Shown here one piece after another: positions 1 through 64,000 of a stretch of 64,000 bases of DNA. The DNA is from Halarcobacter sp. (GTDB lineage: Bacteria; Campylobacterota; Campylobacteria; Campylobacterales; Arcobacteraceae). Position numbers and translations under genes: made by a program. Position 1 is the stretch's first letter; every line of letters starts with the position of its first letter. The stretch covers positions 2,880,001-2,944,000 of the forward strand of contig OY781089.1 in assembly GCA_963676565.1 (NCBI GenBank), read 5' to 3'. The notes under the pieces were generated by a model. That model searched no databases, was not told the origin of the DNA, and was given only the letters and a program-made list of their open reading frames with translations.

Positions 1-1389
1 TGGTTCAACTTTTATTCCACCACCATTATCTTCAATATATAAAACTATTTTATCAATTTGATCTTCTGTATAGATTTTTATCCAAGGTGATTCTATTTCT
101 TTTTTTATTAATACATCTTTTGCATTTGTTATTATGTTTAGTAAGACCTGTTTAAATTCATTGTAATAAGTGTTTAAAATAAGGTTGTTATCAACACAAA
201 TAGTTATATTAATTTTATTATTTGATAAGGTACTTGACATAATAGTCATAACTGAATCCATAGCAAGTTTTAATGTAAATTTCTCTTTCTCTTTTTTAGG
301 TAAGAAGAAATTTCTAAAATCATCTATGGTGTGAGACATATACTCTAAAACCTCTTCAGCCTCTTTTGCTTTTTTATTCATCACCTCATCATCAAGTTGA
401 CCCATTGTATATTTAAACTTAATATTCATCAAAATAGTTGAAAGTTCTGATAATGGTTGTCTCCATTGGTGAGCAATGTTTGATATCATTTCACCTAAGG
501 CTATAAATCTTGATTTTTGTACTAATAATTGTTCATGTTCCCTATTCTTTTCAACTTCCTCTTCAACTCTTTTTTCAAGGGTTAAATTTAAATCTCTTAA
601 AGCTTGAGATTTTGATTGAACACTTTTTTGGTACCTTCTAAATACCTCATCGATTTTTTGAGAGATTAAAATAGAGATGAAAATTGCAATAGTTAAAAAG
701 AGAATAAACAAAAGAATATTTTGAACAACTTGATTTTTAACTCTATTTTGAAGATGACTTTTCTTTTTTGCAATACCCTTTTCTATATCATCAACATAAA
801 TACCAACAGCAATAACCCATTGCCATCTTGGAAAGTACTTAAAGTATGAAAGCTTTTGATTAATCTCATTAGTATAAAGCTTTGTATAGGCATATTCAGT
901 AAAAGATTCCCCTTTTAATCTAATATCATCCATAAACTCTTCTCTAAATTTTTTACCATTTTCATCAGTATAATTAGTTGAGATTATTTTTCCAATTAAA
1001 TCTGGTCTATTTGGATTAACAAGAAGTTTAGCAAATTTATCGCCACCATTCATATCTAAAATCTCATATACAAAGATATAGTTACTTTTGTCATTGTCAA
1101 AGGAGATGTTGTTTAAAAGCCTAATCATATCAGCTTTTAGTTCAGTCTCATCCTCTTCACTTTTAGTTGAATTATATTTAATAATATCAATAATTGTATT
1201 TATCTCTTTTTTTAGATTTTGTTTTTGCATGAAGTATTGATCTTGAACAAATTTTTCCATATCAACATGAAAATCTTCGTAGGTATTTTTAACATAAAAA
1301 TATGATATTAAAAGTATCATAGAGGTCATAATAATTATAAAAACATAAATAATAATCTTTGATATATTCTTCTCAGTAATGAATCTCAA
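1..1389 (-). CDS. Cache-domain sensor histidine kinase (3' end runs off window)
   Basis: Hand translation from TTG at 1389: MRFITEKNISKIIIYVFIII (TM), Cache-like region (YIFVYE...NPNRPDLIG...WQWVIAVGIYVDDI), second TM, H-box LGEMISNIAHQWRQPL. Divergent from a response regulator. Confidence 0.88.
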   Translation of the reverse strand, partial: MRFITEKNISKIIIYVFIIIMTSMILLISYFYVKNTYEDFHVDMEKFVQDQYFMQKQNLKKEINTIIDIIKYNSTKSEEDETELKADMIRLLNNISFDNDKSNYIFVYEILDMNGGDKFAKLLVNPNRPDLIGKIISTNYTDENGKKFREEFMDDIRLKGESFTEYAYTKLYTNEINQKLSYFKYFPRWQWVIAVGIYVDDIEKGIAKKKSHLQNRVKNQVVQNILLFILFLTIAIFISILISQKIDEVFRRYQKSVQSKSQALRDLNLTLEKRVEEEVEKNREHEQLLVQKSRFIALGEMISNIAHQWRQPLSELSTILMNIKFKYTMGQLDDEVMNKKAKEAEEVLEYMSHTIDDFRNFFLPKKEKEKFTLKLAMDSVMTIMSSTLSNNKINITICVDNNLILNTYYNEFKQVLLNIITNAKDVLIKKEIESPWIKIYTEDQIDKIVLYIEDNGGGIKVEP

Positions 1390-1450
1390 GTCAAATTTCC
1401 CTATAAAGTAATTTTTGGTATGATACCATATCTTATATGAAAAGGCAGTT

Positions 1451-2140
1451 TTGATGGACAAAACATTAATTTCTAAACTTAGTAGTTTTTCTGTTCTATA
1501 TGTAGAAGATGAAGAGGGAATTAGAAATAATATTAATGAAATATTAAAACAACTATTTAAAAAAACTTTTGTGGCTAAAAATGCAAAAGAAGCATTTAAT
1601 ATGTATGAATCAAATAAACCAGATTTAATTATAACAGATATTAGAATGCCAAATGAAACAGGAATAGAATTAATTAAAAAAATTCGAAAAAGAGATAGTA
1701 AAGTAAGAGTTATAATCACTTCTGCTCATACTGATTTAGATTATATGCTTGAAGCAACTGAACTACATTTAGTAAAATATATTATAAAACCTATAACCGA
1801 AGGTAAACTATTTGAAGCGTTAGAAGCTTTTATTAAAAGTTATGAAACAGCTAGATTATACAATTTAAAAGATGGTTGGCTTTTTGATGAAAGTAAATCA
1901 TTGATTACGACAGAAAATGATGAATTTAAACTTACTAAAAAAGAGAATCAATTTCTAAAACTTTTAATTCAAAAAAATAGAATCATCACTTATGAAGAGA
2001 TGGAAAATATTATTTGGAGTGAAGATAATATAATGACTCCAAATGCCATGAGGCTTTTTATAAAAAATTTCAGGAAAAAACTACCTGAAAATACCCTAAG
2101 AAATATTCAAGGTACAGGCTATAGATTAGTTTTAGACTAA
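1451..2140 (+). CDS. OmpR-family response regulator
   Basis: Receiver motifs VLYVEDE, DLIITDIRMP, KP; C-terminal winged helix (LTKKE...FRKKL...GTGYRL). Confidence 0.92.
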   Translation: MMDKTLISKLSSFSVLYVEDEEGIRNNINEILKQLFKKTFVAKNAKEAFNMYESNKPDLIITDIRMPNETGIELIKKIRKRDSKVRVIITSAHTDLDYMLEATELHLVKYIIKPITEGKLFEALEAFIKSYETARLYNLKDGWLFDESKSLITTENDEFKLTKKENQFLKLLIQKNRIITYEEMENIIWSEDNIMTPNAMRLFIKNFRKKLPENTLRNIQGTGYRLVLD

Positions 2141-2964
2141 CCTATTAGCTTTGTATCATTATCTATATTATTCTCTAAATCATAGCTTCTTAATTTTTCA
2201 AGTTGTATAAAGTAACTATGTCCTAGATATATTATAAAAAATACAGCTGAAAAAAGCATCAAAGATGGAATTAAAGATAAGAAATATAAAAATGCTGTTC
2301 TTAATCTAAAGGCCATCGCTTTTTTCTTATGAATAGCTTTATACTCATCTTCACTTAATATAGTTGAAGCAACATCAAAATTTAATAGTTTATGAAAGAA
2401 GTAATAAACAGGAAAGTTTATTGCAATAATATTAACCAATGGGATAAAATACAATGGGATAAAAAGTATAAATAAAAACACCATTATAAATCCACTTTTA
2501 AGTGCAACCCATAAAGGTGTAAGTAAAGAGCCAAAACCATTTATTTCTAGATGGGAATAGTGTCTTTTATGTAAAACTTTTAAAATCATTGGAGTTAAAA
2601 AACCAATAATAATAACAGTTAAAAAAACTGAAAACATCATCACAAAAATAGTCCCAACAGTATAAATTAAAAAACCAACTAACCATGAAGTAATAGAGTA
2701 CTTAAACAAAAAAGCAATTATAGAAGTCATCCAAATAAAATAAAAGGGTGCTTGTTCATCTACAATCACCTCTTGACCCGATTGAACTTGTTGAACATAA
2801 ATCTCTAAAGAATCAAATCCATATCCTGCTGCTGTGTAAAAAAACATTAACATTATAATCAAAGTAAAAAGCAATGGCAAAATTGCAATTTTTAACATAT
2901 CTTTTGTAAAAAAGTCTTTTACACTAAGCCCAATTACTTCACCTTCTAATAACTCTCTTTTCAT
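2137..2964 (-). CDS. EI24/CysZ-like membrane protein
   Basis: Multiple hydrophobic helices and a pattern (FLTPMILKVLHKRHY, LYFIPLVN) resembling EI24-domain proteins. Confidence 0.7.
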   Translation of the reverse strand: MKRELLEGEVIGLSVKDFFTKDMLKIAILPLLFTLIIMLMFFYTAAGYGFDSLEIYVQQVQSGQEVIVDEQAPFYFIWMTSIIAFLFKYSITSWLVGFLIYTVGTIFVMMFSVFLTVIIIGFLTPMILKVLHKRHYSHLEINGFGSLLTPLWVALKSGFIMVFLFILFIPLYFIPLVNIIAINFPVYYFFHKLLNFDVASTILSEDEYKAIHKKKAMAFRLRTAFLYFLSLIPSLMLFSAVFFIIYLGHSYFIQLEKLRSYDLENNIDNDTKLIG

Positions 2965-2983
2965 TAAACTATTCCTTCATTTT

Positions 2984-3859
2984 CTAATCAAATCTTTTTC
3001 TGTAGTCACATTTTTGACAAAGTTCTTCTATTACTTCACCATTTTTAAAACCATTTTGTATATCTTTTACCTTTTTAGAAGTTAAAATATCTTTTAATCG
3101 TGTAGTATTTGTATTCCCCAAATTTACAATTCCATCTTTATCCAAACAACAAGGAACTACAGTGCCTGAACTTAATACTCCAAAATGAGAGTCTAAACCA
3201 TAACAAAAACCTTTGTTACTTACAAACTCATTATTTAAACTTGGCCAGTTAAAATAATCGTCAAAATTAAAAAATATCATTCTATCTATTTTTATATTTT
3301 TTGGCTTCTCTTTATAAATCTTTTCAATATCAATTTTGCAATTAAATTTTTCATTTACAAAATCAAATACATTTTTATTAAACTCTCTTGCACTTTGGGA
3401 CTCATCTAAATTCCAAATTCGTAAATTTATAAAAAAATGTTGTCTTTTCTCTTTTGCATATTCACAAAAATTTAAAATTGGTTCCAAATACTCTTTTAAA
3501 GTTTTTTTATGGGAATTAGCATTGTAAGAGTTAATTGAAAAATTGATTTGTCTAATTGTATCATTCATCAAGCTTTCAAAATGAGTTTCATTTAAATTAT
3601 TTGCAGTTGTAGTAATATTTACCTTTAATCTATTTTTCTTACTAATTTCTAGATATTCTTGTAAGTTTGACAAAACTAAAGGATCCCCAACAATATGGTA
3701 AGCCAATTCATTGGTTACTTCTTTTAACTGCTTATTTAAATAATCAAATTTTTCAAGACTCATAGTCTGGTTTGGTAAGTTTTTAGGTGGACAGAAACTA
3801 CATTTTAAATTACATATATTTGTAATCTCCACATGAACTTTTCTAAACTTTTTGATAAT
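2984..3859 (-). CDS. Radical SAM/SPASM-domain protein
   Basis: CxxxCxxC (CNLKCSFC) and SPASM-like C-terminus (CYGL...GTVVPCC...CQKC). The frame is open upstream of the GTG at 3832 to 3859, so the start is uncertain. Confidence 0.85.
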   Translation of the reverse strand: MIKKFRKVHVEITNICNLKCSFCPPKNLPNQTMSLEKFDYLNKQLKEVTNELAYHIVGDPLVLSNLQEYLEISKKNRLKVNITTTANNLNETHFESLMNDTIRQINFSINSYNANSHKKTLKEYLEPILNFCEYAKEKRQHFFINLRIWNLDESQSAREFNKNVFDFVNEKFNCKIDIEKIYKEKPKNIKIDRMIFFNFDDYFNWPSLNNEFVSNKGFCYGLDSHFGVLSSGTVVPCCLDKDGIVNLGNTNTTRLKDILTSKKVKDIQNGFKNGEVIEELCQKCDYRKRFD

Positions 3860-3865
3860 CTATTC

Positions 3866-4405
3866 CTATTTTAAAAGGTATGGAAGATCACGTTTTAAAG
3901 ACTCTAATAAATCTTCATTTAAAAAGAACTTTGCAAATTCTTGATCTTTGTTTTTATAACAAAAGCTGCAAACATACCTATTTCTTTTGATTAGTTCTAT
4001 AGTTTCTTCTAAGATTATTTGTAACTCTTCATCACCATTTTTATAATGTTTATACATAGTTTTCAAAGGTTCTTCTAAATTTGTATCTTTAAAGAATACT
4101 ACATTGTCTTCAAGTAGACCAATAACATTTTCATCATTTGATTTTATATTTAAAAAAGCTTCTTTAATATCATCCATCCTAAGGTCAAATTTATACCCTA
4201 AAAGAAGAAGCTCTTTAAAACTATTTATGTCATTTTTTTGGAAATAATATTGCAAAAGAAGTGTTAAATAATGATCTTTTACATCACTATCATAAGCTTC
4301 AATATAATCTAAAACATATTCAATGTCATCTATTTTTTGTGTTTCTAAAAGTGTTTTATGAATAATACCAACTTCTGCTATTATTTCATGTAATCTATCA
4401 CTCAT
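3866..4405 (-). CDS. hypothetical protein
   Basis: 179-aa ORF with AAGGA RBS; no motif recognised. Confidence 0.7.
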   Translation of the reverse strand: MSDRLHEIIAEVGIIHKTLLETQKIDDIEYVLDYIEAYDSDVKDHYLTLLLQYYFQKNDINSFKELLLLGYKFDLRMDDIKEAFLNIKSNDENVIGLLEDNVVFFKDTNLEEPLKTMYKHYKNGDEELQIILEETIELIKRNRYVCSFCYKNKDQEFAKFFLNEDLLESLKRDLPYLLK

Positions 4406-4459
4406 TTGTATCCTTAAGCTTTATAAAAATTAATTAGAAATTGGATTAATAAATCTAAG

Positions 4460-4536
4460 TGGAGCGGGAGACGAGACTCGAACTCGCGACAATCTGCTTG
4501 GAAGGCAGAGGCTCTAGCCAACTGAGCTACTCCCGC
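4460..4536 (-). tRNA. tRNA-Gly(TCC)
   Basis: GCGGGAGTAGCTCAG...TTCCAAG...GTTCGAGTC...CCCGCTCCA; extended -10 TGCTATAAT at 4550-4558. Confidence 0.97.
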
Positions 4537-4592
4537 TTATCAGATTGGGATTATAGCATAGATTAACTATAATTACAAAAAAGGATTAATAT

Positions 4593-5009
4593 ATGATAAA
4601 AACTCCCCATTTAAGTACTGATGGTATTATAAAATTGTATGATGAAAATGATATTTTCAAAGGAATTGTACTAATTGAAAGATTAAATGAACCCCACGGG
4701 TTAGCATTACCTGGTGGTTTTGTTGATATAGGTGAAAGTGTTGAAGACGCTTTAGTTAGAGAGATGAAAGAGGAAACAAATTTAGATGTAAATATATTAA
4801 ATCTTCAAAATATTTATTCAGATCCATCACGCGATCCAAGATTCCATACTGCATCTGCTGTTTATGTTTGTGAAGCGAAAGGAAAACCAAAAGCACAAGA
4901 TGATGCAAAAGAGGTTTTTATATATCCTATAAAAGAGATACCTTTAGAAAAATTAGTCTTTGATCATAGAAAAATTATTGAAGATTTCCAAAAAACTATT
5001 AGATGGTAG
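4593..5009 (+). CDS. NUDIX hydrolase
   Basis: Nudix box GGFVDIGESVEDALVREMKEETNL. Confidence 0.92.
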   Translation: MIKTPHLSTDGIIKLYDENDIFKGIVLIERLNEPHGLALPGGFVDIGESVEDALVREMKEETNLDVNILNLQNIYSDPSRDPRFHTASAVYVCEAKGKPKAQDDAKEVFIYPIKEIPLEKLVFDHRKIIEDFQKTIRW

Positions 5010-5013
5010 AATA

Positions 5014-5037
5014 AGAGGAGTAAGGAAAAACTCCTCT
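5014..5037. terminator. hairpin between convergent genes
   Basis: AGAGGAGT-aaggaaaa-ACTCCTCT inverted repeat. Confidence 0.55.
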
Positions 5038-5119
5038 GTCATCAGATATGTATGTAAACTCAGTTTAACTAAATATATACATAATCTTGTTTTTAAAGTG
5101 AGTATAAAATATACAAAGT

Positions 5120-6268
5120 TTATATTTTTAACAATTCTATTTTAAATAAAACCCCTCTATCCTCATTTTCCTCTAAAATCAATTTTCCATTAATTTTTTC
5201 AATTATCATTTTTAAAATGTATAAATTAATATCAAATTTTTTTGTTTTTAACAAATAATCTTTGTCTAAATAAACTTTGAAATTTTCAAAGTTTGAATAA
5301 GTTGAATTATCAAAATAAGATAGGGATACTTTTTCTCCATCCTCTTTTAATTCAATATTAATCTCTTTTTTGTCAATTTGTGTTTTAGAAAAAGAGTTAA
5401 AACTAACTAAAAGTAACTTAGAAAAAATTTGTTTTAAATCCTCTTCAACCATATCAATAACAATTAAATTATCCCCTGTAAAATTGATTTTGATTTTTTC
5501 TTTATCTAATTCACTTCTAAATTTAAATAAAACACTATCAAAAGTAACTTTCAAATTATGCTTTCCAATTTTTTTATCAACTTGAAAAAGGTTAGAGAAG
5601 TCTCTTAAGCCCTCTTCCACTCCATTTATTTCAGATAAAACTTTATTAAGACTTTTAGCAAAAGAATCATCTTTTTTATATTCGGATATCAACTCCATAG
5701 ATTGTAAATAAATTTTCATATTAGAAATAGGTTTTCTTAGTTCATTGGAGATTACACCAACTACATCATTCATAACTTTTAATTTTTCTTGTTGGAGAAT
5801 TTTTTCATCTTTTCTACGAATCTCTTCAATTTGTTGTGAAACTTTTTCATTTAGACTATTATTTAAAACTTTTAATTCTTTTGTTGTTCTTGACAATTTA
5901 AGATGTAATTGAACTCTTTTTAGTAAAACTTCTGGATAAAATGGTTTTACAATATAATCTACAGCTCCTAATTCAAAACCTTGAATAATATCTTTCTCAT
6001 CATCTTTAACTGTTGAAAAAATTATTGGAATATTTTTATATTTATCATTAGAAATAATCTCCTTACATGTTTCATAACCATTCATAACAGGCATAATTAC
6101 ATCTAAAAGAATCAAATCAATATCAGGATTTTTACTTATAAGTTCTAAAGCTTTTTTCCCACTTTGTGCAAAAAGCACTTTATAATCTTTTAAAATTTTC
6201 ATTGCAATTTGAAGATTTTTAGCATCATCATCAACAATTAAAATTGTTTGCAAATCATCATTTTTCAT
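5120..6268 (-). CDS. Response regulator receiver fused to a degenerate histidine kinase domain
   Basis: ILIVDDD / DLILLDVIMP / GAVDYIVKP; H-box reads ISNELRKPI (no His). Confidence 0.8.
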   Translation of the reverse strand: MKNDDLQTILIVDDDAKNLQIAMKILKDYKVLFAQSGKKALELISKNPDIDLILLDVIMPVMNGYETCKEIISNDKYKNIPIIFSTVKDDEKDIIQGFELGAVDYIVKPFYPEVLLKRVQLHLKLSRTTKELKVLNNSLNEKVSQQIEEIRRKDEKILQQEKLKVMNDVVGVISNELRKPISNMKIYLQSMELISEYKKDDSFAKSLNKVLSEINGVEEGLRDFSNLFQVDKKIGKHNLKVTFDSVLFKFRSELDKEKIKINFTGDNLIVIDMVEEDLKQIFSKLLLVSFNSFSKTQIDKKEINIELKEDGEKVSLSYFDNSTYSNFENFKVYLDKDYLLKTKKFDINLYILKMIIEKINGKLILEENEDRGVLFKIELLKI

Positions 6269-6659
6269 AAGTGCTTTCCTCTAAAAGTTTTAATTTTACA
6301 TAATTATTTGCTTTGGTAATTAATTCAATATTTATAAAAGGTTTAACAACATAATCAATTCCACCTACTTCATAAGCTTGCTCAATATCTTTTGTTGAAT
6401 CCTTCCCTGATAAAAAAATAATTGGAATATTTTTTGTATTATCATTACTTTTAAGTTTTTTACATACTTCAAAACCATTAATATCAGGCATCATAATATC
6501 TAATAAAATTAAATCAAAATCTTGTTCGGAAGTAAGTTTTAAAGCCATTTTCCCATCTTTAGCATAAAACATTTTATGCCCTTCATTTTTTAATATATTC
6601 ATAGCCATCTGAATATTTTTGGGCACATCATCTACTATTAAAATCTTTCCCTTAAACAC
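6258..6659 (-). CDS. Single-domain response regulator
   Basis: ILIVDD, DLILLDIMMP, GGIDYVVKP. Confidence 0.9.
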   Translation of the reverse strand: MFKGKILIVDDVPKNIQMAMNILKNEGHKMFYAKDGKMALKLTSEQDFDLILLDIMMPDINGFEVCKKLKSNDNTKNIPIIFLSGKDSTKDIEQAYEVGGIDYVVKPFINIELITKANNYVKLKLLEESTYEK

Positions 6660-9600
6660 TTAACTTCACCTTTAGTCTTTCAATCTTTTCATCATATGTA
6701 TTCATTAAATAATCAACTTTCTCTATATCAAATGAATTTATATTTGTAATTAAATCTTGAGCATAATTTCTTAACAAATCAACTTTATTTTTTACAGCTA
6801 GTTCTAATATTTTATTAGCAAACTCTTCCACTAGAGTAAAGTCTCCACTTTCTTTTACAAAATTATACTCTTCTTTTAAGCTATTTTCTAAAATGTTAAT
6901 AACATCATTTAATTTTTCCAAATCATATTCTTCTTTTTCTTCTTCGACAATAATATTATCTTTAAATTTTTTATACTTTAGATGCTTCGTCATTTCAATT
7001 ATTAAATCTTCTAAAATGACAGGTTTTCTTAAATATCCATCAAAACCAAAATCTGTCACTTTTTCAAAATCTTTTCCCATAACTGAAGCAGTTAAAGCAA
7101 TTAATGGGATTTTTCTAAGTTTTTCATTTTCTTTTATTATTGTTGCCGCTTCATAACCATCCATAATTGGCATTCGTAAATCCATCAAAATCAAATCAAA
7201 ATTAACGTTTCTTAATCTATTTATAGCTTCTTCTCCATTTTCAGCTTCTATTATTTCTAAATCAAAATTCTTTAATGCTGCAATTACAAGTTGTCTATTT
7301 TCTTCCACATCATCAACAACTAAAATAGTAGCCTTTTCAAAAACAATTGATTTTATATCAATTTTACTCTCAACAGGTTCTTCATTTATTGAACTAACAT
7401 CTAAGTCATATAAAGTAACTTTAAAAGTGCTACCTTTTCCAACTTCACTTTCTACTTCTATTTTACCATTTAACATTTTCGCTAATTTTGCGCAAATTGA
7501 TAATCCTAAGCCTGTTCCACCATATTTTGCAGTATTTTGATTTTCTTGTTGTTCAAAGGCATTAAAAATCGATTTTAAATTCTTTTTGTTTATACCAATC
7601 CCTGTATCTTCAACTATAAATACTAAATCTACTTTACTCTTAATTTCATTTTTATAAAGAGATGTAGCTTTTAATTTTATTTGTCCTTTATCGGTAAATT
7701 TAATTGCATTACCAATTAAATTGAATAGTATTTGTCTAACTCTTACCCCATCTGTTATAATATATTTTGGTAATTTATCATCAATTTCCATAATAAAGTT
7801 AATATTTTTGCTTATAATCTTAGAATGAAAAATTGACTCCATTTCAATAAAAACACTTCTTGGATTTATAGACTCTTTTTTAATTTCCATTTTTCCAGCT
7901 TCTATTTTAGATAAATCTAAAATATCATTTATAATTCTAAGTAAAGAATCTCCACCTTTTTTTATCGAATTTAAATATTCTTTATGGACTGGATTATCTA
8001 TTTCTTTATCCAAAATCTCTGTAAAACCTAATACTGAATTCATTGGTGTCCTTATTTCATGACTCATATTTGCCAAAAATTCACTTTTTTGTTTTGCTAA
8101 ATTTTCTGCTTTTTCTTTAGCCTTTTGTAATTCTGTATTTAAATCTTCAACATGATTTTTTTCATCTTCAAGCTCTTTAGTTCTTGATAACACTTTATTT
8201 TCTAGATTTTTATTTAAATCTTTTAATTCAAAAGTTTTTTGATCTACTAAAATTTGCAATCTTCTATTATAAAAAGTAAAGAGTAATATAATACCAATCG
8301 TTCCAATGACAACATACCAAACAATTCTATAATCAACAATAGGTTCAAAGGCAATATCATTAAACTTACTTTTTATCTCTAAATGTTCCATCTCATTTAT
8401 TGAAGACATAAATTTAGATAATATTCCATAAAGTGCATCTTCACTTTTTTTTACAAAAAGAGTTAATGATAATTTTACATCTATTGAACCTACTATTCTT
8501 AAATCATGGAAGGCAAAAGACTTAATTGAATAACTCATCAGTGCAGCTGTACCTAACATTGCATCATATTTTTTTGAAACTAAATCAGTAAGTCCCTCTT
8601 TGATATTTTCTACTTCGTAAAACTTCAAATTTGGATATTTATCATAAATCTTTTGTACATAACCATAGCCTTTAAGAACTGCGATTTTTTTACCTTTTAA
8701 AGAATTTAAATCTTCAACAAAACTAGTATTATTATCCATTACAATAACAACTTGACTTTCAATATAAGGCTCTATTGGTTGATAATATTCATATAAAGCT
8801 GCATTTTTAATATCTTCTGAGATAATATCAATTGCATTATTTTTAGCTAAAGATAAAGTTTCAGACCATGAATCAGTTTTAATTCTATCTATTTTTAGAC
8901 CAATAGAGTCCTCAAATTTTTTTAGATATTCTGAAACAAATCCAATATATTCACCTTGCTCATTAAAACCTTCAAAAGGGAGCCAATTTGGATCTCCCGC
9001 AAAAGTTATTTTAGGAGAAGTAGAAAGCCATTTCAACTCATCTGAATTAAGATTTAAACTGTTTCTGTCATAAATTTTATAAACTTTATTTTGTAAGGCA
9101 TCTAATTTTTCTTGGGGAATTTTATTATGAGCTTTAATTAGAATTGATTGTAAAGTTTTATATTTTTTACTAAGTCCTATATATACTTCACCATATTTAT
9201 TATAAAAATTTTTCCCAATTTTCAAATTGTAGTTTTCTAATAATTTCTCATTTAAGCTATAAATTAAAATTGCATCTGCTTTAGAGTCTTTTTTTGCTAA
9301 AAGTTCATACATTTCTATATTTTTATCTAAAGTAATAGTTTTAATATTTAAATTTAGATTCTTTACTATTTCATTTGTAATAGCTTCTTTTTGTAAAAGA
9401 ACAGTCTTATTTTCTAAGTCATTTATAGATTTAATTTCATTATTTTCTTTTTTAACAACAATATACATTGGAGTATAAAAATAAGGCTTAGAAAAAAGAA
9501 ACTTATTATCTTCTCTTTCTTGACTCCAACTTAAATCAAGTATCCCATGTACCTTCTCACCTTTTATAGTAGCTTCAATTGCAGAAGACCACTTGTCAAA

Positions 9601-10125
9601 GTCAGTAAGTGAAATATTTAAACCTCCATATTGACTAAGAAGATTAATATAATCTATATGAACATTTTTACCTAAAATATCAGATGCCCAATAACTCATT
9701 TTAGCAATTTTTATCACAGGATTCTTTTTTAACCAAAGTAATTCTTCTTTTGTATAATCCAACGATTCATTGTATAAATCTAAAATTTTTTTATCATAAC
9801 AAATATCTATTCTACCTATTTCTTTATTTTCATATTCAATAACAGATGAATCAATTATATTTCCATTGGTGCAATTAAAATCTTTCTTCCCTTTAATTTT
9901 GTATTGCCAATAGATTTCATCATACTCTAAATCAGTAATTTGAACAGATAAAATATTCTCTTTTTGTTGTATATAAGGTATTACTAATTCATCAAAGGAA
10001 TCTTTATCAAGCTCAAAAAGTGGTTTTGAACTAATATTAGCTAAGGTTAAAGTATCATTGTAAATAGCAAAAAGTGGGATTAAAAATAAATTTAAAAGAA
10101 ACAATAGTTTTATTATAGTTTTCAT
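6652..10125 (-). CDS. Hybrid sensor histidine kinase with two periplasmic binding domains (BvgS/EvgS-like) and a receiver
   Basis: Two PBP-like repeats, TM, FLANMSHEIRTPMN, NLIGNAIKFT, DTGIG, GGTGLGL, receiver DLILMDLRMP. Confidence 0.92.
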   Translation of the reverse strand: MKTIIKLLFLLNLFLIPLFAIYNDTLTLANISSKPLFELDKDSFDELVIPYIQQKENILSVQITDLEYDEIYWQYKIKGKKDFNCTNGNIIDSSVIEYENKEIGRIDICYDKKILDLYNESLDYTKEELLWLKKNPVIKIAKMSYWASDILGKNVHIDYINLLSQYGGLNISLTDFDKWSSAIEATIKGEKVHGILDLSWSQEREDNKFLFSKPYFYTPMYIVVKKENNEIKSINDLENKTVLLQKEAITNEIVKNLNLNIKTITLDKNIEMYELLAKKDSKADAILIYSLNEKLLENYNLKIGKNFYNKYGEVYIGLSKKYKTLQSILIKAHNKIPQEKLDALQNKVYKIYDRNSLNLNSDELKWLSTSPKITFAGDPNWLPFEGFNEQGEYIGFVSEYLKKFEDSIGLKIDRIKTDSWSETLSLAKNNAIDIISEDIKNAALYEYYQPIEPYIESQVVIVMDNNTSFVEDLNSLKGKKIAVLKGYGYVQKIYDKYPNLKFYEVENIKEGLTDLVSKKYDAMLGTAALMSYSIKSFAFHDLRIVGSIDVKLSLTLFVKKSEDALYGILSKFMSSINEMEHLEIKSKFNDIAFEPIVDYRIVWYVVIGTIGIILLFTFYNRRLQILVDQKTFELKDLNKNLENKVLSRTKELEDEKNHVEDLNTELQKAKEKAENLAKQKSEFLANMSHEIRTPMNSVLGFTEILDKEIDNPVHKEYLNSIKKGGDSLLRIINDILDLSKIEAGKMEIKKESINPRSVFIEMESIFHSKIISKNINFIMEIDDKLPKYIITDGVRVRQILFNLIGNAIKFTDKGQIKLKATSLYKNEIKSKVDLVFIVEDTGIGINKKNLKSIFNAFEQQENQNTAKYGGTGLGLSICAKLAKMLNGKIEVESEVGKGSTFKVTLYDLDVSSINEEPVESKIDIKSIVFEKATILVVDDVEENRQLVIAALKNFDLEIIEAENGEEAINRLRNVNFDLILMDLRMPIMDGYEAATIIKENEKLRKIPLIALTASVMGKDFEKVTDFGFDGYLRKPVILEDLIIEMTKHLKYKKFKDNIIVEEEKEEYDLEKLNDVINILENSLKEEYNFVKESGDFTLVEEFANKILELAVKNKVDLLRNYAQDLITNINSFDIEKVDYLMNTYDEKIERLKVKLSV

Positions 10126-10967
10126 TTGAAATTCTCAATTAAATTTTTATAATTGTTCCAATAACTTGTACTATTTTCTTTTGGAACTAACCATTTAGAG
10201 AATGTTTTTTTATATTCATCTTGTTCTCTTAGTTTTATTATACTTTTATTTATATCTTCTATTACTTTTTTACCCCATGGAGATTTTGAACAAGCAATAG
10301 AACCAAGCACTCCCTTTTCGTAATTTTCTTCAAGTGGTAAAAAAATTAATTGATTATCTTTTTTATTTCTAGCATTGTAAAAACTAAGTGAACTATAATA
10401 ATCAATTGTATAATCAACCCTTTTTCTTTTTATCATTTCAAATATTGAATCTGTTATATTTTTTGAAGATTTCCTAATCTTGAAATTTGGTTTTTCTTTA
10501 TATTTATTTACTATTTCATCTAAAGGTAAACCATAACCTCTTCCCATTCCCTGAATAAAAATAAACTTTTCATTTGCCATTAAATCATCTAAAGAAATAG
10601 GAATTTGTGTAAAAAACTTTTTATTCTCTTTTCTTGTAATAATTCCTAGTGGTTCATAATAAAGATTAGGAATAGATGTTATGACATACTCTGGTGTTGT
10701 ATTATAAATCCAAGTGGAAAAACATACATTTTTTTTATGTTGGAAGTTTTTTATAACTCTTGAAAGGGCACTTTTTTTAATTTCATGATTATAATTACTC
10801 AAATCTTCAATAATCATCTTTTGGAATAAGTCCCCAAAGCCCATATTTTTAAACTCACCTTCACTTATATAAAAGGGAGGTGCATCATTAATAAGCCATG
10901 TTATTTTATCATTTTGATTTGAATATAAAAAGTTAATAAGTAAGATTAAGGAGAGAAGACTTTTCAA
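10122..10967 (-). CDS. Periplasmic substrate-binding family protein (TIGR02285-like)
   Basis: Signal peptide, DAPPFYI, GRGYG, IACSKSPWG. Confidence 0.7.
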   Translation of the reverse strand: MKSLLSLILLINFLYSNQNDKITWLINDAPPFYISEGEFKNMGFGDLFQKMIIEDLSNYNHEIKKSALSRVIKNFQHKKNVCFSTWIYNTTPEYVITSIPNLYYEPLGIITRKENKKFFTQIPISLDDLMANEKFIFIQGMGRGYGLPLDEIVNKYKEKPNFKIRKSSKNITDSIFEMIKRKRVDYTIDYYSSLSFYNARNKKDNQLIFLPLEENYEKGVLGSIACSKSPWGKKVIEDINKSIIKLREQDEYKKTFSKWLVPKENSTSYWNNYKNLIENFK

Positions 10968-11047
10968 AGAAACTCCTAATGTTAGATTGTCATTATTCTA
11001 GCACATAAACTTCAACAATATTCTTATACTTATAAATTATTTTATAA

Positions 11048-11647
11048 TTATATTTTAATTGAGTACAAAATAACCAAAAATAAAATAATTATAAAAAGTA
11101 TAATAAGTATTGAAATTGTTGTTTCCATCAAATCTCTTGCAAATTTATTATTAAATATGAGTTTAAGTGTATTAAAGGATCTATTTTTCTTAGATCCATT
11201 TCTTATAAGAACAATCCCAACATAATTTCTTATGGGAGTTTTATATTTTTTCATTCCAAAACACTTAACTAAAAAATAGTAAATATGTTTATTAATAAAA
11301 TTTTGTTTATGGACAAGGTAAAAAATATCATTTTTATCATATTTTGATTCTAAATAATCAATAAGCTCTTTTTTTATTATTACTTTTTTATTTGACTTTA
11401 AAATTAAAGGTGAAAATATAATAAAGGTATAATTTGAACTTTTAAAGTAAGACTCTAATATCTCAAGCATTTGCTTTTTTATATCTTTTAATTTTCTTTT
11501 TGTAAGCTCTTCATTTAAACTAATCATTGCAACTTCGAATAAATTAAACTCTTCTACATACAAATAGTATTTACTTTCTTTTCTTGATTTACATTGATAT
11601 ATAAATAATAACACTATAAAAAAAAGAGTAGTTGTGAAAAGCATCAA
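11048..11647 (-). CDS. hypothetical membrane protein
   Basis: 199-aa very AT-rich ORF with hydrophobic termini. Confidence 0.45.
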   Translation of the reverse strand: MMLFTTTLFFIVLLFIYQCKSRKESKYYLYVEEFNLFEVAMISLNEELTKRKLKDIKKQMLEILESYFKSSNYTFIIFSPLILKSNKKVIIKKELIDYLESKYDKNDIFYLVHKQNFINKHIYYFLVKCFGMKKYKTPIRNYVGIVLIRNGSKKNRSFNTLKLIFNNKFARDLMETTISILIILFIIILFLVILYSIKI

Positions 11648-11754
11648 TTTAATATTCGCATTTTTTATGCAGGGGTATAGTATTCTTTATTTTCATAAAA
11701 TCATTCTAACTTAATAAAAATTAATCTTTATATTAATTAAAAAATCATAGAAAT

Positions 11755-11803
11755 AAAAAAAGCCCTATAAGAAAGATGAAAACATCAAACTTATAGAGCT
11801 TTT
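11755..11803 (-). terminator. intrinsic terminator after tRNA operon
   Basis: AGCTCTATAAG...CTTATAGGGCT stem followed by a U-run on the minus strand. Confidence 0.6.
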
Positions 11804-11805
11804 AG

Positions 11806-11882
11806 TGGAGCGGGAGACGAGACTCGAACTCGCGACAATCTGCTTGGAAGGCAGAGGCTCTAGCCAACTGAGCTACTCCCGC
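11806..11882 (-). tRNA. tRNA-Gly(TCC)
   Basis: Identical to the copy at 4460-4536. Confidence 0.97.
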
Positions 11883-11945
11883 AACTTTTAATAAAAATGG
11901 TAAAAGAAATAAAAACCAAATAGTATTACCAACTCTATTTAGTAG

Positions 11946-12022
11946 TGGAGCGGGAGACGAGACTCGAACTCGCGACAATCTGCTTGGAAGGCAGAGGCTC
12001 TAGCCAACTGAGCTACTCCCGC
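11946..12022 (-). tRNA. tRNA-Gly(TCC)
   Basis: Identical to the other two copies. Confidence 0.97.
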
Positions 12023-12042
12023 AAAAATTTGAACATATAAAG

Positions 12043-12119
12043 TGGTGGGTCATGAAGGACTCGAACCTTCGACCACTCGGTTATGAGCCGAGTGCTCTAA
12101 CCAGCTGAGCTAATGACCC
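12043..12119 (-). tRNA. tRNA with CAT anticodon (probably Ile2/lysidine, otherwise elongator Met)
   Basis: GGGTCATTAGCTCAG...CTCGGCTCATAACCGAG...GTTCGAGTCC...ATGACCCACCA. Confidence 0.93.
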
Positions 12120-12149
12120 ACATTGGTTTTATCACATTCAAATTTTAAA

Positions 12150-12172
12150 TGGCGGACAAGGAGGGATTCGAA
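12150..12172 (-). repeat. att site: 3' fragment of a tRNA (Ser-like)
   Basis: Minus strand TTCGAATCCCTCCTTGTCCGCCA is a T-loop half, acceptor strand and CCA with no 5' tRNA half. Confidence 0.8.
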
Positions 12173-12276
12173 AACTCGTCTCATAAACAAGTTTCTTACA
12201 ACATCCCATAACTACAGTCACACCGATGTAGTTAATCAAAATTTCAAACTTAAAAAATGCCATAATAAAACATAAT

Positions 12277-12296
12277 TTGTCCGAAATTGTCCGAAA
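12277..12296. repeat. tandem 10-bp direct repeat, putative integrase arm-type site
   Basis: TTGTCCGAAA twice, about 105 bp inside the att core. Confidence 0.55.
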
Positions 12297-12394
12297 ATAG
12301 TTTACAACCATTTAAGGAGCAGAATTATAAGCAAATTATTCTTAATAATAGCTAAATTAAACATATCATTTCAATTTAGCTTTATGTTTTATTT

Positions 12395-13216
12395 TTACTT
12401 ATATTTTTGTAAATAGCCATTTGTTAAATAAAAATTTGTATTCTTATTAATCTTAAAAGATATAGAGATTAGATTTTTTTTTGAATCATAATGAAAACTA
12501 CTTTCTTCAATCAATTTAAAAGTTTTTTTTCTCATTTCATTATAAAAGTTACATTTTACAATTCCTCCATTAGCTAAATCTTCAAATTCAACTTCATCTT
12601 TATTCAAGAATCTTGTTTCAATATGATGCATCTTTAAATATTGTATCTTGAATGGCTTATCATAAATTTCTTCTAAACATGATATTAATGCATCATAATA
12701 TTTTGGTTTAATTGAACTTGGAAGAAATTGCAAATTATTTGAAATTAATGCTTCATCATAATCATAATAAGACACTTCAAAAGATTTCAAGTCGTCCAAT
12801 AGACTATTTAAAAACATTCTTACTTCATGATTATTGATTTTAAATAGATCATCATATGGATATTCTTTCGTATGATCACCTGTGTATGAATAAATTATAT
12901 CTTCAAGTAAATGAAATTCATTTCCGCCAGAATAATCATGAAAGACTAATTCCAAATCACTAATTTTAGTACTATTTTTAACTAATGCGTTTGCTGCATT
13001 TCTAATAAATTCTGAATCTTTTGATTTCATTTTTGTTCTTTCAAGAACATGTTCAATTTTATAGTAGTTACAATATTCTTTATAATTATTAAAGCCTGCT
13101 TTTTTCACAAAATAATCTTTTGCCTTTTCAATACTTGAAAACATTTCATTATCATATGCAACTTTAGATAAGTTATTAATCTTCAAAACTTGTAAATGCA
13201 AACCATCTTTATACAT
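12395..13216 (-). CDS. hypothetical protein
   Basis: 273-aa ORF with AGGAG RBS and a consensus promoter. Confidence 0.75.
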   Translation of the reverse strand: MYKDGLHLQVLKINNLSKVAYDNEMFSSIEKAKDYFVKKAGFNNYKEYCNYYKIEHVLERTKMKSKDSEFIRNAANALVKNSTKISDLELVFHDYSGGNEFHLLEDIIYSYTGDHTKEYPYDDLFKINNHEVRMFLNSLLDDLKSFEVSYYDYDEALISNNLQFLPSSIKPKYYDALISCLEEIYDKPFKIQYLKMHHIETRFLNKDEVEFEDLANGGIVKCNFYNEMRKKTFKLIEESSFHYDSKKNLISISFKINKNTNFYLTNGYLQKYK

Positions 13217-13236
13217 TTCAAAGCTCCTTTTTCTTT

Positions 13237-13265
13237 ATTTTATAATAATGCAACATGTGTGTCAA
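13237..13265 (-). promoter_or_regulatory. sigma70 promoter TTGACA-17-TAAAAT
   Basis: Direct sequence match upstream of ORF 13216. Confidence 0.7.
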
Positions 13266-13793
13266 AGACTTTTTTTAGAGCTTTTTAACAATATTTTATT
13301 AATTTAAATATAAGGACTAAACTGTTAATTTTTTATTTTATAAGACTATATACTAAAACTTTTTTTAACAATATTGTTGTGTCTTAAGAAATCTTAATTT
13401 TATATTAATTTAACTGTGATTTTTTATACTTAATTCAAAGAAAAAGCTAACATTTCTTAAATATAAATATTAGTTTTGAGAATAGAGACACCCTACTTTT
13501 AAAATTATTTGTCGATATTCTTTATTTATCTCTAAACACAAAATATATTTCTATATATACTCTTGTATATCTCAATTAAGAGAGTTGATCTGGTTACACT
13601 CAATATGAAAAAGTGTAGAGAGCATTAAATCAAAATAGATTACAATAATTTTATTGCTAATACCAATGTAAATATAATGAAAATAACCATGTAATCATAA
13701 TCAACTCTATTTACCACAATTAGGACAATCAAACTACTTTTAGATTTTTATTTTTTAGGATTTTATATTTAAAAAGAAGTAATTATAGGCTAA

Positions 13794-13899
13794 AAGCAAC
13801 ACCCTGATAGTGCTTCGGTACCCACTCGTACTCAACCGCTCATTAAAAGCTTTGGATCACTTTGACTTTTTAAAGTCAATACCAAGGTCGCGTCGCTTA
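13794..13899 (-). ncRNA. candidate ~105-nt structured small RNA
   Basis: GC-rich patch closed by a 9-bp stem with internal hairpins; TTGACT-17-TATAAT promoter at 13906-13934 ends just before its 5' end. Confidence 0.5.
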
Positions 13900-14106
13900 T
13901 CTTTTATTATATGTTTTTATACAAAAAAAGTCAATATTCTAAATTAATGAATCTATATAATTTTTACAAATTTTGAAATTTATTTTCTTGAATTACAACA
14001 GTTTAAAACTTTCAATCTACTTATTATTATTTCAATAACCTACAACTAAGATATATCTATTAAATTTATAATAACTAATTAAGCCAATGAACCTATTTTA
14101 GGTCTC

Positions 14107-14135
14107 TTGACACAAAAAAGTTTTATTTTTATAAT
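14107..14135 (+). promoter_or_regulatory. perfect sigma70 promoter TTGACA-17-TATAAT
   Basis: Direct match upstream of ORF 14217. Confidence 0.75.
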
Positions 14136-14216
14136 AACTTTAAACAAAAATAGAAAAGTGAATAAAATCTAAAAAACCTCTTATAACTAAATACAAATAA
14201 TTTAAAAAGGAACAAA

Positions 14217-14474
14217 ATGAAAAAATATTATATTAATGACAAGTTTGAGTTTTTTGATGAAAAAACTGAAAATCATGTGCTGTATGCTGAAGTTGAAGAG
14301 CTTAATGAGCAGATAACTATTACATTGGCAACGCTAAGTCACTGGTTCGAAGAAAAAATCATTGATGCAGCAAAGAAAAAATGGTCAGCAAAAGAAATTG
14401 AAATTAAATTTAGAGGTGACGTCTATATGGGTTACCATACATTTCGATATTTTAAACTTAAATTCTTCAAATAA
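14217..14474 (+). CDS. hypothetical protein
   Basis: 85-aa ORF with AAGGA RBS, promoter and terminator. Confidence 0.7.
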   Translation: MKKYYINDKFEFFDEKTENHVLYAEVEELNEQITITLATLSHWFEEKIIDAAKKKWSAKEIEIKFRGDVYMGYHTFRYFKLKFFK

Positions 14475-14475
14475 T

Positions 14476-14494
14476 TAGCCCTTATTTAGGGCTA
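14476..14494. terminator. bidirectional hairpin
   Basis: TAGCCCT-tattt-AGGGCTA between convergent genes. Confidence 0.6.
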
Positions 14495-14500
14495 CCCATT

Positions 14501-15328
14501 TTAAATTTCAAAACTTTTCATAACTACATTTTTACCATAATTACTTTCAAAAGGAAGTCCAAAAGGATTACATTTACAAAGACATTCACTATTTGGAAAC
14601 TGATACTCTATTGCTTCATGAAAATGACCAAATATCCAATGTTTTGCACCATCATACCTCAAACACCACCCATCAAATGTATAAAATGAAGCAATTACAC
14701 TTAAATATTTGTCAGGAATATATGATATTAATTTTGCTGGAGAGACATGCGTTATCATCACATCTGATTCTGCATATGCAATCCTTACTTTTTTTTCTTC
14801 CATACTATATATATCATCAAAATATTCTACTCCATAAATGTATTTTGCATCATCTGTCCTTGCTTTCCAAAAATCGTTCATTGTTTCATAATTAAATTTT
14901 TCCTTCAGATCATTGTAAGAGCCATCATACCAACTGTCAGCACCTCCAAACCTTATTCCATCAATTTCTACAGAATTACCATTTAGACAGTATAAGTTTT
15001 TTTCTTTATTAATCAACATTCTCATCTCTTCAACTCTTTTAAAAGAAGTTTTATACTTTTCAACCATCGAAGAATCTACTAAATGATAATCTACATTTCC
15101 AAGTACACATATAATATTTGAATAATAAGATTTTAAGAACTTTAAAAGTCTGAGATTTTGATTATTATTAATACCCAAATCACCAGCTATAACTAAAACA
15201 TCACCTACTCTTCTATTATCTTTCGTGATAATTGGATCAAACAATTCATCAAATTTTCTATCCTCTAATAACTCATTTTTATCAACATATTTATCTATAT
15301 GAAGATCACTCAAATAATCAATTTGCAT
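14501..15328 (-). CDS. Calcineurin-like metallophosphoesterase (paralog 3)
   Basis: SDLH, AGD, GNVD (usually GNHD), TH, GHFH. Confidence 0.88.
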   Translation of the reverse strand: MQIDYLSDLHIDKYVDKNELLEDRKFDELFDPIITKDNRRVGDVLVIAGDLGINNNQNLRLLKFLKSYYSNIICVLGNVDYHLVDSSMVEKYKTSFKRVEEMRMLINKEKNLYCLNGNSVEIDGIRFGGADSWYDGSYNDLKEKFNYETMNDFWKARTDDAKYIYGVEYFDDIYSMEEKKVRIAYAESDVMITHVSPAKLISYIPDKYLSVIASFYTFDGWCLRYDGAKHWIFGHFHEAIEYQFPNSECLCKCNPFGLPFESNYGKNVVMKSFEI

Positions 15329-16154
15329 AATTAAAACTCTTCATTTTTGTTAGCCTACCATTTGCAGATTCATAAGGGTATCCCATTGTATTTATTAAAC
15401 ATTTAGTATTGTATTTTTCAAAGCTATCAAGACCATGTGAATGGCCAAATATCCAATACTTTGCAGTTGTCTCTTTTAAATAATGATCTCCATCAAAACA
15501 ATAAAATGCATTCAATTCTCTATCCTCATATCTTGATGATAAATGCTGTTGCTTAATTAAAGGATTTACATGAGTTACTAATACATCACACTTTTGATAT
15601 ATATTTTCAAGCTTTTTCTTTTCAATTTTAAAAATTTCATAAATACTCTCAACACCAACAATTTGGCGGGCATCATTCATACTACTTTTCCATTTATTGT
15701 TTATTTGCTCTTTTGTAGCATATTGTTTCGAATGATAATGATTGAGATACGATCCATCATACCAAGAATCGCATCCAGCAAATTTTACATCATCTATTTC
15801 AATTATATTTCCATTTAAACAATATAATCCTTCTTCGACATTTATTAAGTCACGCATTTCGCTCACTCTTTCGAAAGAATTTTTATACTTTGTTCTTGCA
15901 TATTTACCAAAAAGATAATAGTCATGATTGCCAAGCACAACCATAATATTTTTATAGTAATTTTTTCGTAAATATTTTAAAAATTCAATTGATTGATTAT
16001 TATAATGCCCTAAGTCCCCAGCAATCACCAAAACATCACCTATTTTTCTATCTTTTGCAATAATTTGATTAAATATTCTTATTATGTCATCTACACTTTC
16101 ATTATAATCTATATACATATCTATATGTAAATCCGAAATATAGTCTACTTTCAT
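15318..16154 (-). CDS. Calcineurin-like metallophosphoesterase (paralog 2)
   Basis: SDLH, AGD, GNHD, TH, GHSH. Confidence 0.9.
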   Translation of the reverse strand: MKVDYISDLHIDMYIDYNESVDDIIRIFNQIIAKDRKIGDVLVIAGDLGHYNNQSIEFLKYLRKNYYKNIMVVLGNHDYYLFGKYARTKYKNSFERVSEMRDLINVEEGLYCLNGNIIEIDDVKFAGCDSWYDGSYLNHYHSKQYATKEQINNKWKSSMNDARQIVGVESIYEIFKIEKKKLENIYQKCDVLVTHVNPLIKQQHLSSRYEDRELNAFYCFDGDHYLKETTAKYWIFGHSHGLDSFEKYNTKCLINTMGYPYESANGRLTKMKSFNYAN

Positions 16155-16164
16155 TATTTCCCTT

Positions 16165-16998
16165 TTAAATATTAAAACTTTTCATAACTACATAGTTACT
16201 CTCGCCTGGATATCCTAATCCGTTAACCACACATTTGATACCATAATATGCTTCAAAATCATTTAGCTCGTGATTGTGCCCGTATACCCAAAACTTTGCA
16301 GTAGTTTCTTTAAGAAACTCTTCCCCTGAAAAAGAGAAAAAAGTATTAGTAACTTTTCCTCTAAAATGATGTGCAAAATGCTCATCTTTGGTCGAAGGAG
16401 ACACGTGTGTAACCATTACATCGCACTTTTTATATACAGACTTTATCTTTGGTAGTTCTATTTTATAAATATCATCAAAATTATCAATACCCTTCAAACT
16501 GTAAAAGTCATTTATACTCTGTTTCCAAACTTGGTTAATTGCTTCATGCGTATAATTTTGACCTTGTTTATATCTTTCAATGTAGCCATGGTTATACCAA
16601 GAATCAGCTCCGCCAAAACGTACTCCATCAATCTCAACAACATCCCCATTTAAACAATATAGTCCTTGCTCTTGATTTATTAATTTACGCATATTTTCTA
16701 CACGTTTAAATGAGTTTTTAAATTGAAGCTGCTGGTCATAATCTGACAAATAGTAGTCATGATTTCCAAGTACGCAGACTACATGTTGGTAATAGTGTTT
16801 CTTTAAATACTTTAAGACTCTAATAGACAAAAAGTTGTAATGGGAAATGTCACCTGCGATAATTAGCACTTTTCCAACCTGCCTATTGTTTTCAGTAATA
16901 ATAGGGTTAAATAATCTAAATATATCTTCGTCTTTGAGTCTATTATCAACCTCTAAATAAAAATCCAAATGTAGGTCTGATAAGTAATCTATTTGCAT
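16165..16998 (-). CDS. Calcineurin-like metallophosphoesterase (paralog 1)
   Basis: SDLH, AGD, GNHD, TH, GHNH; promoter TTTACA-17-TATGAT at 17019-17047. Confidence 0.9.
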   Translation of the reverse strand: MQIDYLSDLHLDFYLEVDNRLKDEDIFRLFNPIITENNRQVGKVLIIAGDISHYNFLSIRVLKYLKKHYYQHVVCVLGNHDYYLSDYDQQLQFKNSFKRVENMRKLINQEQGLYCLNGDVVEIDGVRFGGADSWYNHGYIERYKQGQNYTHEAINQVWKQSINDFYSLKGIDNFDDIYKIELPKIKSVYKKCDVMVTHVSPSTKDEHFAHHFRGKVTNTFFSFSGEEFLKETTAKFWVYGHNHELNDFEAYYGIKCVVNGLGYPGESNYVVMKSFNI

Positions 16999-17557
16999 TT
17001 TGCCCTACCTTTTCTCTTATCATATCAAATATAAAATCTCTTGTAAAGCCCAACAAATAGGCATTTTTACTTAGTTAAATATTAAATTTCTAATAAGAGT
17101 TTACATATACTAAGAAATATAAAAACATATTAATCAATAATAAAGGATAAAGCTGTTGAAATTAATTTTTTAAAATTTTCAACTTTTTAGAAATCCACAA
17201 ATGGAAGAAGAAAAAACTACTTTCTCTATCATCAAAATACCACTCTATTTTTAAGAATTCTGAAATTTGTGACTTTATAATTTTTTAAGGTTATACTATT
17301 AAAACAAAGAGTAAATATATTCCATTTTCTTTTAATGAGAATAATTCAGTTTTATTCTTTGATTTTAATTAAAAAGAGTAATGAAATCTTTTATTTGACG
17401 CTATATAGGGCTTTTAAAGCTTTTTTATTTTAATTTTTTCTGTTATTATTTCAATATAAAGATAAAAGATTTTAATATTTGTCTTTATCTTATAATTTAT
17501 TCCACCCCAAATCATGAGGATATACATGGCAGTGATTTTAGTGCCCTTTTTTAAAGA

Positions 17558-18316
17558 ATGAGTATGAATGAAAATGTTTTTTTGCAAAGTGATGCAAGCT
17601 ATGATAATAAGTCAAGAATTGCAGGCATTGCTGTTATAAATATGAATAATGGAGAGAAATACGCAACAACACTAACTAATATAAAATCCAGTATGGAAGC
17701 CGAGTTTATAGCATTAGTTTTTAGTGTTAAAATCGCTATGAAAATGGGGTACAAACATGCCGTCTTTGTTTATGATTGTCTAAGTTTAGATCTAACAAAT
17801 TTGAAATACTATATTCAAGATAAATTTGAAACATCACAATTCTTATGGTTAAAAAGAGAGTATATAAATGAAGCAGATGCCGAAGCTAAAAATGCTCTAT
17901 CAATAGCAAAAAGTTTACAAAAGTTAAATGTTTCAAAAAAGAAACTAACAGAAAAAAAATTAAAAAAATTAAATAGAAACAAACTTATTAGGGAATTCTC
18001 TTCTTACAGTTATAAGCAGATTATTCAAGCGAGCATGAGCATCGCTTCAAAAGATGAGAAAGAATTATTATCTATATTTTTAAAAGGAAATTATGATCTT
18101 TGTGTAATACCAAAACAAGAGATAAGGAAGGTTGATTTATATAAGTTTATTTATCAAATATTACCAGAAAAGAAAGAAGCTTTTTTAGCATTTATAAGCA
18201 TTTCAAATCAGAGCGTATTAACAAACAAATTTAAAGAAAGACTCCCTAATACTAAATTGGAAGAGAAAATTAACAAAATAATGAATAAATTAAAGAATCA
18301 GAAAAAGGCATCATAA
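17558..18316 (+). CDS. RNase H-like domain protein with basic C-terminal extension
   Basis: RNase HI pattern: SDAS...AGIAV, SSMEAEFIAL, VYDC, NEADAEAK. Confidence 0.7.
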   Translation: MSMNENVFLQSDASYDNKSRIAGIAVINMNNGEKYATTLTNIKSSMEAEFIALVFSVKIAMKMGYKHAVFVYDCLSLDLTNLKYYIQDKFETSQFLWLKREYINEADAEAKNALSIAKSLQKLNVSKKKLTEKKLKKLNRNKLIREFSSYSYKQIIQASMSIASKDEKELLSIFLKGNYDLCVIPKQEIRKVDLYKFIYQILPEKKEAFLAFISISNQSVLTNKFKERLPNTKLEEKINKIMNKLKNQKKAS

Positions 18317-18320
18317 CTAA

Positions 18321-19760
18321 ATGTTTATTTCAAGAAAAAAAGAACTAATAAAATTAGACTATATTTTATAAAGAGATGGTTCATCTTTAATTATACTTTA
18401 TGGAAGAAAAGGAGTTGGGAGACTACTCTTATAAAACAGTTTATTCAAAAAAACAGTCTCAAATCAATTATATTTACAGGAAATAAAAACTATAGCTACA
18501 CAAATCAAATACATATATTCATAAACCAGGTTTTTAAATTTGCAATTAGTGAAAATTTGGATTTGAAAAAAACCTATCCAAAATCTTGGCATGCTGCATT
18601 TCGATATTTAGAAGATCACTTGATTTTTGCAAAAGAGAAAGAAAAGATTGTACTTTTTTTTGATGAATTTCCTTGGTTTGATACAAAGAAAAGTAGTTTT
18701 CTTTCTGAATTTTCATACTTTTGGAATAGCTTTTGTGAAAAAAGAAAAAACTTAATTGTTATTGTATCGGGACCTGATGTTTCTTATATAATAAATAAAA
18801 TCTTAAGAAATAAAGGGTCTTTATATAATAGACACAATTTGCAAACTTATCTTGAACCATTTGATTTGATTGATAGTTCAAAGATACTAAAAGAAAATGA
18901 TACAAAACAGATTTTAAATATATATTCAGTTTTTGGAGGAATCCCTTTGTATCTTGAAAACATTGATTATAATTTGGTATTCAATGCTAATACTAAAAAA
19001 TTTGGTATTGAAAAAAACTCTTTACTGCAAGATGAATTTGATGAACTCTATAAAGCTTTATATCAAAAATCTAAAACACATAGGAAAATTATAGAGTTAC
19101 TTGTTTCAAGCTGGAGTGGATTTACTCAAAATCAAATCTTAAAAAGTTTAAATGTTGTTTCTTCAATTAGAAGAGTCTGGATTCATTAATTCATGTATGA
19201 AGTTCAATCAAGTTAAGAAAGATAGGAGATATAGAGTAATTGATAATTTCACCTACTTTTACAATAAACTACTTAAAAATAATAAAACTAAAAACTGGGT
19301 AGACATTATTAATGAGCCTTATTTTTTACAGTGGAAAGAATCTTCATTTAAAAATATATGTCTTCAAAATATTGACAGAATAAGAAAACTATTAGGAATC
19401 AATGGAATTGATACAACTGTTTATTATTGGACAGACCATTTAGATAATAATATAATAGATATTATACTTCTTCATGACATAACAAAGTATATAGATATCA
19501 TTGAATGTAAATATAATGATAGTATTTTTGAGATAGATAAAAATATTATAACTCTCTTTTAAGAAAGATCAATGCATTTGATGCCAGTACAAATAGTAAG
19601 TTTAACATTAGATTAGTATGTATTACAAGCTTTGGTATTGAAAGAAATATGTAATATAATGATTTACCAATTGTAGATTTTACATTTAATGACTTGTTAA
19701 ATAAAAAAAGAAGCCAATTCAAATCTAAAGAGTATCTTTTCACTAAAACTACCAACTAAA
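18321..19760 (+). pseudogene. Archaeal-type AAA ATPase / DUF234-like protein, multiply frameshifted
   Basis: MFISRKKEL..., broken Walker A (YGRKGVG/TTL), Walker B FFDEFPW, GGIPLYL, C-terminal IDII...IIECKY, spread over several frames. Confidence 0.8.
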
Positions 19761-19882
19761 TATATATAATATTGTTTTTTTCTATATTGGCGAGAAATCT
19801 GTAAAAAATAGGTAGATAATTCGCAGACTCAATTCAAGTGACTGGATCATGTACCTATTTTTTGATAAATAATGCGTAAAAT

Positions 19883-20043
19883 CTATTGATTTTTAGAACA
19901 GTAATTGTCAATCATATTGCAATTACCTCCACCTATTCCCATAAGTGTGATTTTTGCCATAGAATTACCTAAATCAGGGTTTTGATCAATTTGTATATTT
20001 TCAGGATCAAAAGAGATTGTTGTTTATTCATATCTTTCATCAT
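19883..20043 (-). pseudogene. FtsZ N-terminus-like remnant
   Basis: After one frameshift it reads ...NSMAKITLMGIGGGNCNMID, resembling FtsZ AKIxVxGVGGGGxNM, then stops. Confidence 0.45.
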
Positions 20044-20051
20044 ATTGCCTT

Positions 20052-20486
20052 TTAAAATGGTATATCTTCATCTTTTATGTCAATTTCAATATCTTTTCTA
20101 ACTCTTGCGGGTTCATATATTTTATTTGAAGGTTCCTCTTTTGAAGCTTCATTTGGAGTATTTCCTGAACCTAACATTTTCATAGTATCCACTCTTAAAG
20201 AGTGTTTAGTTCTATTAGTTCCATCTGTGGCAGTCCAAGACTCTAAAACTAATCTTCCTTCAAGTAAGACTTTTGAGCCTTTTTTTAGGTACTGATTAGC
20301 AACTTCTGCTGTTCTTCCAAATATATCAAAATCTAAAAAACAAGTCTCTTCTTTTTGTTCCCCTGTATTTGACTTATATTTATAACTTGTTGCTATTGCA
20401 GATTTTGCAACTACTGTATTGTTTTGAAGATATTTAAGTTCAATATCTCTTGTTAGATTCCCTACTAAAACTACTTTGTTATACAT
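20052..20486 (-). CDS. ssb: Single-stranded DNA-binding protein
   Basis: MYNKVVLVGNLTRDIEL, KKGSKVLLEGRL, acidic tail DEDIPF. Confidence 0.95.
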   Translation of the reverse strand: MYNKVVLVGNLTRDIELKYLQNNTVVAKSAIATSYKYKSNTGEQKEETCFLDFDIFGRTAEVANQYLKKGSKVLLEGRLVLESWTATDGTNRTKHSLRVDTMKMLGSGNTPNEASKEEPSNKIYEPARVRKDIEIDIKDEDIPF

Positions 20487-20503
20487 TTGAGCCCTTTTTA
20501 TTT

Positions 20504-20535
20504 ATTTTATTAAGATTTTTGACAACATAATGTCT
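20504..20535 (-). promoter_or_regulatory. box-1 promoter (ssb)
   Basis: AGACA ttatg TTGTC - 11 nt - TAAAAT (right half-site shifted by 1 nt). Confidence 0.6.
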
Positions 20536-20536
20536 G

Positions 20537-21313
20537 TTAAATATCTTTTAAAAACTTTTTCATCTCTTCTTCACTTTTTGCAATTGCAAAATGTCCTGAA
20601 CTATGAACAAAATCCATATTTTTATTTTGTTTAAATGAATTAGCAACTAATTCAAATGAGCCTAATCTTTTTGAAGGTATTTTGACTTTCCAAGTAGAGT
20701 CTTCTTCATCTTCCCAAACTACTGCTTTTATATTAGGCATAGTTTTTCCATTTATATATGTGGTCCAATGTGGAGTAAATGTTTCAAGTTCTATAATATT
20801 TGGATTTGAATCAAAGTAAAAAGAGTTTTTAACTATTGCTTCTGCTTCTTTTAAATCTTCTTTCATCTCTTTCATAGAAGAAATAACAGTTACTACAAAG
20901 TCAACTGCTTTTTCAAATTGAATATCTTGTTGTTTATCATTTAATCCTCTTGAGTTAAAACATTTTATAAGTGAAGAGAATTCATACTCTTTTGCTTTTT
21001 GAATACCAACATCATGTTTATCAATTGAATCTATAAATTTTGAGATTTTAGGATATTCATTATTTAAACCAATATAATCCCATATAAGTCCTGCTGAGCT
21101 TTTGCCACCTTTATACTGGTGATGATCAAAATATTTTTTACCATCAAATTTTCTTCCAATATCAATTACCATATCATAGTTTGAAAAGTTTGTTGTATTA
21201 TGATCTACTCTATTTACTATTATATTTTCATCTGTAAATACTTTTAAAAGTGCAATTGCAGTTACTTCATCTGCATGCATTGATTTATTGTGGGTTGCTA
21301 TTAATTTACTCAT
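20537..21313 (-). CDS. MYG1-family exonuclease/hydrolase
   Basis: ATHNKSMHADEV, DIG...FDHHQ, SSAGLIW, FVHSSGH. Confidence 0.88.
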   Translation of the reverse strand: MSKLIATHNKSMHADEVTAIALLKVFTDENIIVNRVDHNTTNFSNYDMVIDIGRKFDGKKYFDHHQYKGGKSSAGLIWDYIGLNNEYPKISKFIDSIDKHDVGIQKAKEYEFSSLIKCFNSRGLNDKQQDIQFEKAVDFVVTVISSMKEMKEDLKEAEAIVKNSFYFDSNPNIIELETFTPHWTTYINGKTMPNIKAVVWEDEEDSTWKVKIPSKRLGSFELVANSFKQNKNMDFVHSSGHFAIAKSEEEMKKFLKDI

Positions 21314-21326
21314 ATAATTCCTTCAA

Positions 21327-21599
21327 TTAATTCATAGTAGTAATTATTGAGATAACTACTTTTCCATTTCTTTCAAGTTCAAAGCCTTCTTTCCCGGCAA
21401 GATGAATCCAAGATTTGGAGTTATTTTTAAACTTATATAGCTTGTCACTTTCTTTCATGATTGATTTTAATTCTTCCCATTGATCATTTACAAATCCAAA
21501 AGGAATAGGCTCTGTACCTAATCTATTATCAAATATAAGATTTTCTTTTTCTGCTTGTTCAATTGAATATAGTTTTTTTGAATAGTTTTTATTCTGCAT
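21327..21599 (-). CDS. hypothetical protein
   Basis: 90-aa ORF with AGGAG RBS. Confidence 0.75.
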   Translation of the reverse strand: MQNKNYSKKLYSIEQAEKENLIFDNRLGTEPIPFGFVNDQWEELKSIMKESDKLYKFKNNSKSWIHLAGKEGFELERNGKVVISIITTMN

Positions 21600-21625
21600 T
21601 TAAATCTCCTAAATTATATGAAGAA

Positions 21626-21657
21626 ATTATAATTTAAGAGATAGACATATCATGTCT
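21626..21657 (-). promoter_or_regulatory. box-1 promoter
   Basis: AGACA tgata TGTCT - 11 nt - TATAAT. Confidence 0.75.
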
Positions 21658-21681
21658 TGTTTAGTTTTATTTGTAATATTT

Positions 21682-23109
21682 TTAAAGTTTCTCTATATAC
21701 TCTAATACGGTTTTACAATCTTTCTCATACTCTTCAATATCATAATCTTGGAAATCATCTCTATGCATTTTTTTGTTTCTTATTGAAGCTATCTTTCTTG
21801 TTTTTCTAATAATATATTCTGGTAACAACTCCTCTACAGAAGTTAATTTACTATGAAGACCTCTTCCTTTAGCTCCTAATTTTTCAAATATAGTTTCAAT
21901 CTTTTTTGTATAGTTTATTATCAAGTCAGTATCTAAAGCTTTTTTATTTTTTTCTAAAAACTTTTTTTTATCTTCTTCATATCTATTTTGTAGTTTTGTT
22001 TTGTCTTTTTCATAAACTCTAACCATTGCATCACTTAAAGTAAGAATCTCCCAATCATCTATTGCAAAATAGTCTTTATTGAAATTAGATACAACAGCAA
22101 CTTTTTTAGTAGGGGTTCTCCAGGCTAAATCAAGAACAATTTCTTTTCCTTTATTATTTACTACATATCCTACTTCAGGAAGCTTTATTTTATCATTGCT
22201 TCTTAATATATGAATATATCCATGCAATGCTAAATCTGAATACTTTATTACATCATCCCAAGTTCTGATATTGAGTTTACTTTGCTTTCTTCTTTGAATA
22301 TATATTTCATGTAATTGATCAATTGTTACCATAAGATGTCTATGGTTTGGTTCTTTTCTATGGCAATCTATACAAAGAGCTTTTAAGTTCTCAATCGAAT
22401 TATCTGTCCTTATTCCATTTATATGATGAGTATGCAATAACTTTTTATTATCAACAAAAGATGTATGACATCCTTCACATACATAACTTTTACTACTTCT
22501 ATAGTCTTTACTAACAATATCCCAATCTTTTGTATATTCAGATTTATATACTTTATTTAGTTTTGGAAGATGTCTAAATAGGGTACTATAATTTTCAAAA
22601 AATTCATCAATTTGGAATTCTTTAAAAACTTTCTGCTTATTGTTTTTGTAATTCTTATAGTTTAGTTTATCAAGACAATTTTTACATACTTGAAGATTAG
22701 CTACTCCATCTATATTTTTATTTTGTAACTTACTAAATCCATTAACATTGAATTCACCTGATAGATCGTTAGTTACTATATATCTATCAAACCTTTTTTT
22801 GCTTTTCATTTCTTCTAATGTTTTACAATCAGAAACATGAAACTTCCTTCCTAAAGAAGGGTTATCTAAAACATCATCAATTCTATACCCTTGATCAGGT
22901 ATATATAATAAGACTTGTCTACCTTTATAGCTTAATAGACCATTAAATTCATCAACATCATTAGGCTCAATTTCAATACCAGTAGTACTTAAAAGCTCAT
23001 CAATATCTAAGCCATCAAATGAAGTTTCACCTATATCAAAATCAATTTCTTCAGCACCCATTTTTTCTGCTGACTGAAAAAGTTCTGCAAAATCAATATT
23101 TAATTTCAT
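21682..23109 (-). CDS. zorE: Zorya type II ZorE-like HNH nuclease with C-terminal extension
   Basis: CEGC...LHTHHINGIRTDNSIENLKALCIDCH HNH motif; directly downstream of zorAB. Confidence 0.75.
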   Translation of the reverse strand: MKLNIDFAELFQSAEKMGAEEIDFDIGETSFDGLDIDELLSTTGIEIEPNDVDEFNGLLSYKGRQVLLYIPDQGYRIDDVLDNPSLGRKFHVSDCKTLEEMKSKKRFDRYIVTNDLSGEFNVNGFSKLQNKNIDGVANLQVCKNCLDKLNYKNYKNNKQKVFKEFQIDEFFENYSTLFRHLPKLNKVYKSEYTKDWDIVSKDYRSSKSYVCEGCHTSFVDNKKLLHTHHINGIRTDNSIENLKALCIDCHRKEPNHRHLMVTIDQLHEIYIQRRKQSKLNIRTWDDVIKYSDLALHGYIHILRSNDKIKLPEVGYVVNNKGKEIVLDLAWRTPTKKVAVVSNFNKDYFAIDDWEILTLSDAMVRVYEKDKTKLQNRYEEDKKKFLEKNKKALDTDLIINYTKKIETIFEKLGAKGRGLHSKLTSVEELLPEYIIRKTRKIASIRNKKMHRDDFQDYDIEEYEKDCKTVLEYIEKL

Positions 23110-23805
23110 CTAATTAATTTCCAAAATCTTTTTAATTTCAATGTCAGAGTTTGTAATCACTCTAAAGCTAACTCTTCTTGAAGCACTTTGATTCTCTTCC
23201 CCATTTTTAATCACAATTTTAGAAGAAGAGAAACCTACTGCTGCAATATGTTTTTTAATCCAGTCTTTATTTGATTTAATTTGATCTAATTTATAGACAT
23301 AATTTAAAACAGCTCTTGTTCTATCTTGCGATAATTCCATATTTTTAAAATATGCAAGATCTTCAGTTGCTTGAGAATTCCAATAACTACTTGTATGACC
23401 TTCAATTCTTATTTCATTTATTGAGTCTTTAAATTTTAATATAATTGACAAATATCTTGGAAAAAAATCAGCTAATATTTGCTTATATTTATTCTCTAAG
23501 TTTGATTTTCCATTTGCAAATAATGTATCAGGAGATTTAAAAGTAAAAGTTAAATCTTCTTTATTTAATTCTGCTTCCCATTTTTTTAAATCGTCTTTAA
23601 AAGCTTCATTTAATGCATCGTAAATTGCAACTTGATTTTCCTGATATGCAACTGCAACATCTTTAATTTTATCTCTTTCCACCATTGTATCTCTCATTAA
23701 TGCAATAGAGATAAACAGGAAAACCACCATTAGTCCTGCCATCAAGTCTGATACTGATAACCAGTCGTCTTCTGTCTTATTGTTATTAGATTTATTAAAA
23801 ACCAT
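23110..23805 (-). CDS. zorB: Zorya ZorB (MotB/OmpA-like)
   Basis: WLSVSDLMAGLM TM, IRIEGHTS, NMELSQDRTRAV, SRRVSFR. Confidence 0.9.
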   Translation of the reverse strand: MVFNKSNNNKTEDDWLSVSDLMAGLMVVFLFISIALMRDTMVERDKIKDVAVAYQENQVAIYDALNEAFKDDLKKWEAELNKEDLTFTFKSPDTLFANGKSNLENKYKQILADFFPRYLSIILKFKDSINEIRIEGHTSSYWNSQATEDLAYFKNMELSQDRTRAVLNYVYKLDQIKSNKDWIKKHIAAVGFSSSKIVIKNGEENQSASRRVSFRVITNSDIEIKKILEIN

Positions 23806-23810
23806 ATCTA

Positions 23811-25487
23811 TTACCTATGAGAATTTACAATTTGTTTCATTTCAGCAACAAGTTTTTGGTAGTCTCCTGTAAACTGGTTTGATATTCTTGCTAATGCAGT
23901 ACCCATTGCATTCATCACATTTTCAATCTCTTTTTCTGCAACTTTATCAATCATTTCTACTTGATTTTGAACAGATTCACCTGTTCTATTTAATGTTTGT
24001 TCAATAGTATGACTTAAGCTATCAACAACTTTTTGAACATGTTTCATTTGCTCATTTGCAAGTTCATCCATATTATTTTGTAGATTTGAACTTAGTTCTT
24101 TTAATCCTTTTTGAATATTTGAATTATTGTGAGTAAACTCTTCAAGTAATACTTTTCCTGTATCTTTGAACTCACTACTAATTTCTTTATTATTGCTAAT
24201 CATATCATTAATCATTTGTCTAATATGTTTATTAATATCTAATAATGCAGCTTCTAATTGTTCTTTTATATCTATACTATTTTTTGTTAAAGTATTAGAT
24301 GATTCAACTAAAGCTCCATTTGTTGCAGAAACATTGTGTGCAAATTCATCTGCACTTTGAACAATTGCAGAAGACATTTTCTCTGCTCCTGATGCTACTC
24401 CATCAATTAGCTCGATTGAAGCTTCTTGAATTCCTTTTATTGTTGTATCTATTTGATTTCTTATTTCTGGAACTGCCTCAACTGCTTTATCTTTAATTTC
24501 TTTAAATGCTTCAAGATGTCTATTTAATTCTTCTACTTGGTGTTGGTTTGTAGTGATTATAGTTTCTAATTCACCCATAGATTTTGGAATAGATTCTGTA
24601 TTTGTACTAATAGATTCAACAGATTTCTCCATTTGTCCCATTGTATTAACACTTAAATCAAATTGTGATTTCATTTCTCCTAATTGTACTTTATAATTTT
24701 CTTGCCAATCAACCAATTTATGTACTGCAGTGTTTAACTCTTTGAAATTCTCTCCAAACTGTTCTGTTAGTTTTTCATTAAAATCTTTTATTACTCCATT
24801 TAAAGCTTCTATTACTTGCTCTGTTGCAGACTTTGATAACATATCTGCAAAATCTTGTAATTTGATCCAAAGAGTATCTTGGAACTTTATAAAAGTCTCT
24901 TTTTGTTCATTACTGTTTTCTAATAACTTAGAGAAGTTTTCATTCATTAAAGATAATGTCTCATTAACTCTTTTATTGTTATCTAAAATATCAGACCTTA
25001 ATAATTTAACTTGACCTATCATACTTGATTCACTATTATCATTAAAAGATTTCTGTATAGCAATTAGACTTTCATTTTGTTCCCTCATTATTGCATACAT
25101 ATCTTCAACACCAATATCTTCCTGAATTTCAGTTTCTTTTTTTGAAAGTATATTTGTACTGTAAATAAATTTAAAAAGAATAGATGCTGCAATACCTACA
25201 ATACTTGTAATAAATGCAGTTTTTAATCCTTCTAATAAAAGAGGAATACTTTTGTCTATATCATTTGGATTAAAATCAAATAAACCTATAACAATACCTG
25301 TAAAGGTTCCCAATATTCCTACAGAGGTTAATAAACTTGGAACATAGTTTATAAATTTATGGTTTGAATCTTTTCTGATCCAAAGTAAAGCGAATATAAA
25401 AAGTCCTGCTATAATGTATGTATATATATCAGTAATTGTATCCGTTGATACACTTTTAAGTGATTGTTCTATGATAGATGAGATCAT
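23811..25487 (-). CDS. zorA: Zorya ZorA (MotA/TolQ/ExbB channel with long coiled-coil tail)
   Basis: PSLLTSVGILGTFTGIVIGL...LLEGLKTAFITSIVG plus a ~430-aa helical tail. Confidence 0.9.
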   Translation of the reverse strand: MISSIIEQSLKSVSTDTITDIYTYIIAGLFIFALLWIRKDSNHKFINYVPSLLTSVGILGTFTGIVIGLFDFNPNDIDKSIPLLLEGLKTAFITSIVGIAASILFKFIYSTNILSKKETEIQEDIGVEDMYAIMREQNESLIAIQKSFNDNSESSMIGQVKLLRSDILDNNKRVNETLSLMNENFSKLLENSNEQKETFIKFQDTLWIKLQDFADMLSKSATEQVIEALNGVIKDFNEKLTEQFGENFKELNTAVHKLVDWQENYKVQLGEMKSQFDLSVNTMGQMEKSVESISTNTESIPKSMGELETIITTNQHQVEELNRHLEAFKEIKDKAVEAVPEIRNQIDTTIKGIQEASIELIDGVASGAEKMSSAIVQSADEFAHNVSATNGALVESSNTLTKNSIDIKEQLEAALLDINKHIRQMINDMISNNKEISSEFKDTGKVLLEEFTHNNSNIQKGLKELSSNLQNNMDELANEQMKHVQKVVDSLSHTIEQTLNRTGESVQNQVEMIDKVAEKEIENVMNAMGTALARISNQFTGDYQKLVAEMKQIVNSHR

Positions 25488-25562
25488 ATTATTTGTCCTT
25501 CTAAAAATAATTTGATATTGTATCTAAACTGTATTTATAAATTGTCTTAATCATTATATTTT

Positions 25563-25691
25563 CTAAAGTTCTATTTTATAGTTTTTTCTTGAATAGACTT
25601 TTTTTGATTTGACAATACGAGTTATAGGATTAAATCCCCAAGTGATTCTTTTTTTAAGCTTTTTTGATTTTCTATTATTAGCTTTTCTCAT
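25563..25691 (-). CDS. small basic protein (42 aa), absent from ORF track
   Basis: AGGAG RBS; MRKANNRKSKKLKKRITWGFNPITRIVKSKKVYSRKNYKIEL; own box-1 promoter. Confidence 0.7.
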   Translation of the reverse strand: MRKANNRKSKKLKKRITWGFNPITRIVKSKKVYSRKNYKIEL

Positions 25692-25719
25692 AGTTACACT
25701 CCTAAAGTTTTTGTAAAGA

Positions 25720-25751
25720 AGTATAACTACTAAAAAGGTCACATTTTGTCT
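25720..25751 (-). promoter_or_regulatory. box-1 promoter (small ORF / Zorya)
   Basis: AGACA aaatg TGACC - 11 nt - TATACT. Confidence 0.7.
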
Positions 25752-25753
25752 AA

Positions 25754-27052
25754 TTATAAACTCATATACTTCTTAATATCTCTTTCAATATCTTGCTTTA
25801 AGGAAAGAGGTTTAATTACTTTTACAAATGGGATCCATTTTTTTACTAATTCCTCCATTTCTCTTGTTTGAGTAACATTAAAACTCAACAAGATATTTCC
25901 ATTCTCTTTTTCTTCTAATATTTCTTGTGAAGATAATTGTTTTTTAGATTTAAAGTGAAACGCTTTAGATGAATCAATTTCTAAAACGACTTCAATCATA
26001 TTGTCTTTATAGTTCTTGGTATATCTACTAAATGGAGTCTGAATATCTTTTATAAAATTTTCAATTTCTTCGTCTCTTTTAAAAGGTTTGCCAAGATCTT
26101 TATAATCTAAAATTTTAGAGACTCTATAAAGTGAATACATAAAAGAATTATCAACACCACATGCAACATAGAAGTTATCATTCATAAATATTATCTTATA
26201 CGGTTTTACTTCTATTTTTTTAACTTGATTCTCTCTTTCTTCATAATCTATTAAAATTGATTTTTTATCTTTAATATTTTCTTCTAATAGATTAAATAGT
26301 TCAGAGTCTTTATGTTTTGTCTCAAAAGGCTTACTTTTAAACTCATAAACACTACTTTTTTCTTTTGCTTTTTTCTTTAATAGCCTTTTATCCTCTTCCC
26401 TAATATCTAAACTGTCAAACATATTACTTCTTTGTGCTATGTTGAATGTTTGAACCATTAAAGATAAAGTTTTAGGGTCTAAAAAGTTGTCAAACATTGT
26501 TTTATTAATAGACTTATAATAAGACTTTCCATGTATACCACTTCTTACAAGTTCAAATGCTCTGGGGAAATGAGATTTTATAATATCAAGATCTCGTCTA
26601 ATAGTTTTTTCAGATATTGGAGCACCTTCTCCATTATTTGCACTTTCATTAAACCACAGTTTGTCTAATTCAGATCCATCAAAATCATATGCTTCCTGAG
26701 CATTTTCTTGTAATTTTGAAATTGTAATTATCTTATCTTCATTAAAACGATTAATTAATTCTAAAACTCTTTTTGTCTGTTTTGTTTCTTCTTTTATAGC
26801 TCTATTTTGTTTGTATTTTTGTTTTGGATGATTTGAAGGAAAACTTGGGTTTCTTAAAAGTAAAAGTCCACTATCAACCATATCATCTATTGTTAATTGA
26901 AATGATTCTAAATCTTCATCTATTTCTAAATAGTCTAATATCTCCTGTGTACTTTTTAGTTTTGTGCAGAACTCAATAATTTTGTCTTCTTGTTCATTTG
27001 TCTCTTCAAAATCTATGTTTTTAAAATCATCAATACTATAGTTGTGTTTCAT
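25754..27052 (-). CDS. WYL-domain transcriptional regulator (WYL-1) with extra N-terminal domain
   Basis: HTH ISEKTIRRDLDII, WYL core VKPYKIIFMNDNFYVAC...YRVSKI, WCX tail WIPFVKVIKPLSL. Start 27052 (GAGGA RBS) or 27073. Confidence 0.88.
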   Translation of the reverse strand: MKHNYSIDDFKNIDFEETNEQEDKIIEFCTKLKSTQEILDYLEIDEDLESFQLTIDDMVDSGLLLLRNPSFPSNHPKQKYKQNRAIKEETKQTKRVLELINRFNEDKIITISKLQENAQEAYDFDGSELDKLWFNESANNGEGAPISEKTIRRDLDIIKSHFPRAFELVRSGIHGKSYYKSINKTMFDNFLDPKTLSLMVQTFNIAQRSNMFDSLDIREEDKRLLKKKAKEKSSVYEFKSKPFETKHKDSELFNLLEENIKDKKSILIDYEERENQVKKIEVKPYKIIFMNDNFYVACGVDNSFMYSLYRVSKILDYKDLGKPFKRDEEIENFIKDIQTPFSRYTKNYKDNMIEVVLEIDSSKAFHFKSKKQLSSQEILEEKENGNILLSFNVTQTREMEELVKKWIPFVKVIKPLSLKQDIERDIKKYMSL

Positions 27053-27085
27053 TATTATTCCTCGAATACCCATTTTTTAGTTTCG

Positions 27086-27522
27086 TTACAAAACTTTTTC
27101 TTTCTCTTTAACTTTTGATTAATTTCATCAATTGATTTAGGTTCTTCATAAGATAAAGGTCTATTTATTTTTCTGTATCCATTTATATCTATCGTAACAA
27201 TTAAATTAAATTCAGATCTATTTATTAAAAATTTTCTTTCAACATTTGGAATTTGATTATAGTCTAAAATACCCCAGGTTGAATCAGTCCATTCACTTAT
27301 ATCACTTCCTTTACCAATTATAATAGCACATTGATTTGTAACTATCCATCTTTCATGCCACTTATCATCTTTTTTATCTTCCCAAACTCATATTTTAAAT
27401 CAATAAAATCTTTTTTTAAGCTTTCAGAAATATTTTCTTCTTTTAAAATTTGATATTTTTTATTGATTTTAAATATTCTAAAAAGACAAAGTATGATTCA
27501 ATCTTTTCCAAACTAACTTCAT
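27086..27522 (-). pseudogene. frameshifted gene remnant upstream of WYL-1
   Basis: ATG at 27522 reads MKLVWKRL...; after a frameshift VWEDKKDDKWHERWIVTNQCAIIIGKG... to TAA at 27086. Confidence 0.5.
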
Positions 27523-27530
27523 TTATAAGA

Positions 27531-27562
27531 ATTCTATCAGTGTTTTTATACATATAATGTCT
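27531..27562 (-). promoter_or_regulatory. box-1 promoter (WYL-1 operon)
   Basis: AGACA ttata TGTAT - 11 nt - TAGAAT. Confidence 0.65.
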
Positions 27563-29873
27563 ATTTAATTTCATTAATCTCAAATATACTCCATTTATCA
27601 TTTTGTTTTATTGCTCTTGCTTTTACATATACATCAGAAGTTATATTCTCTTTAATTAGCATGAATTTTGGGATGTAATAATCTTTAACAAAAGCAAAAT
27701 CTGGTTTAAAGATATTAATATCTAATTGTCCTGCAATAATATCATCATATGAATATGTAATAGCTCCATCTTTATATTTTAATGAAAGTTCTCCTTCAAT
27801 ATTTTTAATAAAGGACGAGGGAACTTGTTCAGTTTTTGATATGTCAAGAATATTAGTCTTGTATTTGTTTTGTTTTTTATTAAAAGTTTTAAAATACTTT
27901 ATTTTTATAAAATCTCCAACATTAACCTTTAAAGATGTCTGATTAAATTTTACAATTCCATCCTCAGTAGAATTATTAATTATATAATGAAACAACTGTT
28001 TTTTATCATTTATATGGTCTACTATAGCTATATTACTTAATGCATTTTTTAATAATTCATCCTTATTTAATTTTGATTCAATAATTTTCACTACATTGTA
28101 TTTCTTATTATTTCTATCATAATGTAGTTTCAAATGGTAGATATCATTAACTTTTGCATTTTTAAGTATATTAAATTTAAAAGGATTTATAGCTAATTCA
28201 ATATCATTATAGTTACTAAAAGCCATTCTTGATTTATTATCTTTTGTCTTCCAAATATCGTATATAATTAAATCTTCACCATCTAAGTTTTGATAAATAT
28301 AATCTTCTGCTATCAATATATTCTCTTTGTAGAATTCAATATTATTTTTAGTTGGTGTAATATCTTGAACAGAACTATTAAGTTGATGAAAATACTCAGA
28401 AATTTTCCATTCATTTTGATTTCGTTGTTTTTCATATTTTAAAAGCTCTGTTTTTGCTTCAGGAAATTTACCTTCATTAATCAATAAACTTGCAAGATCT
28501 AAATGAATCTGGCCAAGGAAGTCTTCATTTTTTTGAATAGTACAAGCTTTACATAACATTGAAATTGAAAGTTTAATATCCAACTCTTTAATTAGAGATG
28601 CAAATTCATGCCAAATATAGGCTTGATCATTTAAATCTAATATAAGTTCCTTATAAATATCTATAGCAGCTTCTATTTTGCAACTTTTATTTAACCAAAT
28701 AGCATAGTTTCTCAATATCCATATGTCTTTATTTGTTTTTTCTAATGCTATTTGATACAATCCATCGAGCCAAAATAGCTTATTAGTATCTATATCCTTA
28801 TTTTTTATAATTTCACTTATTGATGATAAGGTTTTTATTGCTAAAGGTTTATATGTTTTTTCTTCAACATACTCTTCTTCCCAATCGAGATCTCTGAAGT
28901 TATTATAATTCCAATAATAAAAAAAGTCAAAAAGCCTCCAACTATTTTCTTCAACCATGACCCTATTAGCTAATTTTAATATTTCAGAATGCCAATGTGA
29001 AGCACCGAATTCTGAATAAGTAAAAACATAAATCTTAAATTGTTCCCATAGCTCATTAAAATTTCCATTTTTTTGAATATTTATTAATTTCCAAAAAAAT
29101 GATTCACGTAAAATTTCTATAATAATATGTGACTCAATGTTATTATTTAAAAGATGGTTTAATTCAATTTTATACCCATTATCAATAAAAGATCTTAAGA
29201 GTTTTTTTAATAAAGATGGATACTTTTTACCATCATTATATTGTTCTTCTTTATCTTCTTCTCTTAAGTTTTTTACTCCCCAGTTTATATAGAATTTATA
29301 TAAATTAATTGAATGTTTTTGTGAACAAAAGATAGCTAACTGTAAAATTATAGAATGTAATAAACTTGGCTTTGAATTATTTAACTGTAGATATTCTACA
29401 AATAGTGATTTTACCTGACTACTATTTAAACTATCATGTTTATTTTTCAAATATCTATAAATTATCCAGCCATATGATTCATGATTATCTATTGATAATT
29501 GACCATTTCGATACAGTTCTCTTATTATATTTAGTGCATCATGATGATTGCCATTTTTACTGATGTTTTCAGCGTGACTTAATTCTTGATAGTTTTGTTG
29601 TAGTTTAGCTTGTAGAAAACTTATTTGTTTTTCAATTATTTCATCCGAATAAATAAATTGAATAGAATTAAGTTGATTAAAAAAAGCTCTTGCTTTATTT
29701 AAGTCATTATTAATTTCAATTTTAATTATGTCTATAAGTACCCAAGCATATGCTTTCTGTATCCAGTTATCTTTATTATCATTTTGATATAAATACAATG
29801 CAATTCTATATGCATCTCCAAGCTGTTTATTTTTTCTTAACTCAAAAACTTTTTGAGTGCTATACTCTTCCAC
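27561..29873 (-). CDS. TPR-repeat protein with C-terminal OB/S1-like folds (TOTE-like)
   Basis: Helical repeats (AYAWVL, YGWIIYRYL, PSLLHS, YIWHEFA) and beta-rich C-terminus (AIVDHIN, DFAFVKDYYIP). Confidence 0.7.
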   Translation of the reverse strand: MEEYSTQKVFELRKNKQLGDAYRIALYLYQNDNKDNWIQKAYAWVLIDIIKIEINNDLNKARAFFNQLNSIQFIYSDEIIEKQISFLQAKLQQNYQELSHAENISKNGNHHDALNIIRELYRNGQLSIDNHESYGWIIYRYLKNKHDSLNSSQVKSLFVEYLQLNNSKPSLLHSIILQLAIFCSQKHSINLYKFYINWGVKNLREEDKEEQYNDGKKYPSLLKKLLRSFIDNGYKIELNHLLNNNIESHIIIEILRESFFWKLINIQKNGNFNELWEQFKIYVFTYSEFGASHWHSEILKLANRVMVEENSWRLFDFFYYWNYNNFRDLDWEEEYVEEKTYKPLAIKTLSSISEIIKNKDIDTNKLFWLDGLYQIALEKTNKDIWILRNYAIWLNKSCKIEAAIDIYKELILDLNDQAYIWHEFASLIKELDIKLSISMLCKACTIQKNEDFLGQIHLDLASLLINEGKFPEAKTELLKYEKQRNQNEWKISEYFHQLNSSVQDITPTKNNIEFYKENILIAEDYIYQNLDGEDLIIYDIWKTKDNKSRMAFSNYNDIELAINPFKFNILKNAKVNDIYHLKLHYDRNNKKYNVVKIIESKLNKDELLKNALSNIAIVDHINDKKQLFHYIINNSTEDGIVKFNQTSLKVNVGDFIKIKYFKTFNKKQNKYKTNILDISKTEQVPSSFIKNIEGELSLKYKDGAITYSYDDIIAGQLDINIFKPDFAFVKDYYIPKFMLIKENITSDVYVKARAIKQNDKWSIFEINEIK

Positions 29874-32605
29874 TATAAACTCTCTAAAATTTCTTTAACA
29901 AGTTCTACAGATGAATTGTTTTGTACTTGAGGGGCTTTTTTAAATTGTTTTTTGCCATTGTACCAAAAATCTATTATCGCTACTTTTGAGTCCTTTTCAA
30001 AAGTATATCTTTCACAATAGTTAATATGATTAATATTTATAATTGATATATTATGTTTTTCAATTTTTTCTTTTATTGAAAAATAAAAACTTTCTAAAAA
30101 GTCTTCTTGAAATACAAATTTAGATTTGTCTACTTTGGTTAAAACGATAGTATCTAACAGTTCTTTTTTCAATAATTCAATTAATTTTTCAAAAGTATTA
30201 TTTTCAATAGACTTTATAGAAGTGATTTTATTTTTACCATTATAATAAATTTGAATTCTGTCAATTTTATTGTCTTTCTCAAAACTATAAAGTTCACACC
30301 AAGGATGATGAGCTACTTCCTTTATATTCATATCAAGATATAGACAAATATCATTTACTTTTTTAGAAATTAGCATAGATATACTATCACTTAAAACAGA
30401 ATTATGAGTAGATAAAACTTTTGAAGAATCAAATTCAGAAAAATCTGCTAATTGAATATGAGGTTCATCTAATGTATATAATTTTTTTGAAGCTCTCGTA
30501 ATAGCAGTATAAAGCCATCTAAAATATCCTTTACTTAGTATGCTTTCATGTGTTTTACAATTAATAAATACATTATTCCATTCACTGCCCTGAGCTTTAT
30601 GGCAAGTTAATGCATATCCAAACTTTATTTTTAAGGAATTGAAATATATATCATTTTTTATTTCTTGTTTAAATTCTTCAGAATTAGGTTTTACGTCTTT
30701 TTCTCTCATTCTATTAACAAAATTCACATATAATGCTTTTGCTTCAATTGACTTTAAATCTTTTTCTTTATATTGAGATAAACTACAATTTGCATAAATA
30801 ATTTCAGGATATAATACATTCTCTAATATATAACATTCAAACCAATGTGCCTTATTTGCTTCATTTTTAAAACCTATTTCAACTTTTCTGAAATATAACG
30901 GAACCCTAATTGTAACTGGGGATTCATCTATTTTAAATTTATGTTTTAAAGTCACTTCTTGTATATCATTTTCTAAATAGGGATAGACTTTTCTGACTAA
31001 GCCAAAATCTCCATTATATATGAAAACTCCAAACCTATTATTATTTACTGTTGACATAACTTTATCCCCAGGACAAATGAATTTTTCATCTTGGAAAAAA
31101 TGTTTTCTTATTAAACTGTTATATTCATCTACAACTTTATTAGAATGTGCAATTATTATTGACTCTCCATTTATTGAATAATTACAAGATTCAAGATATT
31201 GACTTAATAAATCAGAGTGTTCAACATGAACAATATCCTTTTTATCTAACTTAATATCAAGTTGATTAAAAATATTTTCACTAATTGATTTTCTTAAAAT
31301 TAATGAATTATCTAAAATTCCGCTATTTTCTTCTTGTCTTACAATCTCTGTTAATTCAAAAGAATCTACAGAAACATTAAACTCTGTTTTTAAATAGTTT
31401 TCATCAAGTGCAGGAGAAAAGTTCATACCCACAGGTGGAAGCTGTGCACTATCCCCAATTAGAATCACTTTTTTATTTTGGTCATTATGATCTAAATTAA
31501 TATATTCGAATAAGTCTGAGAGTAAATTTCCTGTTCCAAATCTTAAAAATTCACTATTTTGTTCAACATCACTAATCATAGAAGATTCATCTATTATATA
31601 TACTGTATTATCTGAATGATCATTTGAAGCTAACTCAAAATAGAATTTAAAAGTTTCACTACCATCAAAGTTTTCAATTTTATAATCTTTTAAATTTTCA
31701 TATTTATAAATAGATTTATGAATAGTAAATGCAGAATTTCCTGTTTTTTCTTTTATCACTTTTGCAGCCTTTCCTGTTGGCGCTGCTAAAAGATAATCTT
31801 TTCCAACGGAAGATAAATATTCAGTTAATCCTTTCGTTATAAATGTTTTTCCTGTTCCTGCATAACCTTTTAATATAAATACATTGATATCTTTACTATT
31901 CAAAAAATTATTTAACTTATCAATTAAACTTATCTGAGAATTAGTTAAGGAATATTCTTCGAAAATCTCGTGTAATGAAATACGTTTATTTATTTCATCA
32001 CTATTAATATTCATTTTTTCTGCAACATTATTATTAGAATTTTTAAAACTACTAATTATTTCTTCATTTTTTAAATTAATCTCTTTTAATTGAGAATTGT
32101 TTCTTTTTTCTATCTCTAAAATATTTTGAAGCTCTTCAATTGTCTTTTCTAATTTATTATATCTTTTACCATTATCGATAGGCTTTATAAAAGGCCTACA
32201 TATTTTATCTTCAACCTTATTGTAACTTTTATAAAACCAACAAGCGATAAGATATGCTTCTTCTATTAGCCATAATGTTTCATTAAAATCAATTTTATTC
32301 TCCCCATGAACAGCTTTATTCCCTTTAATTCTTATTGCATGAAACTTATCTAAAATTGTTCTATTTATAATCTTTTCAAATTCTTTATTCCTCAATTTAT
32401 CCAGTAAATTCCAACTTTTATTACAGTATATATTTAAGTCTCTGTAAATAATGCCAATAGTTAGTTCAATAAAGCAACGAAGTTTCATTAATGAACTTTG
32501 TGGATCTGAGTATGTATATAACTCAGCTTCAACCCCTAACTTGGCAAGCTCTGGCCAAGTATCTTTTAAAAAATTAAAATTATTTGTGATCATATGTGTA
32601 ACCAT
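29873..32605 (-). CDS. DUF4145/HEPN-like + RecD-like SF1 helicase + duplicated C-terminal domain
   Basis: RIKGNKAVH, GYAGTGKT, APTGKAA, IIDESSM, GDSAQLPPV, YALTCHKAQGSEW, YTAITRA. Confidence 0.88.
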   Translation of the reverse strand: MVTHMITNNFNFLKDTWPELAKLGVEAELYTYSDPQSSLMKLRCFIELTIGIIYRDLNIYCNKSWNLLDKLRNKEFEKIINRTILDKFHAIRIKGNKAVHGENKIDFNETLWLIEEAYLIACWFYKSYNKVEDKICRPFIKPIDNGKRYNKLEKTIEELQNILEIEKRNNSQLKEINLKNEEIISSFKNSNNNVAEKMNINSDEINKRISLHEIFEEYSLTNSQISLIDKLNNFLNSKDINVFILKGYAGTGKTFITKGLTEYLSSVGKDYLLAAPTGKAAKVIKEKTGNSAFTIHKSIYKYENLKDYKIENFDGSETFKFYFELASNDHSDNTVYIIDESSMISDVEQNSEFLRFGTGNLLSDLFEYINLDHNDQNKKVILIGDSAQLPPVGMNFSPALDENYLKTEFNVSVDSFELTEIVRQEENSGILDNSLILRKSISENIFNQLDIKLDKKDIVHVEHSDLLSQYLESCNYSINGESIIIAHSNKVVDEYNSLIRKHFFQDEKFICPGDKVMSTVNNNRFGVFIYNGDFGLVRKVYPYLENDIQEVTLKHKFKIDESPVTIRVPLYFRKVEIGFKNEANKAHWFECYILENVLYPEIIYANCSLSQYKEKDLKSIEAKALYVNFVNRMREKDVKPNSEEFKQEIKNDIYFNSLKIKFGYALTCHKAQGSEWNNVFINCKTHESILSKGYFRWLYTAITRASKKLYTLDEPHIQLADFSEFDSSKVLSTHNSVLSDSISMLISKKVNDICLYLDMNIKEVAHHPWCELYSFEKDNKIDRIQIYYNGKNKITSIKSIENNTFEKLIELLKKELLDTIVLTKVDKSKFVFQEDFLESFYFSIKEKIEKHNISIININHINYCERYTFEKDSKVAIIDFWYNGKKQFKKAPQVQNNSSVELVKEILESL

Positions 32606-32651
32606 TGTTATTATATATTATCATTGATTATATCTATAGTATTATTATATA

Positions 32652-32975
32652 TTAATGAGATAAGTGATGGTTTTCAACATCGTAACCAAGGTTAATAAGC
32701 TCATTGTCATTTCTTGTTCCAAGCTGTCTTTTAAGTGCAGCAATATTATGAATCCACTTTTTACCATCTTTGACAAAGTATCTTCCATTATATGCATCTT
32801 CATCATATACAATTTCAAACCCATTTTTTAAAGATAACCTTTCTCTTCTATTAAAGTTTTTAGAATTTGATTTTCTTGCTGAAAGGTAACTACTTCTACT
32901 TTCATATTTTACGGCATATGGTATTCCCTCATTTCCCCAAAGTCCATTTTCTCTTCCATAATCATAATCACTCAT
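32652..32975 (-). CDS. hypothetical protein
   Basis: Likely start MSDYDYGRENGLW at 32975 with AAAGGA RBS. Confidence 0.75.
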   Translation of the reverse strand: MSDYDYGRENGLWGNEGIPYAVKYESRSSYLSARKSNSKNFNRRERLSLKNGFEIVYDEDAYNGRYFVKDGKKWIHNIAALKRQLGTRNDNELINLGYDVENHHLSH

Positions 32976-33003
32976 AACAAATCCTTTCAATTTATATGTT
33001 GTA

Positions 33004-33035
33004 ATTGTAAATATAATTATAGACATATATTGTCT
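33004..33035 (-). promoter_or_regulatory. box-1 promoter (leftward)
   Basis: AGACA atata TGTCT - 11 nt - TACAAT. Confidence 0.75.
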
Positions 33036-33073
33036 ATCTAAAATATAATTAATTTATATTCCTAATTTATAAA

Positions 33074-33105
33074 AGACATTATATGTCCAAACTAAAAAGT
33101 AAACT
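33074..33105 (+). promoter_or_regulatory. box-1 promoter (rightward)
   Basis: AGACA ttata TGTCC - 11 nt - TAAACT. Confidence 0.7.
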
Positions 33106-33129
33106 TCATAATTGAAATTGGAGAAAAAG

Positions 33130-34206
33130 ATGAAAAATAGAAAAAGAACTTTAGATATTAGAGTTATTCAATCATTACAAAAAAAACTAAATAAAAGTAT
33201 ATTTGCTCAAGACGAAGCTATATCAACATTAGTTGATTATATAACCATTAGTGCAGTTGGATTAAATAATAAAGAAAAACCAATTGGTTCTTTTCTCTTT
33301 ACAGGGCCAACAGGAGTTGGTAAAACAGAACTTGCAAAACAATTAGCAAAAAACCTTAATTTACATTTTCAAAGATTTGATATGAGTGAATATAGTACAG
33401 AAAGAAGTGCTGATAATCTAATAGGTGGTGCTGCTGGATTAGTAGGTTATGATGAAGGTGGACTTCTTACTAATGCAATATTAGACAACCCTGATTGTAT
33501 ATTGTTATTTGATGAAATAGAAAAAGCTGATAAATCAATATTAAATAAATTCTTACAAATTATGGATTATGGAAAACTAACAAGCTCAAAAGGAGAAGAA
33601 GTCTATTTTAATAATACTATCGTCATATTTACATCAAATTTAGGTTCAATAAAAACTACAAGAAGAACTGCTGGCTTTGGTTCTAAAACATATATTGAAA
33701 CAGAAAATGGTTTTGATGAATATCTAAGTCCTGAGTTTATAGGAAGAATAAATCAAATTGTAGAATTTAATCCAACAAATAAAGAGATATCAAAAATGAT
33801 TGTAAAAAAATTTTTTAATCAAATTGAAGAGATGTTAAAAAATAGAAATATTAGTGTTAAAGCTACTGAAGATATCATTAATAAAATCATTGAGAATAGT
33901 AATTCTAATTTAGGGGCAAGAAACTTAGAAAACTTAATCACTCAAAATATAAAAGTTATCATATCTCAAGAACTGCTATTAGGAAAAATTACAAACAATT
34001 CAATAATACTCTTTGATTGGGATAAAGATACTAATGAATACAAATATACTATTGAAAAAGCAGAGGTTTTAATTAAAATCCCTGAAATATTGTATGACAC
34101 TCCATATTTTAAGAATGCTGAAGAAGCACAAAACTATGCAAAACAAAACCCTGGAACAGTAATTATGAGAGATCCAAATACAGATGGATATATTATAAAA
34201 GAATGA
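33130..34206 (+). CDS. ClpA/ClpB-like single AAA+ (D2) domain ATPase
   Basis: GSFLFTGPTGVGKTELAK, RFDMSEY, LLFDEIEKA, PEFIGRI, GAR; lacks the N-domain and D1. Confidence 0.88.
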   Translation: MKNRKRTLDIRVIQSLQKKLNKSIFAQDEAISTLVDYITISAVGLNNKEKPIGSFLFTGPTGVGKTELAKQLAKNLNLHFQRFDMSEYSTERSADNLIGGAAGLVGYDEGGLLTNAILDNPDCILLFDEIEKADKSILNKFLQIMDYGKLTSSKGEEVYFNNTIVIFTSNLGSIKTTRRTAGFGSKTYIETENGFDEYLSPEFIGRINQIVEFNPTNKEISKMIVKKFFNQIEEMLKNRNISVKATEDIINKIIENSNSNLGARNLENLITQNIKVIISQELLLGKITNNSIILFDWDKDTNEYKYTIEKAEVLIKIPEILYDTPYFKNAEEAQNYAKQNPGTVIMRDPNTDGYIIKE

Positions 34207-34214
34207 TATTAAAT

Positions 34215-34246
34215 AGACAATATATGTCTAAAACTATCTTTATAAT
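34215..34246 (+). promoter_or_regulatory. box-1 promoter
   Basis: AGACA atata TGTCT - 11 nt - TATAAT. Confidence 0.78.
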
Positions 34247-34277
34247 TACAATATAAAATTTAAAGAAGGAGTTTAAG

Positions 34278-34565
34278 ATGGTAGCAGTAACAACACACGG
34301 GATGGAAAGAATGAATCAAAGAGGTATCACAAAAGAGATGATAGAGATTGTTTTAGAGTATGGTGATTATATTCAGGATAAAGTCATCTTAAACTCAAGA
34401 AAACTAAAAAAACTAATAAAAAAAGTTTCTAAAGATTCAAAGCCAAAACTTTTAAAAGTATTGGATAAAGGTGGATTAGTAGTAGTTTTAAGTGATGATA
34501 ATACAGTAATTACAACATACAATCATAATAGAAAACCATTTCATAAAAGGACTGTAAATGTTTAA
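34278..34565 (+). CDS. DUF4258-like (RelE/BrnT-fold) small protein
   Basis: TTHGMERMNQRGIT...VLEYG...LVVV...VITTY. Confidence 0.7.
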   Translation: MVAVTTHGMERMNQRGITKEMIEIVLEYGDYIQDKVILNSRKLKKLIKKVSKDSKPKLLKVLDKGGLVVVLSDDNTVITTYNHNRKPFHKRTVNV

Positions 34566-34787
34566 TGAAGTACAAAAAGAGTTTGACTCAAGTGTGAGAA
34601 GACTTGCAGAAAATAGTCTATTAAAAAAACTAAAAAAGCAAGGTATCAAAGAAGTGATATATCAAATGAACAGTTTGAAGAGTTTTTAGAAGCTGAAATA
34701 GAAATTATAAAAACAGATGGTAAAAAAGTTGGAGCTGGTATGGCTGTTGGTATTGGAATATCAATATTAACTGGTGGATTATTTTAA
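34558..34787 (+). pseudogene. small membrane-anchored protein with one frameshift (resembles 35072-35347)
   Basis: MFNEVQKEFDSSVRRLAENSLLKKLKKQGIK / SDISNEQFEEFLEAEIEIIKTDGKKVGAGMAVGIGISILTGGLF. Confidence 0.6.
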
Positions 34788-34796
34788 AGGACTACT

Positions 34797-35075
34797 ATGA
34801 ATACAAAAGAGTTAGAAAAAATTATAGATGGGACTTCAAGAAAATCAACAGCAGGGAAGGTTTGGACTATTACAAAATTCTTGTCAGTTTGTGGATGGTG
34901 TACTGGCAAATTTATTGTTAAAAATACTCCTACTGTATTAGGTGCTGCATGGGAGATAAAAAGAGAGATAAGTGATTCTATTGTTGAAGAGTATCAAGAG
35001 TATAAGAAAGAACAAAAAAAGCTTGAAATGGAAGAGAGAATAAAAATGCTTACACATAAAGGAGCAAAAAAATGA
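34797..35075 (+). CDS. hypothetical protein
   Basis: AAGGA RBS; coupled to the next gene. Confidence 0.7.
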   Translation: MNTKELEKIIDGTSRKSTAGKVWTITKFLSVCGWCTGKFIVKNTPTVLGAAWEIKREISDSIVEEYQEYKKEQKKLEMEERIKMLTHKGAKK

Positions 35076-35347
35076 GTGCTGAAAAACTACTTGATGACGC
35101 AATAAAATCTATAAAAGATGGAGCTAATACAGTATCAAACAAATATGAAGAACATATTAGAGAAAAAGCTATAGAAAAAGTAAATGCAAAAATCACTGAA
35201 AAAGGTTTAAATGTTGAACAAATAGAATCAGATGATTATGAAGCAATGATTTCTGATCTCTCAAAAGATATAAAAGAGGACTATGCAAAAAAAGCTTCAC
35301 AAGGTTTATTAGCATTTATTGGTCTTGATATGTTAATTGGATTTTAG
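35072..35347 (+). CDS. hypothetical protein with C-terminal hydrophobic tail
   Basis: ATGA overlap, AGGAG RBS. Confidence 0.7.
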   Translation: MSAEKLLDDAIKSIKDGANTVSNKYEEHIREKAIEKVNAKITEKGLNVEQIESDDYEAMISDLSKDIKEDYAKKASQGLLAFIGLDMLIGF

Positions 35348-35355
35348 GAGATTAG

Positions 35356-35736
35356 ATGTTAAAACTACTATTTAAAACAACTGCATACTATATCATATGG
35401 CAAAAGTTTAAGAAACAGATTATCTTAGTCTTTTCTTCAATAATACTAATCTCATTTATTGGAATAATCTACGAAGATTTACTTGAAGTAATGAAAGTAA
35501 ATAATAGAGATAGTGTAGGAGTATTGTTATTCTTCAAATGGTTTCTAATTTTTTCTATCATAGGTTTTAATATCTATGTTTTAAGAAAAACAAACATAGA
35601 TCCAAAAGAATTAAACTCCTCAAAACAAAAAGAACCATTTTTTACAAACTACTCAAAAAAAGAGCAAGAGATTCTAAAGAAAGAAGATGAGCTTATAACT
35701 ATTACTGATTTGATTTTAAAGAAGTATGAGAACTAA
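35356..35736 (+). CDS. hypothetical membrane protein (2 TM)
   Basis: Two hydrophobic segments, AGGAG RBS. Confidence 0.7.
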   Translation: MLKLLFKTTAYYIIWQKFKKQIILVFSSIILISFIGIIYEDLLEVMKVNNRDSVGVLLFFKWFLIFSIIGFNIYVLRKTNIDPKELNSSKQKEPFFTNYSKKEQEILKKEDELITITDLILKKYEN

Positions 35737-35737
35737 T

Positions 35738-36094
35738 ATGAAAACTATAACTCTAATTGCATTTATTCTATCTCTTTTAACTGCTTGTTCATCTGTAAAA
35801 AAGAATGAAAAATACTATCAAACAAACTTCTGTGAAGATTTAAATGGAAAAATAGAGTATAGATTAAAAGATAAAACAAGAGTAGATTGTCTAACAAATG
35901 ATTTTGCCATAGAAGTTGACTGGGCGAAAAAATGGGCTGAAGCTATTGGACAATCACTTTATTATTCTGAAATGACAAATAAAAAAGCAGCCATAGCTTT
36001 AATAGCCTCTTCAAAAGATAAAAGATTTATAAAAAGAGCAAAGAGATTAAGTGAAAAGTTTGATATTAAAATATTCATTATAGAAAAAGAGTAA
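35738..36094 (+). CDS. lipoprotein with restriction-endonuclease-like fold
   Basis: Lipobox LLTAC; RVDCLT...AIEVDW...EAIGQSLYY. Confidence 0.6.
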   Translation: MKTITLIAFILSLLTACSSVKKNEKYYQTNFCEDLNGKIEYRLKDKTRVDCLTNDFAIEVDWAKKWAEAIGQSLYYSEMTNKKAAIALIASSKDKRFIKRAKRLSEKFDIKIFIIEKE

Positions 36095-36095
36095 G

Positions 36096-37949
36096 ATGAA
36101 AGATAAAAGCCAAAGAGAAATTAGACTATTAAAAATATTCTTACTGTTTTTATTTATCACTTTTTGCTTGATAGCTTTACTGCTATCAACACTTAGCACT
36201 ATAAATAGTGATAGAAAAATCCCACCAATGACTATTTCCAAAAGTGAATTAGCAATAAGAGGAGATGTTTTTAGTAGTGATGATTTTAAAATAACTACTT
36301 CAAAAAAGATTTATAAAGCCTCTATTGATACAAGATATTTAGATACAAATAAAAAAGAGCTGTTTGTAAAACTATTTTCAATATATAGCAATATTCCATA
36401 TCAAAGAATATTAAAAAAAGTAGATAACTCTTTAAAAAAACCCTCAAATTTGGTTCTATCATATAACATAGATTCAAGAACTGCAAAAAATCTAAAAGAG
36501 CTCGGATTTAAACTAAGAAAACTAAATGTGTTTATCGCAAGAAGAGTAAATGGAATAAGAAATCTAAGAGGTCTTAGTATTATTGAAAGTGGAGAAAAAA
36601 GAGTCTATTCATATAAAAACACTTTAACTCCTGCAGTTGGTTATATAAGAAAATTTGAATCAAAAAAAGGAAAAACAAAAGTAAAAGGAATAAAAGGTAT
36701 TGAAAAAAAGTTTGATGGTATTTTAAATGGTAGTAATGATGGTTTACTAAAAGGAAATAGAGATGTTCTTTCATATATTAACTTTGATAAAAACTCCATT
36801 TTAAAACAAAGAGTTGATGGAGCAAATATTCATCTAAATATTCCCCTAAGACTTCAAAAGAACATAGAGATGATTTTAGATATCTATAAAAAGAAATTAA
36901 AAGCAGATGAGATTATAGTTTCTGTTATGGAAAGCTCTTCTGGAAATGTATTAACATTAGCCTCTTCTAATAGATTCAACCCTGAAAAGATTCTAACTAA
37001 AGATATGTCTTCATTAAATGTAAAAGCAGTAGAGTATCCATTTGAGCCAGGATCAGTTATAAAACCTATTTCCATATCGTTAGTTTTAGATAAAAAAAGA
37101 GTTAAAAGCAATAAACTATTTTTAGCCTATAATTTAAAAGGAAAGCCAAATAAAAAAGGAAAGTACCCAAAAGGAAGATATAAAATTGGAAGGTTTTGGA
37201 TTAGAGATGATCATAGATTTAAAAAGCATTATCTAACAATAGATGATATAGTTATATTCTCTTCAAATATTGGAACACTTCAACTTGCACAAAAATTATC
37301 AGGAAAAGAGATGCTTAAGGGTATGCAAAGATTTGGGTTTACTAAAAGAACAGGAATAGAATTACCTTATGAAAAAACAGGAAAGCTTCCCTCTTTAAAA
37401 CAATTATCAGTAGGTGAAAGTAAAAACAAAGATAATGTATATAAAGCAACTGTATCTTATGGACAAGGTATGACTTCTACTTTTATGCAAGTATTAAAAG
37501 CATATACAGTATTTAACAATAAAGGATATATATCAACTCCAAAACTAATCTCTTTTATAGAATCAAATAAAGGAATTTGTGAAGCACCAATTAGTAGTAA
37601 AGAAAGAGTTCTTTCAAAAGAGACTGCAGATGAGATAAAAAGACTTTTAATAAAAACGGTAAATAAAGGAACAGGAAAAGCTGCGAAAATTGAAGGTTTG
37701 GAAATTGGAGGAAAAACAGGAACTGCACAAATAGCAAGAAGAGGTAAATATCAAAAGAAGTATATCTCTTCATTTTTTGGCTTTGCAAATGATAGTAAAA
37801 ACTCATACACCATTGGAGTAACTGTCTTTAATCCAAATTCAAAAGGTAAACATTGGTATCAGTATTATGCTTCTAAATCTGCTGTTCCTGTATTTAAAGA
37901 AGTAGTAAATACTCTTTTAAAGTTTAACTACTTAAACAATAGTAAGTAG
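36096..37949 (+). CDS. class B penicillin-binding protein (FtsI/PBP3-like paralog)
   Basis: N-terminal TM, RGDV, SxxK (GSVIK), SxN (SSN), KTG (GKTGTAQ). Confidence 0.92.
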   Translation: MKDKSQREIRLLKIFLLFLFITFCLIALLLSTLSTINSDRKIPPMTISKSELAIRGDVFSSDDFKITTSKKIYKASIDTRYLDTNKKELFVKLFSIYSNIPYQRILKKVDNSLKKPSNLVLSYNIDSRTAKNLKELGFKLRKLNVFIARRVNGIRNLRGLSIIESGEKRVYSYKNTLTPAVGYIRKFESKKGKTKVKGIKGIEKKFDGILNGSNDGLLKGNRDVLSYINFDKNSILKQRVDGANIHLNIPLRLQKNIEMILDIYKKKLKADEIIVSVMESSSGNVLTLASSNRFNPEKILTKDMSSLNVKAVEYPFEPGSVIKPISISLVLDKKRVKSNKLFLAYNLKGKPNKKGKYPKGRYKIGRFWIRDDHRFKKHYLTIDDIVIFSSNIGTLQLAQKLSGKEMLKGMQRFGFTKRTGIELPYEKTGKLPSLKQLSVGESKNKDNVYKATVSYGQGMTSTFMQVLKAYTVFNNKGYISTPKLISFIESNKGICEAPISSKERVLSKETADEIKRLLIKTVNKGTGKAAKIEGLEIGGKTGTAQIARRGKYQKKYISSFFGFANDSKNSYTIGVTVFNPNSKGKHWYQYYASKSAVPVFKEVVNTLLKFNYLNNSK

Positions 37950-37979
37950 ACATTATATGACCAAGATAATAAGTAAAAT
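37948..37979 (+). promoter_or_regulatory. box-1 promoter
   Basis: AGACA ttata TGACC - 11 nt - TAAAAT. Confidence 0.7.
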
Positions 37980-38003
37980 CTTTTTAAATAAAAGGATTTA
38001 TAT

Positions 38004-38369
38004 ATGAAGTTTACATACCAAGAAGTTAAAGATATTTCAATGTTAATAGAGGCTTTTCAAAAAGAGTACTGGGTACATAGAAGTATGCATGACAAAGATT
38101 ATCCTTTTGAAAACTTATTACCATTAAATTTACTTGATGAAATTATCTATAGATTAAAAGAAGTATCAAATATAAAATCAAAGTATGCAGATTTTATCGA
38201 ACTAAAATCAGATATTGATTTTATTGAAGAGTATTATGAGATAAAGAAATTCCCAAATGTCAATATTTGGTTATCAAATACAAATAGTACTTTAAGAGAG
38301 ACTTTCTCTTCATATATTGAACAAGTAAAAAAAGTAAATCATTATGAAAAGAGTAGAAATGAAAATTAG
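38004..38369 (+). CDS. hypothetical protein
   Basis: 121-aa ORF with AAGGA RBS. Confidence 0.7.
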   Translation: MKFTYQEVKDISMLIEAFQKEYWVHRSMHDKDYPFENLLPLNLLDEIIYRLKEVSNIKSKYADFIELKSDIDFIEEYYEIKKFPNVNIWLSNTNSTLRETFSSYIEQVKKVNHYEKSRNEN

Positions 38370-39099
38370 AATAGCTTTATTTTTAACTATTTTTCTTTTT
38401 AATGTAAATAGCTTTGCAAGTGAATATAGTGACTATATAGTAAAAATACATGTTGGAAAAATTTATAATAGTGAAGAAGAGAGACTATATAGCCAAGGAG
38501 AATTAGTCTATTTAGAAGGTACTGGTTTAATTCTTAATAACAATAAAGTCTTAACATCGGCTAATTTATTAAGAGATTCAAACTGGATTACTATAAATAA
38601 AGAGAACCTACATAAATGGTATAGAGCAAAAATAGTTGAAGTCTCTTATATTACAAACTTAGCTATTTTGGAGATTGAGAATTATGAAATATCAGAAACT
38701 TTAAAACCTATATCTTTTGCAAAAAAAGTAGAAAAAGAAAGTATAGTTTCAGTTGTTGGCTTTGAAGCTGGGAACAATGAACTAACTATTTCCAAAAATC
38801 TTATATCAAGAATTAAAAAAAGTAATAAAAACAACTACAATATAAATTTCCCTGTAATACAGATTGACAGAGACTTAAATCATATTATCAGTGGAGCAGT
38901 TGTTTTAAATCTAAAAAATGAGTTAGTTGGAATTGGTATGCAGCCTTCTGAATATTTTAGTAGTAAAGCTTATATTGTTCCAATAGACTTAATAAGAATA
39001 TTTTTAAATGATTTAAACTACAAGAAGAGAAAAAGAAGAGATTACTTTTTTAAAAGAGAGCAATTTATCAATTTATTTGCAAAAGGAAAAAATATATGA
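38344..39099 (+). CDS. trypsin-like (HtrA-type) peptidase domain protein, probably inactive
   Basis: GTGLIL...LTSANLL (His missing), NLAIL (Asp missing), ISGAVV; signal peptide. Confidence 0.65.
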   Translation: MKRVEMKIRIALFLTIFLFNVNSFASEYSDYIVKIHVGKIYNSEEERLYSQGELVYLEGTGLILNNNKVLTSANLLRDSNWITINKENLHKWYRAKIVEVSYITNLAILEIENYEISETLKPISFAKKVEKESIVSVVGFEAGNNELTISKNLISRIKKSNKNNYNINFPVIQIDRDLNHIISGAVVLNLKNELVGIGMQPSEYFSSKAYIVPIDLIRIFLNDLNYKKRKRRDYFFKREQFINLFAKGKNI

Positions 39100-40670
39100 A
39101 TACTATAAATAAAATAGATTTAAACATAGATAGAAGTGACATAGAACCTATTACTGATGTTATAACAATAAGAGATACAGAACAAAGAGTTTTAAATTAT
39201 ATGATGATTTCTTTAGAAAACTATAACTATATTAATGAAATATTAAAAGATGAAGATTTTACTTTTTTGACACATACAAAGATATTTCAATATTTATTTG
39301 AAGATAATGACCTTCTTCCAAAAGAGACAGTTTATAATAGATTTGAAATAAATGAGTTAGAAAAGTTCATAGATATGTTTGCTCGTCTTTTAGAAGATAA
39401 AGAAAATGTTAAATATACATCTACTCTTAAAATTCTTTCAAAAGAGCCAAGTTCAGATATAAAAAAAGACATAGAGTTTTTAAAACAATACTCATTTGAA
39501 AAGGCTGTTGCATTTAGTGGATTTAAAAGTGATTATGCCGTAATTGAAGTTGCATTTGAAGATTTAAACAGTTTTACAAGTGGTCATTTTTATCAAAATA
39601 GACTTTGTAGTATTTTTACTACAAATATAGAAGATATTCCAGAAGAACTTTGTGATACAGCAATTAATACAATTAAATTTTTAGAACAAATAGATTTAAA
39701 TGATTCTATTTATAGAGCATCATTTTCTCCTGTAGAAATAGAGACAGTTGGTATTACGAAGTTTTATATAGAAAAAAACTATCAATTATTAGAACAAAAA
39801 AGAGAAAAGAAAGAAGCCGCTTTTCAAAAGCTTTTTGATTGGGCAGATAAATATGAATTAGATGAAAAGACCTTTCCAAGAGACATTAATAAACTATTAA
39901 AAATGCAAGAACTTGAAATCAAAAATAAAAACATAAAAGAACTACCTAAAGAGCTTATCTTATTAGAGAGACTTTTTTTACTTGATCTTAGTTTTAATAA
40001 AATCAAAACTATCCCTAAAGAGTTTAAAGAATTTAAGCACTTAAAGTTTTTAAAATTACAATCAAATGAGATAGAAGAAGTACCATCTGAGTTGTTTGAG
40101 ATACAAAGTTTACTTTTTTTAGTTCTAAAGGAAAACAGTATCATATCACTGCCCTCAAATATCTCAAAATTAAGAAACCTAAAGCATTTATGTATATGCC
40201 AAAATAAAATAGAGTTTATTCCAGATGAGATAACTAAATTGAAAAAGCTTGAAGGGTTTTGTATGCATAGAAATAGATTAAGTTCTCTGCCTAATGATAT
40301 AGGTGAACTTATAAATCTTAATACCTTAACTTTTTCAAACAATTATATAGAAGAAATACCTCAAAGTATAATTAGACTTGAAAAGCTTGAGTCTTTAGAG
40401 TTTGAAAACAATAAAATAAATAATATAGATTTACAATTGATACGATTAAATAAACTAAATCAACTTGCACTTGATGATAAACTTCTTTTATCTATTTATG
40501 AACCTATTCGTACTTCAAAAAAGTTTGATACTATAAACTTAGTTGAATCAAAAATCAAAGAAGATTCAAGACCAATAAGAAATCTAAGCTTTAAAATTGA
40601 AACAGAGTCTTGGATAGATGAAATTGATAGAAGAAATAATGGATGTATTGTATTGAAAAAGACTGAGTAA
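39096..40670 (+). CDS. Leucine-rich repeat protein with DnaB-N-like N-terminus
   Basis: EQRVL...LKDEDFTFLTHTKIF resembles the DnaB N-domain; about 8 LxxLxLxxNxIxxIP repeats. Confidence 0.8.
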   Translation: MNTINKIDLNIDRSDIEPITDVITIRDTEQRVLNYMMISLENYNYINEILKDEDFTFLTHTKIFQYLFEDNDLLPKETVYNRFEINELEKFIDMFARLLEDKENVKYTSTLKILSKEPSSDIKKDIEFLKQYSFEKAVAFSGFKSDYAVIEVAFEDLNSFTSGHFYQNRLCSIFTTNIEDIPEELCDTAINTIKFLEQIDLNDSIYRASFSPVEIETVGITKFYIEKNYQLLEQKREKKEAAFQKLFDWADKYELDEKTFPRDINKLLKMQELEIKNKNIKELPKELILLERLFLLDLSFNKIKTIPKEFKEFKHLKFLKLQSNEIEEVPSELFEIQSLLFLVLKENSIISLPSNISKLRNLKHLCICQNKIEFIPDEITKLKKLEGFCMHRNRLSSLPNDIGELINLNTLTFSNNYIEEIPQSIIRLEKLESLEFENNKINNIDLQLIRLNKLNQLALDDKLLLSIYEPIRTSKKFDTINLVESKIKEDSRPIRNLSFKIETESWIDEIDRRNNGCIVLKKTE

Positions 40671-40828
40671 AGGTTCAATTGTTTCTCTTGTCAATCGGGC
40701 TCAATACCCGACCCAAATTTTTCATAGAATTATAAAGAATAGCCTAAAATTAGACATTGTAAGCTTGTGATTCTTTTTTAATTTATCACTAAAACATAAC
40801 AGAATCACAAGTAGAGCAAAAATTGATT

Positions 40829-41290
40829 TTATGCAGCATCATGTTCTTCTCTCAACTTACGTATATCTTTCCACTGACCTTTTCCAAAAACAAAAGGATT
40901 AATAGATATTCTCCAATACCAATTCTTTTAAGTAAGTAATCTAATGTCTCTTTTACAATATTTATACTAATATTTTTTTAGTGATTTTTGAAAGACTTTC
41001 TTTTTAAGTTAACAAAATATTAGCAGTTTGAAAAAATTAGCCCACTGTGAAATCAAAAAACTTTACAAAATCAAACATATATAATTATTATATTATAAAA
41101 ATGTCCAAACGCAAGCTATTAATTATGTAGTTAAATTTCAAGAACTTCTTTACTTGGAGTTCCATCTCTATATTTTTTATCAGAGGAGCATACAAAGGAA
41201 TTTTATAAAACAGATTATTTAAAGTGTCTTCAATTCCTTTTATGTGACTTGCAAAAGAAAAAGTCCAATCTGTTTCAGTTGATGTAATTG
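40829..41290 (-). pseudogene. decayed gene remnant, possibly RepL-like
   Basis: Broken frames ending ...IGIGEY/INPFVFGKGQWKDIRKLREEHDAA*. Confidence 0.3.
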
Positions 41291-44131
41291 TTATCTTTCA
41301 TAAAACTTCTCTACATACCCAACTATTTTATCAAGAACTCTTGGAACTATTTTCTTTCTTTCTAAATATTTAGGTTTTACATTTAAAGTTGCTGCAACAT
41401 CATTTGCTAAAGGTTTTCTTTGCTCATAAATGAATGTATCAATAACCTTTTCAACTTTGTCATTATCTAAATTTTCTTCAACACAAAGTTCATCTAATGC
41501 TTTACCTTTTTCAACATCCCAGAATTTTTCAAACTCTTCTTCTATATCTTCACTATTTTCAATTTTCATCAAGTTATCATTGATGAATCTTTCAATTAGC
41601 TCTCTTTTACTTCTAAGCTGTGGATTATTGTTAAGGATATTACTGATATTTTCTCTTTGTTTAGTTCTAACACCTTCATCTTCTGTCTCTTTATATTGTG
41701 CAAGTAGTTTTAAAATATAACCAACATTGATTTCATCTTTATGGATTAATTCCAGCTCAAAGTCAACATCATCTAAAATAGAAACTTTCTCTGTTCCTTC
41801 TCCATTTCCAGTCGAATGTTTTATCTGTTCATAAAGGTCAAGATATTTAGATTTATAATCTTCAAACATTTGCTCAGTCATTGATAAGTCTGACCATTTG
41901 AAGTCTGTAAATCCTTCTAAAATATTTTTAATTCTCATTAAGTTTCTAAATGCTTTAATAAACTCTAATTTAATATCTTCTCCCATTAAATTATCAATAC
42001 TACTAACACTTGGTACAATAGTGATTAGCTTTATAAATGCTTCATTGAATTTTTTAACATAAACCTCATATGGCTCCATAATGATGATTTCTTTTGCATC
42101 TTTGTTAGAGAACAATGCTATTGCATCATCAGTAGCTTTTTTCAAGTTCCTAAAACAAACTATATTTCCTTGCGATTTTTGTTCGTTCAAGATTCTATTT
42201 GTTCTACTATATGATTGAATTAAACCATGATATTTCAAGTTCTTATCTACATACAATGTGTTTAGTGTTTTACTATCAAATCCAGTTAAGAACATGTTTA
42301 CAACAAGTAAAATATCTACTTCTCTTTGCTTAACTCTTTTTGACATATCATTATAGTAGTTATAAAAGCTCTGAGAATCTTTTGTTGAGTATTTACATCC
42401 AAACATTTTATTGTAGTCTTCAATAAACTCATCAAGCTTTTCTCTACTATGTTTATTGATGTGCTCTTCATCTACATGAGCACCATCAGCTTCATCTAAA
42501 TCAATGATTCCATCAGCATCTTTATCATCTTCATTTGCACTATATGAAAAAATTGTTGCAATTTTTAAATTATGTTTTTTAGATTTAAAAGCTTCATAAT
42601 ATTTAATAAGCATATCTACAGAACTAACACACATCATAGCTGTGAACTCTTTACTATGAGTTTTTCTTCCATGATTAGCAATGATATAGTCAACTATCTT
42701 TTCAAGTCTATCTTGACTTTCAAGAAGCTCTTTTGTATCAATTGCTTCAACTTCAATATCAACATTAGTTGCACTTCCTTCTTTCTCTTTATATCTACCT
42801 ATATATTCAACAGAAAACTTAAGTACATTGTCATCATTAATTGCATCTGTTATCACATAACTATGTAGTTGTTCATCAAATAACTCTTTTGTAGTTCTTT
42901 TTCCCAACTTGTTTCCAGTTGCATTCTCAGCAAAAATTGGAGTACCTGTAAATCCAATCATCTGATTTTTTTCAAAGAATCTTGTAATGTTTAAATGTGT
43001 TTCTCCAAATTGTGACCTATGACACTCATCAAAGATAAAGACAATATGTTTATCTTTTAGTTTTTCCATTGATGATAAATATTGCTTTTTAGAAATTGCT
43101 GTGTTAAGTTTTTGAATAGTTGTAACTATTAATTTTGTATCATTACTAAACTGTTTCACTAATGCTTTTGTATTATCTGTTCCATCAACTGAACCGTCTG
43201 AAAAACTATTAAATTCTTTAGTAGTTTGATAATCTAAATCTTTTCTATCTACTACAAAAACTACTTTATAAACATTAGGAAGCTTCATAAGAATCTGAGC
43301 AGTTTTAAAAGAAGTTAGAGTTTTACCAGAACCTGTTGTGTGCCAAATATATCCATTTTTATTTGTTTCACTAACTCTATTGATAATAGCTTCAACAGCC
43401 CAAAATTGATAAGGTCTTAAAATCATTAATATTTTTGGAACTTCTGCTAAAACTATATATTTACATATCATTTTAGATAAGTGACATCTCTCTAAAAAAG
43501 TTTTTGTAAATTCTTCTAAGTTAGTGATATTTCTATTGGCTTTATCAGCCCAATAGAATGTTTGCTTGAATGATTGTTTTTTATTATTAGCGTAATACTT
43601 GGTATTAACACCATTTGATATAACAAATAGTTGAATATAGTTAAATAGAGCGTTATTAGCACCATAAGAATGTTTTTGGTATCTATTTATTTGATTGAAT
43701 GCTTCTTTTAATTCTAATCCTCTTCTTTTTAGCTCTATTTGAACTAATGGCAGACCATTTATTAAAATCGTAACATCGTATCTGTTTTTATATTTACCTT
43801 CAACAGTCACTTGAGATGTAACTTGAAATAGGTTTTGACACCAATGTTCAGAATCCAAGAACTCAATATATTTTGTAGTGCCATCATCACAAGGAAGAAC
43901 AAATCTATCTCTTAGAATTTTTGACTTTTCAAAGACATTTCCCTTATTTAGATGGTTTAAAACTCTTTTAAATTCTGTATCTGTAATAGTAGTTTTATTA
44001 TGCTTTTCAAGTTGAGATTTTAAGTTTTTTTCTAAATCTTTATCATCTTTAATAACTACTCTTTGATATTGATTCTGTTCAAGTTGCTTAATTAAGTTTT
44101 CTTCTAAGATTGCTTCTGATTGTTTACTCAT
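41291..44131 (-). CDS. hsdR: Type I restriction endonuclease subunit R
   Basis: RYDVTILINGLPLVQIELK, WHTTGSGKT, DECH, FTGTP, SRTNR. Confidence 0.96.
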   Translation of the reverse strand: MSKQSEAILEENLIKQLEQNQYQRVVIKDDKDLEKNLKSQLEKHNKTTITDTEFKRVLNHLNKGNVFEKSKILRDRFVLPCDDGTTKYIEFLDSEHWCQNLFQVTSQVTVEGKYKNRYDVTILINGLPLVQIELKRRGLELKEAFNQINRYQKHSYGANNALFNYIQLFVISNGVNTKYYANNKKQSFKQTFYWADKANRNITNLEEFTKTFLERCHLSKMICKYIVLAEVPKILMILRPYQFWAVEAIINRVSETNKNGYIWHTTGSGKTLTSFKTAQILMKLPNVYKVVFVVDRKDLDYQTTKEFNSFSDGSVDGTDNTKALVKQFSNDTKLIVTTIQKLNTAISKKQYLSSMEKLKDKHIVFIFDECHRSQFGETHLNITRFFEKNQMIGFTGTPIFAENATGNKLGKRTTKELFDEQLHSYVITDAINDDNVLKFSVEYIGRYKEKEGSATNVDIEVEAIDTKELLESQDRLEKIVDYIIANHGRKTHSKEFTAMMCVSSVDMLIKYYEAFKSKKHNLKIATIFSYSANEDDKDADGIIDLDEADGAHVDEEHINKHSREKLDEFIEDYNKMFGCKYSTKDSQSFYNYYNDMSKRVKQREVDILLVVNMFLTGFDSKTLNTLYVDKNLKYHGLIQSYSRTNRILNEQKSQGNIVCFRNLKKATDDAIALFSNKDAKEIIIMEPYEVYVKKFNEAFIKLITIVPSVSSIDNLMGEDIKLEFIKAFRNLMRIKNILEGFTDFKWSDLSMTEQMFEDYKSKYLDLYEQIKHSTGNGEGTEKVSILDDVDFELELIHKDEINVGYILKLLAQYKETEDEGVRTKQRENISNILNNNPQLRSKRELIERFINDNLMKIENSEDIEEEFEKFWDVEKGKALDELCVEENLDNDKVEKVIDTFIYEQRKPLANDVAATLNVKPKYLERKKIVPRVLDKIVGYVEKFYER

Positions 44132-44141
44132 TTCACTCTCT

Positions 44142-46487
44142 TTATAGATTGACTTTTTTGATGGTTAATTTTTGCTCAGATATTTCTGATTTAAAAAAAT
44201 TAATTTTTTGTTTTTGATTTCTTTCTAATTCAGAAATTATTGGTTTTAGAATAGCTTCATTCTTGAATTTTAATCCAAAAGTTATAGATTCAATTTGTAA
44301 TGCAATTATATTTTTTTCAATAGCTTCATTAATGTCAAAAGTATAAGATATTTTTTGTTTTTCCCCATAATGTAATAATCTCACTTCTTTTTCATATTCC
44401 CAATCTTCTGATTTTACAGTCCAATATTCTATAATACTATCAAAAATTTCTTTTTCATCTAAATTTGTATTTTTATATTTTACTTCATCTTTCCCAACAT
44501 AGTTAGGTAAATATAAAAATTTATAGCCGACACATATACCTGTATGTTCTTGTGTATAATGTGACCACATTAATTTATTGTCATTTATTTGTGACAAAGA
44601 ACACAATTTAAAATTATTTTTATTTAAACTTAAATCCTTAAATTGTTTTTCTAAAGATTCAGATGCAACATCAAAAGGGTCATTTAACTGATTAGGGTTT
44701 GCAAAGTATAAATAGTTCTCTGTCAAACTTGATAATGCATTAATGGAAAAAGTTTGATATTTATATAGAGTTCTTGAAAAGTAAGTTGTTCTGGTGTCTT
44801 TTTGATATGAGTTATAAAATATAAAGTCTTTTATACTTTTATCAAACAATGTTTTTTTATCCTCTTTAGCAGTTTTTATTTTTACTAATAAAAGTTCAGC
44901 TTCTCCATCCAGATTCACAAGATATTTTTCTGCTAAATTAATTGACTTCTCAAGATATTTAATAGCTTTTTTGTATTTTTTATTTTTTTTCTTTGATTTT
45001 TTATAATATAGCTTCCCAAGTTCTAAATAATATTTTGGATTTTCATTTTCACTTTTTATTCGATTTTTAATGATAGTAATTCTTTTATTTAGTGAAATTG
45101 AATCATTAAAAGCTGATAAATAATAAAGTTTTCTATCCTCAGTAAGAATAATATTAAGTTTTTTGGATTGAATGTAAATTTCTTTAATTTTTTTTATATA
45201 TAGTTTATGAAGTTTCTTGCGATATGAACCAGTTAATTTTGTAAACTCATTATTATATTCAATATTTAATTTTTTGATATATTTTTGCATTTCATGATAC
45301 GAGGATAAGATTGTATAACTAAGTCCAAAAACATCATCCAATTCAAAATCTTTTTCATCAATTACTCTTTGATATGATTTCTTGATATAATTTCGTGTTA
45401 TTATATAGTTATTTAAAATATATAACAAATAAATATCTTTTTTTAATTCTTTATAATGATTACTAAGCTCATTAAGAATGCCACTAAGATGATTTATACT
45501 ATCTGTATATTTTTTATCAATATTTAACAGCTTTGCTTCATAAAATACTTTATGTTCTTTATGAATTTTAGACTTTTCTTTGTTTAGTATATATTTAACT
45601 TCATTGTACCCATTAAGTTTAAATAACTTTTCAATACCATCTTGCCAATTTCCTGAATGAAAATTACTATAATAATCTTTATAACATTGTATTGCTTTTT
45701 CAGTTTTATTTGTTTCTTCATAGCATTGACCTAATATAAAAAAGTCATTACTATTTTTATTATAATTATTTTTATAATATTCTATTGCTTTATCATATTT
45801 TTTTAGTTTAAAACAAACTTCCCCATAAGAAATATTATTAGTTTTAGATTTTCTTTCTTCATTATGATTAAAATATTTATATAGCCACTTGTAATCTTTT
45901 TTTTGTATATAGTAGTATAAATCACTTTGTTCTGTAGTCAATTTATATTGTTTTTTGAGTTGCTGAGAATCATCTAAGAATTCTTCTTTAAACCAAAGTT
46001 TATTAAGAAATCTTTGTACAGTATTGGTATCTAATGTATTTTTACGCAAAAAATCAAAACATTCTTTATTTTTTTTATCAATGAAAAGTATATAGAATTG
46101 TGCTTCTAAATTATTTTGATTTTCTTTTACTGATTTATTTAGTAGATGTTTAGATATATCATATTTATTAAACCATGTATAATGTTCTAAAGTTCTAAAG
46201 TTATTCTCTAAAAATAAATATAATTGTAAGTTAGTAACTGATTTGTCATTTTGGTTAATTTGTAATATCTGATTAAAATACTTATTTTTATTTTCTTGTA
46301 TCATTTTTATGGTAGTACGTTTTTTATGACTACTAACCCAACTCATTAAATCATATAAATAATAATAGAAAAACAAATATTCTTTATCTTCTAAAAAATC
46401 AGTTTTTAATTTTTGAATGTTTATTTGTGCTTCATAAAAATTTGATTCATACAAATTGTCAATAATCATTTTTTTTAATTCTTGCAT
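44142..46487 (-). CDS. TPR-repeat + DUF2971 protein
   Basis: TPRs (YDKAIEYY, KAIQCY); C-terminal LNDPFD, LMWSHY...GICVGY, KSEDWEYEKEVR. Confidence 0.8.
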   Translation of the reverse strand: MQELKKMIIDNLYESNFYEAQINIQKLKTDFLEDKEYLFFYYYLYDLMSWVSSHKKRTTIKMIQENKNKYFNQILQINQNDKSVTNLQLYLFLENNFRTLEHYTWFNKYDISKHLLNKSVKENQNNLEAQFYILFIDKKNKECFDFLRKNTLDTNTVQRFLNKLWFKEEFLDDSQQLKKQYKLTTEQSDLYYYIQKKDYKWLYKYFNHNEERKSKTNNISYGEVCFKLKKYDKAIEYYKNNYNKNSNDFFILGQCYEETNKTEKAIQCYKDYYSNFHSGNWQDGIEKLFKLNGYNEVKYILNKEKSKIHKEHKVFYEAKLLNIDKKYTDSINHLSGILNELSNHYKELKKDIYLLYILNNYIITRNYIKKSYQRVIDEKDFELDDVFGLSYTILSSYHEMQKYIKKLNIEYNNEFTKLTGSYRKKLHKLYIKKIKEIYIQSKKLNIILTEDRKLYYLSAFNDSISLNKRITIIKNRIKSENENPKYYLELGKLYYKKSKKKNKKYKKAIKYLEKSINLAEKYLVNLDGEAELLLVKIKTAKEDKKTLFDKSIKDFIFYNSYQKDTRTTYFSRTLYKYQTFSINALSSLTENYLYFANPNQLNDPFDVASESLEKQFKDLSLNKNNFKLCSLSQINDNKLMWSHYTQEHTGICVGYKFLYLPNYVGKDEVKYKNTNLDEKEIFDSIIEYWTVKSEDWEYEKEVRLLHYGEKQKISYTFDINEAIEKNIIALQIESITFGLKFKNEAILKPIISELERNQKQKINFFKSEISEQKLTIKKVNL

Positions 46488-46508
46488 AATATCTCTTTTT
46501 TATAATTT

Positions 46509-47723
46509 TTAAACAAACATCTGTTGTAAAAGAGCTTTTTTAAACTCTTTTGTTTTTTCTAATTCTGTTTTTGTAACTTCAATTTTTTTGTCAATTGAAG
46601 AAAGAAAGTTAGCTATACTTTTTTGTTCTTCAAGACAAGGTAAATCCCATTTCAATTTTAAAAAGTCTTTTTTACTCATAACCCTATTTCTTCCAGCCCC
46701 TCCAGGAGAAATTAAATCTAACATAACCTTAAGTTTTTTTTGAATAATTTGATATTTAAAATAATGAGAGTTAGTTATCTTATTTTCAAACGTATATGTT
46801 GGAAATCGATGGGATACTAAGCCTTTGTTATCTTCTTTTTTTACGATAGCAATTGCACCTTCCCATGCAAATGTGATGTTTACAATTAAATCATTCTCTT
46901 TTACAACATATAGTTTATCCATTACAATTTTATCTGGTTCAGAATTAGGCTTTTGAAATGTTCCTTTACAATGACTTTTTACACCTATTGCTAAATAGGG
47001 TTCTTTTGGTTTTTCTATTTCTCTGAAAGTAGGAATTAAAAAATCAATAAATGAATATTCTTTCCACTCTGGAAAGTCATTTCCATTCTTATCTTTAAAA
47101 CGAATTTCATGAGAAAAAAATTTTTGCATTACACTTTGTTTATATTTATCTAAAAGTTTTTCTTTTTTTGTAAGTTGCTCTATCTTTGTGTCAACTAAAG
47201 TTAAAAAAGAAGCTATTTTAATTTGTTCATTTTTTGAAGGAATATGAATTGAATCAATCAAAACTTTTTGATTATTAATTTTCATGTCATTTTTTGCACC
47301 CTTTTGAACCAAAGGCCTTAAATACTTATTTAGATTATCAGATAGAGAAAAATAGTGATCTAAAAAATTTGAGTCAATGCTATCTTTACATCTATATACT
47401 GCATATAAAGTAGATACAATTCCTTCATGTTTTTTATTTGCCTTAATAATTCCATATGGAGCTGTAGCCAAAGGACTTTTAGTGTAGACAATATCGTTTA
47501 ATCTTACTATTGGATAATTAGATACGGATTTCCCGGCATAAGACCTGCCTAAATGTTCTATTTGATTTACTAAACCAAATTGTTGAGATACTGAAAGTAC
47601 TTCATTTTTAGAAAAAATATTTTTAAGGTTTTTTTCTTTATGTTCAAATAACAATTGAGATAATTTTTGACTTACCCAGTCTTTACTAAATTCTTTAAAT
47701 CTCAATTTAGGTACATTACTCAT
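46509..47723 (-). CDS. hsdS: Type I R-M specificity subunit
   Basis: VPKLRFKEF, two TRDs, PxxxEQxKIA repeats, KKALLQQMF. Confidence 0.95.
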   Translation of the reverse strand: MSNVPKLRFKEFSKDWVSQKLSQLLFEHKEKNLKNIFSKNEVLSVSQQFGLVNQIEHLGRSYAGKSVSNYPIVRLNDIVYTKSPLATAPYGIIKANKKHEGIVSTLYAVYRCKDSIDSNFLDHYFSLSDNLNKYLRPLVQKGAKNDMKINNQKVLIDSIHIPSKNEQIKIASFLTLVDTKIEQLTKKEKLLDKYKQSVMQKFFSHEIRFKDKNGNDFPEWKEYSFIDFLIPTFREIEKPKEPYLAIGVKSHCKGTFQKPNSEPDKIVMDKLYVVKENDLIVNITFAWEGAIAIVKKEDNKGLVSHRFPTYTFENKITNSHYFKYQIIQKKLKVMLDLISPGGAGRNRVMSKKDFLKLKWDLPCLEEQKSIANFLSSIDKKIEVTKTELEKTKEFKKALLQQMFV

Positions 47724-47732
47724 GATAATCTC

Positions 47733-49295
47733 CTAAAATGGTGTAGATATGTTTAGTTCTTTACAATATGAAGCTATTTCTTCATCTGTAACTTTCATAT
47801 CTACTTCTAAAGCTTTTAATTCATTTGAAACAGCATCTAAATCAATAGGTTCTTCTTCTTCAAATGTGTCAACATATCTTGGGATATTTAAATTATAATC
47901 GTTCTCTTTAATTTCTTCAATTGAAGCTAAGTGTGAATATTTATCTTCTTCAACTCTATCTCTGTAAGTAGATACAATCTTATCAATATCTTCTTCTCTT
48001 AAATAGTTTTGATTTTTTGCTTTATCAAAATGAGCTGATGCATCAATAAATAAAACATTATCACTATCTTCTCTACACTTTTTAAATACTAAAATACAAG
48101 TAGGAATAGAAGTACCATAAAAAATATTTGCTGGAAGTCCAATAACTGCATCTAAATAGTTTCTATCTTCTATTAGATATTTTCTTATATGTCCTTCTGC
48201 TGAACCTCTAAATAAAACCCCATGAGGTAATACAATAGCCATAGTTCCATTATCATCAAGATGATGAACCATATGTTGAACAAAAGCAAAGTCTGCTTTA
48301 CTTGAAGGTGCTAATTTACCATATTGAGAAAATCTATCATCATTCAAATGAAGTGGGTTTGCTGACCATTTAGCAGAGAACGGAGGATTCGCAACTATTG
48401 CTTCAAATCTTTCATTTTCATGTTGAGGATTCTCTAATGTATCTTCTTGTTTGATATCAAACTTTCTATAATGAACATCATGCATAATCATATTCATTCT
48501 TGCAAGGTTATAAGTAGTTCTATTTAACTCTTGACCATAGAAGTTAGATACATCTTTAACTTCTTTTGAAACCCTTAGAAGTAGTGACCCAGAGCCACAT
48601 GTAGGGTCGTACACAGATTTTAGTTTACTTTTTTTAGTAGTTACAATCTTTGCTAATATCTTTGAAACTTCTTGTGGTGTATAAAACTCTCCAGCTTTTT
48701 TACCTGCTCCAGCTGCAAATTGACCAATTAGATATTCATATGCATCTCCAAGAACATCTCTATCATGATTTTTTAATTCAAAGTTGATATTGTCTAAGTG
48801 ATATAAAACTTTTGAGATAAGTTTATTCTTTGATTCTTCAGTTCTACCAAGTTTTGTAGAAGTTAAATCTAAATCTTCAAATAAGTGTTCAAAATCATCT
48901 TCACTTGCATGACCCATTGTTGATTGTTCTATATGTCTAAGAACTTGTGTTAAGTCTTCTAAAATGAAGTTATCAGAATCTGCATTTCCTTTTTTAGCCA
49001 TATATTTAAATAATTCATTTGGCTTTAAAAAATATCCAAGTTGCTCAATACAATCTTCTTTTAATCCTTCAAGGAAGTCTTTACCATCTTCTGAATTCTC
49101 ATCAATCTCTGTAAATTTAATTCCATCTTCTGCTAATAATTCATTTGTAAAATCTTCAATTTTTTCAGAAAGATATTTATAGAAAATAAATCCAAGAATA
49201 TAATCTCTAAACTCATCAGCATCCATTTTACCTCTAAGTTCATTTGCTATATTCCATAATTGTTGCTCTAAAGCTTTTTTATTTTCTTCACCCAT
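47733..49295 (-). CDS. hsdM: Type I R-M methyltransferase subunit
   Basis: GEFYTP, DPTCGSGSLL, NPPF. Confidence 0.97.
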   Translation of the reverse strand: MGEENKKALEQQLWNIANELRGKMDADEFRDYILGFIFYKYLSEKIEDFTNELLAEDGIKFTEIDENSEDGKDFLEGLKEDCIEQLGYFLKPNELFKYMAKKGNADSDNFILEDLTQVLRHIEQSTMGHASEDDFEHLFEDLDLTSTKLGRTEESKNKLISKVLYHLDNINFELKNHDRDVLGDAYEYLIGQFAAGAGKKAGEFYTPQEVSKILAKIVTTKKSKLKSVYDPTCGSGSLLLRVSKEVKDVSNFYGQELNRTTYNLARMNMIMHDVHYRKFDIKQEDTLENPQHENERFEAIVANPPFSAKWSANPLHLNDDRFSQYGKLAPSSKADFAFVQHMVHHLDDNGTMAIVLPHGVLFRGSAEGHIRKYLIEDRNYLDAVIGLPANIFYGTSIPTCILVFKKCREDSDNVLFIDASAHFDKAKNQNYLREEDIDKIVSTYRDRVEEDKYSHLASIEEIKENDYNLNIPRYVDTFEEEEPIDLDAVSNELKALEVDMKVTDEEIASYCKELNISTPF

Positions 49296-49376
49296 TTTTT
49301 CGAATCCTTATGTGTCATATTTGTTTGTATTTTAAAGTAAATATTATACTACTTCGCTACTTCCATACCTGTTAAA

Positions 49377-49410
49377 ATTATATAATCAGTAAATTACTTA
49401 AATAGGTTAT
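49377..49410 (-). promoter_or_regulatory. box-2 promoter (hsdMSR)
   Basis: AACCT attt AAGTA - 12 nt - TATAAT. Confidence 0.65.
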
Positions 49411-52400
49411 TCATCCCCTAACTCCAAAATATCAAATATATCATTCAGATATTTCATCTGTTCAATATTGATAACTCTATCATCTCTATATTGTTTAGGA
49501 ATTTTATTTCTAAACTCATCAATATTTAAAGGCTTGTGATTTATAAATTGTTCAATCATCATATCTGATAAAATACATCTTCTATCGTTTATGTCAAATT
49601 CTTTTGAAATCTCATCTTCTCTAAAGTTGATTAGCATTTCTTTTATCTCTTCATCTGGCAAAAATAATTGAGTATATTTATTTTGATTTAGTGTCTCTTC
49701 ATTATGATGATGTTCTTTTTTTTCTTTTTCAATTTCTTCTTGAATATCATCACTAATTTTTTTAACTTCAACCACTTCAATCTCTTGAACAGGCATAGAT
49801 TGTATTTTTCCATGATATTTTGCTTGAGCTTCTTTAACTACTTTTATCAACTTAGAAATTTCATTTTCTCTATTTTTATACCAGTCAACTGACCAAATTC
49901 TATAAACATCCCAGCCAAGTGTTTCTAAAACATCTTGTTTTAATCTATCTCTATCTCTTGCAGATTTAGATGAATGATAAGTTGCACCATCACATTCAAT
50001 AGCTAAAACAAAGTCATTTGGATTTTTAGCTGATGTCACAGCTAAATCAATGAAATATCCAGCAACACCAACTTGAGGAACTGCTTCAAATCCACAATCT
50101 TTTAAAATATTGTAAACAGAAACTTCAAACTCAGAATCAAAATCTCTATTTGTGATTTCTGGAGCTTCTGATACAACACCTTTTTCTAAATAATTTAAAA
50201 ATGCTTTTAGTGCTCTAACACCTCTTGAACTATTCTCAGAAATGATAATATCACTACTTCTCATTGATGTGAAGATTTCCATCTTTTGTTTAGAACGAGT
50301 GAACATAACGTTTAGTCTTCTCCATCCTGTATCAGAATTGATAGGACCAAATCTTTGATAAACTCTTCCTGTGTCTTTGTCTTTTCCAAAAGTTGTAGAG
50401 ATTAAAATTACATCTCTTTCATCCCCTTGAAGATTCTCAAGGTTTTTAATAAAGAATGGTTCACTTGTTTTAGACCATTTAGCAATATAGTTAGAAATAA
50501 TTGGAGATTCTTTTTCTCTTTCATCAACCATATCTTGAATTAAATCTCTTTGTGTAGAGTTAAATGTTCCAATACCAATTGACCTATCTGGATAGTTTTT
50601 CATTTGTTTTTCTAAATGTTCAATGATGATTTTTGCTTCAACTTTGTTTCTACTACTTTGATAAGCAGAATTTTCAATGTAATGATATTTAACACCTAAT
50701 TCATCACTATTTTTGCTTGATGGAGAAGGGAATACAATTAAATTGTCTTCATAAAATTGTTTATTTGAAAAATCAATTAAACTTTCATGTTGAGAACGAT
50801 AATGCCATCTAAGTTGTCTAATAGGTTTGTACAAATTTAAACATATATCTAAAATTGATTCACTTTCACTTGCAACTGTTTCTTCATCTTCTGTTTTATT
50901 CATAGAATCAAAGAATGATGTTGGAGGTAACTGTTTAGGGTCTCCAACAATTACAATTTGATTCACTCTTGCAATTGCTCCTAATGCTTCTTCTGGTTTT
51001 AACTGTGATGCTTCATCAACTATTAAAACATCAAACTCAACTTGATTAGGTGGTAAATATTGAGAAACAGATAATGGACTCATCATAAAACAAGGTTTTA
51101 GTGCTTGAATAGCTCCAGATGCTCTTGCAACTAATTGTCTAATTGGAATATGTCTTTTCTTTTTATTTATCTCATGCTCAACTAAACTATAATCAGTTAA
51201 ATCACTAACTCTGTTCCCTCTGTAACCATATGGAATATCTCTTTGACTTGCTAAATAAGCTACCTTTCGTTTATTTAATTCAATAAGCTTTATATCTAAC
51301 TCTTTAAATGTTTTAAGAGATTCTTCATGAGATAATCTACTAAATCTATTGAAAAGCTCATTCTTTCTAAATATTTCTTTCAATAGAGTGTGATAGAAAT
51401 TGTATTTAAAGTTTTTGATAATTTCAGTATTAGGTAGACTCTCATTTTCAATTGCAGTTATTATTGATGTTAAACTTTGATTATTTAAGTCATGAGTTAT
51501 CTGTCTAAAGTTAATCCAAATAGATAAAGTTTGTTTATTCTCATCTATTTTTTCAAGTTTCTCAATACAGTCACTTATCTTTATATTTTCTCCAAAGAAT
51601 TCATCTTTTATAGAACCTTTTGATTCTATTTCAACATAGATATTTTCAATATTTTTTTGTGTCGCTGCAATTGATTCAAGAATACTCATATTATCAATAT
51701 TTTGAGTTATATATTGTTTTAGATTATTATCAAGATTAGAGCCAAATATAAACTCATATAGCTCTTTTGTTCTAACTATCTGTTCATATAGTTCATCACT
51801 AAGTTCTATATCAATATTTTTAATTGATGAATTTATTTTTTGAGATAAATTAATGAACTCTTCAAAATTTAATATGAAATGATTAATTCCTACATCATTT
51901 CTTTTTAATATAGCAAATATATCTTCTAATTCATCACTTGTTATTAATTTAAATAGTTCTTCTTCTAAATTTGAGTTTTGATTTAAATTAGATGCCTTAT
52001 AAAATGATTCAATCAAATAATCAATATCATCATTGATAGTCTCTAATTTGTCTTTTAATTCGATTATATCAATATCATCTTTATCATAGTAAAGTTTTTT
52101 AATAAACTTTTTATCAGATGTTTTTTCTATTTCATTTAATAAATTATTATACGATTCTAAGTTTCCTGTCAATGAATCTTTATATGAAATTAATAAATTA
52201 TATTTTGATGTTTCTCCAGAGATTAATAAGTTTAGAATCTCTGAGATGTTTATCTCTTTTTTTATAACTAAAACCCAATTATGAAGTTTTTCAATATCAT
52301 TAGTGTTAGTTTCTATACCATTAAACATATTTTTAAAATATTCTATATAATGTTCATTATTTTCAAATTGTTCTCTACAATAAATATATTCTTTTATTTT

Positions 52401-54827
52401 AGTAATAATACTATTCCATTCAGAGTTGTTTTTAGGAAGAGAATCTAATAATAAAGAATTGATTAGTTTTTTTGCTGTTTTAAATTCTCCAGATAGAAAA
52501 TTAAAAAAAGAATCTTTTTTATCTTGGATAACCTTTTCGGCATAGTCAATCTCTTTAATTGAGATACTATCTACTTTATCAATTGATGCAATTAATCTTA
52601 AGTCTAATCGTAATTGTTTATAGTAACTTAAATCTTTTTTCATATCATCAAACTCTTTTGAGAATGATGTATCTAAGTAATTTGTGTTAATTGAAGAGTA
52701 TAAAGCTTCATCAACATGAGATAAGTATTTAATACCATTACACAGTTGATTAATGTATTCAATGTTCTTATTATTAGATGTGGTAGCTTCATTTTTGATA
52801 TGTTTTAAAATCTTATTAATCTTTGATATATTAATGATTAATTGTTCAAATAATTCACTGTTTTTACTAAAAGCTTCAATATCATTTTTAATATTTGATA
52901 TTGCATTTTTTACACTTTCAAAATTAGATAAATATTCATCATAGACATTCGGATTTTGAGATAGATTAGATAATATATTTTTAGAATATTCATCATCTCT
53001 TTTATTATATTCTTCTACAAAAGAATGAATCTTTTTACTTTCTGTATATTCATTTTGAATTTCAATATTTAATGATTTATATTGTTCTTCAAGCTTTTCA
53101 AAATCAAACTTAAGAGATTTAAGAGTTGTTATAAATGTATCTATATCAACAAAATTAAGATTATATGTATCTAAACCTCTCCAATAAAAGTTATTAAAGT
53201 CATACTCTTTTAAATAAGATTGATACTTTTTTAATATCTCAATCGTATTTGATAGTTTGTACGCATTATATTCATTTGCATTAGGAACATCAAATTTTAG
53301 GTATTCAGAAGACTTACTATATCTTTCAACTAACCAAAATATATTATAAACTTTTTTGTTTATTGCTCCATATGGTTCATGTAATAAATCAATATATGCT
53401 TTTAGTTCTTTCTTTTTTGCTTCAATTTGCTCAATTGTAATTTCTATGTATTCAACATAACCATATTTAGAGTCAATTCTTTTTTTGATACTTTCTAATA
53501 TTTTTGTTTTTTGTGATTTATGACTATGTAATTCTAAACAAAAATCTGAAAGACCAATTGAGCCAAGTCTTTTATGAACTACTTCTAATGCAGCAAGTTT
53601 TTCAGAAACAAATAAAACTGATTTTCCTTCAGCTAATAGTGCAGCAATTAAATTTGAAATTGTTTGGGACTTTCCTGTTCCTGGGGGTCCTTCTATTACA
53701 ATGTTTTTGCCATTTAAAACATCAACAATTGCACTATGTTGTGAAGAGTCAGCATTCATAACAAGAGGAATTTTATTCGCTAACTTATCTCCATCAATAT
53801 CATACTCCTCTGCAAACATTGCAGATTCAGATATTTCTTTTCCTTCAAAAATGTCTTTAAAAATATCTTTTTCAGATAAAGGTGTACCATTTTTCCAATT
53901 TTCTTCATTTAAATCTTGATACATTAGTATCTTCCCAAATTTTAGAAAATCAATTGCTATTTCATGTTTTAATGACCAATCTTTTTGTAGTTTTATAGCT
54001 TCACTTACTTCTTTTAAGTAGTCATAATAACTTAGCTCTTCTGTAAGTTCTGGAAGAATAATTCCATAGTCATTATTTAACTTTTCAGCTAATGACCTGT
54101 TTGTATCAATTCCAGCACCAGTATATTCTAAAGTAAATTCATATCTGTTGGCTCTTTTTTCTTTATTTAAAACAATTGGAATACTGATAAGTGGAGATTT
54201 ATTAGATTGTTCAGAGTTTTTTGCTTCTTTCCATTCTAATAATCCAAGAACAAGATAAAGCATGTTTGAACCAGTTTCTTCAATAATTGTTCTTGCATCT
54301 CTTTCAATTGAAGTTAATATTTTTTCCATTTCATTTGGATAATGAAGTGTCTGTAAAGAATCATCTGTATGTTTTTCTTCCACATCAGAACTATTTAAAT
54401 CAATTTCTGGAAGCTCTTTTGAAATATCATACCCTAATTCTTTTGCTCTTTCTTCTGCTGTAAGTAATGCTTGTTTTTGAAGCTCTTTCTTTTCTTCTTG
54501 TAAGCCTTCAATGATGAACTGCAATTGTTTAATAGCTTCATCATTTTCTTGTTTTATAGCTTCTTCTAATTCTTTCCTATGCTCATTGATTTCTTCATCA
54601 ATTTTTTCAAAATCTTTTTGAGAAATTGCTGGTTCTGGAATGAATTCAAATTTAAATGTGCCTTCTTCTTTAACTAAAAAGTTATAAATGAATTCAGCAG
54701 ATTCATCAATAATTCTTAGATTTTTAGTTTTAGAAGGTCTTTTATAGTTTATAAGTTTATTTCTTCTTGATGTATCAATTAACTTGTCTCGTAATTCACT
54801 AATTCCTCTTGAAAATAAATTACTCAT
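49407..54827 (-). CDS. DUF4011 SF1 helicase with C-terminal very-short-patch-like nuclease (Hhe-like defence protein)
   Basis: LIDTSRRNKLIN, EETGSNMLYLVLG, GPPGTGKSQTI, DEASQ, QGDERD, FDSEFE...IDLAV...IECDGATYH. Confidence 0.9.
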   Translation of the reverse strand: MSNLFSRGISELRDKLIDTSRRNKLINYKRPSKTKNLRIIDESAEFIYNFLVKEEGTFKFEFIPEPAISQKDFEKIDEEINEHRKELEEAIKQENDEAIKQLQFIIEGLQEEKKELQKQALLTAEERAKELGYDISKELPEIDLNSSDVEEKHTDDSLQTLHYPNEMEKILTSIERDARTIIEETGSNMLYLVLGLLEWKEAKNSEQSNKSPLISIPIVLNKEKRANRYEFTLEYTGAGIDTNRSLAEKLNNDYGIILPELTEELSYYDYLKEVSEAIKLQKDWSLKHEIAIDFLKFGKILMYQDLNEENWKNGTPLSEKDIFKDIFEGKEISESAMFAEEYDIDGDKLANKIPLVMNADSSQHSAIVDVLNGKNIVIEGPPGTGKSQTISNLIAALLAEGKSVLFVSEKLAALEVVHKRLGSIGLSDFCLELHSHKSQKTKILESIKKRIDSKYGYVEYIEITIEQIEAKKKELKAYIDLLHEPYGAINKKVYNIFWLVERYSKSSEYLKFDVPNANEYNAYKLSNTIEILKKYQSYLKEYDFNNFYWRGLDTYNLNFVDIDTFITTLKSLKFDFEKLEEQYKSLNIEIQNEYTESKKIHSFVEEYNKRDDEYSKNILSNLSQNPNVYDEYLSNFESVKNAISNIKNDIEAFSKNSELFEQLIINISKINKILKHIKNEATTSNNKNIEYINQLCNGIKYLSHVDEALYSSINTNYLDTSFSKEFDDMKKDLSYYKQLRLDLRLIASIDKVDSISIKEIDYAEKVIQDKKDSFFNFLSGEFKTAKKLINSLLLDSLPKNNSEWNSIITKIKEYIYCREQFENNEHYIEYFKNMFNGIETNTNDIEKLHNWVLVIKKEINISEILNLLISGETSKYNLLISYKDSLTGNLESYNNLLNEIEKTSDKKFIKKLYYDKDDIDIIELKDKLETINDDIDYLIESFYKASNLNQNSNLEEELFKLITSDELEDIFAILKRNDVGINHFILNFEEFINLSQKINSSIKNIDIELSDELYEQIVRTKELYEFIFGSNLDNNLKQYITQNIDNMSILESIAATQKNIENIYVEIESKGSIKDEFFGENIKISDCIEKLEKIDENKQTLSIWINFRQITHDLNNQSLTSIITAIENESLPNTEIIKNFKYNFYHTLLKEIFRKNELFNRFSRLSHEESLKTFKELDIKLIELNKRKVAYLASQRDIPYGYRGNRVSDLTDYSLVEHEINKKKRHIPIRQLVARASGAIQALKPCFMMSPLSVSQYLPPNQVEFDVLIVDEASQLKPEEALGAIARVNQIVIVGDPKQLPPTSFFDSMNKTEDEETVASESESILDICLNLYKPIRQLRWHYRSQHESLIDFSNKQFYEDNLIVFPSPSSKNSDELGVKYHYIENSAYQSSRNKVEAKIIIEHLEKQMKNYPDRSIGIGTFNSTQRDLIQDMVDEREKESPIISNYIAKWSKTSEPFFIKNLENLQGDERDVILISTTFGKDKDTGRVYQRFGPINSDTGWRRLNVMFTRSKQKMEIFTSMRSSDIIISENSSRGVRALKAFLNYLEKGVVSEAPEITNRDFDSEFEVSVYNILKDCGFEAVPQVGVAGYFIDLAVTSAKNPNDFVLAIECDGATYHSSKSARDRDRLKQDVLETLGWDVYRIWSVDWYKNRENEISKLIKVVKEAQAKYHGKIQSMPVQEIEVVEVKKISDDIQEEIEKEKKEHHHNEETLNQNKYTQLFLPDEEIKEMLINFREDEISKEFDINDRRCILSDMMIEQFINHKPLNIDEFRNKIPKQYRDDRVINIEQMKYLNDIFDILELGDE

Positions 54828-54863
54828 TTGCTTCCTTGTTTAAATTGTATTCCAAAATATCAT

Positions 54864-54898
54864 ATTATAAAATATTTAAATTACCTAATTAAGTAATT
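54864..54898 (-). promoter_or_regulatory. box-2 promoter (DUF4011 helicase)
   Basis: AATTACTTAATTAGGTAATT palindrome; AGGTA - 12 nt - TATAAT. Confidence 0.7.
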
Positions 54899-55821
54899 CA
54901 TTGTTTTTTTAAATATTCATCTATATTCTTTTTAATCTCTTTTTTTAACTCATCTGGTTCAATAACAGATATATATGGCATATATCTTTGAATTGTTGGA
55001 ATAATTTCCATCAAATCAGTTATTGTCACTTCTATTTCAAGAGAACCATCTTTATGTTTTTTTAAAATTCTTTGGGCAGATGATAATGGTTTTCTTATAA
55101 AATATCTTGCAACATTTCTATAAATATATAGTTGAACATTAATAAGCTCATTTTCTGGTTTATAATAAGCTGTTATTGCTTTATCAAAACCTTTTACTTT
55201 CTTTTTATCAAATTGAAAGTTTGAATGAAGAACTTCAATTTCTTTAATTGTATTAAGATGAAATGTTTTAATTTTGTCATCTTTAGGTTCATAAATAATT
55301 AGATACCAATATCCTTCAAGATTTAAAATCTTCAAAGGAAAGATTTCTCTGTGCTTATTGTTATAAAAACATTTGATTATATTTTTTGCCTCAATAGCAT
55401 TTCTAATTTGAATTATTTCTTCTTTGAATTCATCAAATTTTTCTACCGAGGATTGTTGATAAATGTTATTAGACAATTCATCTTCAAATTTATGAAATAG
55501 AGCATCAGTCTTTTCAAATAAATCCTCATCTGTATGTTTGTCTTTTGATTTAAATTTTAAGATAGAAATAACAGCTAATTCATCTGCATTAAAAAGTGTT
55601 TTTGTTAAAAAATTGTTAGATGCTTTATAAACTTTTTCAGAATAATTGTATTTTATCTTTTCATCTAAAAATAATGGAATAATGTAATCTTTAAAATCAG
55701 TTTGAATGATTTTTTTAGAAACTCCAAATCTTTCAGCAACATCAGGTGTAGATAAAGAATAACCTTTTGAAAGTAGTGTAAGAATGGATGATAATCTCTT
55801 TATTCTATTTGTTAAGTTCAT
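54898..55821 (-). CDS. HTH-WYL-WCX transcriptional regulator (WYL-2)
   Basis: VAERFGVSKKIIQTDF HTH, PLKILNLEGYWYL, KTFHLNTI, YMPYISVIEPDEL. Confidence 0.92.
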   Translation of the reverse strand: MNLTNRIKRLSSILTLLSKGYSLSTPDVAERFGVSKKIIQTDFKDYIIPLFLDEKIKYNYSEKVYKASNNFLTKTLFNADELAVISILKFKSKDKHTDEDLFEKTDALFHKFEDELSNNIYQQSSVEKFDEFKEEIIQIRNAIEAKNIIKCFYNNKHREIFPLKILNLEGYWYLIIYEPKDDKIKTFHLNTIKEIEVLHSNFQFDKKKVKGFDKAITAYYKPENELINVQLYIYRNVARYFIRKPLSSAQRILKKHKDGSLEIEVTITDLMEIIPTIQRYMPYISVIEPDELKKEIKKNIDEYLKKQ

Positions 55822-55914
55822 TTAAATATAATATAACAAAACCATTAATTTATTACTTAAAAAAGTTATTTTAAATCAATCACATTTATTTTTTTTGTGC
55901 CTAATTTACTAAAT

Positions 55915-55946
55915 TACTTAATTAGGTACTTCACTATGAATAAAAT
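55915..55946 (+). promoter_or_regulatory. box-2 site next to WYL-2
   Basis: TACTT aatt AGGTA - 12 nt - TAAAAT. Confidence 0.6.
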
Positions 55947-55951
55947 AATTT

Positions 55952-56397
55952 AAAAAAGCTTAGAGATTTGATATAAATGAATTAAAAAACTCAACTTACC
56001 ATAATTATTGAAGTAGTCTTTTTCTTGGCTACATCTGGCATTTAATATTCTATCTTTTGAATATACTTATTATACAAAGAGATATGAGGACACTCTTCTT
56101 TGATTTGTTTTACTTTTAGATCTATATTTACATACAGTTGAGTACAACTTTCTACATTTTCTGTTGTTGGGTTCACTGATAAAAGACCTGCACATAGACT
56201 GTGAACATCATTTAAAACTTTAATATCATCTGTGATTCTTATAAAGTTAGGAAGTTCTTCATTCATTTTAGAGTGTACATATGAAGTTAAAACATATGAA
56301 ACTCCTATGCCAATAAGTGCTGAAATAGATGTTATCTTTAATAGTCTTATAACTTTGTTTTTCATCTTAAAATCATATCAAATCTCTAAGCTTTTTT
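55952..56397. repeat. perfect 23-bp inverted repeat flanking a small gene
   Basis: AAAAAAGCTTAGAGATTTGATAT (55952-55974) is the reverse complement of 56375-56397. Confidence 0.9.
56042..56365 (-). CDS. small membrane-anchored hypothetical protein
   Basis: 107 aa, N-terminal TM, three Cys. Confidence 0.65.
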   Translation of the reverse strand: MKNKVIRLLKITSISALIGIGVSYVLTSYVHSKMNEELPNFIRITDDIKVLNDVHSLCAGLLSVNPTTENVESCTQLYVNIDLKVKQIKEECPHISLYNKYIQKIEY

Positions 56398-56469
56398 CAA
56401 ATAACTTACTTGAGCTTTATATTCTTTGAACTATCTTGATATTTCATCTTCTTAACTCTTTACCTTTTC

Positions 56470-56920
56470 TTGAGGTTGCACAGAATATTGGCCTAAGAGA
56501 AAAAAATCTCTTAAGTGTAATCTTTCCGTCGGAAGTCCCAAAAGAATGGGAATAGAATTAAATTATATTGTCATATCTCAATATCTTTAACGAGAACTGT
56601 CTTTTAAAGACACACTTGGGCGGAGCCCCTTACCCTTTGCAGCAATTTCTTGCAAGTTCAAGTGATTGGCTAATCTCCTAAAGCATCGATTAAAGCTCGG
56701 CATATCTGGTGATATAAACAGTCTATTTCCGAAACTATTCAAAAGACAGAGTCTTTTTTATTCTTCAACCCATATGCTTTAAAGCACTTAGGAGAGGGAA
56801 TCGGCACACCAAAGGCGGGTTTTTCTTTTGCTTATATATGAGGGCTTAGAACAATGATAAGAAACTGTATCAACAAACAATTCTGCTTTAGGTTGTTTTT
56901 GACACCAATAGGCACCTCAA
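56470..56920 (-). ncRNA. candidate ~450-nt structured non-coding element
   Basis: No ORF, locally GC-enriched, ends base-pair, many internal stems; TATAAT at 56963-56968 on the minus strand. Confidence 0.5.
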
Positions 56921-57247
56921 AAGCTCTTCTAAAAAAAACCAAAAAAAGCTTTTATTTTCTGTATTATATTCACTATGGAAAATTAATCCACTGTAATATA
57001 TAAAATTTGTAAAATAATTTTTATATATTCTTTCTTTTGTAAAAAATATATTTACATTAACCATATAATAGATGGTTTATAAAAGTTATTACACTAAATT
57101 AAACTTAATCAAACATTAAAGTAATAAAAATAATTAAATTTAAGAATTTAAAAGTTAATTATATTAAAGTTAAGAAAATTTTAAGAATAACCTTATAATA
57201 TTTTCCTCAAGAGATGGCCATCTCCTAAAAAACAATTAGGAGAACTA

Positions 57248-57940
57248 ATGAAAAAAACATACCCGAATAAAATCAAGATTGAATTTGATTTTACAAATGA
57301 AGAAAGAACTTACAGCAAAGAAGAAATTGTAAATGATTATATTTTCAGATGTTTGGAAAATATAGAAAGAGCTGTTTTAAATAAGTATATAAATACGTAT
57401 GGCGATCCAACTTGTGGATTATGGAATCAAGTTGAAATCTTATGTACCAACTTTGTCTCTACACTTGAGAAAATAATTGAAACTAATGATTTAGAATATT
57501 CAAACTTTATCATTAATAACATAGAACAATTTCTAACTAAAGATAGAAAATATAGACAACAAAACCAAAAGCTTTTTTTACCATCTTTAGATATTGAGAA
57601 CTTGGATGATGAATCTTTTGTTTGTGAACTTCTTGGATTAAAGAGTGAAACAAAAGACGTTAGAAAAAATTTAGAGAAAATCAAAAGTAAATATTACTTT
57701 GAAGATTCGGAAGAGGTAAGTCATTGCATTAAAAAAGACTATATTGCTTCTTACGGAGATATTATTGGTAAGGTATTTACACAGTTAGAAATTTTTCATG
57801 AGCAAATTTTAGAGATCTATGAAGAGGCAATGAAAATTAATGATTCAAACTTTTACACAAAGTTTGTAAGCAACAATATTGATGAGTTTTTAATTAGAGA
57901 CCAAAAGTATTTAAATGCTCAATTAAAAAGGAGTATCTAA
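57248..57940 (+). CDS. hypothetical protein with internal duplication
   Basis: YINTYGD...NNIEQFLTKDRKY and YIASYGD...NNIDEFLIRDQKY. Confidence 0.75.
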   Translation: MKKTYPNKIKIEFDFTNEERTYSKEEIVNDYIFRCLENIERAVLNKYINTYGDPTCGLWNQVEILCTNFVSTLEKIIETNDLEYSNFIINNIEQFLTKDRKYRQQNQKLFLPSLDIENLDDESFVCELLGLKSETKDVRKNLEKIKSKYYFEDSEEVSHCIKKDYIASYGDIIGKVFTQLEIFHEQILEIYEEAMKINDSNFYTKFVSNNIDEFLIRDQKYLNAQLKRSI

Positions 57941-58218
57941 TGAATTTTAGTGGGAATGCAAATGAAGAATTTCTATTCAGATTTATAGAACAAAAAATTA
58001 CTGAAGGATCTATTGAAAATATAGACTTCAGTAAGTGCAGTATATCAGGTTACGATTTCTCTCATATAAAATTTTATAATGTAAGCTTTAAAAAAGCTGC
58101 TCTTGTTGATTGTAATTTCGACAATGCAACTTTTGAAAATGTTAATTTAGATTTAGTAACTATTGAAAAGTGTAGTTTTGAAAATGTAGAATTGATAAAT
58201 ACCGAGTTGACTTATTAG
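57940..58218 (+). CDS. pentapeptide repeat protein
   Basis: IDFSK/YDFSH/VSFKK/AALVD/CNFDN/ATFEN repeats. Confidence 0.8.
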   Translation: MNFSGNANEEFLFRFIEQKITEGSIENIDFSKCSISGYDFSHIKFYNVSFKKAALVDCNFDNATFENVNLDLVTIEKCSFENVELINTELTY

Positions 58219-58227
58219 ATATATACA

Positions 58228-58252
58228 ATAAGGGAGATTATTACTCTCTTAT
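58228..58252. terminator. hairpin between convergent genes
   Basis: ATAAGGGAG-attatta-CTCTCTTAT. Confidence 0.5.
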
Positions 58253-58302
58253 TATTAACTTGTTAAGTTATATAAATTCCTTTATTTTGAATATTTTATC
58301 CT

Positions 58303-59037
58303 CTATATATTATCCTTCTCTAATAAGTCTATGTATCTTAATAAAAGTCTTCCTAATGGAGTTATAGTATGTCCAATTGCTTTAATCATTCCTGTTTCTT
58401 CATCAAACTCTGGGAGTTCTCCTTTTCGTGGCTTTTTAAAATTTCTTTGTAATAAATTAAATCTCACAAGTTTATCTCTATATGTATCAAATAAAATACT
58501 TTGATCAATCAGCTCAGAAGATAAACCAAGTTCTTCAGTATGAGACATAAGAAGTTCTTCATGTTTTTTATTGAACTCATCATCATATCTTGCTTCATCA
58601 GTATGACTATATAAAATTAGAACCTCTATATCATTTAATTCATTCATAATATTAAGAAAAATATTTTTTTGAATTTCATCAAGATTATCATCATCTAATC
58701 CATTAATCAAAATAGATGCTAAATATTCTTTTCTTTCATTTGATGTAGCCTTAGTAGATTGCCAACTTGCTTCTGAAAATAGATCTAAAAATCCTTCATC
58801 TGTCATTTTAGATTTTAAAGTATTAATATCTTCACCCATTTCTCCAAGTTTTCTATCCAAAACTTTTAGAAAGTCACTTATTCTATCCATTCTTTGACCT
58901 GGAATAAGAGAACCGATCATTTCGGCTAAAATAGGTCCAGCAATAGGAATAGCTCCTATTCCACCTTTTACATATCCAGTTAGTGTATCTACTGACTGCT
59001 CTTCTGTGTCATAAACTGTAATTTCATCATTTTTCAT
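58303..59037 (-). CDS. hypothetical protein (DUF4393/Abi-alpha-like)
   Basis: GAIPIAGPILAE amphipathic start; C-terminal winged-helix-like ITPLGRLLL. Confidence 0.55.
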   Translation of the reverse strand: MKNDEITVYDTEEQSVDTLTGYVKGGIGAIPIAGPILAEMIGSLIPGQRMDRISDFLKVLDRKLGEMGEDINTLKSKMTDEGFLDLFSEASWQSTKATSNERKEYLASILINGLDDDNLDEIQKNIFLNIMNELNDIEVLILYSHTDEARYDDEFNKKHEELLMSHTEELGLSSELIDQSILFDTYRDKLVRFNLLQRNFKKPRKGELPEFDEETGMIKAIGHTITPLGRLLLRYIDLLEKDNI

Positions 59038-60433
59038 TTTTTTCTCTCTCTTCTAATTCTTTTTCTAATTTATCAAACACATCTAAATAAATACTATTTA
59101 AATATCTATTCTCATAGTCAAAAAACAATGATAACTGTTGTCTATTATTATCTTTTGGTTGTTCAAAATACTCTACAATCTTTTCAAAAGGATTATCTAT
59201 TAATATCTCAAAATCAATTATCGATAATATGTATATATTGTCTATAAAACTATAGTTCAATCTTTTTTTAATAAGATCTAAGTAATTTTCTAACATTAAT
59301 GTATGAGTATGGATAACAATAATTCCATATTGATTTTTCGCATTAATTTTATTAAAACATGATTCTATTTGTCCTAATGCTTTATCCATTGTTTTAATGA
59401 ATTCATCTTCAAGCTCTTTAATCTGACCGTTAAGGATTATGTTCTCATTAACTGGAAGTAATTTACTTTCAACAACTATTACAGAATCATCTTTTAATAG
59501 ATAATATTCAGCTTTATCTCTATTTTTTTCTTTTATTAGATTATCACATTCATAGAAGTATTCATTATGAGTGAACTTTGTCATTCTTCTTGTATAGTTC
59601 TCAAATGTAATTCCAAAGCTTCTTTTAAATCCTTTTTCATTAACTTGTAATTCACATAAAGTATCAAAAACTCTATATGTTAACGCTTCAGATAAAGAGT
59701 TTATAGATGGGATGAAATATCTTTCATTACCCAAATCAATAATTGGATACTGATCTATCAATCTCATATTCTTGACAACATCTTTTGTATATCCTAATTC
59801 TTTACATTTCATTCTATAAGATTTTATAGAAATAGAAAATTTTGATAAAAAAAGTTCAAGTTTTTTTGCTTTAATTTTTGGATCATACCCTTTTAAATGA
59901 TCAAGAATAATTTTAAAAGTAAAAGGACTATTTATATTATGATGAGAATTATGTATAGTTACAAAATAAAACATCTGTTTTGGACTAAGTCCCAAAAACT
60001 GTTTAAATAAAAGTTCTTTTTCTTCATATAAATCTAATAATCTTGAGATATCATTTCTTAATGGAGTATATTTTCTAAGTTGCTCATGGGCATATCTTGA
60101 CATAGAAACATGCAGTGAAACTTTTAAATCATTTCTAAAATTAGATTCATTATCTTTTGAATTTAAATAAAAAGATATAAATTTTCTATAATCAAGCTTA
60201 TTAGGTATTTCATTTAATTTAACAATCCTATCATCAGAATTTGAAAATCTTATTGCTAAATCTAAAATTATTGAATACCAATTTGAATTTTGTAGACAAA
60301 ATCTTTCTAATGAATCTTGTTCAAGTTTATAAAAATCTGTATCTGATAAATTTTCAAGTCTCTTTATAAACAGCATCCATTGAAATACAGTATAAGACTT
60401 CATATGATTTATTAAATTTTTATTTGTTTTCAT
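59027..60433 (-). CDS. hypothetical protein with possible PD-(D/E)xK nuclease C-terminus
   Basis: FGITFENY...AEY...IVVESK...ALGQI. Confidence 0.6.
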   Translation of the reverse strand: MKTNKNLINHMKSYTVFQWMLFIKRLENLSDTDFYKLEQDSLERFCLQNSNWYSIILDLAIRFSNSDDRIVKLNEIPNKLDYRKFISFYLNSKDNESNFRNDLKVSLHVSMSRYAHEQLRKYTPLRNDISRLLDLYEEKELLFKQFLGLSPKQMFYFVTIHNSHHNINSPFTFKIILDHLKGYDPKIKAKKLELFLSKFSISIKSYRMKCKELGYTKDVVKNMRLIDQYPIIDLGNERYFIPSINSLSEALTYRVFDTLCELQVNEKGFKRSFGITFENYTRRMTKFTHNEYFYECDNLIKEKNRDKAEYYLLKDDSVIVVESKLLPVNENIILNGQIKELEDEFIKTMDKALGQIESCFNKINAKNQYGIIVIHTHTLMLENYLDLIKKRLNYSFIDNIYILSIIDFEILIDNPFEKIVEYFEQPKDNNRQQLSLFFDYENRYLNSIYLDVFDKLEKELEEREKNEK

Positions 60434-60852
60434 TCAGAATTTATCGACCTTTATTTTTAATAACTTAATCAACACTCTTTTTGTATACTTAATTATATTA
60501 TAACTTTTAAATATATAAATAACATTTAGTTTAATATTATTTTTGTTTTTATCAGTAAGAAATCTCTCCCCAAAAAATTACATAAATTTCTATGTACAAG
60601 AAAAGCCCCATAAATAAGGTATTTCTAAAACACACAAACAGAAAGATAAACCTCAATCACAGTATTCCCGATTAAAAGTATATCTTTAACAATAAAAAAG
60701 GTTTCGTTTAATGATGAGGGAGAGAAGATGATTCCCTTGAAGGGAGTGGTTGTTTAGAGGAGGTTTGAGGTGATAGGTTGGAGAAGGAAGGGGTGAGAGG
60801 AGAGAACTTGAATGGTTCGGGCTCTCCTACTCAAAGATATACTTTTAAAGTT

Positions 60853-61410
60853 TTAACTACTGCCTGCAGCTGGTATCCATCGATACAATGTGGCTAATGA
60901 AATATTTAAATCCATTGCAACATCCTTTGGTAAAGAACCAGCTTTTAGTAACTTCTTTGCAGCATTTATTTTACTTTCTGTCATAACTCTTTTACGTCCT
61001 CCAATTCTACCTTGTGCTCTTGCTGCTTTCAATCCAGCTATGGTTCTTTCTTTTATCAACTCACGTTCCATCTGGGCCAGTGCAGCCATCATATGAAAGA
61101 AAAACTTGCCAGCAGGTGTCGAGGTATCAATTGAATCTGTTAAGCTCTGAAAGTTAACTCCTCTATCTTCTAATTCTCCTATTAGTGTGATAAGACTCGT
61201 CAAACTCCTTCCAAGTCGGTCAAGCTTCCATACGATTAAGGTATCTCCTTCTCTTAATACTTCAAGTAATTGATTTAATCCTGGTCTATCATCTTTAGAT
61301 CCTGATATCTGATCTTCAAATATCTTTTCACACTCTACTTTAGTTAATGCATCTCTTTGAAGAGATAGGTTTTGTTCCGAGGTAGATATTCTTGCATATC
61401 CTATTTTCAT
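60853..61410 (-). CDS. Serine recombinase (resolvase/invertase, Hin/Pin family)
   Basis: GYARIST, VWKLDRLGRS, ERTIAGLKAARAQGRIGGR, C-terminal HTH. Confidence 0.95.
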   Translation of the reverse strand: MKIGYARISTSEQNLSLQRDALTKVECEKIFEDQISGSKDDRPGLNQLLEVLREGDTLIVWKLDRLGRSLTSLITLIGELEDRGVNFQSLTDSIDTSTPAGKFFFHMMAALAQMERELIKERTIAGLKAARAQGRIGGRKRVMTESKINAAKKLLKAGSLPKDVAMDLNISLATLYRWIPAAGSS

Positions 61411-61419
61411 CTTTTATCC

Positions 61420-61555
61420 TTTCTTAAAACTCATAAGCTCTTACTTATTTGAGTAAACAGTTATAAGAATGGTTTTTGAGAATTAATCAGTTCCCATTTC
61501 TTCTTTACACAATTCTCAATTCTCTTTTTTCTATTAATCCATCCTTTTTGAGAAT
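61420..61555. other. putative res/hix-like recombinase binding sites
   Basis: TTCTTAAAACTC, GGTTTTTGAGAA and CTTTTTGAGAA resemble hix half-sites, directly upstream of the recombinase. Confidence 0.5.
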
Positions 61556-61833
61556 CAAAGTCTTCTTTTTAGCATCGATAAAGGGAAATAGCATTTTCAA
61601 TAATATTTAAGTTTAAGACCATTGTATTCTATTTGGACAGTTCTAATATATGAATTTTTTATATGTTTTTTGATTGGCAAATTTAAATAAAATTATAAAG
61701 AATAAGACAGCTCTTTAATTACGCTTATATTTTAATTAACACTTCTTCATAAAAAATATGAAACTCTCACATAGTTTAAAGAAAATTAATATTAAGAGAC
61801 ACTTTCTCTTATGACTTATTTAACAGAATAATC

Positions 61834-62388
61834 TTATATTTTTAGATATTCACCTGTATTTGTAAAATGAAGATTCATTTTATCCTTAAAATCATTTATC
61901 CTACGCGAATATTTCCCTATCTTTTTCATTAGTGAGATATCTGCTTTTATTCCACAAAATATTTTTTCCGTTTCATCAGGTTTTATACTCCGTGTTTGTT
62001 GTAACATTCTAAAATCAGCATATTCTTCTTCTACTTTTGCTTCATATGTAGCAGTAAGATGTTTATATTGAAAATAAAGCTGCTCTAATTTTTTTAAAGA
62101 TGTTAATTTATCTTGAATTTCAATTACACTCATTTTTGATAATTTATTTTTTCCTAAATAACAAATTTGTATTTTTGTTCTTTGCTCATAACCAGTAGGT
62201 TCTCCTTCATTATTTAAAGAAGCATATGTTTCAGCCCCTACAAATCTAAAAGGCATAGTATTGGATAATTTAAGACTCTGAAAGCTTACAAAACGAATAA
62301 CACTTAATTTTATATCTAAATTTATAAGAAGTCTTTCAATTTTATTTTCTACTTCTTTTATGGCTTTATCATAATCTTCAAGCTCCAC
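61834..62388 (-). CDS. hypothetical protein
   Basis: GTG start with AGGAG RBS. Confidence 0.65.
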   Translation of the reverse strand: MELEDYDKAIKEVENKIERLLINLDIKLSVIRFVSFQSLKLSNTMPFRFVGAETYASLNNEGEPTGYEQRTKIQICYLGKNKLSKMSVIEIQDKLTSLKKLEQLYFQYKHLTATYEAKVEEEYADFRMLQQTRSIKPDETEKIFCGIKADISLMKKIGKYSRRINDFKDKMNLHFTNTGEYLKI

Positions 62389-62461
62389 TTTAATACTCCT
62401 AATTTTATTTTACTTTATAAAATATATCAAAGAACAAATTAAAGAATGATTTTTTTGCCAC

Positions 62462-62545
62462 ATTGTGAACAAATTAAGAAAAATTTAAGATTTATTTTGT
62501 AGTATTTCTTGTTCACAATTTGAACGGTTCTTTTTGTGAACACAA
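62462..62545. promoter_or_regulatory. repeated TTGTGAACA boxes upstream of xis-int
   Basis: TTGTGAACA at ~62463 and ~62534, inverted TGTTCACAA at ~62510. Confidence 0.5.
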
Positions 62546-62568
62546 TTAATTATACAAGGAGTAGATAA

Positions 62569-63021
62569 ATGAGTAATAAAATAAGAGCAGATTATTTGAC
62601 AAAATTAGAGTCATTAACAGAAAAAATTGTTGTCATTAAAAAAGAAACATCATTTAAATTAAATAGAGTAGAAGATGAGATCTACTATGTCTTAAATGAA
62701 TTTAAAGAGTTCGAGAAATCACAAGACATTGAAAATAAATATGATTTAACAAGATCAAAAGATGTTGAAAAATTTTTAGAACTATCAAGAGAATCTCTTA
62801 GAAGATTTAGAGAAGATGGTAGATTTAAAGAAAATGTTCATTTTAAATATGATGAGAATGAAAGAGTGAAATACATTCCGGAAGGAATCATTTCATTTGA
62901 AAAAACATTCGTTAAAAATGAAAGAAAAATTAGAACTGATAAAGAAAAACAAAATAAAGAAAAAATTAGAAAGAGTAATTTGAGTCAGTTAAATATCAAA
63001 TTTGCAGGGAGGGCTGCATAA
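62569..63021 (+). CDS. excisionase-like HTH DNA-binding protein
   Basis: SKDVEKFLELSRESLRRFREDG HTH; coupled to the integrase. Confidence 0.6.
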   Translation: MSNKIRADYLTKLESLTEKIVVIKKETSFKLNRVEDEIYYVLNEFKEFEKSQDIENKYDLTRSKDVEKFLELSRESLRRFREDGRFKENVHFKYDENERVKYIPEGIISFEKTFVKNERKIRTDKEKQNKEKIRKSNLSQLNIKFAGRAA

Positions 63022-64000
63022 TGGAAACTACAAAAAATTATGAGTCAGTTGTAACTAACTATGGAATTGTTAAGCTAAGAAAAGATGGAAAATCAGGTAA
63101 TATTCTGATGGATTATAACTATTATAATATTGAGGGTAAAAAGAAAAGACGAAAAAAATCTCTTGGCATTGAATATAATGACTATAACATAAGTGACGCA
63201 AAAGAGTGGTTGCTAACTCTTGTTATGGATAAAGAAGGTAATTTTATTGTAAGAAAAGAGATTAAGAGTAAAAATTTGTTAGTTAGTGATTTTATGAAAG
63301 AAGTAAAAGAATTTTTCATGGCAGAGAAAAATAGGTCACAAACTAATAAAACATATGTTTCAATGTTAGAGAATCATTTTGTTCCTGTTTTTTCTAACCA
63401 TTATGTTCACGAAATTACTACAAGTGATTTAAATGCTTTGTTCTTAAACATTAAGAATAAAAGCAAGTATGATCAAGCAGGCGTGGAATTAAATGTAAAA
63501 ACTCTACGAAATATCAAGACCCCTATTAGTAAGTTCTTTCAAATAGCTATTGATGCAAAGATTATTACTATTAATCCAATGATAAACATCAATAAATCAT
63601 ATTTTAAAAACAAAAAGCAAATACTTACAAAAGGGAAAGGATATGATCTTAATACTAAAAAAGAATTAATTGATAACGATGAAAATCATGTTGATCCTTT
63701 CACTGAAGACGAGATTATAAAGCTTCTTGCTGCTGCAAAAGGAAAATTTAGAAATTTTATAGGAATCTTATTTTTTACAGGAATGAGACCCTCTGAACTT
63801 ATTTGTTTAAAATGGGAGAATATAGATATTGAAGGCAGATTCTTAATTATTGAAGAAGCAAGGACAGGAAATGAAACTGAAGAGGAGACTGCAGCAGGAT
63901 TGACAAAAACTCGATCATCAAAAAGGAGCATAGACCTTTCAGAAAAAGCACTTCATTTTATTAAAGAACAATACAAATACTCAGGCGAAACTGAGGGTGA
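63021..64000 (+). CDS. Tyrosine recombinase/integrase (runs off window)
   Basis: Hand translation METTKNYESVV...; arm-binding-like N-terminus (RRKKSLG), FFTGMRPSELICLKWENID, TKTRSSKRSIDL. Confidence 0.92.
   Translation, partial: METTKNYESVVTNYGIVKLRKDGKSGNILMDYNYYNIEGKKKRRKKSLGIEYNDYNISDAKEWLLTLVMDKEGNFIVRKEIKSKNLLVSDFMKEVKEFFMAEKNRSQTNKTYVSMLENHFVPVFSNHYVHEITTSDLNALFLNIKNKSKYDQAGVELNVKTLRNIKTPISKFFQIAIDAKIITINPMININKSYFKNKKQILTKGKGYDLNTKKELIDNDENHVDPFTEDEIIKLLAAAKGKFRNFIGILFFTGMRPSELICLKWENIDIEGRFLIIEEARTGNETEEETAAGLTKTRSSKRSIDLSEKALHFIKEQYKYSGETEG

Follow-up and report, generated by a model that had tools for sequence, protein, structure and literature searches.

Whether one local transcription factor can control several neighbouring defence systems is the question raised by this locus. 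In the window (the whole 64,000-nucleotide stretch of Halarcobacter sp. DNA analysed here), a type I restriction-modification (R-M) operon, a gene for a DUF4011 helicase and the regulator gene WYL-2 lie next to one another. A sequence-only reading had proposed that a short palindrome placed 12 nt before −10 hexamers links WYL-2 to both systems. The gene assignments made in that reading (hsdM, hsdS, an intervening gene and hsdR, the DUF4011 helicase, WYL-2) were correct according to Pfam and PADLOC (Table 1). Pfam identified N6_Mtase (E 1.8e-116), Methylase_S (E 5.9e-16), HSDR_N, SWI2_SNF2 and EcoR124_C in the hsd genes, and the PADLOC models MTase_I, Specificity_I and REase_I place HsdM, HsdS and HsdR together in one operon. 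The helicase gene encodes Hhe (PADLOC PDC-S37 E 0, Hhe E 6.9e-288; Pfam DUF4011 E 3.3e-34, AAA_11/AAA_12, MTES_1575 E 1.2e-34), which combines DUF4011, an SF1 helicase core and a C-terminal MTES_1575/Vsr-like nuclease in one protein.

Table 1. Coordinates of genes, boxes and −10 hexamers, numbered from the first letter of the window
Feature	Position	Strand	Basis or remark
Type I R-M operon hsdM-hsdS-(DUF2971/TPR, PDC-S31-like)-hsdR	41291..49295	-	Pfam + PADLOC
hsdR	41291-44131	-	
DUF2971/TPR gene, PDC-S31-like	44142-46487	-	
hsdS	46509-47723	-	
hsdM	47733-49295	-	
−10 TATAAT of P2, putative ancestral box-less hsdM promoter GAAGT-N8-AGTATAAT	49343..49348	-	
−10 TATAAT of P1, box-linked promoter upstream of hsdM	49377..49382	-	12 nt past box A core
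Box A, AATAACCTATTTAAGTAATT on minus strand	49392..49411	-	overlaps Hhe stop codon
Hhe / PDC-S37 defence gene, 1806 aa	49407..54827	-	Pfam + PADLOC
−10 TATAAT of Hhe promoter	54864..54869	-	12 nt past box B 14-mer core
Box B, AATTACTTAATTAGGTAATT on minus strand	54879..54898	-	overlaps WYL-2 stop codon
WYL-2, 307-aa wHTH-WYL-WCX transcription factor, presumed box binder	54898..55821	-	Pfam, PADLOC, AF2, fold matches
Candidate −10 TATTAT of WYL-2 promoter	55828..55833	-	20 nt past box D core
Box D, AATAACTTTTTTAAGTAATA on minus strand	55851..55870	-	degenerate fourth box at WYL-2's promoter
Box C, AATTACTTAATTAGGTACTT	55912..55931	+	putative operator of divergent promoter
−10 TAAAAT of divergent promoter	55941..55946	+	12 nt past box C core

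A rare palindrome at a fixed distance from −10 hexamers

The palindrome around WYL-2 is real and goes beyond a chance match. It had been described as a 14-mer in three copies. The exact pattern, TACYTNNNNARGTA, occurs in the window at 54882-54895 and 55915-55928 only (2 matches versus 0.36 expected; at least 2 in 6 of 100 shuffles), whereas the copy at 49395-49408, TACTTAAATAGGTT, mismatches it at the last base; a fourth, degenerate copy at 55851-55870 (box D) had been overlooked. The best description is the 20-mer AATTACYTAAWTARGTAATT; the flanks of the 14-mer are common to the copies too. Across the 3.34-Mb genome the 14-mer pattern is common, with 40 sites. The exact 15-mer ATTACYTAANTARGT is found in the whole genome at boxes A, B and C only. 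With the 20-mer of box B as query, these same three boxes, all inside 6.5 kb, are the only genome sites with at most two mismatches: distinct sites by best mismatch number one each at 0, 1 and 2, two at 3, 41 at 4 and 299 at 5. A chance origin of the boxes is ruled out by the uniqueness of the 15-mer and by this genome-wide query.

Twelve nucleotides after the 14-mer core stands TATAAT or TAAAAT at all three of these sites, exactly as had been noted, when the strand is read per box (minus for A and B, plus for C). At a fixed offset, taking both sides of a site, the two hexamers have a base rate of 0.0063, giving 2.5e-7 for three of three; in stretches below 20% G+C the rate is 0.008 per strand. 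Measured from the 20-mer, the end of the box is 9 nt and the start of the proximal GTAA 15 nt ahead of the hexamer in each of the three cargo promoters. A scan of the window for promoter-like hexamer pairs gave no excess (49 versus 54.0 ± 6.1 in shuffles), so the hexamers are informative through their fixed offset only. No terminator-like site was found by a terminator scan between WYL-2, Hhe and hsdM, among which transcriptional read-through is possible. Being at shuffle level, the generic promoter and terminator scan argues neither for nor against the promoters. A run search for RNA of the organism found none; the only RNA runs listed contained 0.08-0.10 of the words.

Box B keeps the same position in 21 orthologous loci. 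From the −10 behind it to the Hhe ATG there are 36 nt, which include the ribosome-binding site AAGGA. The box is a putative operator, and very probably that of the Hhe promoter. Box C adjoins WYL-2, as had been claimed, but faces away from it and does not belong to WYL-2's own promoter. The divergent gene behind box C encodes 209 aa in the genome G056; here it is replaced after two codons (ATG AAT TAA, 55978), and homology of the window with G056 stops at 55987, 56 nt past the box. In another genome, G024, the same order of box, 12 nt and TATAAT would drive a divergent Hhe homologue.

Box D lies 33 nt from the WYL-2 start. The candidate −10 of WYL-2 precedes the ATG by 6 nt, and there is no ribosome-binding site, so the WYL-2 transcript appears to lack a leader. 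A regular expression placed the box at −45/−46 from the ATG in 6 of 26 rows (L001, which is the window's own locus, and L010, L018, L019, L107 and L108); the layout of box D with a leaderless start is also present in the latter five, with spacings counted by eye. In L005 the box is found there in a degenerate form, read by eye.

Two promoters upstream of the R-M operon

The R-M operon had been suggested to be inducible, and this stands in part: P1 carries a box, but an ancestral promoter without one, P2, is retained 28 nt downstream of the box-linked −10. The P2 motif is common to four of the 11 hsdM homologue loci examined (L056, L057, L063 and L065). The upstream DNA of these 11 loci contains the box in none, so it was not the R-M operon that brought the box. 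Because P2 was kept, the operon is more likely boosted above a constitutive level than switched on, and this is probably the form that control by WYL-2 takes, judging from the arrangement of the promoters.

In box A the left arm is formed by the conserved 3' end of Hhe: all four Hhe homologues end in gatgaataa, with unrelated sequence behind it in the other three. Box A may therefore be a junction product with one true half-site. The Hhe-hsdM junction is present in a relative, since a 44.9-kb metagenome contig (X4 record 17) covers 49200-52312 and 52611-55864 at about 95% identity.

The module recurs with changing cargo

The module was found in 21 orthologous loci at 49-100% identity, with the 3' end of the WYL gene inside the box. 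The alignment from this 3' end through the box to the hexamer is gapless but for one gap in one row, and a TAnnnT hexamer stands at the aligned position in 20 of the 21. Downstream cargo differs among the loci, comprising Hhe, CBASS, Druantia and type I R-M: WYL-2 orthologues lie directly upstream of hsdM in G035 and G066, and a CBASS phospholipase and cyclase lie directly downstream of the orthologue in G024. The 12-nt spacing is also present at the divergent box of G024, at a second site on G035:C17 and at the WYL-to-hsdM promoter of G035, and by eye in Sulfurimonas and other Campylobacterota loci (L092, L094, L098). Dyad symmetry is kept through changes on both arms. Pair 3/18 is T:A in the window and C:G in the group with 50% identity, and pair 7/14 changes to A:T in that group; the recognition helix reads SKKIIQTD in the window versus T-x-x-R-I-I-Q-L-D in the group.

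The repeats could instead be scars or crossover points of defence-cassette exchange, without a regulatory role. Cargo behind the box varies between close orthologues, and several breaks in homology fall at or near boxes: the window parts from G056 within box A, immediately behind GATGAATAAC, and again 56 nt past box C, and the match of the metagenome contig ends at 55864, between boxes D and C. In L035, L037 and L042 the WYL gene terminates in aatgaataaC, comparable to gatgaataaC of Hhe, and this microhomology could have joined a WYL-hsdM module to Hhe. Exchange by itself, however, would preserve neither dyad symmetry through changes on both arms nor the distance to the −10 across 49-100% identity, and no recombinase was found at the orthologous loci examined. 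As a full account of the boxes we consider it highly improbable. It is compatible with regulation, as a conserved operator-promoter could double as homology for cargo exchange.

The box had also been expected to co-occur with WYL-2 orthologues. It does recur in place, but the expectation failed partially: in 8 of the 21 loci (L038-like, 64-70% identity) the dyad is not evident, with at most 3 of 7 matches at the aligned position. In these eight the recognition helix is almost unchanged, the promoter-proximal half-site and the register are kept, and direct repeats GAGTCATTTG lie upstream of their own −10. A dyad missing despite a near-identical HTH is what might be seen if the boxes were read by another factor, or were a promoter upstream element of a mobile module, with WYL-2 binding elsewhere; these direct repeats count on the same side, as does a near copy of the box-A/P1 segment in G019 (87% over 43 nt, box shortened), a genome with no WYL-2 relative at E 1e-40. 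Against this, the box is nowhere else in the genome, which makes a global factor unlikely; it tracks WYL-2 homologues in other genomes; and the type of dyad switches with the WYL paralogue. We regard a different reader of the boxes as improbable.

Family-wide, 46 distinct pattern matches were obtained, of which eight adjoin WYL-2 homologues, and the box was recovered beside homologues not found beforehand in G117 (at both ends of a truncated homologue) and G179. Among matches elsewhere, none of the four fetched had a WYL-2 homologue beside it. The 16-mer pattern occurs in 40 of 184 genomes, about the same as a backwards control, so its presence or absence per genome is uninformative and position relative to WYL genes is the sole usable measure in this count. 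One 16-mer, TAACTTAATTTAGTAA, has a single copy in each of 14 genomes and no relation to WYL-2.

Distant WYL paralogues have another dyad, GACA-N5-6-TGTC, in the same place and register in three of eight loci. WYL-1, also in the window, has its own dyad of this different type at 25750-25738 in the same register, and no WYL-2 box with three or fewer mismatches was found near it. The earlier suggestion that the island holds two orthogonal WYL regulons is plausible, and the concept is already in print for Vibrio cholerae (available part of PMC13622015).

The proposed link of WYL-2 to both Hhe and the R-M operon through the box is supported by uniqueness in the genome, position in orthologues, the recovered homologues in G117 and G179, the paralogue dyads and the hsdM adjacency in G035 and G066. 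The 20-base palindrome is very probably the binding site of WYL-2. A putative WYL-2 regulon covering Hhe and the R-M operon is well supported because the boxes are unique, the register is fixed, the arrangement is conserved and the palindrome changes with the paralogue.

WYL-2 resembles wHTH-WYL-WCX regulators

By its domains and modelled fold, WYL-2 is a member of the wHTH-WYL-WCX (BrxR / CapW / DriD) superfamily and a predicted homodimer. Pfam identified a central WYL domain (PF13280, E 2.5e-8, 34.2 bits against a cut-off of 21.8, residues 138-197) and a C-terminal WCX domain, associated with dimerisation (PF25583, E 5.9e-9, 36.6 bits against 23.9, residues 227-302), and PADLOC WYL models matched at E 1.7e-22 and 1.3e-18. 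No Pfam HTH family matched at E 0.001. In the AF2 model (overall pLDDT 78.6), residues 6-67 form three helices and a beta hairpin at pLDDT 85-91, a predicted N-terminal wHTH; alignments to BrxR, CapW and DriD chains begin at residue 1-4, and the wHTH proteins CymR and SmtB match the model with Z 8.2 and 7.3.

VIA-align ranked DriD highest (Z 14.1 and 12.7), followed by BrxR (11.7), PafBC (11.6) and CapW (11.4). The first DriD match is that of its C-domain to residues 124-307, with an rmsd of 4.1 Å over 178 residues. Foldseek gave E 2e-12 for the activators DriD and PafBC versus 2e-9 for BrxR. By sequence, phmmer of WYL-2 against PDB chains gave no match at E ≤0.01, and a profile of 20 WYL-2 orthologues matched BrxR weakly (7qfz E 0.021, 7t8k E 0.98). 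The predicted homodimer scored an ipSAE of 0.60 versus 0.01 for the best control, with pLDDT of at least 82 and at least 85% of contacts agreeing between runs; in calibration, 20 of 30 proteins solved as pairs attained the ipSAE mark, as did 1 of 23 solved as single chains. The predicted interface is symmetric, formed by residues 80-127 and 275-307. Because related dimers have already been solved, the score may reflect likeness to these known dimers.

Repression or activation

Sites, uniqueness, register, conservation, co-variation, fold and predicted dimer were computed in silico; binding, the ligand and the sign of regulation are what we infer. We give a probability of roughly 0.5 to the reading that the boxes are WYL-2 operators and that the mechanism is repression. 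Under repression, the two wHTHs of a WYL-2 dimer would each recognise a TTAC/GTAA half-site, in a dyad 20 bp long and A/T-rich at its centre. The four putative operators would comprise boxes A, B and C on cargo promoters, at about −41 to −22, and box D at WYL-2's own promoter, at about −49 to −30. The unliganded dimer would cover the A/T-rich upstream region that the Campylobacterota RNA polymerase needs beside the −10. Infection or DNA damage might then free the promoter through a signal, by analogy single-stranded DNA occupying the WYL domain, and release would yield more Hhe and add transcription of the R-M operon from P1 atop the constitutive P2.

Repression is consistent with the consensus −10 hexamers of the window promoters and with the extended −10 (TGnTAnnnT) present in full in 10 of the 21 orthologous promoters, as counted by eye; in the available text of PMC3656092 this element is the standard self-sufficient promoter of Campylobacterota. 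The island-encoded WYL regulators BrxR, CapW and WYL-DE are repressors according to excerpts of PMC9122601, PMC9122588, PMC9122589 and PMC13622015. Four points stand against repression: the best structural matches, DriD and PafBC, are activators; the box stands in the same register to the −10 as the site in DriD-activated promoters; even paralogues hold to this register, although steric repression of a simple kind would not require it; and the three window promoters are without the TG of the extended −10.

Structure and register also suggest the opposite sign for the same operators and protein, with WYL-2 as an activator of the DriD type. Here an ssDNA-bound dimer on a box in the −35 slot would recruit RNA polymerase, and DNA damage or infection would turn on Hhe, the divergent gene and hsdM from P1. 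The registers are alike: the DriD site ends 8 nt before the hexamer with GTCG 15 nt before it (hand count from the accessible part of PMC13004042), next to 9 and 15 nt for the box and its GTAA here, and the 12-nt register is held in orthologues and in paralogues with other dyads. DdaA, a WYL activator of Acinetobacter, induces type I R-M and CRISPR-Cas (PMC12392091, in excerpt). Several observations weaken activation, however. DriD-dependent promoters have poor −10s (CAATCT, CAAGGT and CAAGCC, our own reading of the accessible part of PMC13004042), unlike the consensus hexamers here and the extended −10s in orthologous promoters. A missing −35 is usual in Campylobacterota (PMC3656092, in the part available), and its absence is therefore no argument for activation. 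Those defence WYL regulators that are encoded locally have, as far as they have been studied, proved to be repressors, the DdaA site is in another register, some 50 bp ahead of the start site (PMC12392091, in excerpt), and the higher Z of DriD comes partly from the WCX region and from the predicted conformation. We hold activation to be possible but somewhat unlikely.

A broader and still less likely proposal, which we offer as speculation, is that the defence WYL family throughout Campylobacterota consists of ssDNA-triggered activators of the DriD type, acting from the −35 slot in a fixed register. Hhe, CBASS, Druantia and R-M would then be induced by damage or infection. The operator-promoter at the stop codon would serve as a portable socket for swapped cargo, which here would have joined what was once a WYL-hsdM module to Hhe at its 3' end.

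Comparison with known systems

A literature search gave, among the matches listed, no link of WYL regulators to DUF4011, Hhe, Arcobacter or Campylobacterota. The general principle, a local WYL factor that controls several defence systems including type I R-M, is already published. What this locus offers is a clean putative regulon with one regulator, four putative operators and three target promoters, in a phylum in which defence regulation is hardly studied. Its operator module at the stop codon, fixed register and changing cargo could inform how WYL proteins come to repress or activate, and could show how defence cargo is swapped while it stays under control. The published systems below are described as far as the available parts of the cited papers cover them.

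DriD of Caulobacter crescentus, an activator triggered by single-stranded DNA, is the best structural match and shares the order of wHTH, helical linker, WYL and WCX. Its target, a 21-bp dyad with an A/T-rich centre, occupies the −35 slot with an unvarying spacing to the −10 (PMC13004042). The register is identical to that of the WYL-2 promoters by hand count, with a half-site 15 nt before the hexamer, a likeness of architecture only. Unlike WYL-2, DriD is a chromosomal DNA damage response regulator rather than a defence-island gene, and its promoters have weak −10s. In Acinetobacter, restriction by a type I R-M system is rendered inducible by a DdaA motif within its promoter (PMC12392091). 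DdaA, however, is a global regulator encoded away from its targets, whereas WYL-2 is local; the DdaA motif is some 50 bp ahead of the start site, and the R-M operon here keeps a second promoter without a box.

CapW, the CBASS repressor, acts as a homodimer on a palindromic site of about 20 bp within the promoter of its cargo; it represses transcription both ways and is itself among its targets (PMC9122588). Its sites share bases with the −10, whereas the WYL-2 boxes end 9 nt upstream of it, and capW is usually divergent from its cargo, whereas the cargo of WYL-2 follows on the same strand.

BrxR, from Escherichia fergusonii pEFER and Acinetobacter sp. 394, shares with WYL-2 the wHTH-WYL-WCX architecture, the homodimer (predicted for WYL-2) and a place at the head of a defence island, and both loci have imperfect inverted repeats at promoters. 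On pEFER there are two R-BOXes, at brxR itself and ahead of the following operon, and the Acinetobacter BrxR site, at about −51 to −27, overlaps the −35 much as box D would (PMC9122601, PMC9122589). The fold match between BrxR and WYL-2 is confined to residues 1-215, and operator sequence and half-site spacing differ. The WYL-2 cargo operator, unlike that of BrxR, overlaps the stop codon of the regulator, whose mRNA appears leaderless. Type I restriction enzymes account for 34 of the 210 systems associated with BrxR homologues (PMC9122601, PMC9122589), and 97% of the homologues are from Proteobacteria (Picton et al. 2022), whereas WYL-2 is from Campylobacterota.

A palindromic box recurs at a fixed distance from a -10 hexamer

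WYL-2, a 307-aa wHTH-WYL-WCX protein, and a set of palindromic boxes around it form what is, judged from sequence, a real and coherent regulatory module, and we put the probability that the boxes are WYL-2 operators at about 0.8. The sequence-only reading had described three copies of a 14-mer. The pattern is exact at boxes B and C only, with one mismatch at box A, and is common in itself (40 sites in the 3.34-Mb genome, 28% G+C, that holds the window at G000:C1:2880001-2944000). The similarity of the three copies extends beyond it, to a 20-mer. The 15-mer ATTACYTAANTARGT is exact at A, B and C only in a whole-genome search, and with box B as the query the top three sites in the genome are B itself (0 mismatches), C and A (1 and 2 mismatches); of the sites ranking next, 2 have 3 mismatches and 41 have 4. 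The spacing of 12 nt that had been claimed was confirmed, with TATAAT after the A and B cores (minus strand) and TAAAAT after the C core (plus strand). Either hexamer turns up at a given offset, on one side or the other, with a base rate of 0.0063, so that three out of three corresponds to 2.5e-7. In this A/T-rich DNA, promoter-like hexamer pairs in general are no commoner than in shuffles (49 found vs 54.0), so the hexamers count by their fixed offset alone.

Boxes lie over stop codons and upstream of defence genes

Every gene of the region 41291-55821 is carried on the minus strand. Box B overlaps the WYL-2 stop codon upstream of Hhe, the DUF4011 helicase-nuclease gene, and its -10 stands 36 nt from the Hhe ATG with an AAGGA ribosome-binding site in the interval. 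Box A overlaps the Hhe stop codon upstream of hsdM. Box D, a degenerate fourth copy upstream of WYL-2 itself, is followed after 20 nt by TATTAT; the WYL-2 ATG comes only 6 nt from this hexamer with no ribosome-binding site between, an arrangement that points to a leaderless WYL-2 mRNA. By regular expression, 6 of 26 rows carry the box at -45/-46 from the WYL ATG (L001, the window's own locus, L010, L018, L019, L107 and L108), and inspection by eye adds a degenerate version in L005; in these loci the core is followed after 20 nt by a TAnnnT hexamer (by-eye count).

Box C is oriented away from WYL-2. A 209-aa gene begins at its position in G056, whose WYL protein is 93% identical; homology between this genome and the window beyond box C stops at 55987, and the window retains ATG AAT TAA only. 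In G024 a box-C equivalent is followed by 12 nt and TATAAT before a divergent Hhe homologue. The orphan box-C promoter of the window points in antisense into a 107-aa ORF of no known family. At the other end of the region, the TPR and DUF2971 gene sits inside the type I R-M operon, with hsdS and hsdR on either side. The resolvase and phage-integrase-family genes to the right of the island may mark the boundary of a mobile element.

Features of the locus and its surroundings (window positions)
Feature	Position	Strand	Details
Zorya-like MotA/OmpA genes	21682-25487		
WYL-1 layout	25720-25756		
WYL-1 dyad	25750-25738		GACAAAATGTGAC
WYL-1	25754-27073	minus	WYL-2 paralogue
TOTE conflict system	27561-32605		
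hsdR	41291-44131	minus	
DUF2971/TPR gene	44142-46487	minus	781 aa, PDC-S31-like (PADLOC PDC-S31, E 2.7e-29)
hsdS	46509-47723	minus	
hsdM	47733-49295	minus	
-10 of P2	49348-49343		
Box A, 14-mer	49395-49408		20-mer, promoter orientation: AATAACCTATTTAAGTAATT
Hhe	49407-54827	minus	1806 aa, DUF4011 helicase with MTES_1575 nuclease domain (PADLOC PDC-S37, E 0; Hhe, E 6.9e-288)
Box B, 14-mer	54882-54895		20-mer, promoter orientation: AATTACTTAATTAGGTAATT
WYL-2	54898-55821	minus	Pfam WYL and WCX
TATTAT after box D	55833-55828		
Box D	55851-55870	minus	AATAACTTTTTTAAGTAATA
Box C, 14-mer	55915-55928		20-mer, promoter orientation: AATTACTTAATTAGGTACTT
Orphan box-C promoter stretch	55946-56040		
107-aa ORF	56042-56365	minus	
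Resolvase and phage-integrase-family genes	60853-61410 and 63021-63998		

The R-M operon has two promoter candidates

None of the 11 other hsdM homologue loci (78-96% identical at the DNA level across the first 396 nt) has the box upstream, and the upstream DNA there is unrelated. Four of the 11 share with the window an element, GAAGT-N8-AGTATAAT, about 50 nt before the hsdM ATG; the -10 of the window copy lies 28 nt downstream of the box-linked one. Because this ancestral element persists there, the R-M operon has two tandem promoter candidates, P1 with box A and an ancestral P2 without a box. A scan found no terminator-like site between Hhe and hsdM, so transcripts may also read through into hsdM.

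The conserved 3' end of Hhe supplies the left arm of box A; gatgaataa terminates all four Hhe homologues, and the DNA behind it is unrelated in the other three. The end of the WYL genes in three orthologous loci is aatgaataaC plus the remainder of the box, and in G035 and G066 the WYL-2 orthologue stands directly upstream of hsdM. Our tentative reading is that the gatgaataa/aatgaataa microhomology may have been where a WYL-box-hsdM module became fused to Hhe. A 44.9-kb metagenome contig spans 49200-55864 at about 95% identity, and the Hhe-hsdM junction is therefore shared with a relative. In another genome (L066, G019:C7, 182-224), which has no WYL-2 relative at E 1e-40, a short ORF is preceded by 43 nt that closely resemble (87%) the box-A/P1 segment, with the box two bases shorter.

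Orthologous loci keep the register and vary the box and the cargo

A search at E 1e-40 recovered WYL-2 relatives in 27 of the family's 184 genomes, the window's genome G000 counted. The interval between the WYL 3' end and the next -10 aligns ungapped, bar one gap in one row, across the 21 loci that have a full-length orthologue (49-100% identity), with TAnnnT at the aligned position in 20 and an extended -10, TGnTAnnnT, in 10 (counted by eye). The association of the box with WYL-2 extends to these orthologues in part: the core dyad symmetry is at least 4 of 7 in 12 loci, with about 2.1 expected from base composition, and at most 3 of 7 in the nine others, which retain WYL-2. Eight of the nine form one group (64-70% identity), in which the promoter-proximal half (G-K-N-ATTTA) alone is retained. 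Between the window and a group at 50% identity both arms are altered, pair 3/18 from T:A to C:G and pair 7/14 to A:T, and the recognition helix likewise differs. Instead of the -46 dyad, five 64-70% loci (L009, L011, L012, L014, L016) carry two direct GAGTCAWTTG repeats 5' of the WYL gene, abutting a GATATAAT -10 and then a leader of about 30 nt; the stop-codon dyad is absent there too.

The cargo directly downstream of the orthologue is Hhe (G056, G082), a CBASS phospholipase and cyclase (G024), type I R-M (G035, G066), Druantia-like DruE (G005, G009), an SNF2 helicase with a type IIG enzyme (G004), PDC-S26 (G001, G002, G082) or, in the remaining loci, other systems. A scan of the family with TWACYTARYTWRGTAA gave hits in 40 of 184 genomes, at 46 distinct sites in all, not above a backwards control. 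Eight of the 46 adjoin WYL-2 homologues, including three in G117 and G179, whose homologues had not been found before; boxes lie at both ends of an internally deleted homologue in G117, and in G179 the site precedes, by 47 nt, a homologue located where a contig ends. None of four other sites inspected had a WYL-2 homologue nearby. By eye, records from Sulfurimonas and other Campylobacterota have the box in the same register (L092, L094, L098).

The G117 homologue (L107, G117:C206:3000-10000, 3096-3806; 216 aa) matches residues 1-119 and 216-305, is followed by an apparently housekeeping gene and looks like a decayed module. An extra box, TACCAATTTAAGTA, followed after 12 nt by TATAAT, lies upstream of an 805-aa ORF at a contig end (L067, G035:C17, ~28990-29030), 14 kb from the WYL-2 orthologue of that contig. 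The exact 16-mer TAACTTAATTTAGTAA occurs once per genome in 14 family genomes, away from WYL-2 homologues, and is probably a conserved element of something else.

Paralogues share the register with other dyads

The genome encodes four WYL proteins. Relatives of the second (32-36% identity to WYL-2) have GACA-N5-6-TGTC directly 3' of the stop codon in three of eight loci (L025, L028, L030), then exactly 12 nt and TAnnnT. The WYL-1 layout is that of WYL-2 with another dyad, directly past the stop codon, then 12 nt and TATACT, upstream of a small ORF and the Zorya-like MotA/OmpA genes; a genome search found no WYL-2 box at three or fewer mismatches near WYL-1. Thus, the dyad changes with the protein and the register is constant. 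Upstream of WYL-1 lies a TOTE conflict system, consisting of a DUF7017/S1CSD-TOTE protein and a RecD-like helicase with TBP-TOTE domains.

The probable operators would suit a repressor or an activator

As operators, boxes A, B and C would cover roughly -41 to -22 of the cargo promoters, and box D roughly -49 to -30 of WYL-2's own promoter. We give even odds to repression by WYL-2. BrxR, CapW and WYL-DE are all reported to be repressors, released by single-stranded DNA or infection (PMC9122601, PMC9122588, PMC9122589, PMC13622015, PMC11662680), and the site of Acinetobacter BrxR extends from about -51 to -27, which we count for repression, as we do the consensus -10 elements at the window boxes. 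Epsilonproteobacteria promoters rely on an A/T-rich region and an extended -10 without a -35 (PMC3656092); a protein sitting on the A/T-rich region should block polymerase.

Activation from the same operators, a less probable reading, draws on the predicted fold. In the AF2 model of WYL-2 (pLDDT 78.6), the wHTH is followed by a helical linker, a WYL domain folded as a beta-barrel, and the WCX domain. Its nearest folds in Foldseek are the activators PafBC and DriD (E about 2e-12), followed by the repressors BrxR (2e-9) and CapW (7.5e-9); VIA-align Z is 14.1 for the DriD C-domain, 12.7 for full DriD, 11.7 for BrxR, 11.6 for PafBC and 11.4 for CapW, the BrxR and CapW alignments covering residues 1-215 only. 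DriD sites extend over the -35 slot and keep a constant spacing to the -10 (PMC13004042); in the DriD probes of that paper, counted by hand, the proximal half-site begins 15 nt before the hexamer, exactly as it does at the WYL-2 boxes. The register being kept even in paralogues also argues for activation.

A WYL-2 homodimer is predicted at ipSAE 0.60 vs 0.01 for the best control, with contact agreement of at least 85% and pLDDT of at least 82 across runs. In calibration, 20 of 30 proteins whose solved structures are pairs reached this mark, against 1 of 23 whose structures are single chains. The score may be mere likeness, because related dimers are already solved.

Comparison with known systems

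In the papers cited here, and among the literature matches listed for WYL regulators with DUF4011, Hhe, Arcobacter or Campylobacterota, we found no description of the WYL-2 subfamily in Campylobacterota, of an Hhe link, of an operator that overlaps the stop codon or of the two fixed registers; loci of this kind may already be tabulated among WYL-associated systems in the supplements of the cited papers. Published work describes locally encoded WYL regulators that control defence islands, with a pair of boxes in one island and a frequent association with type I restriction (PMC9122601), parallel WYL regulators that show no cross-talk (PMC13622015), and a WYL factor that renders type I R-M inducible (PMC12392091).
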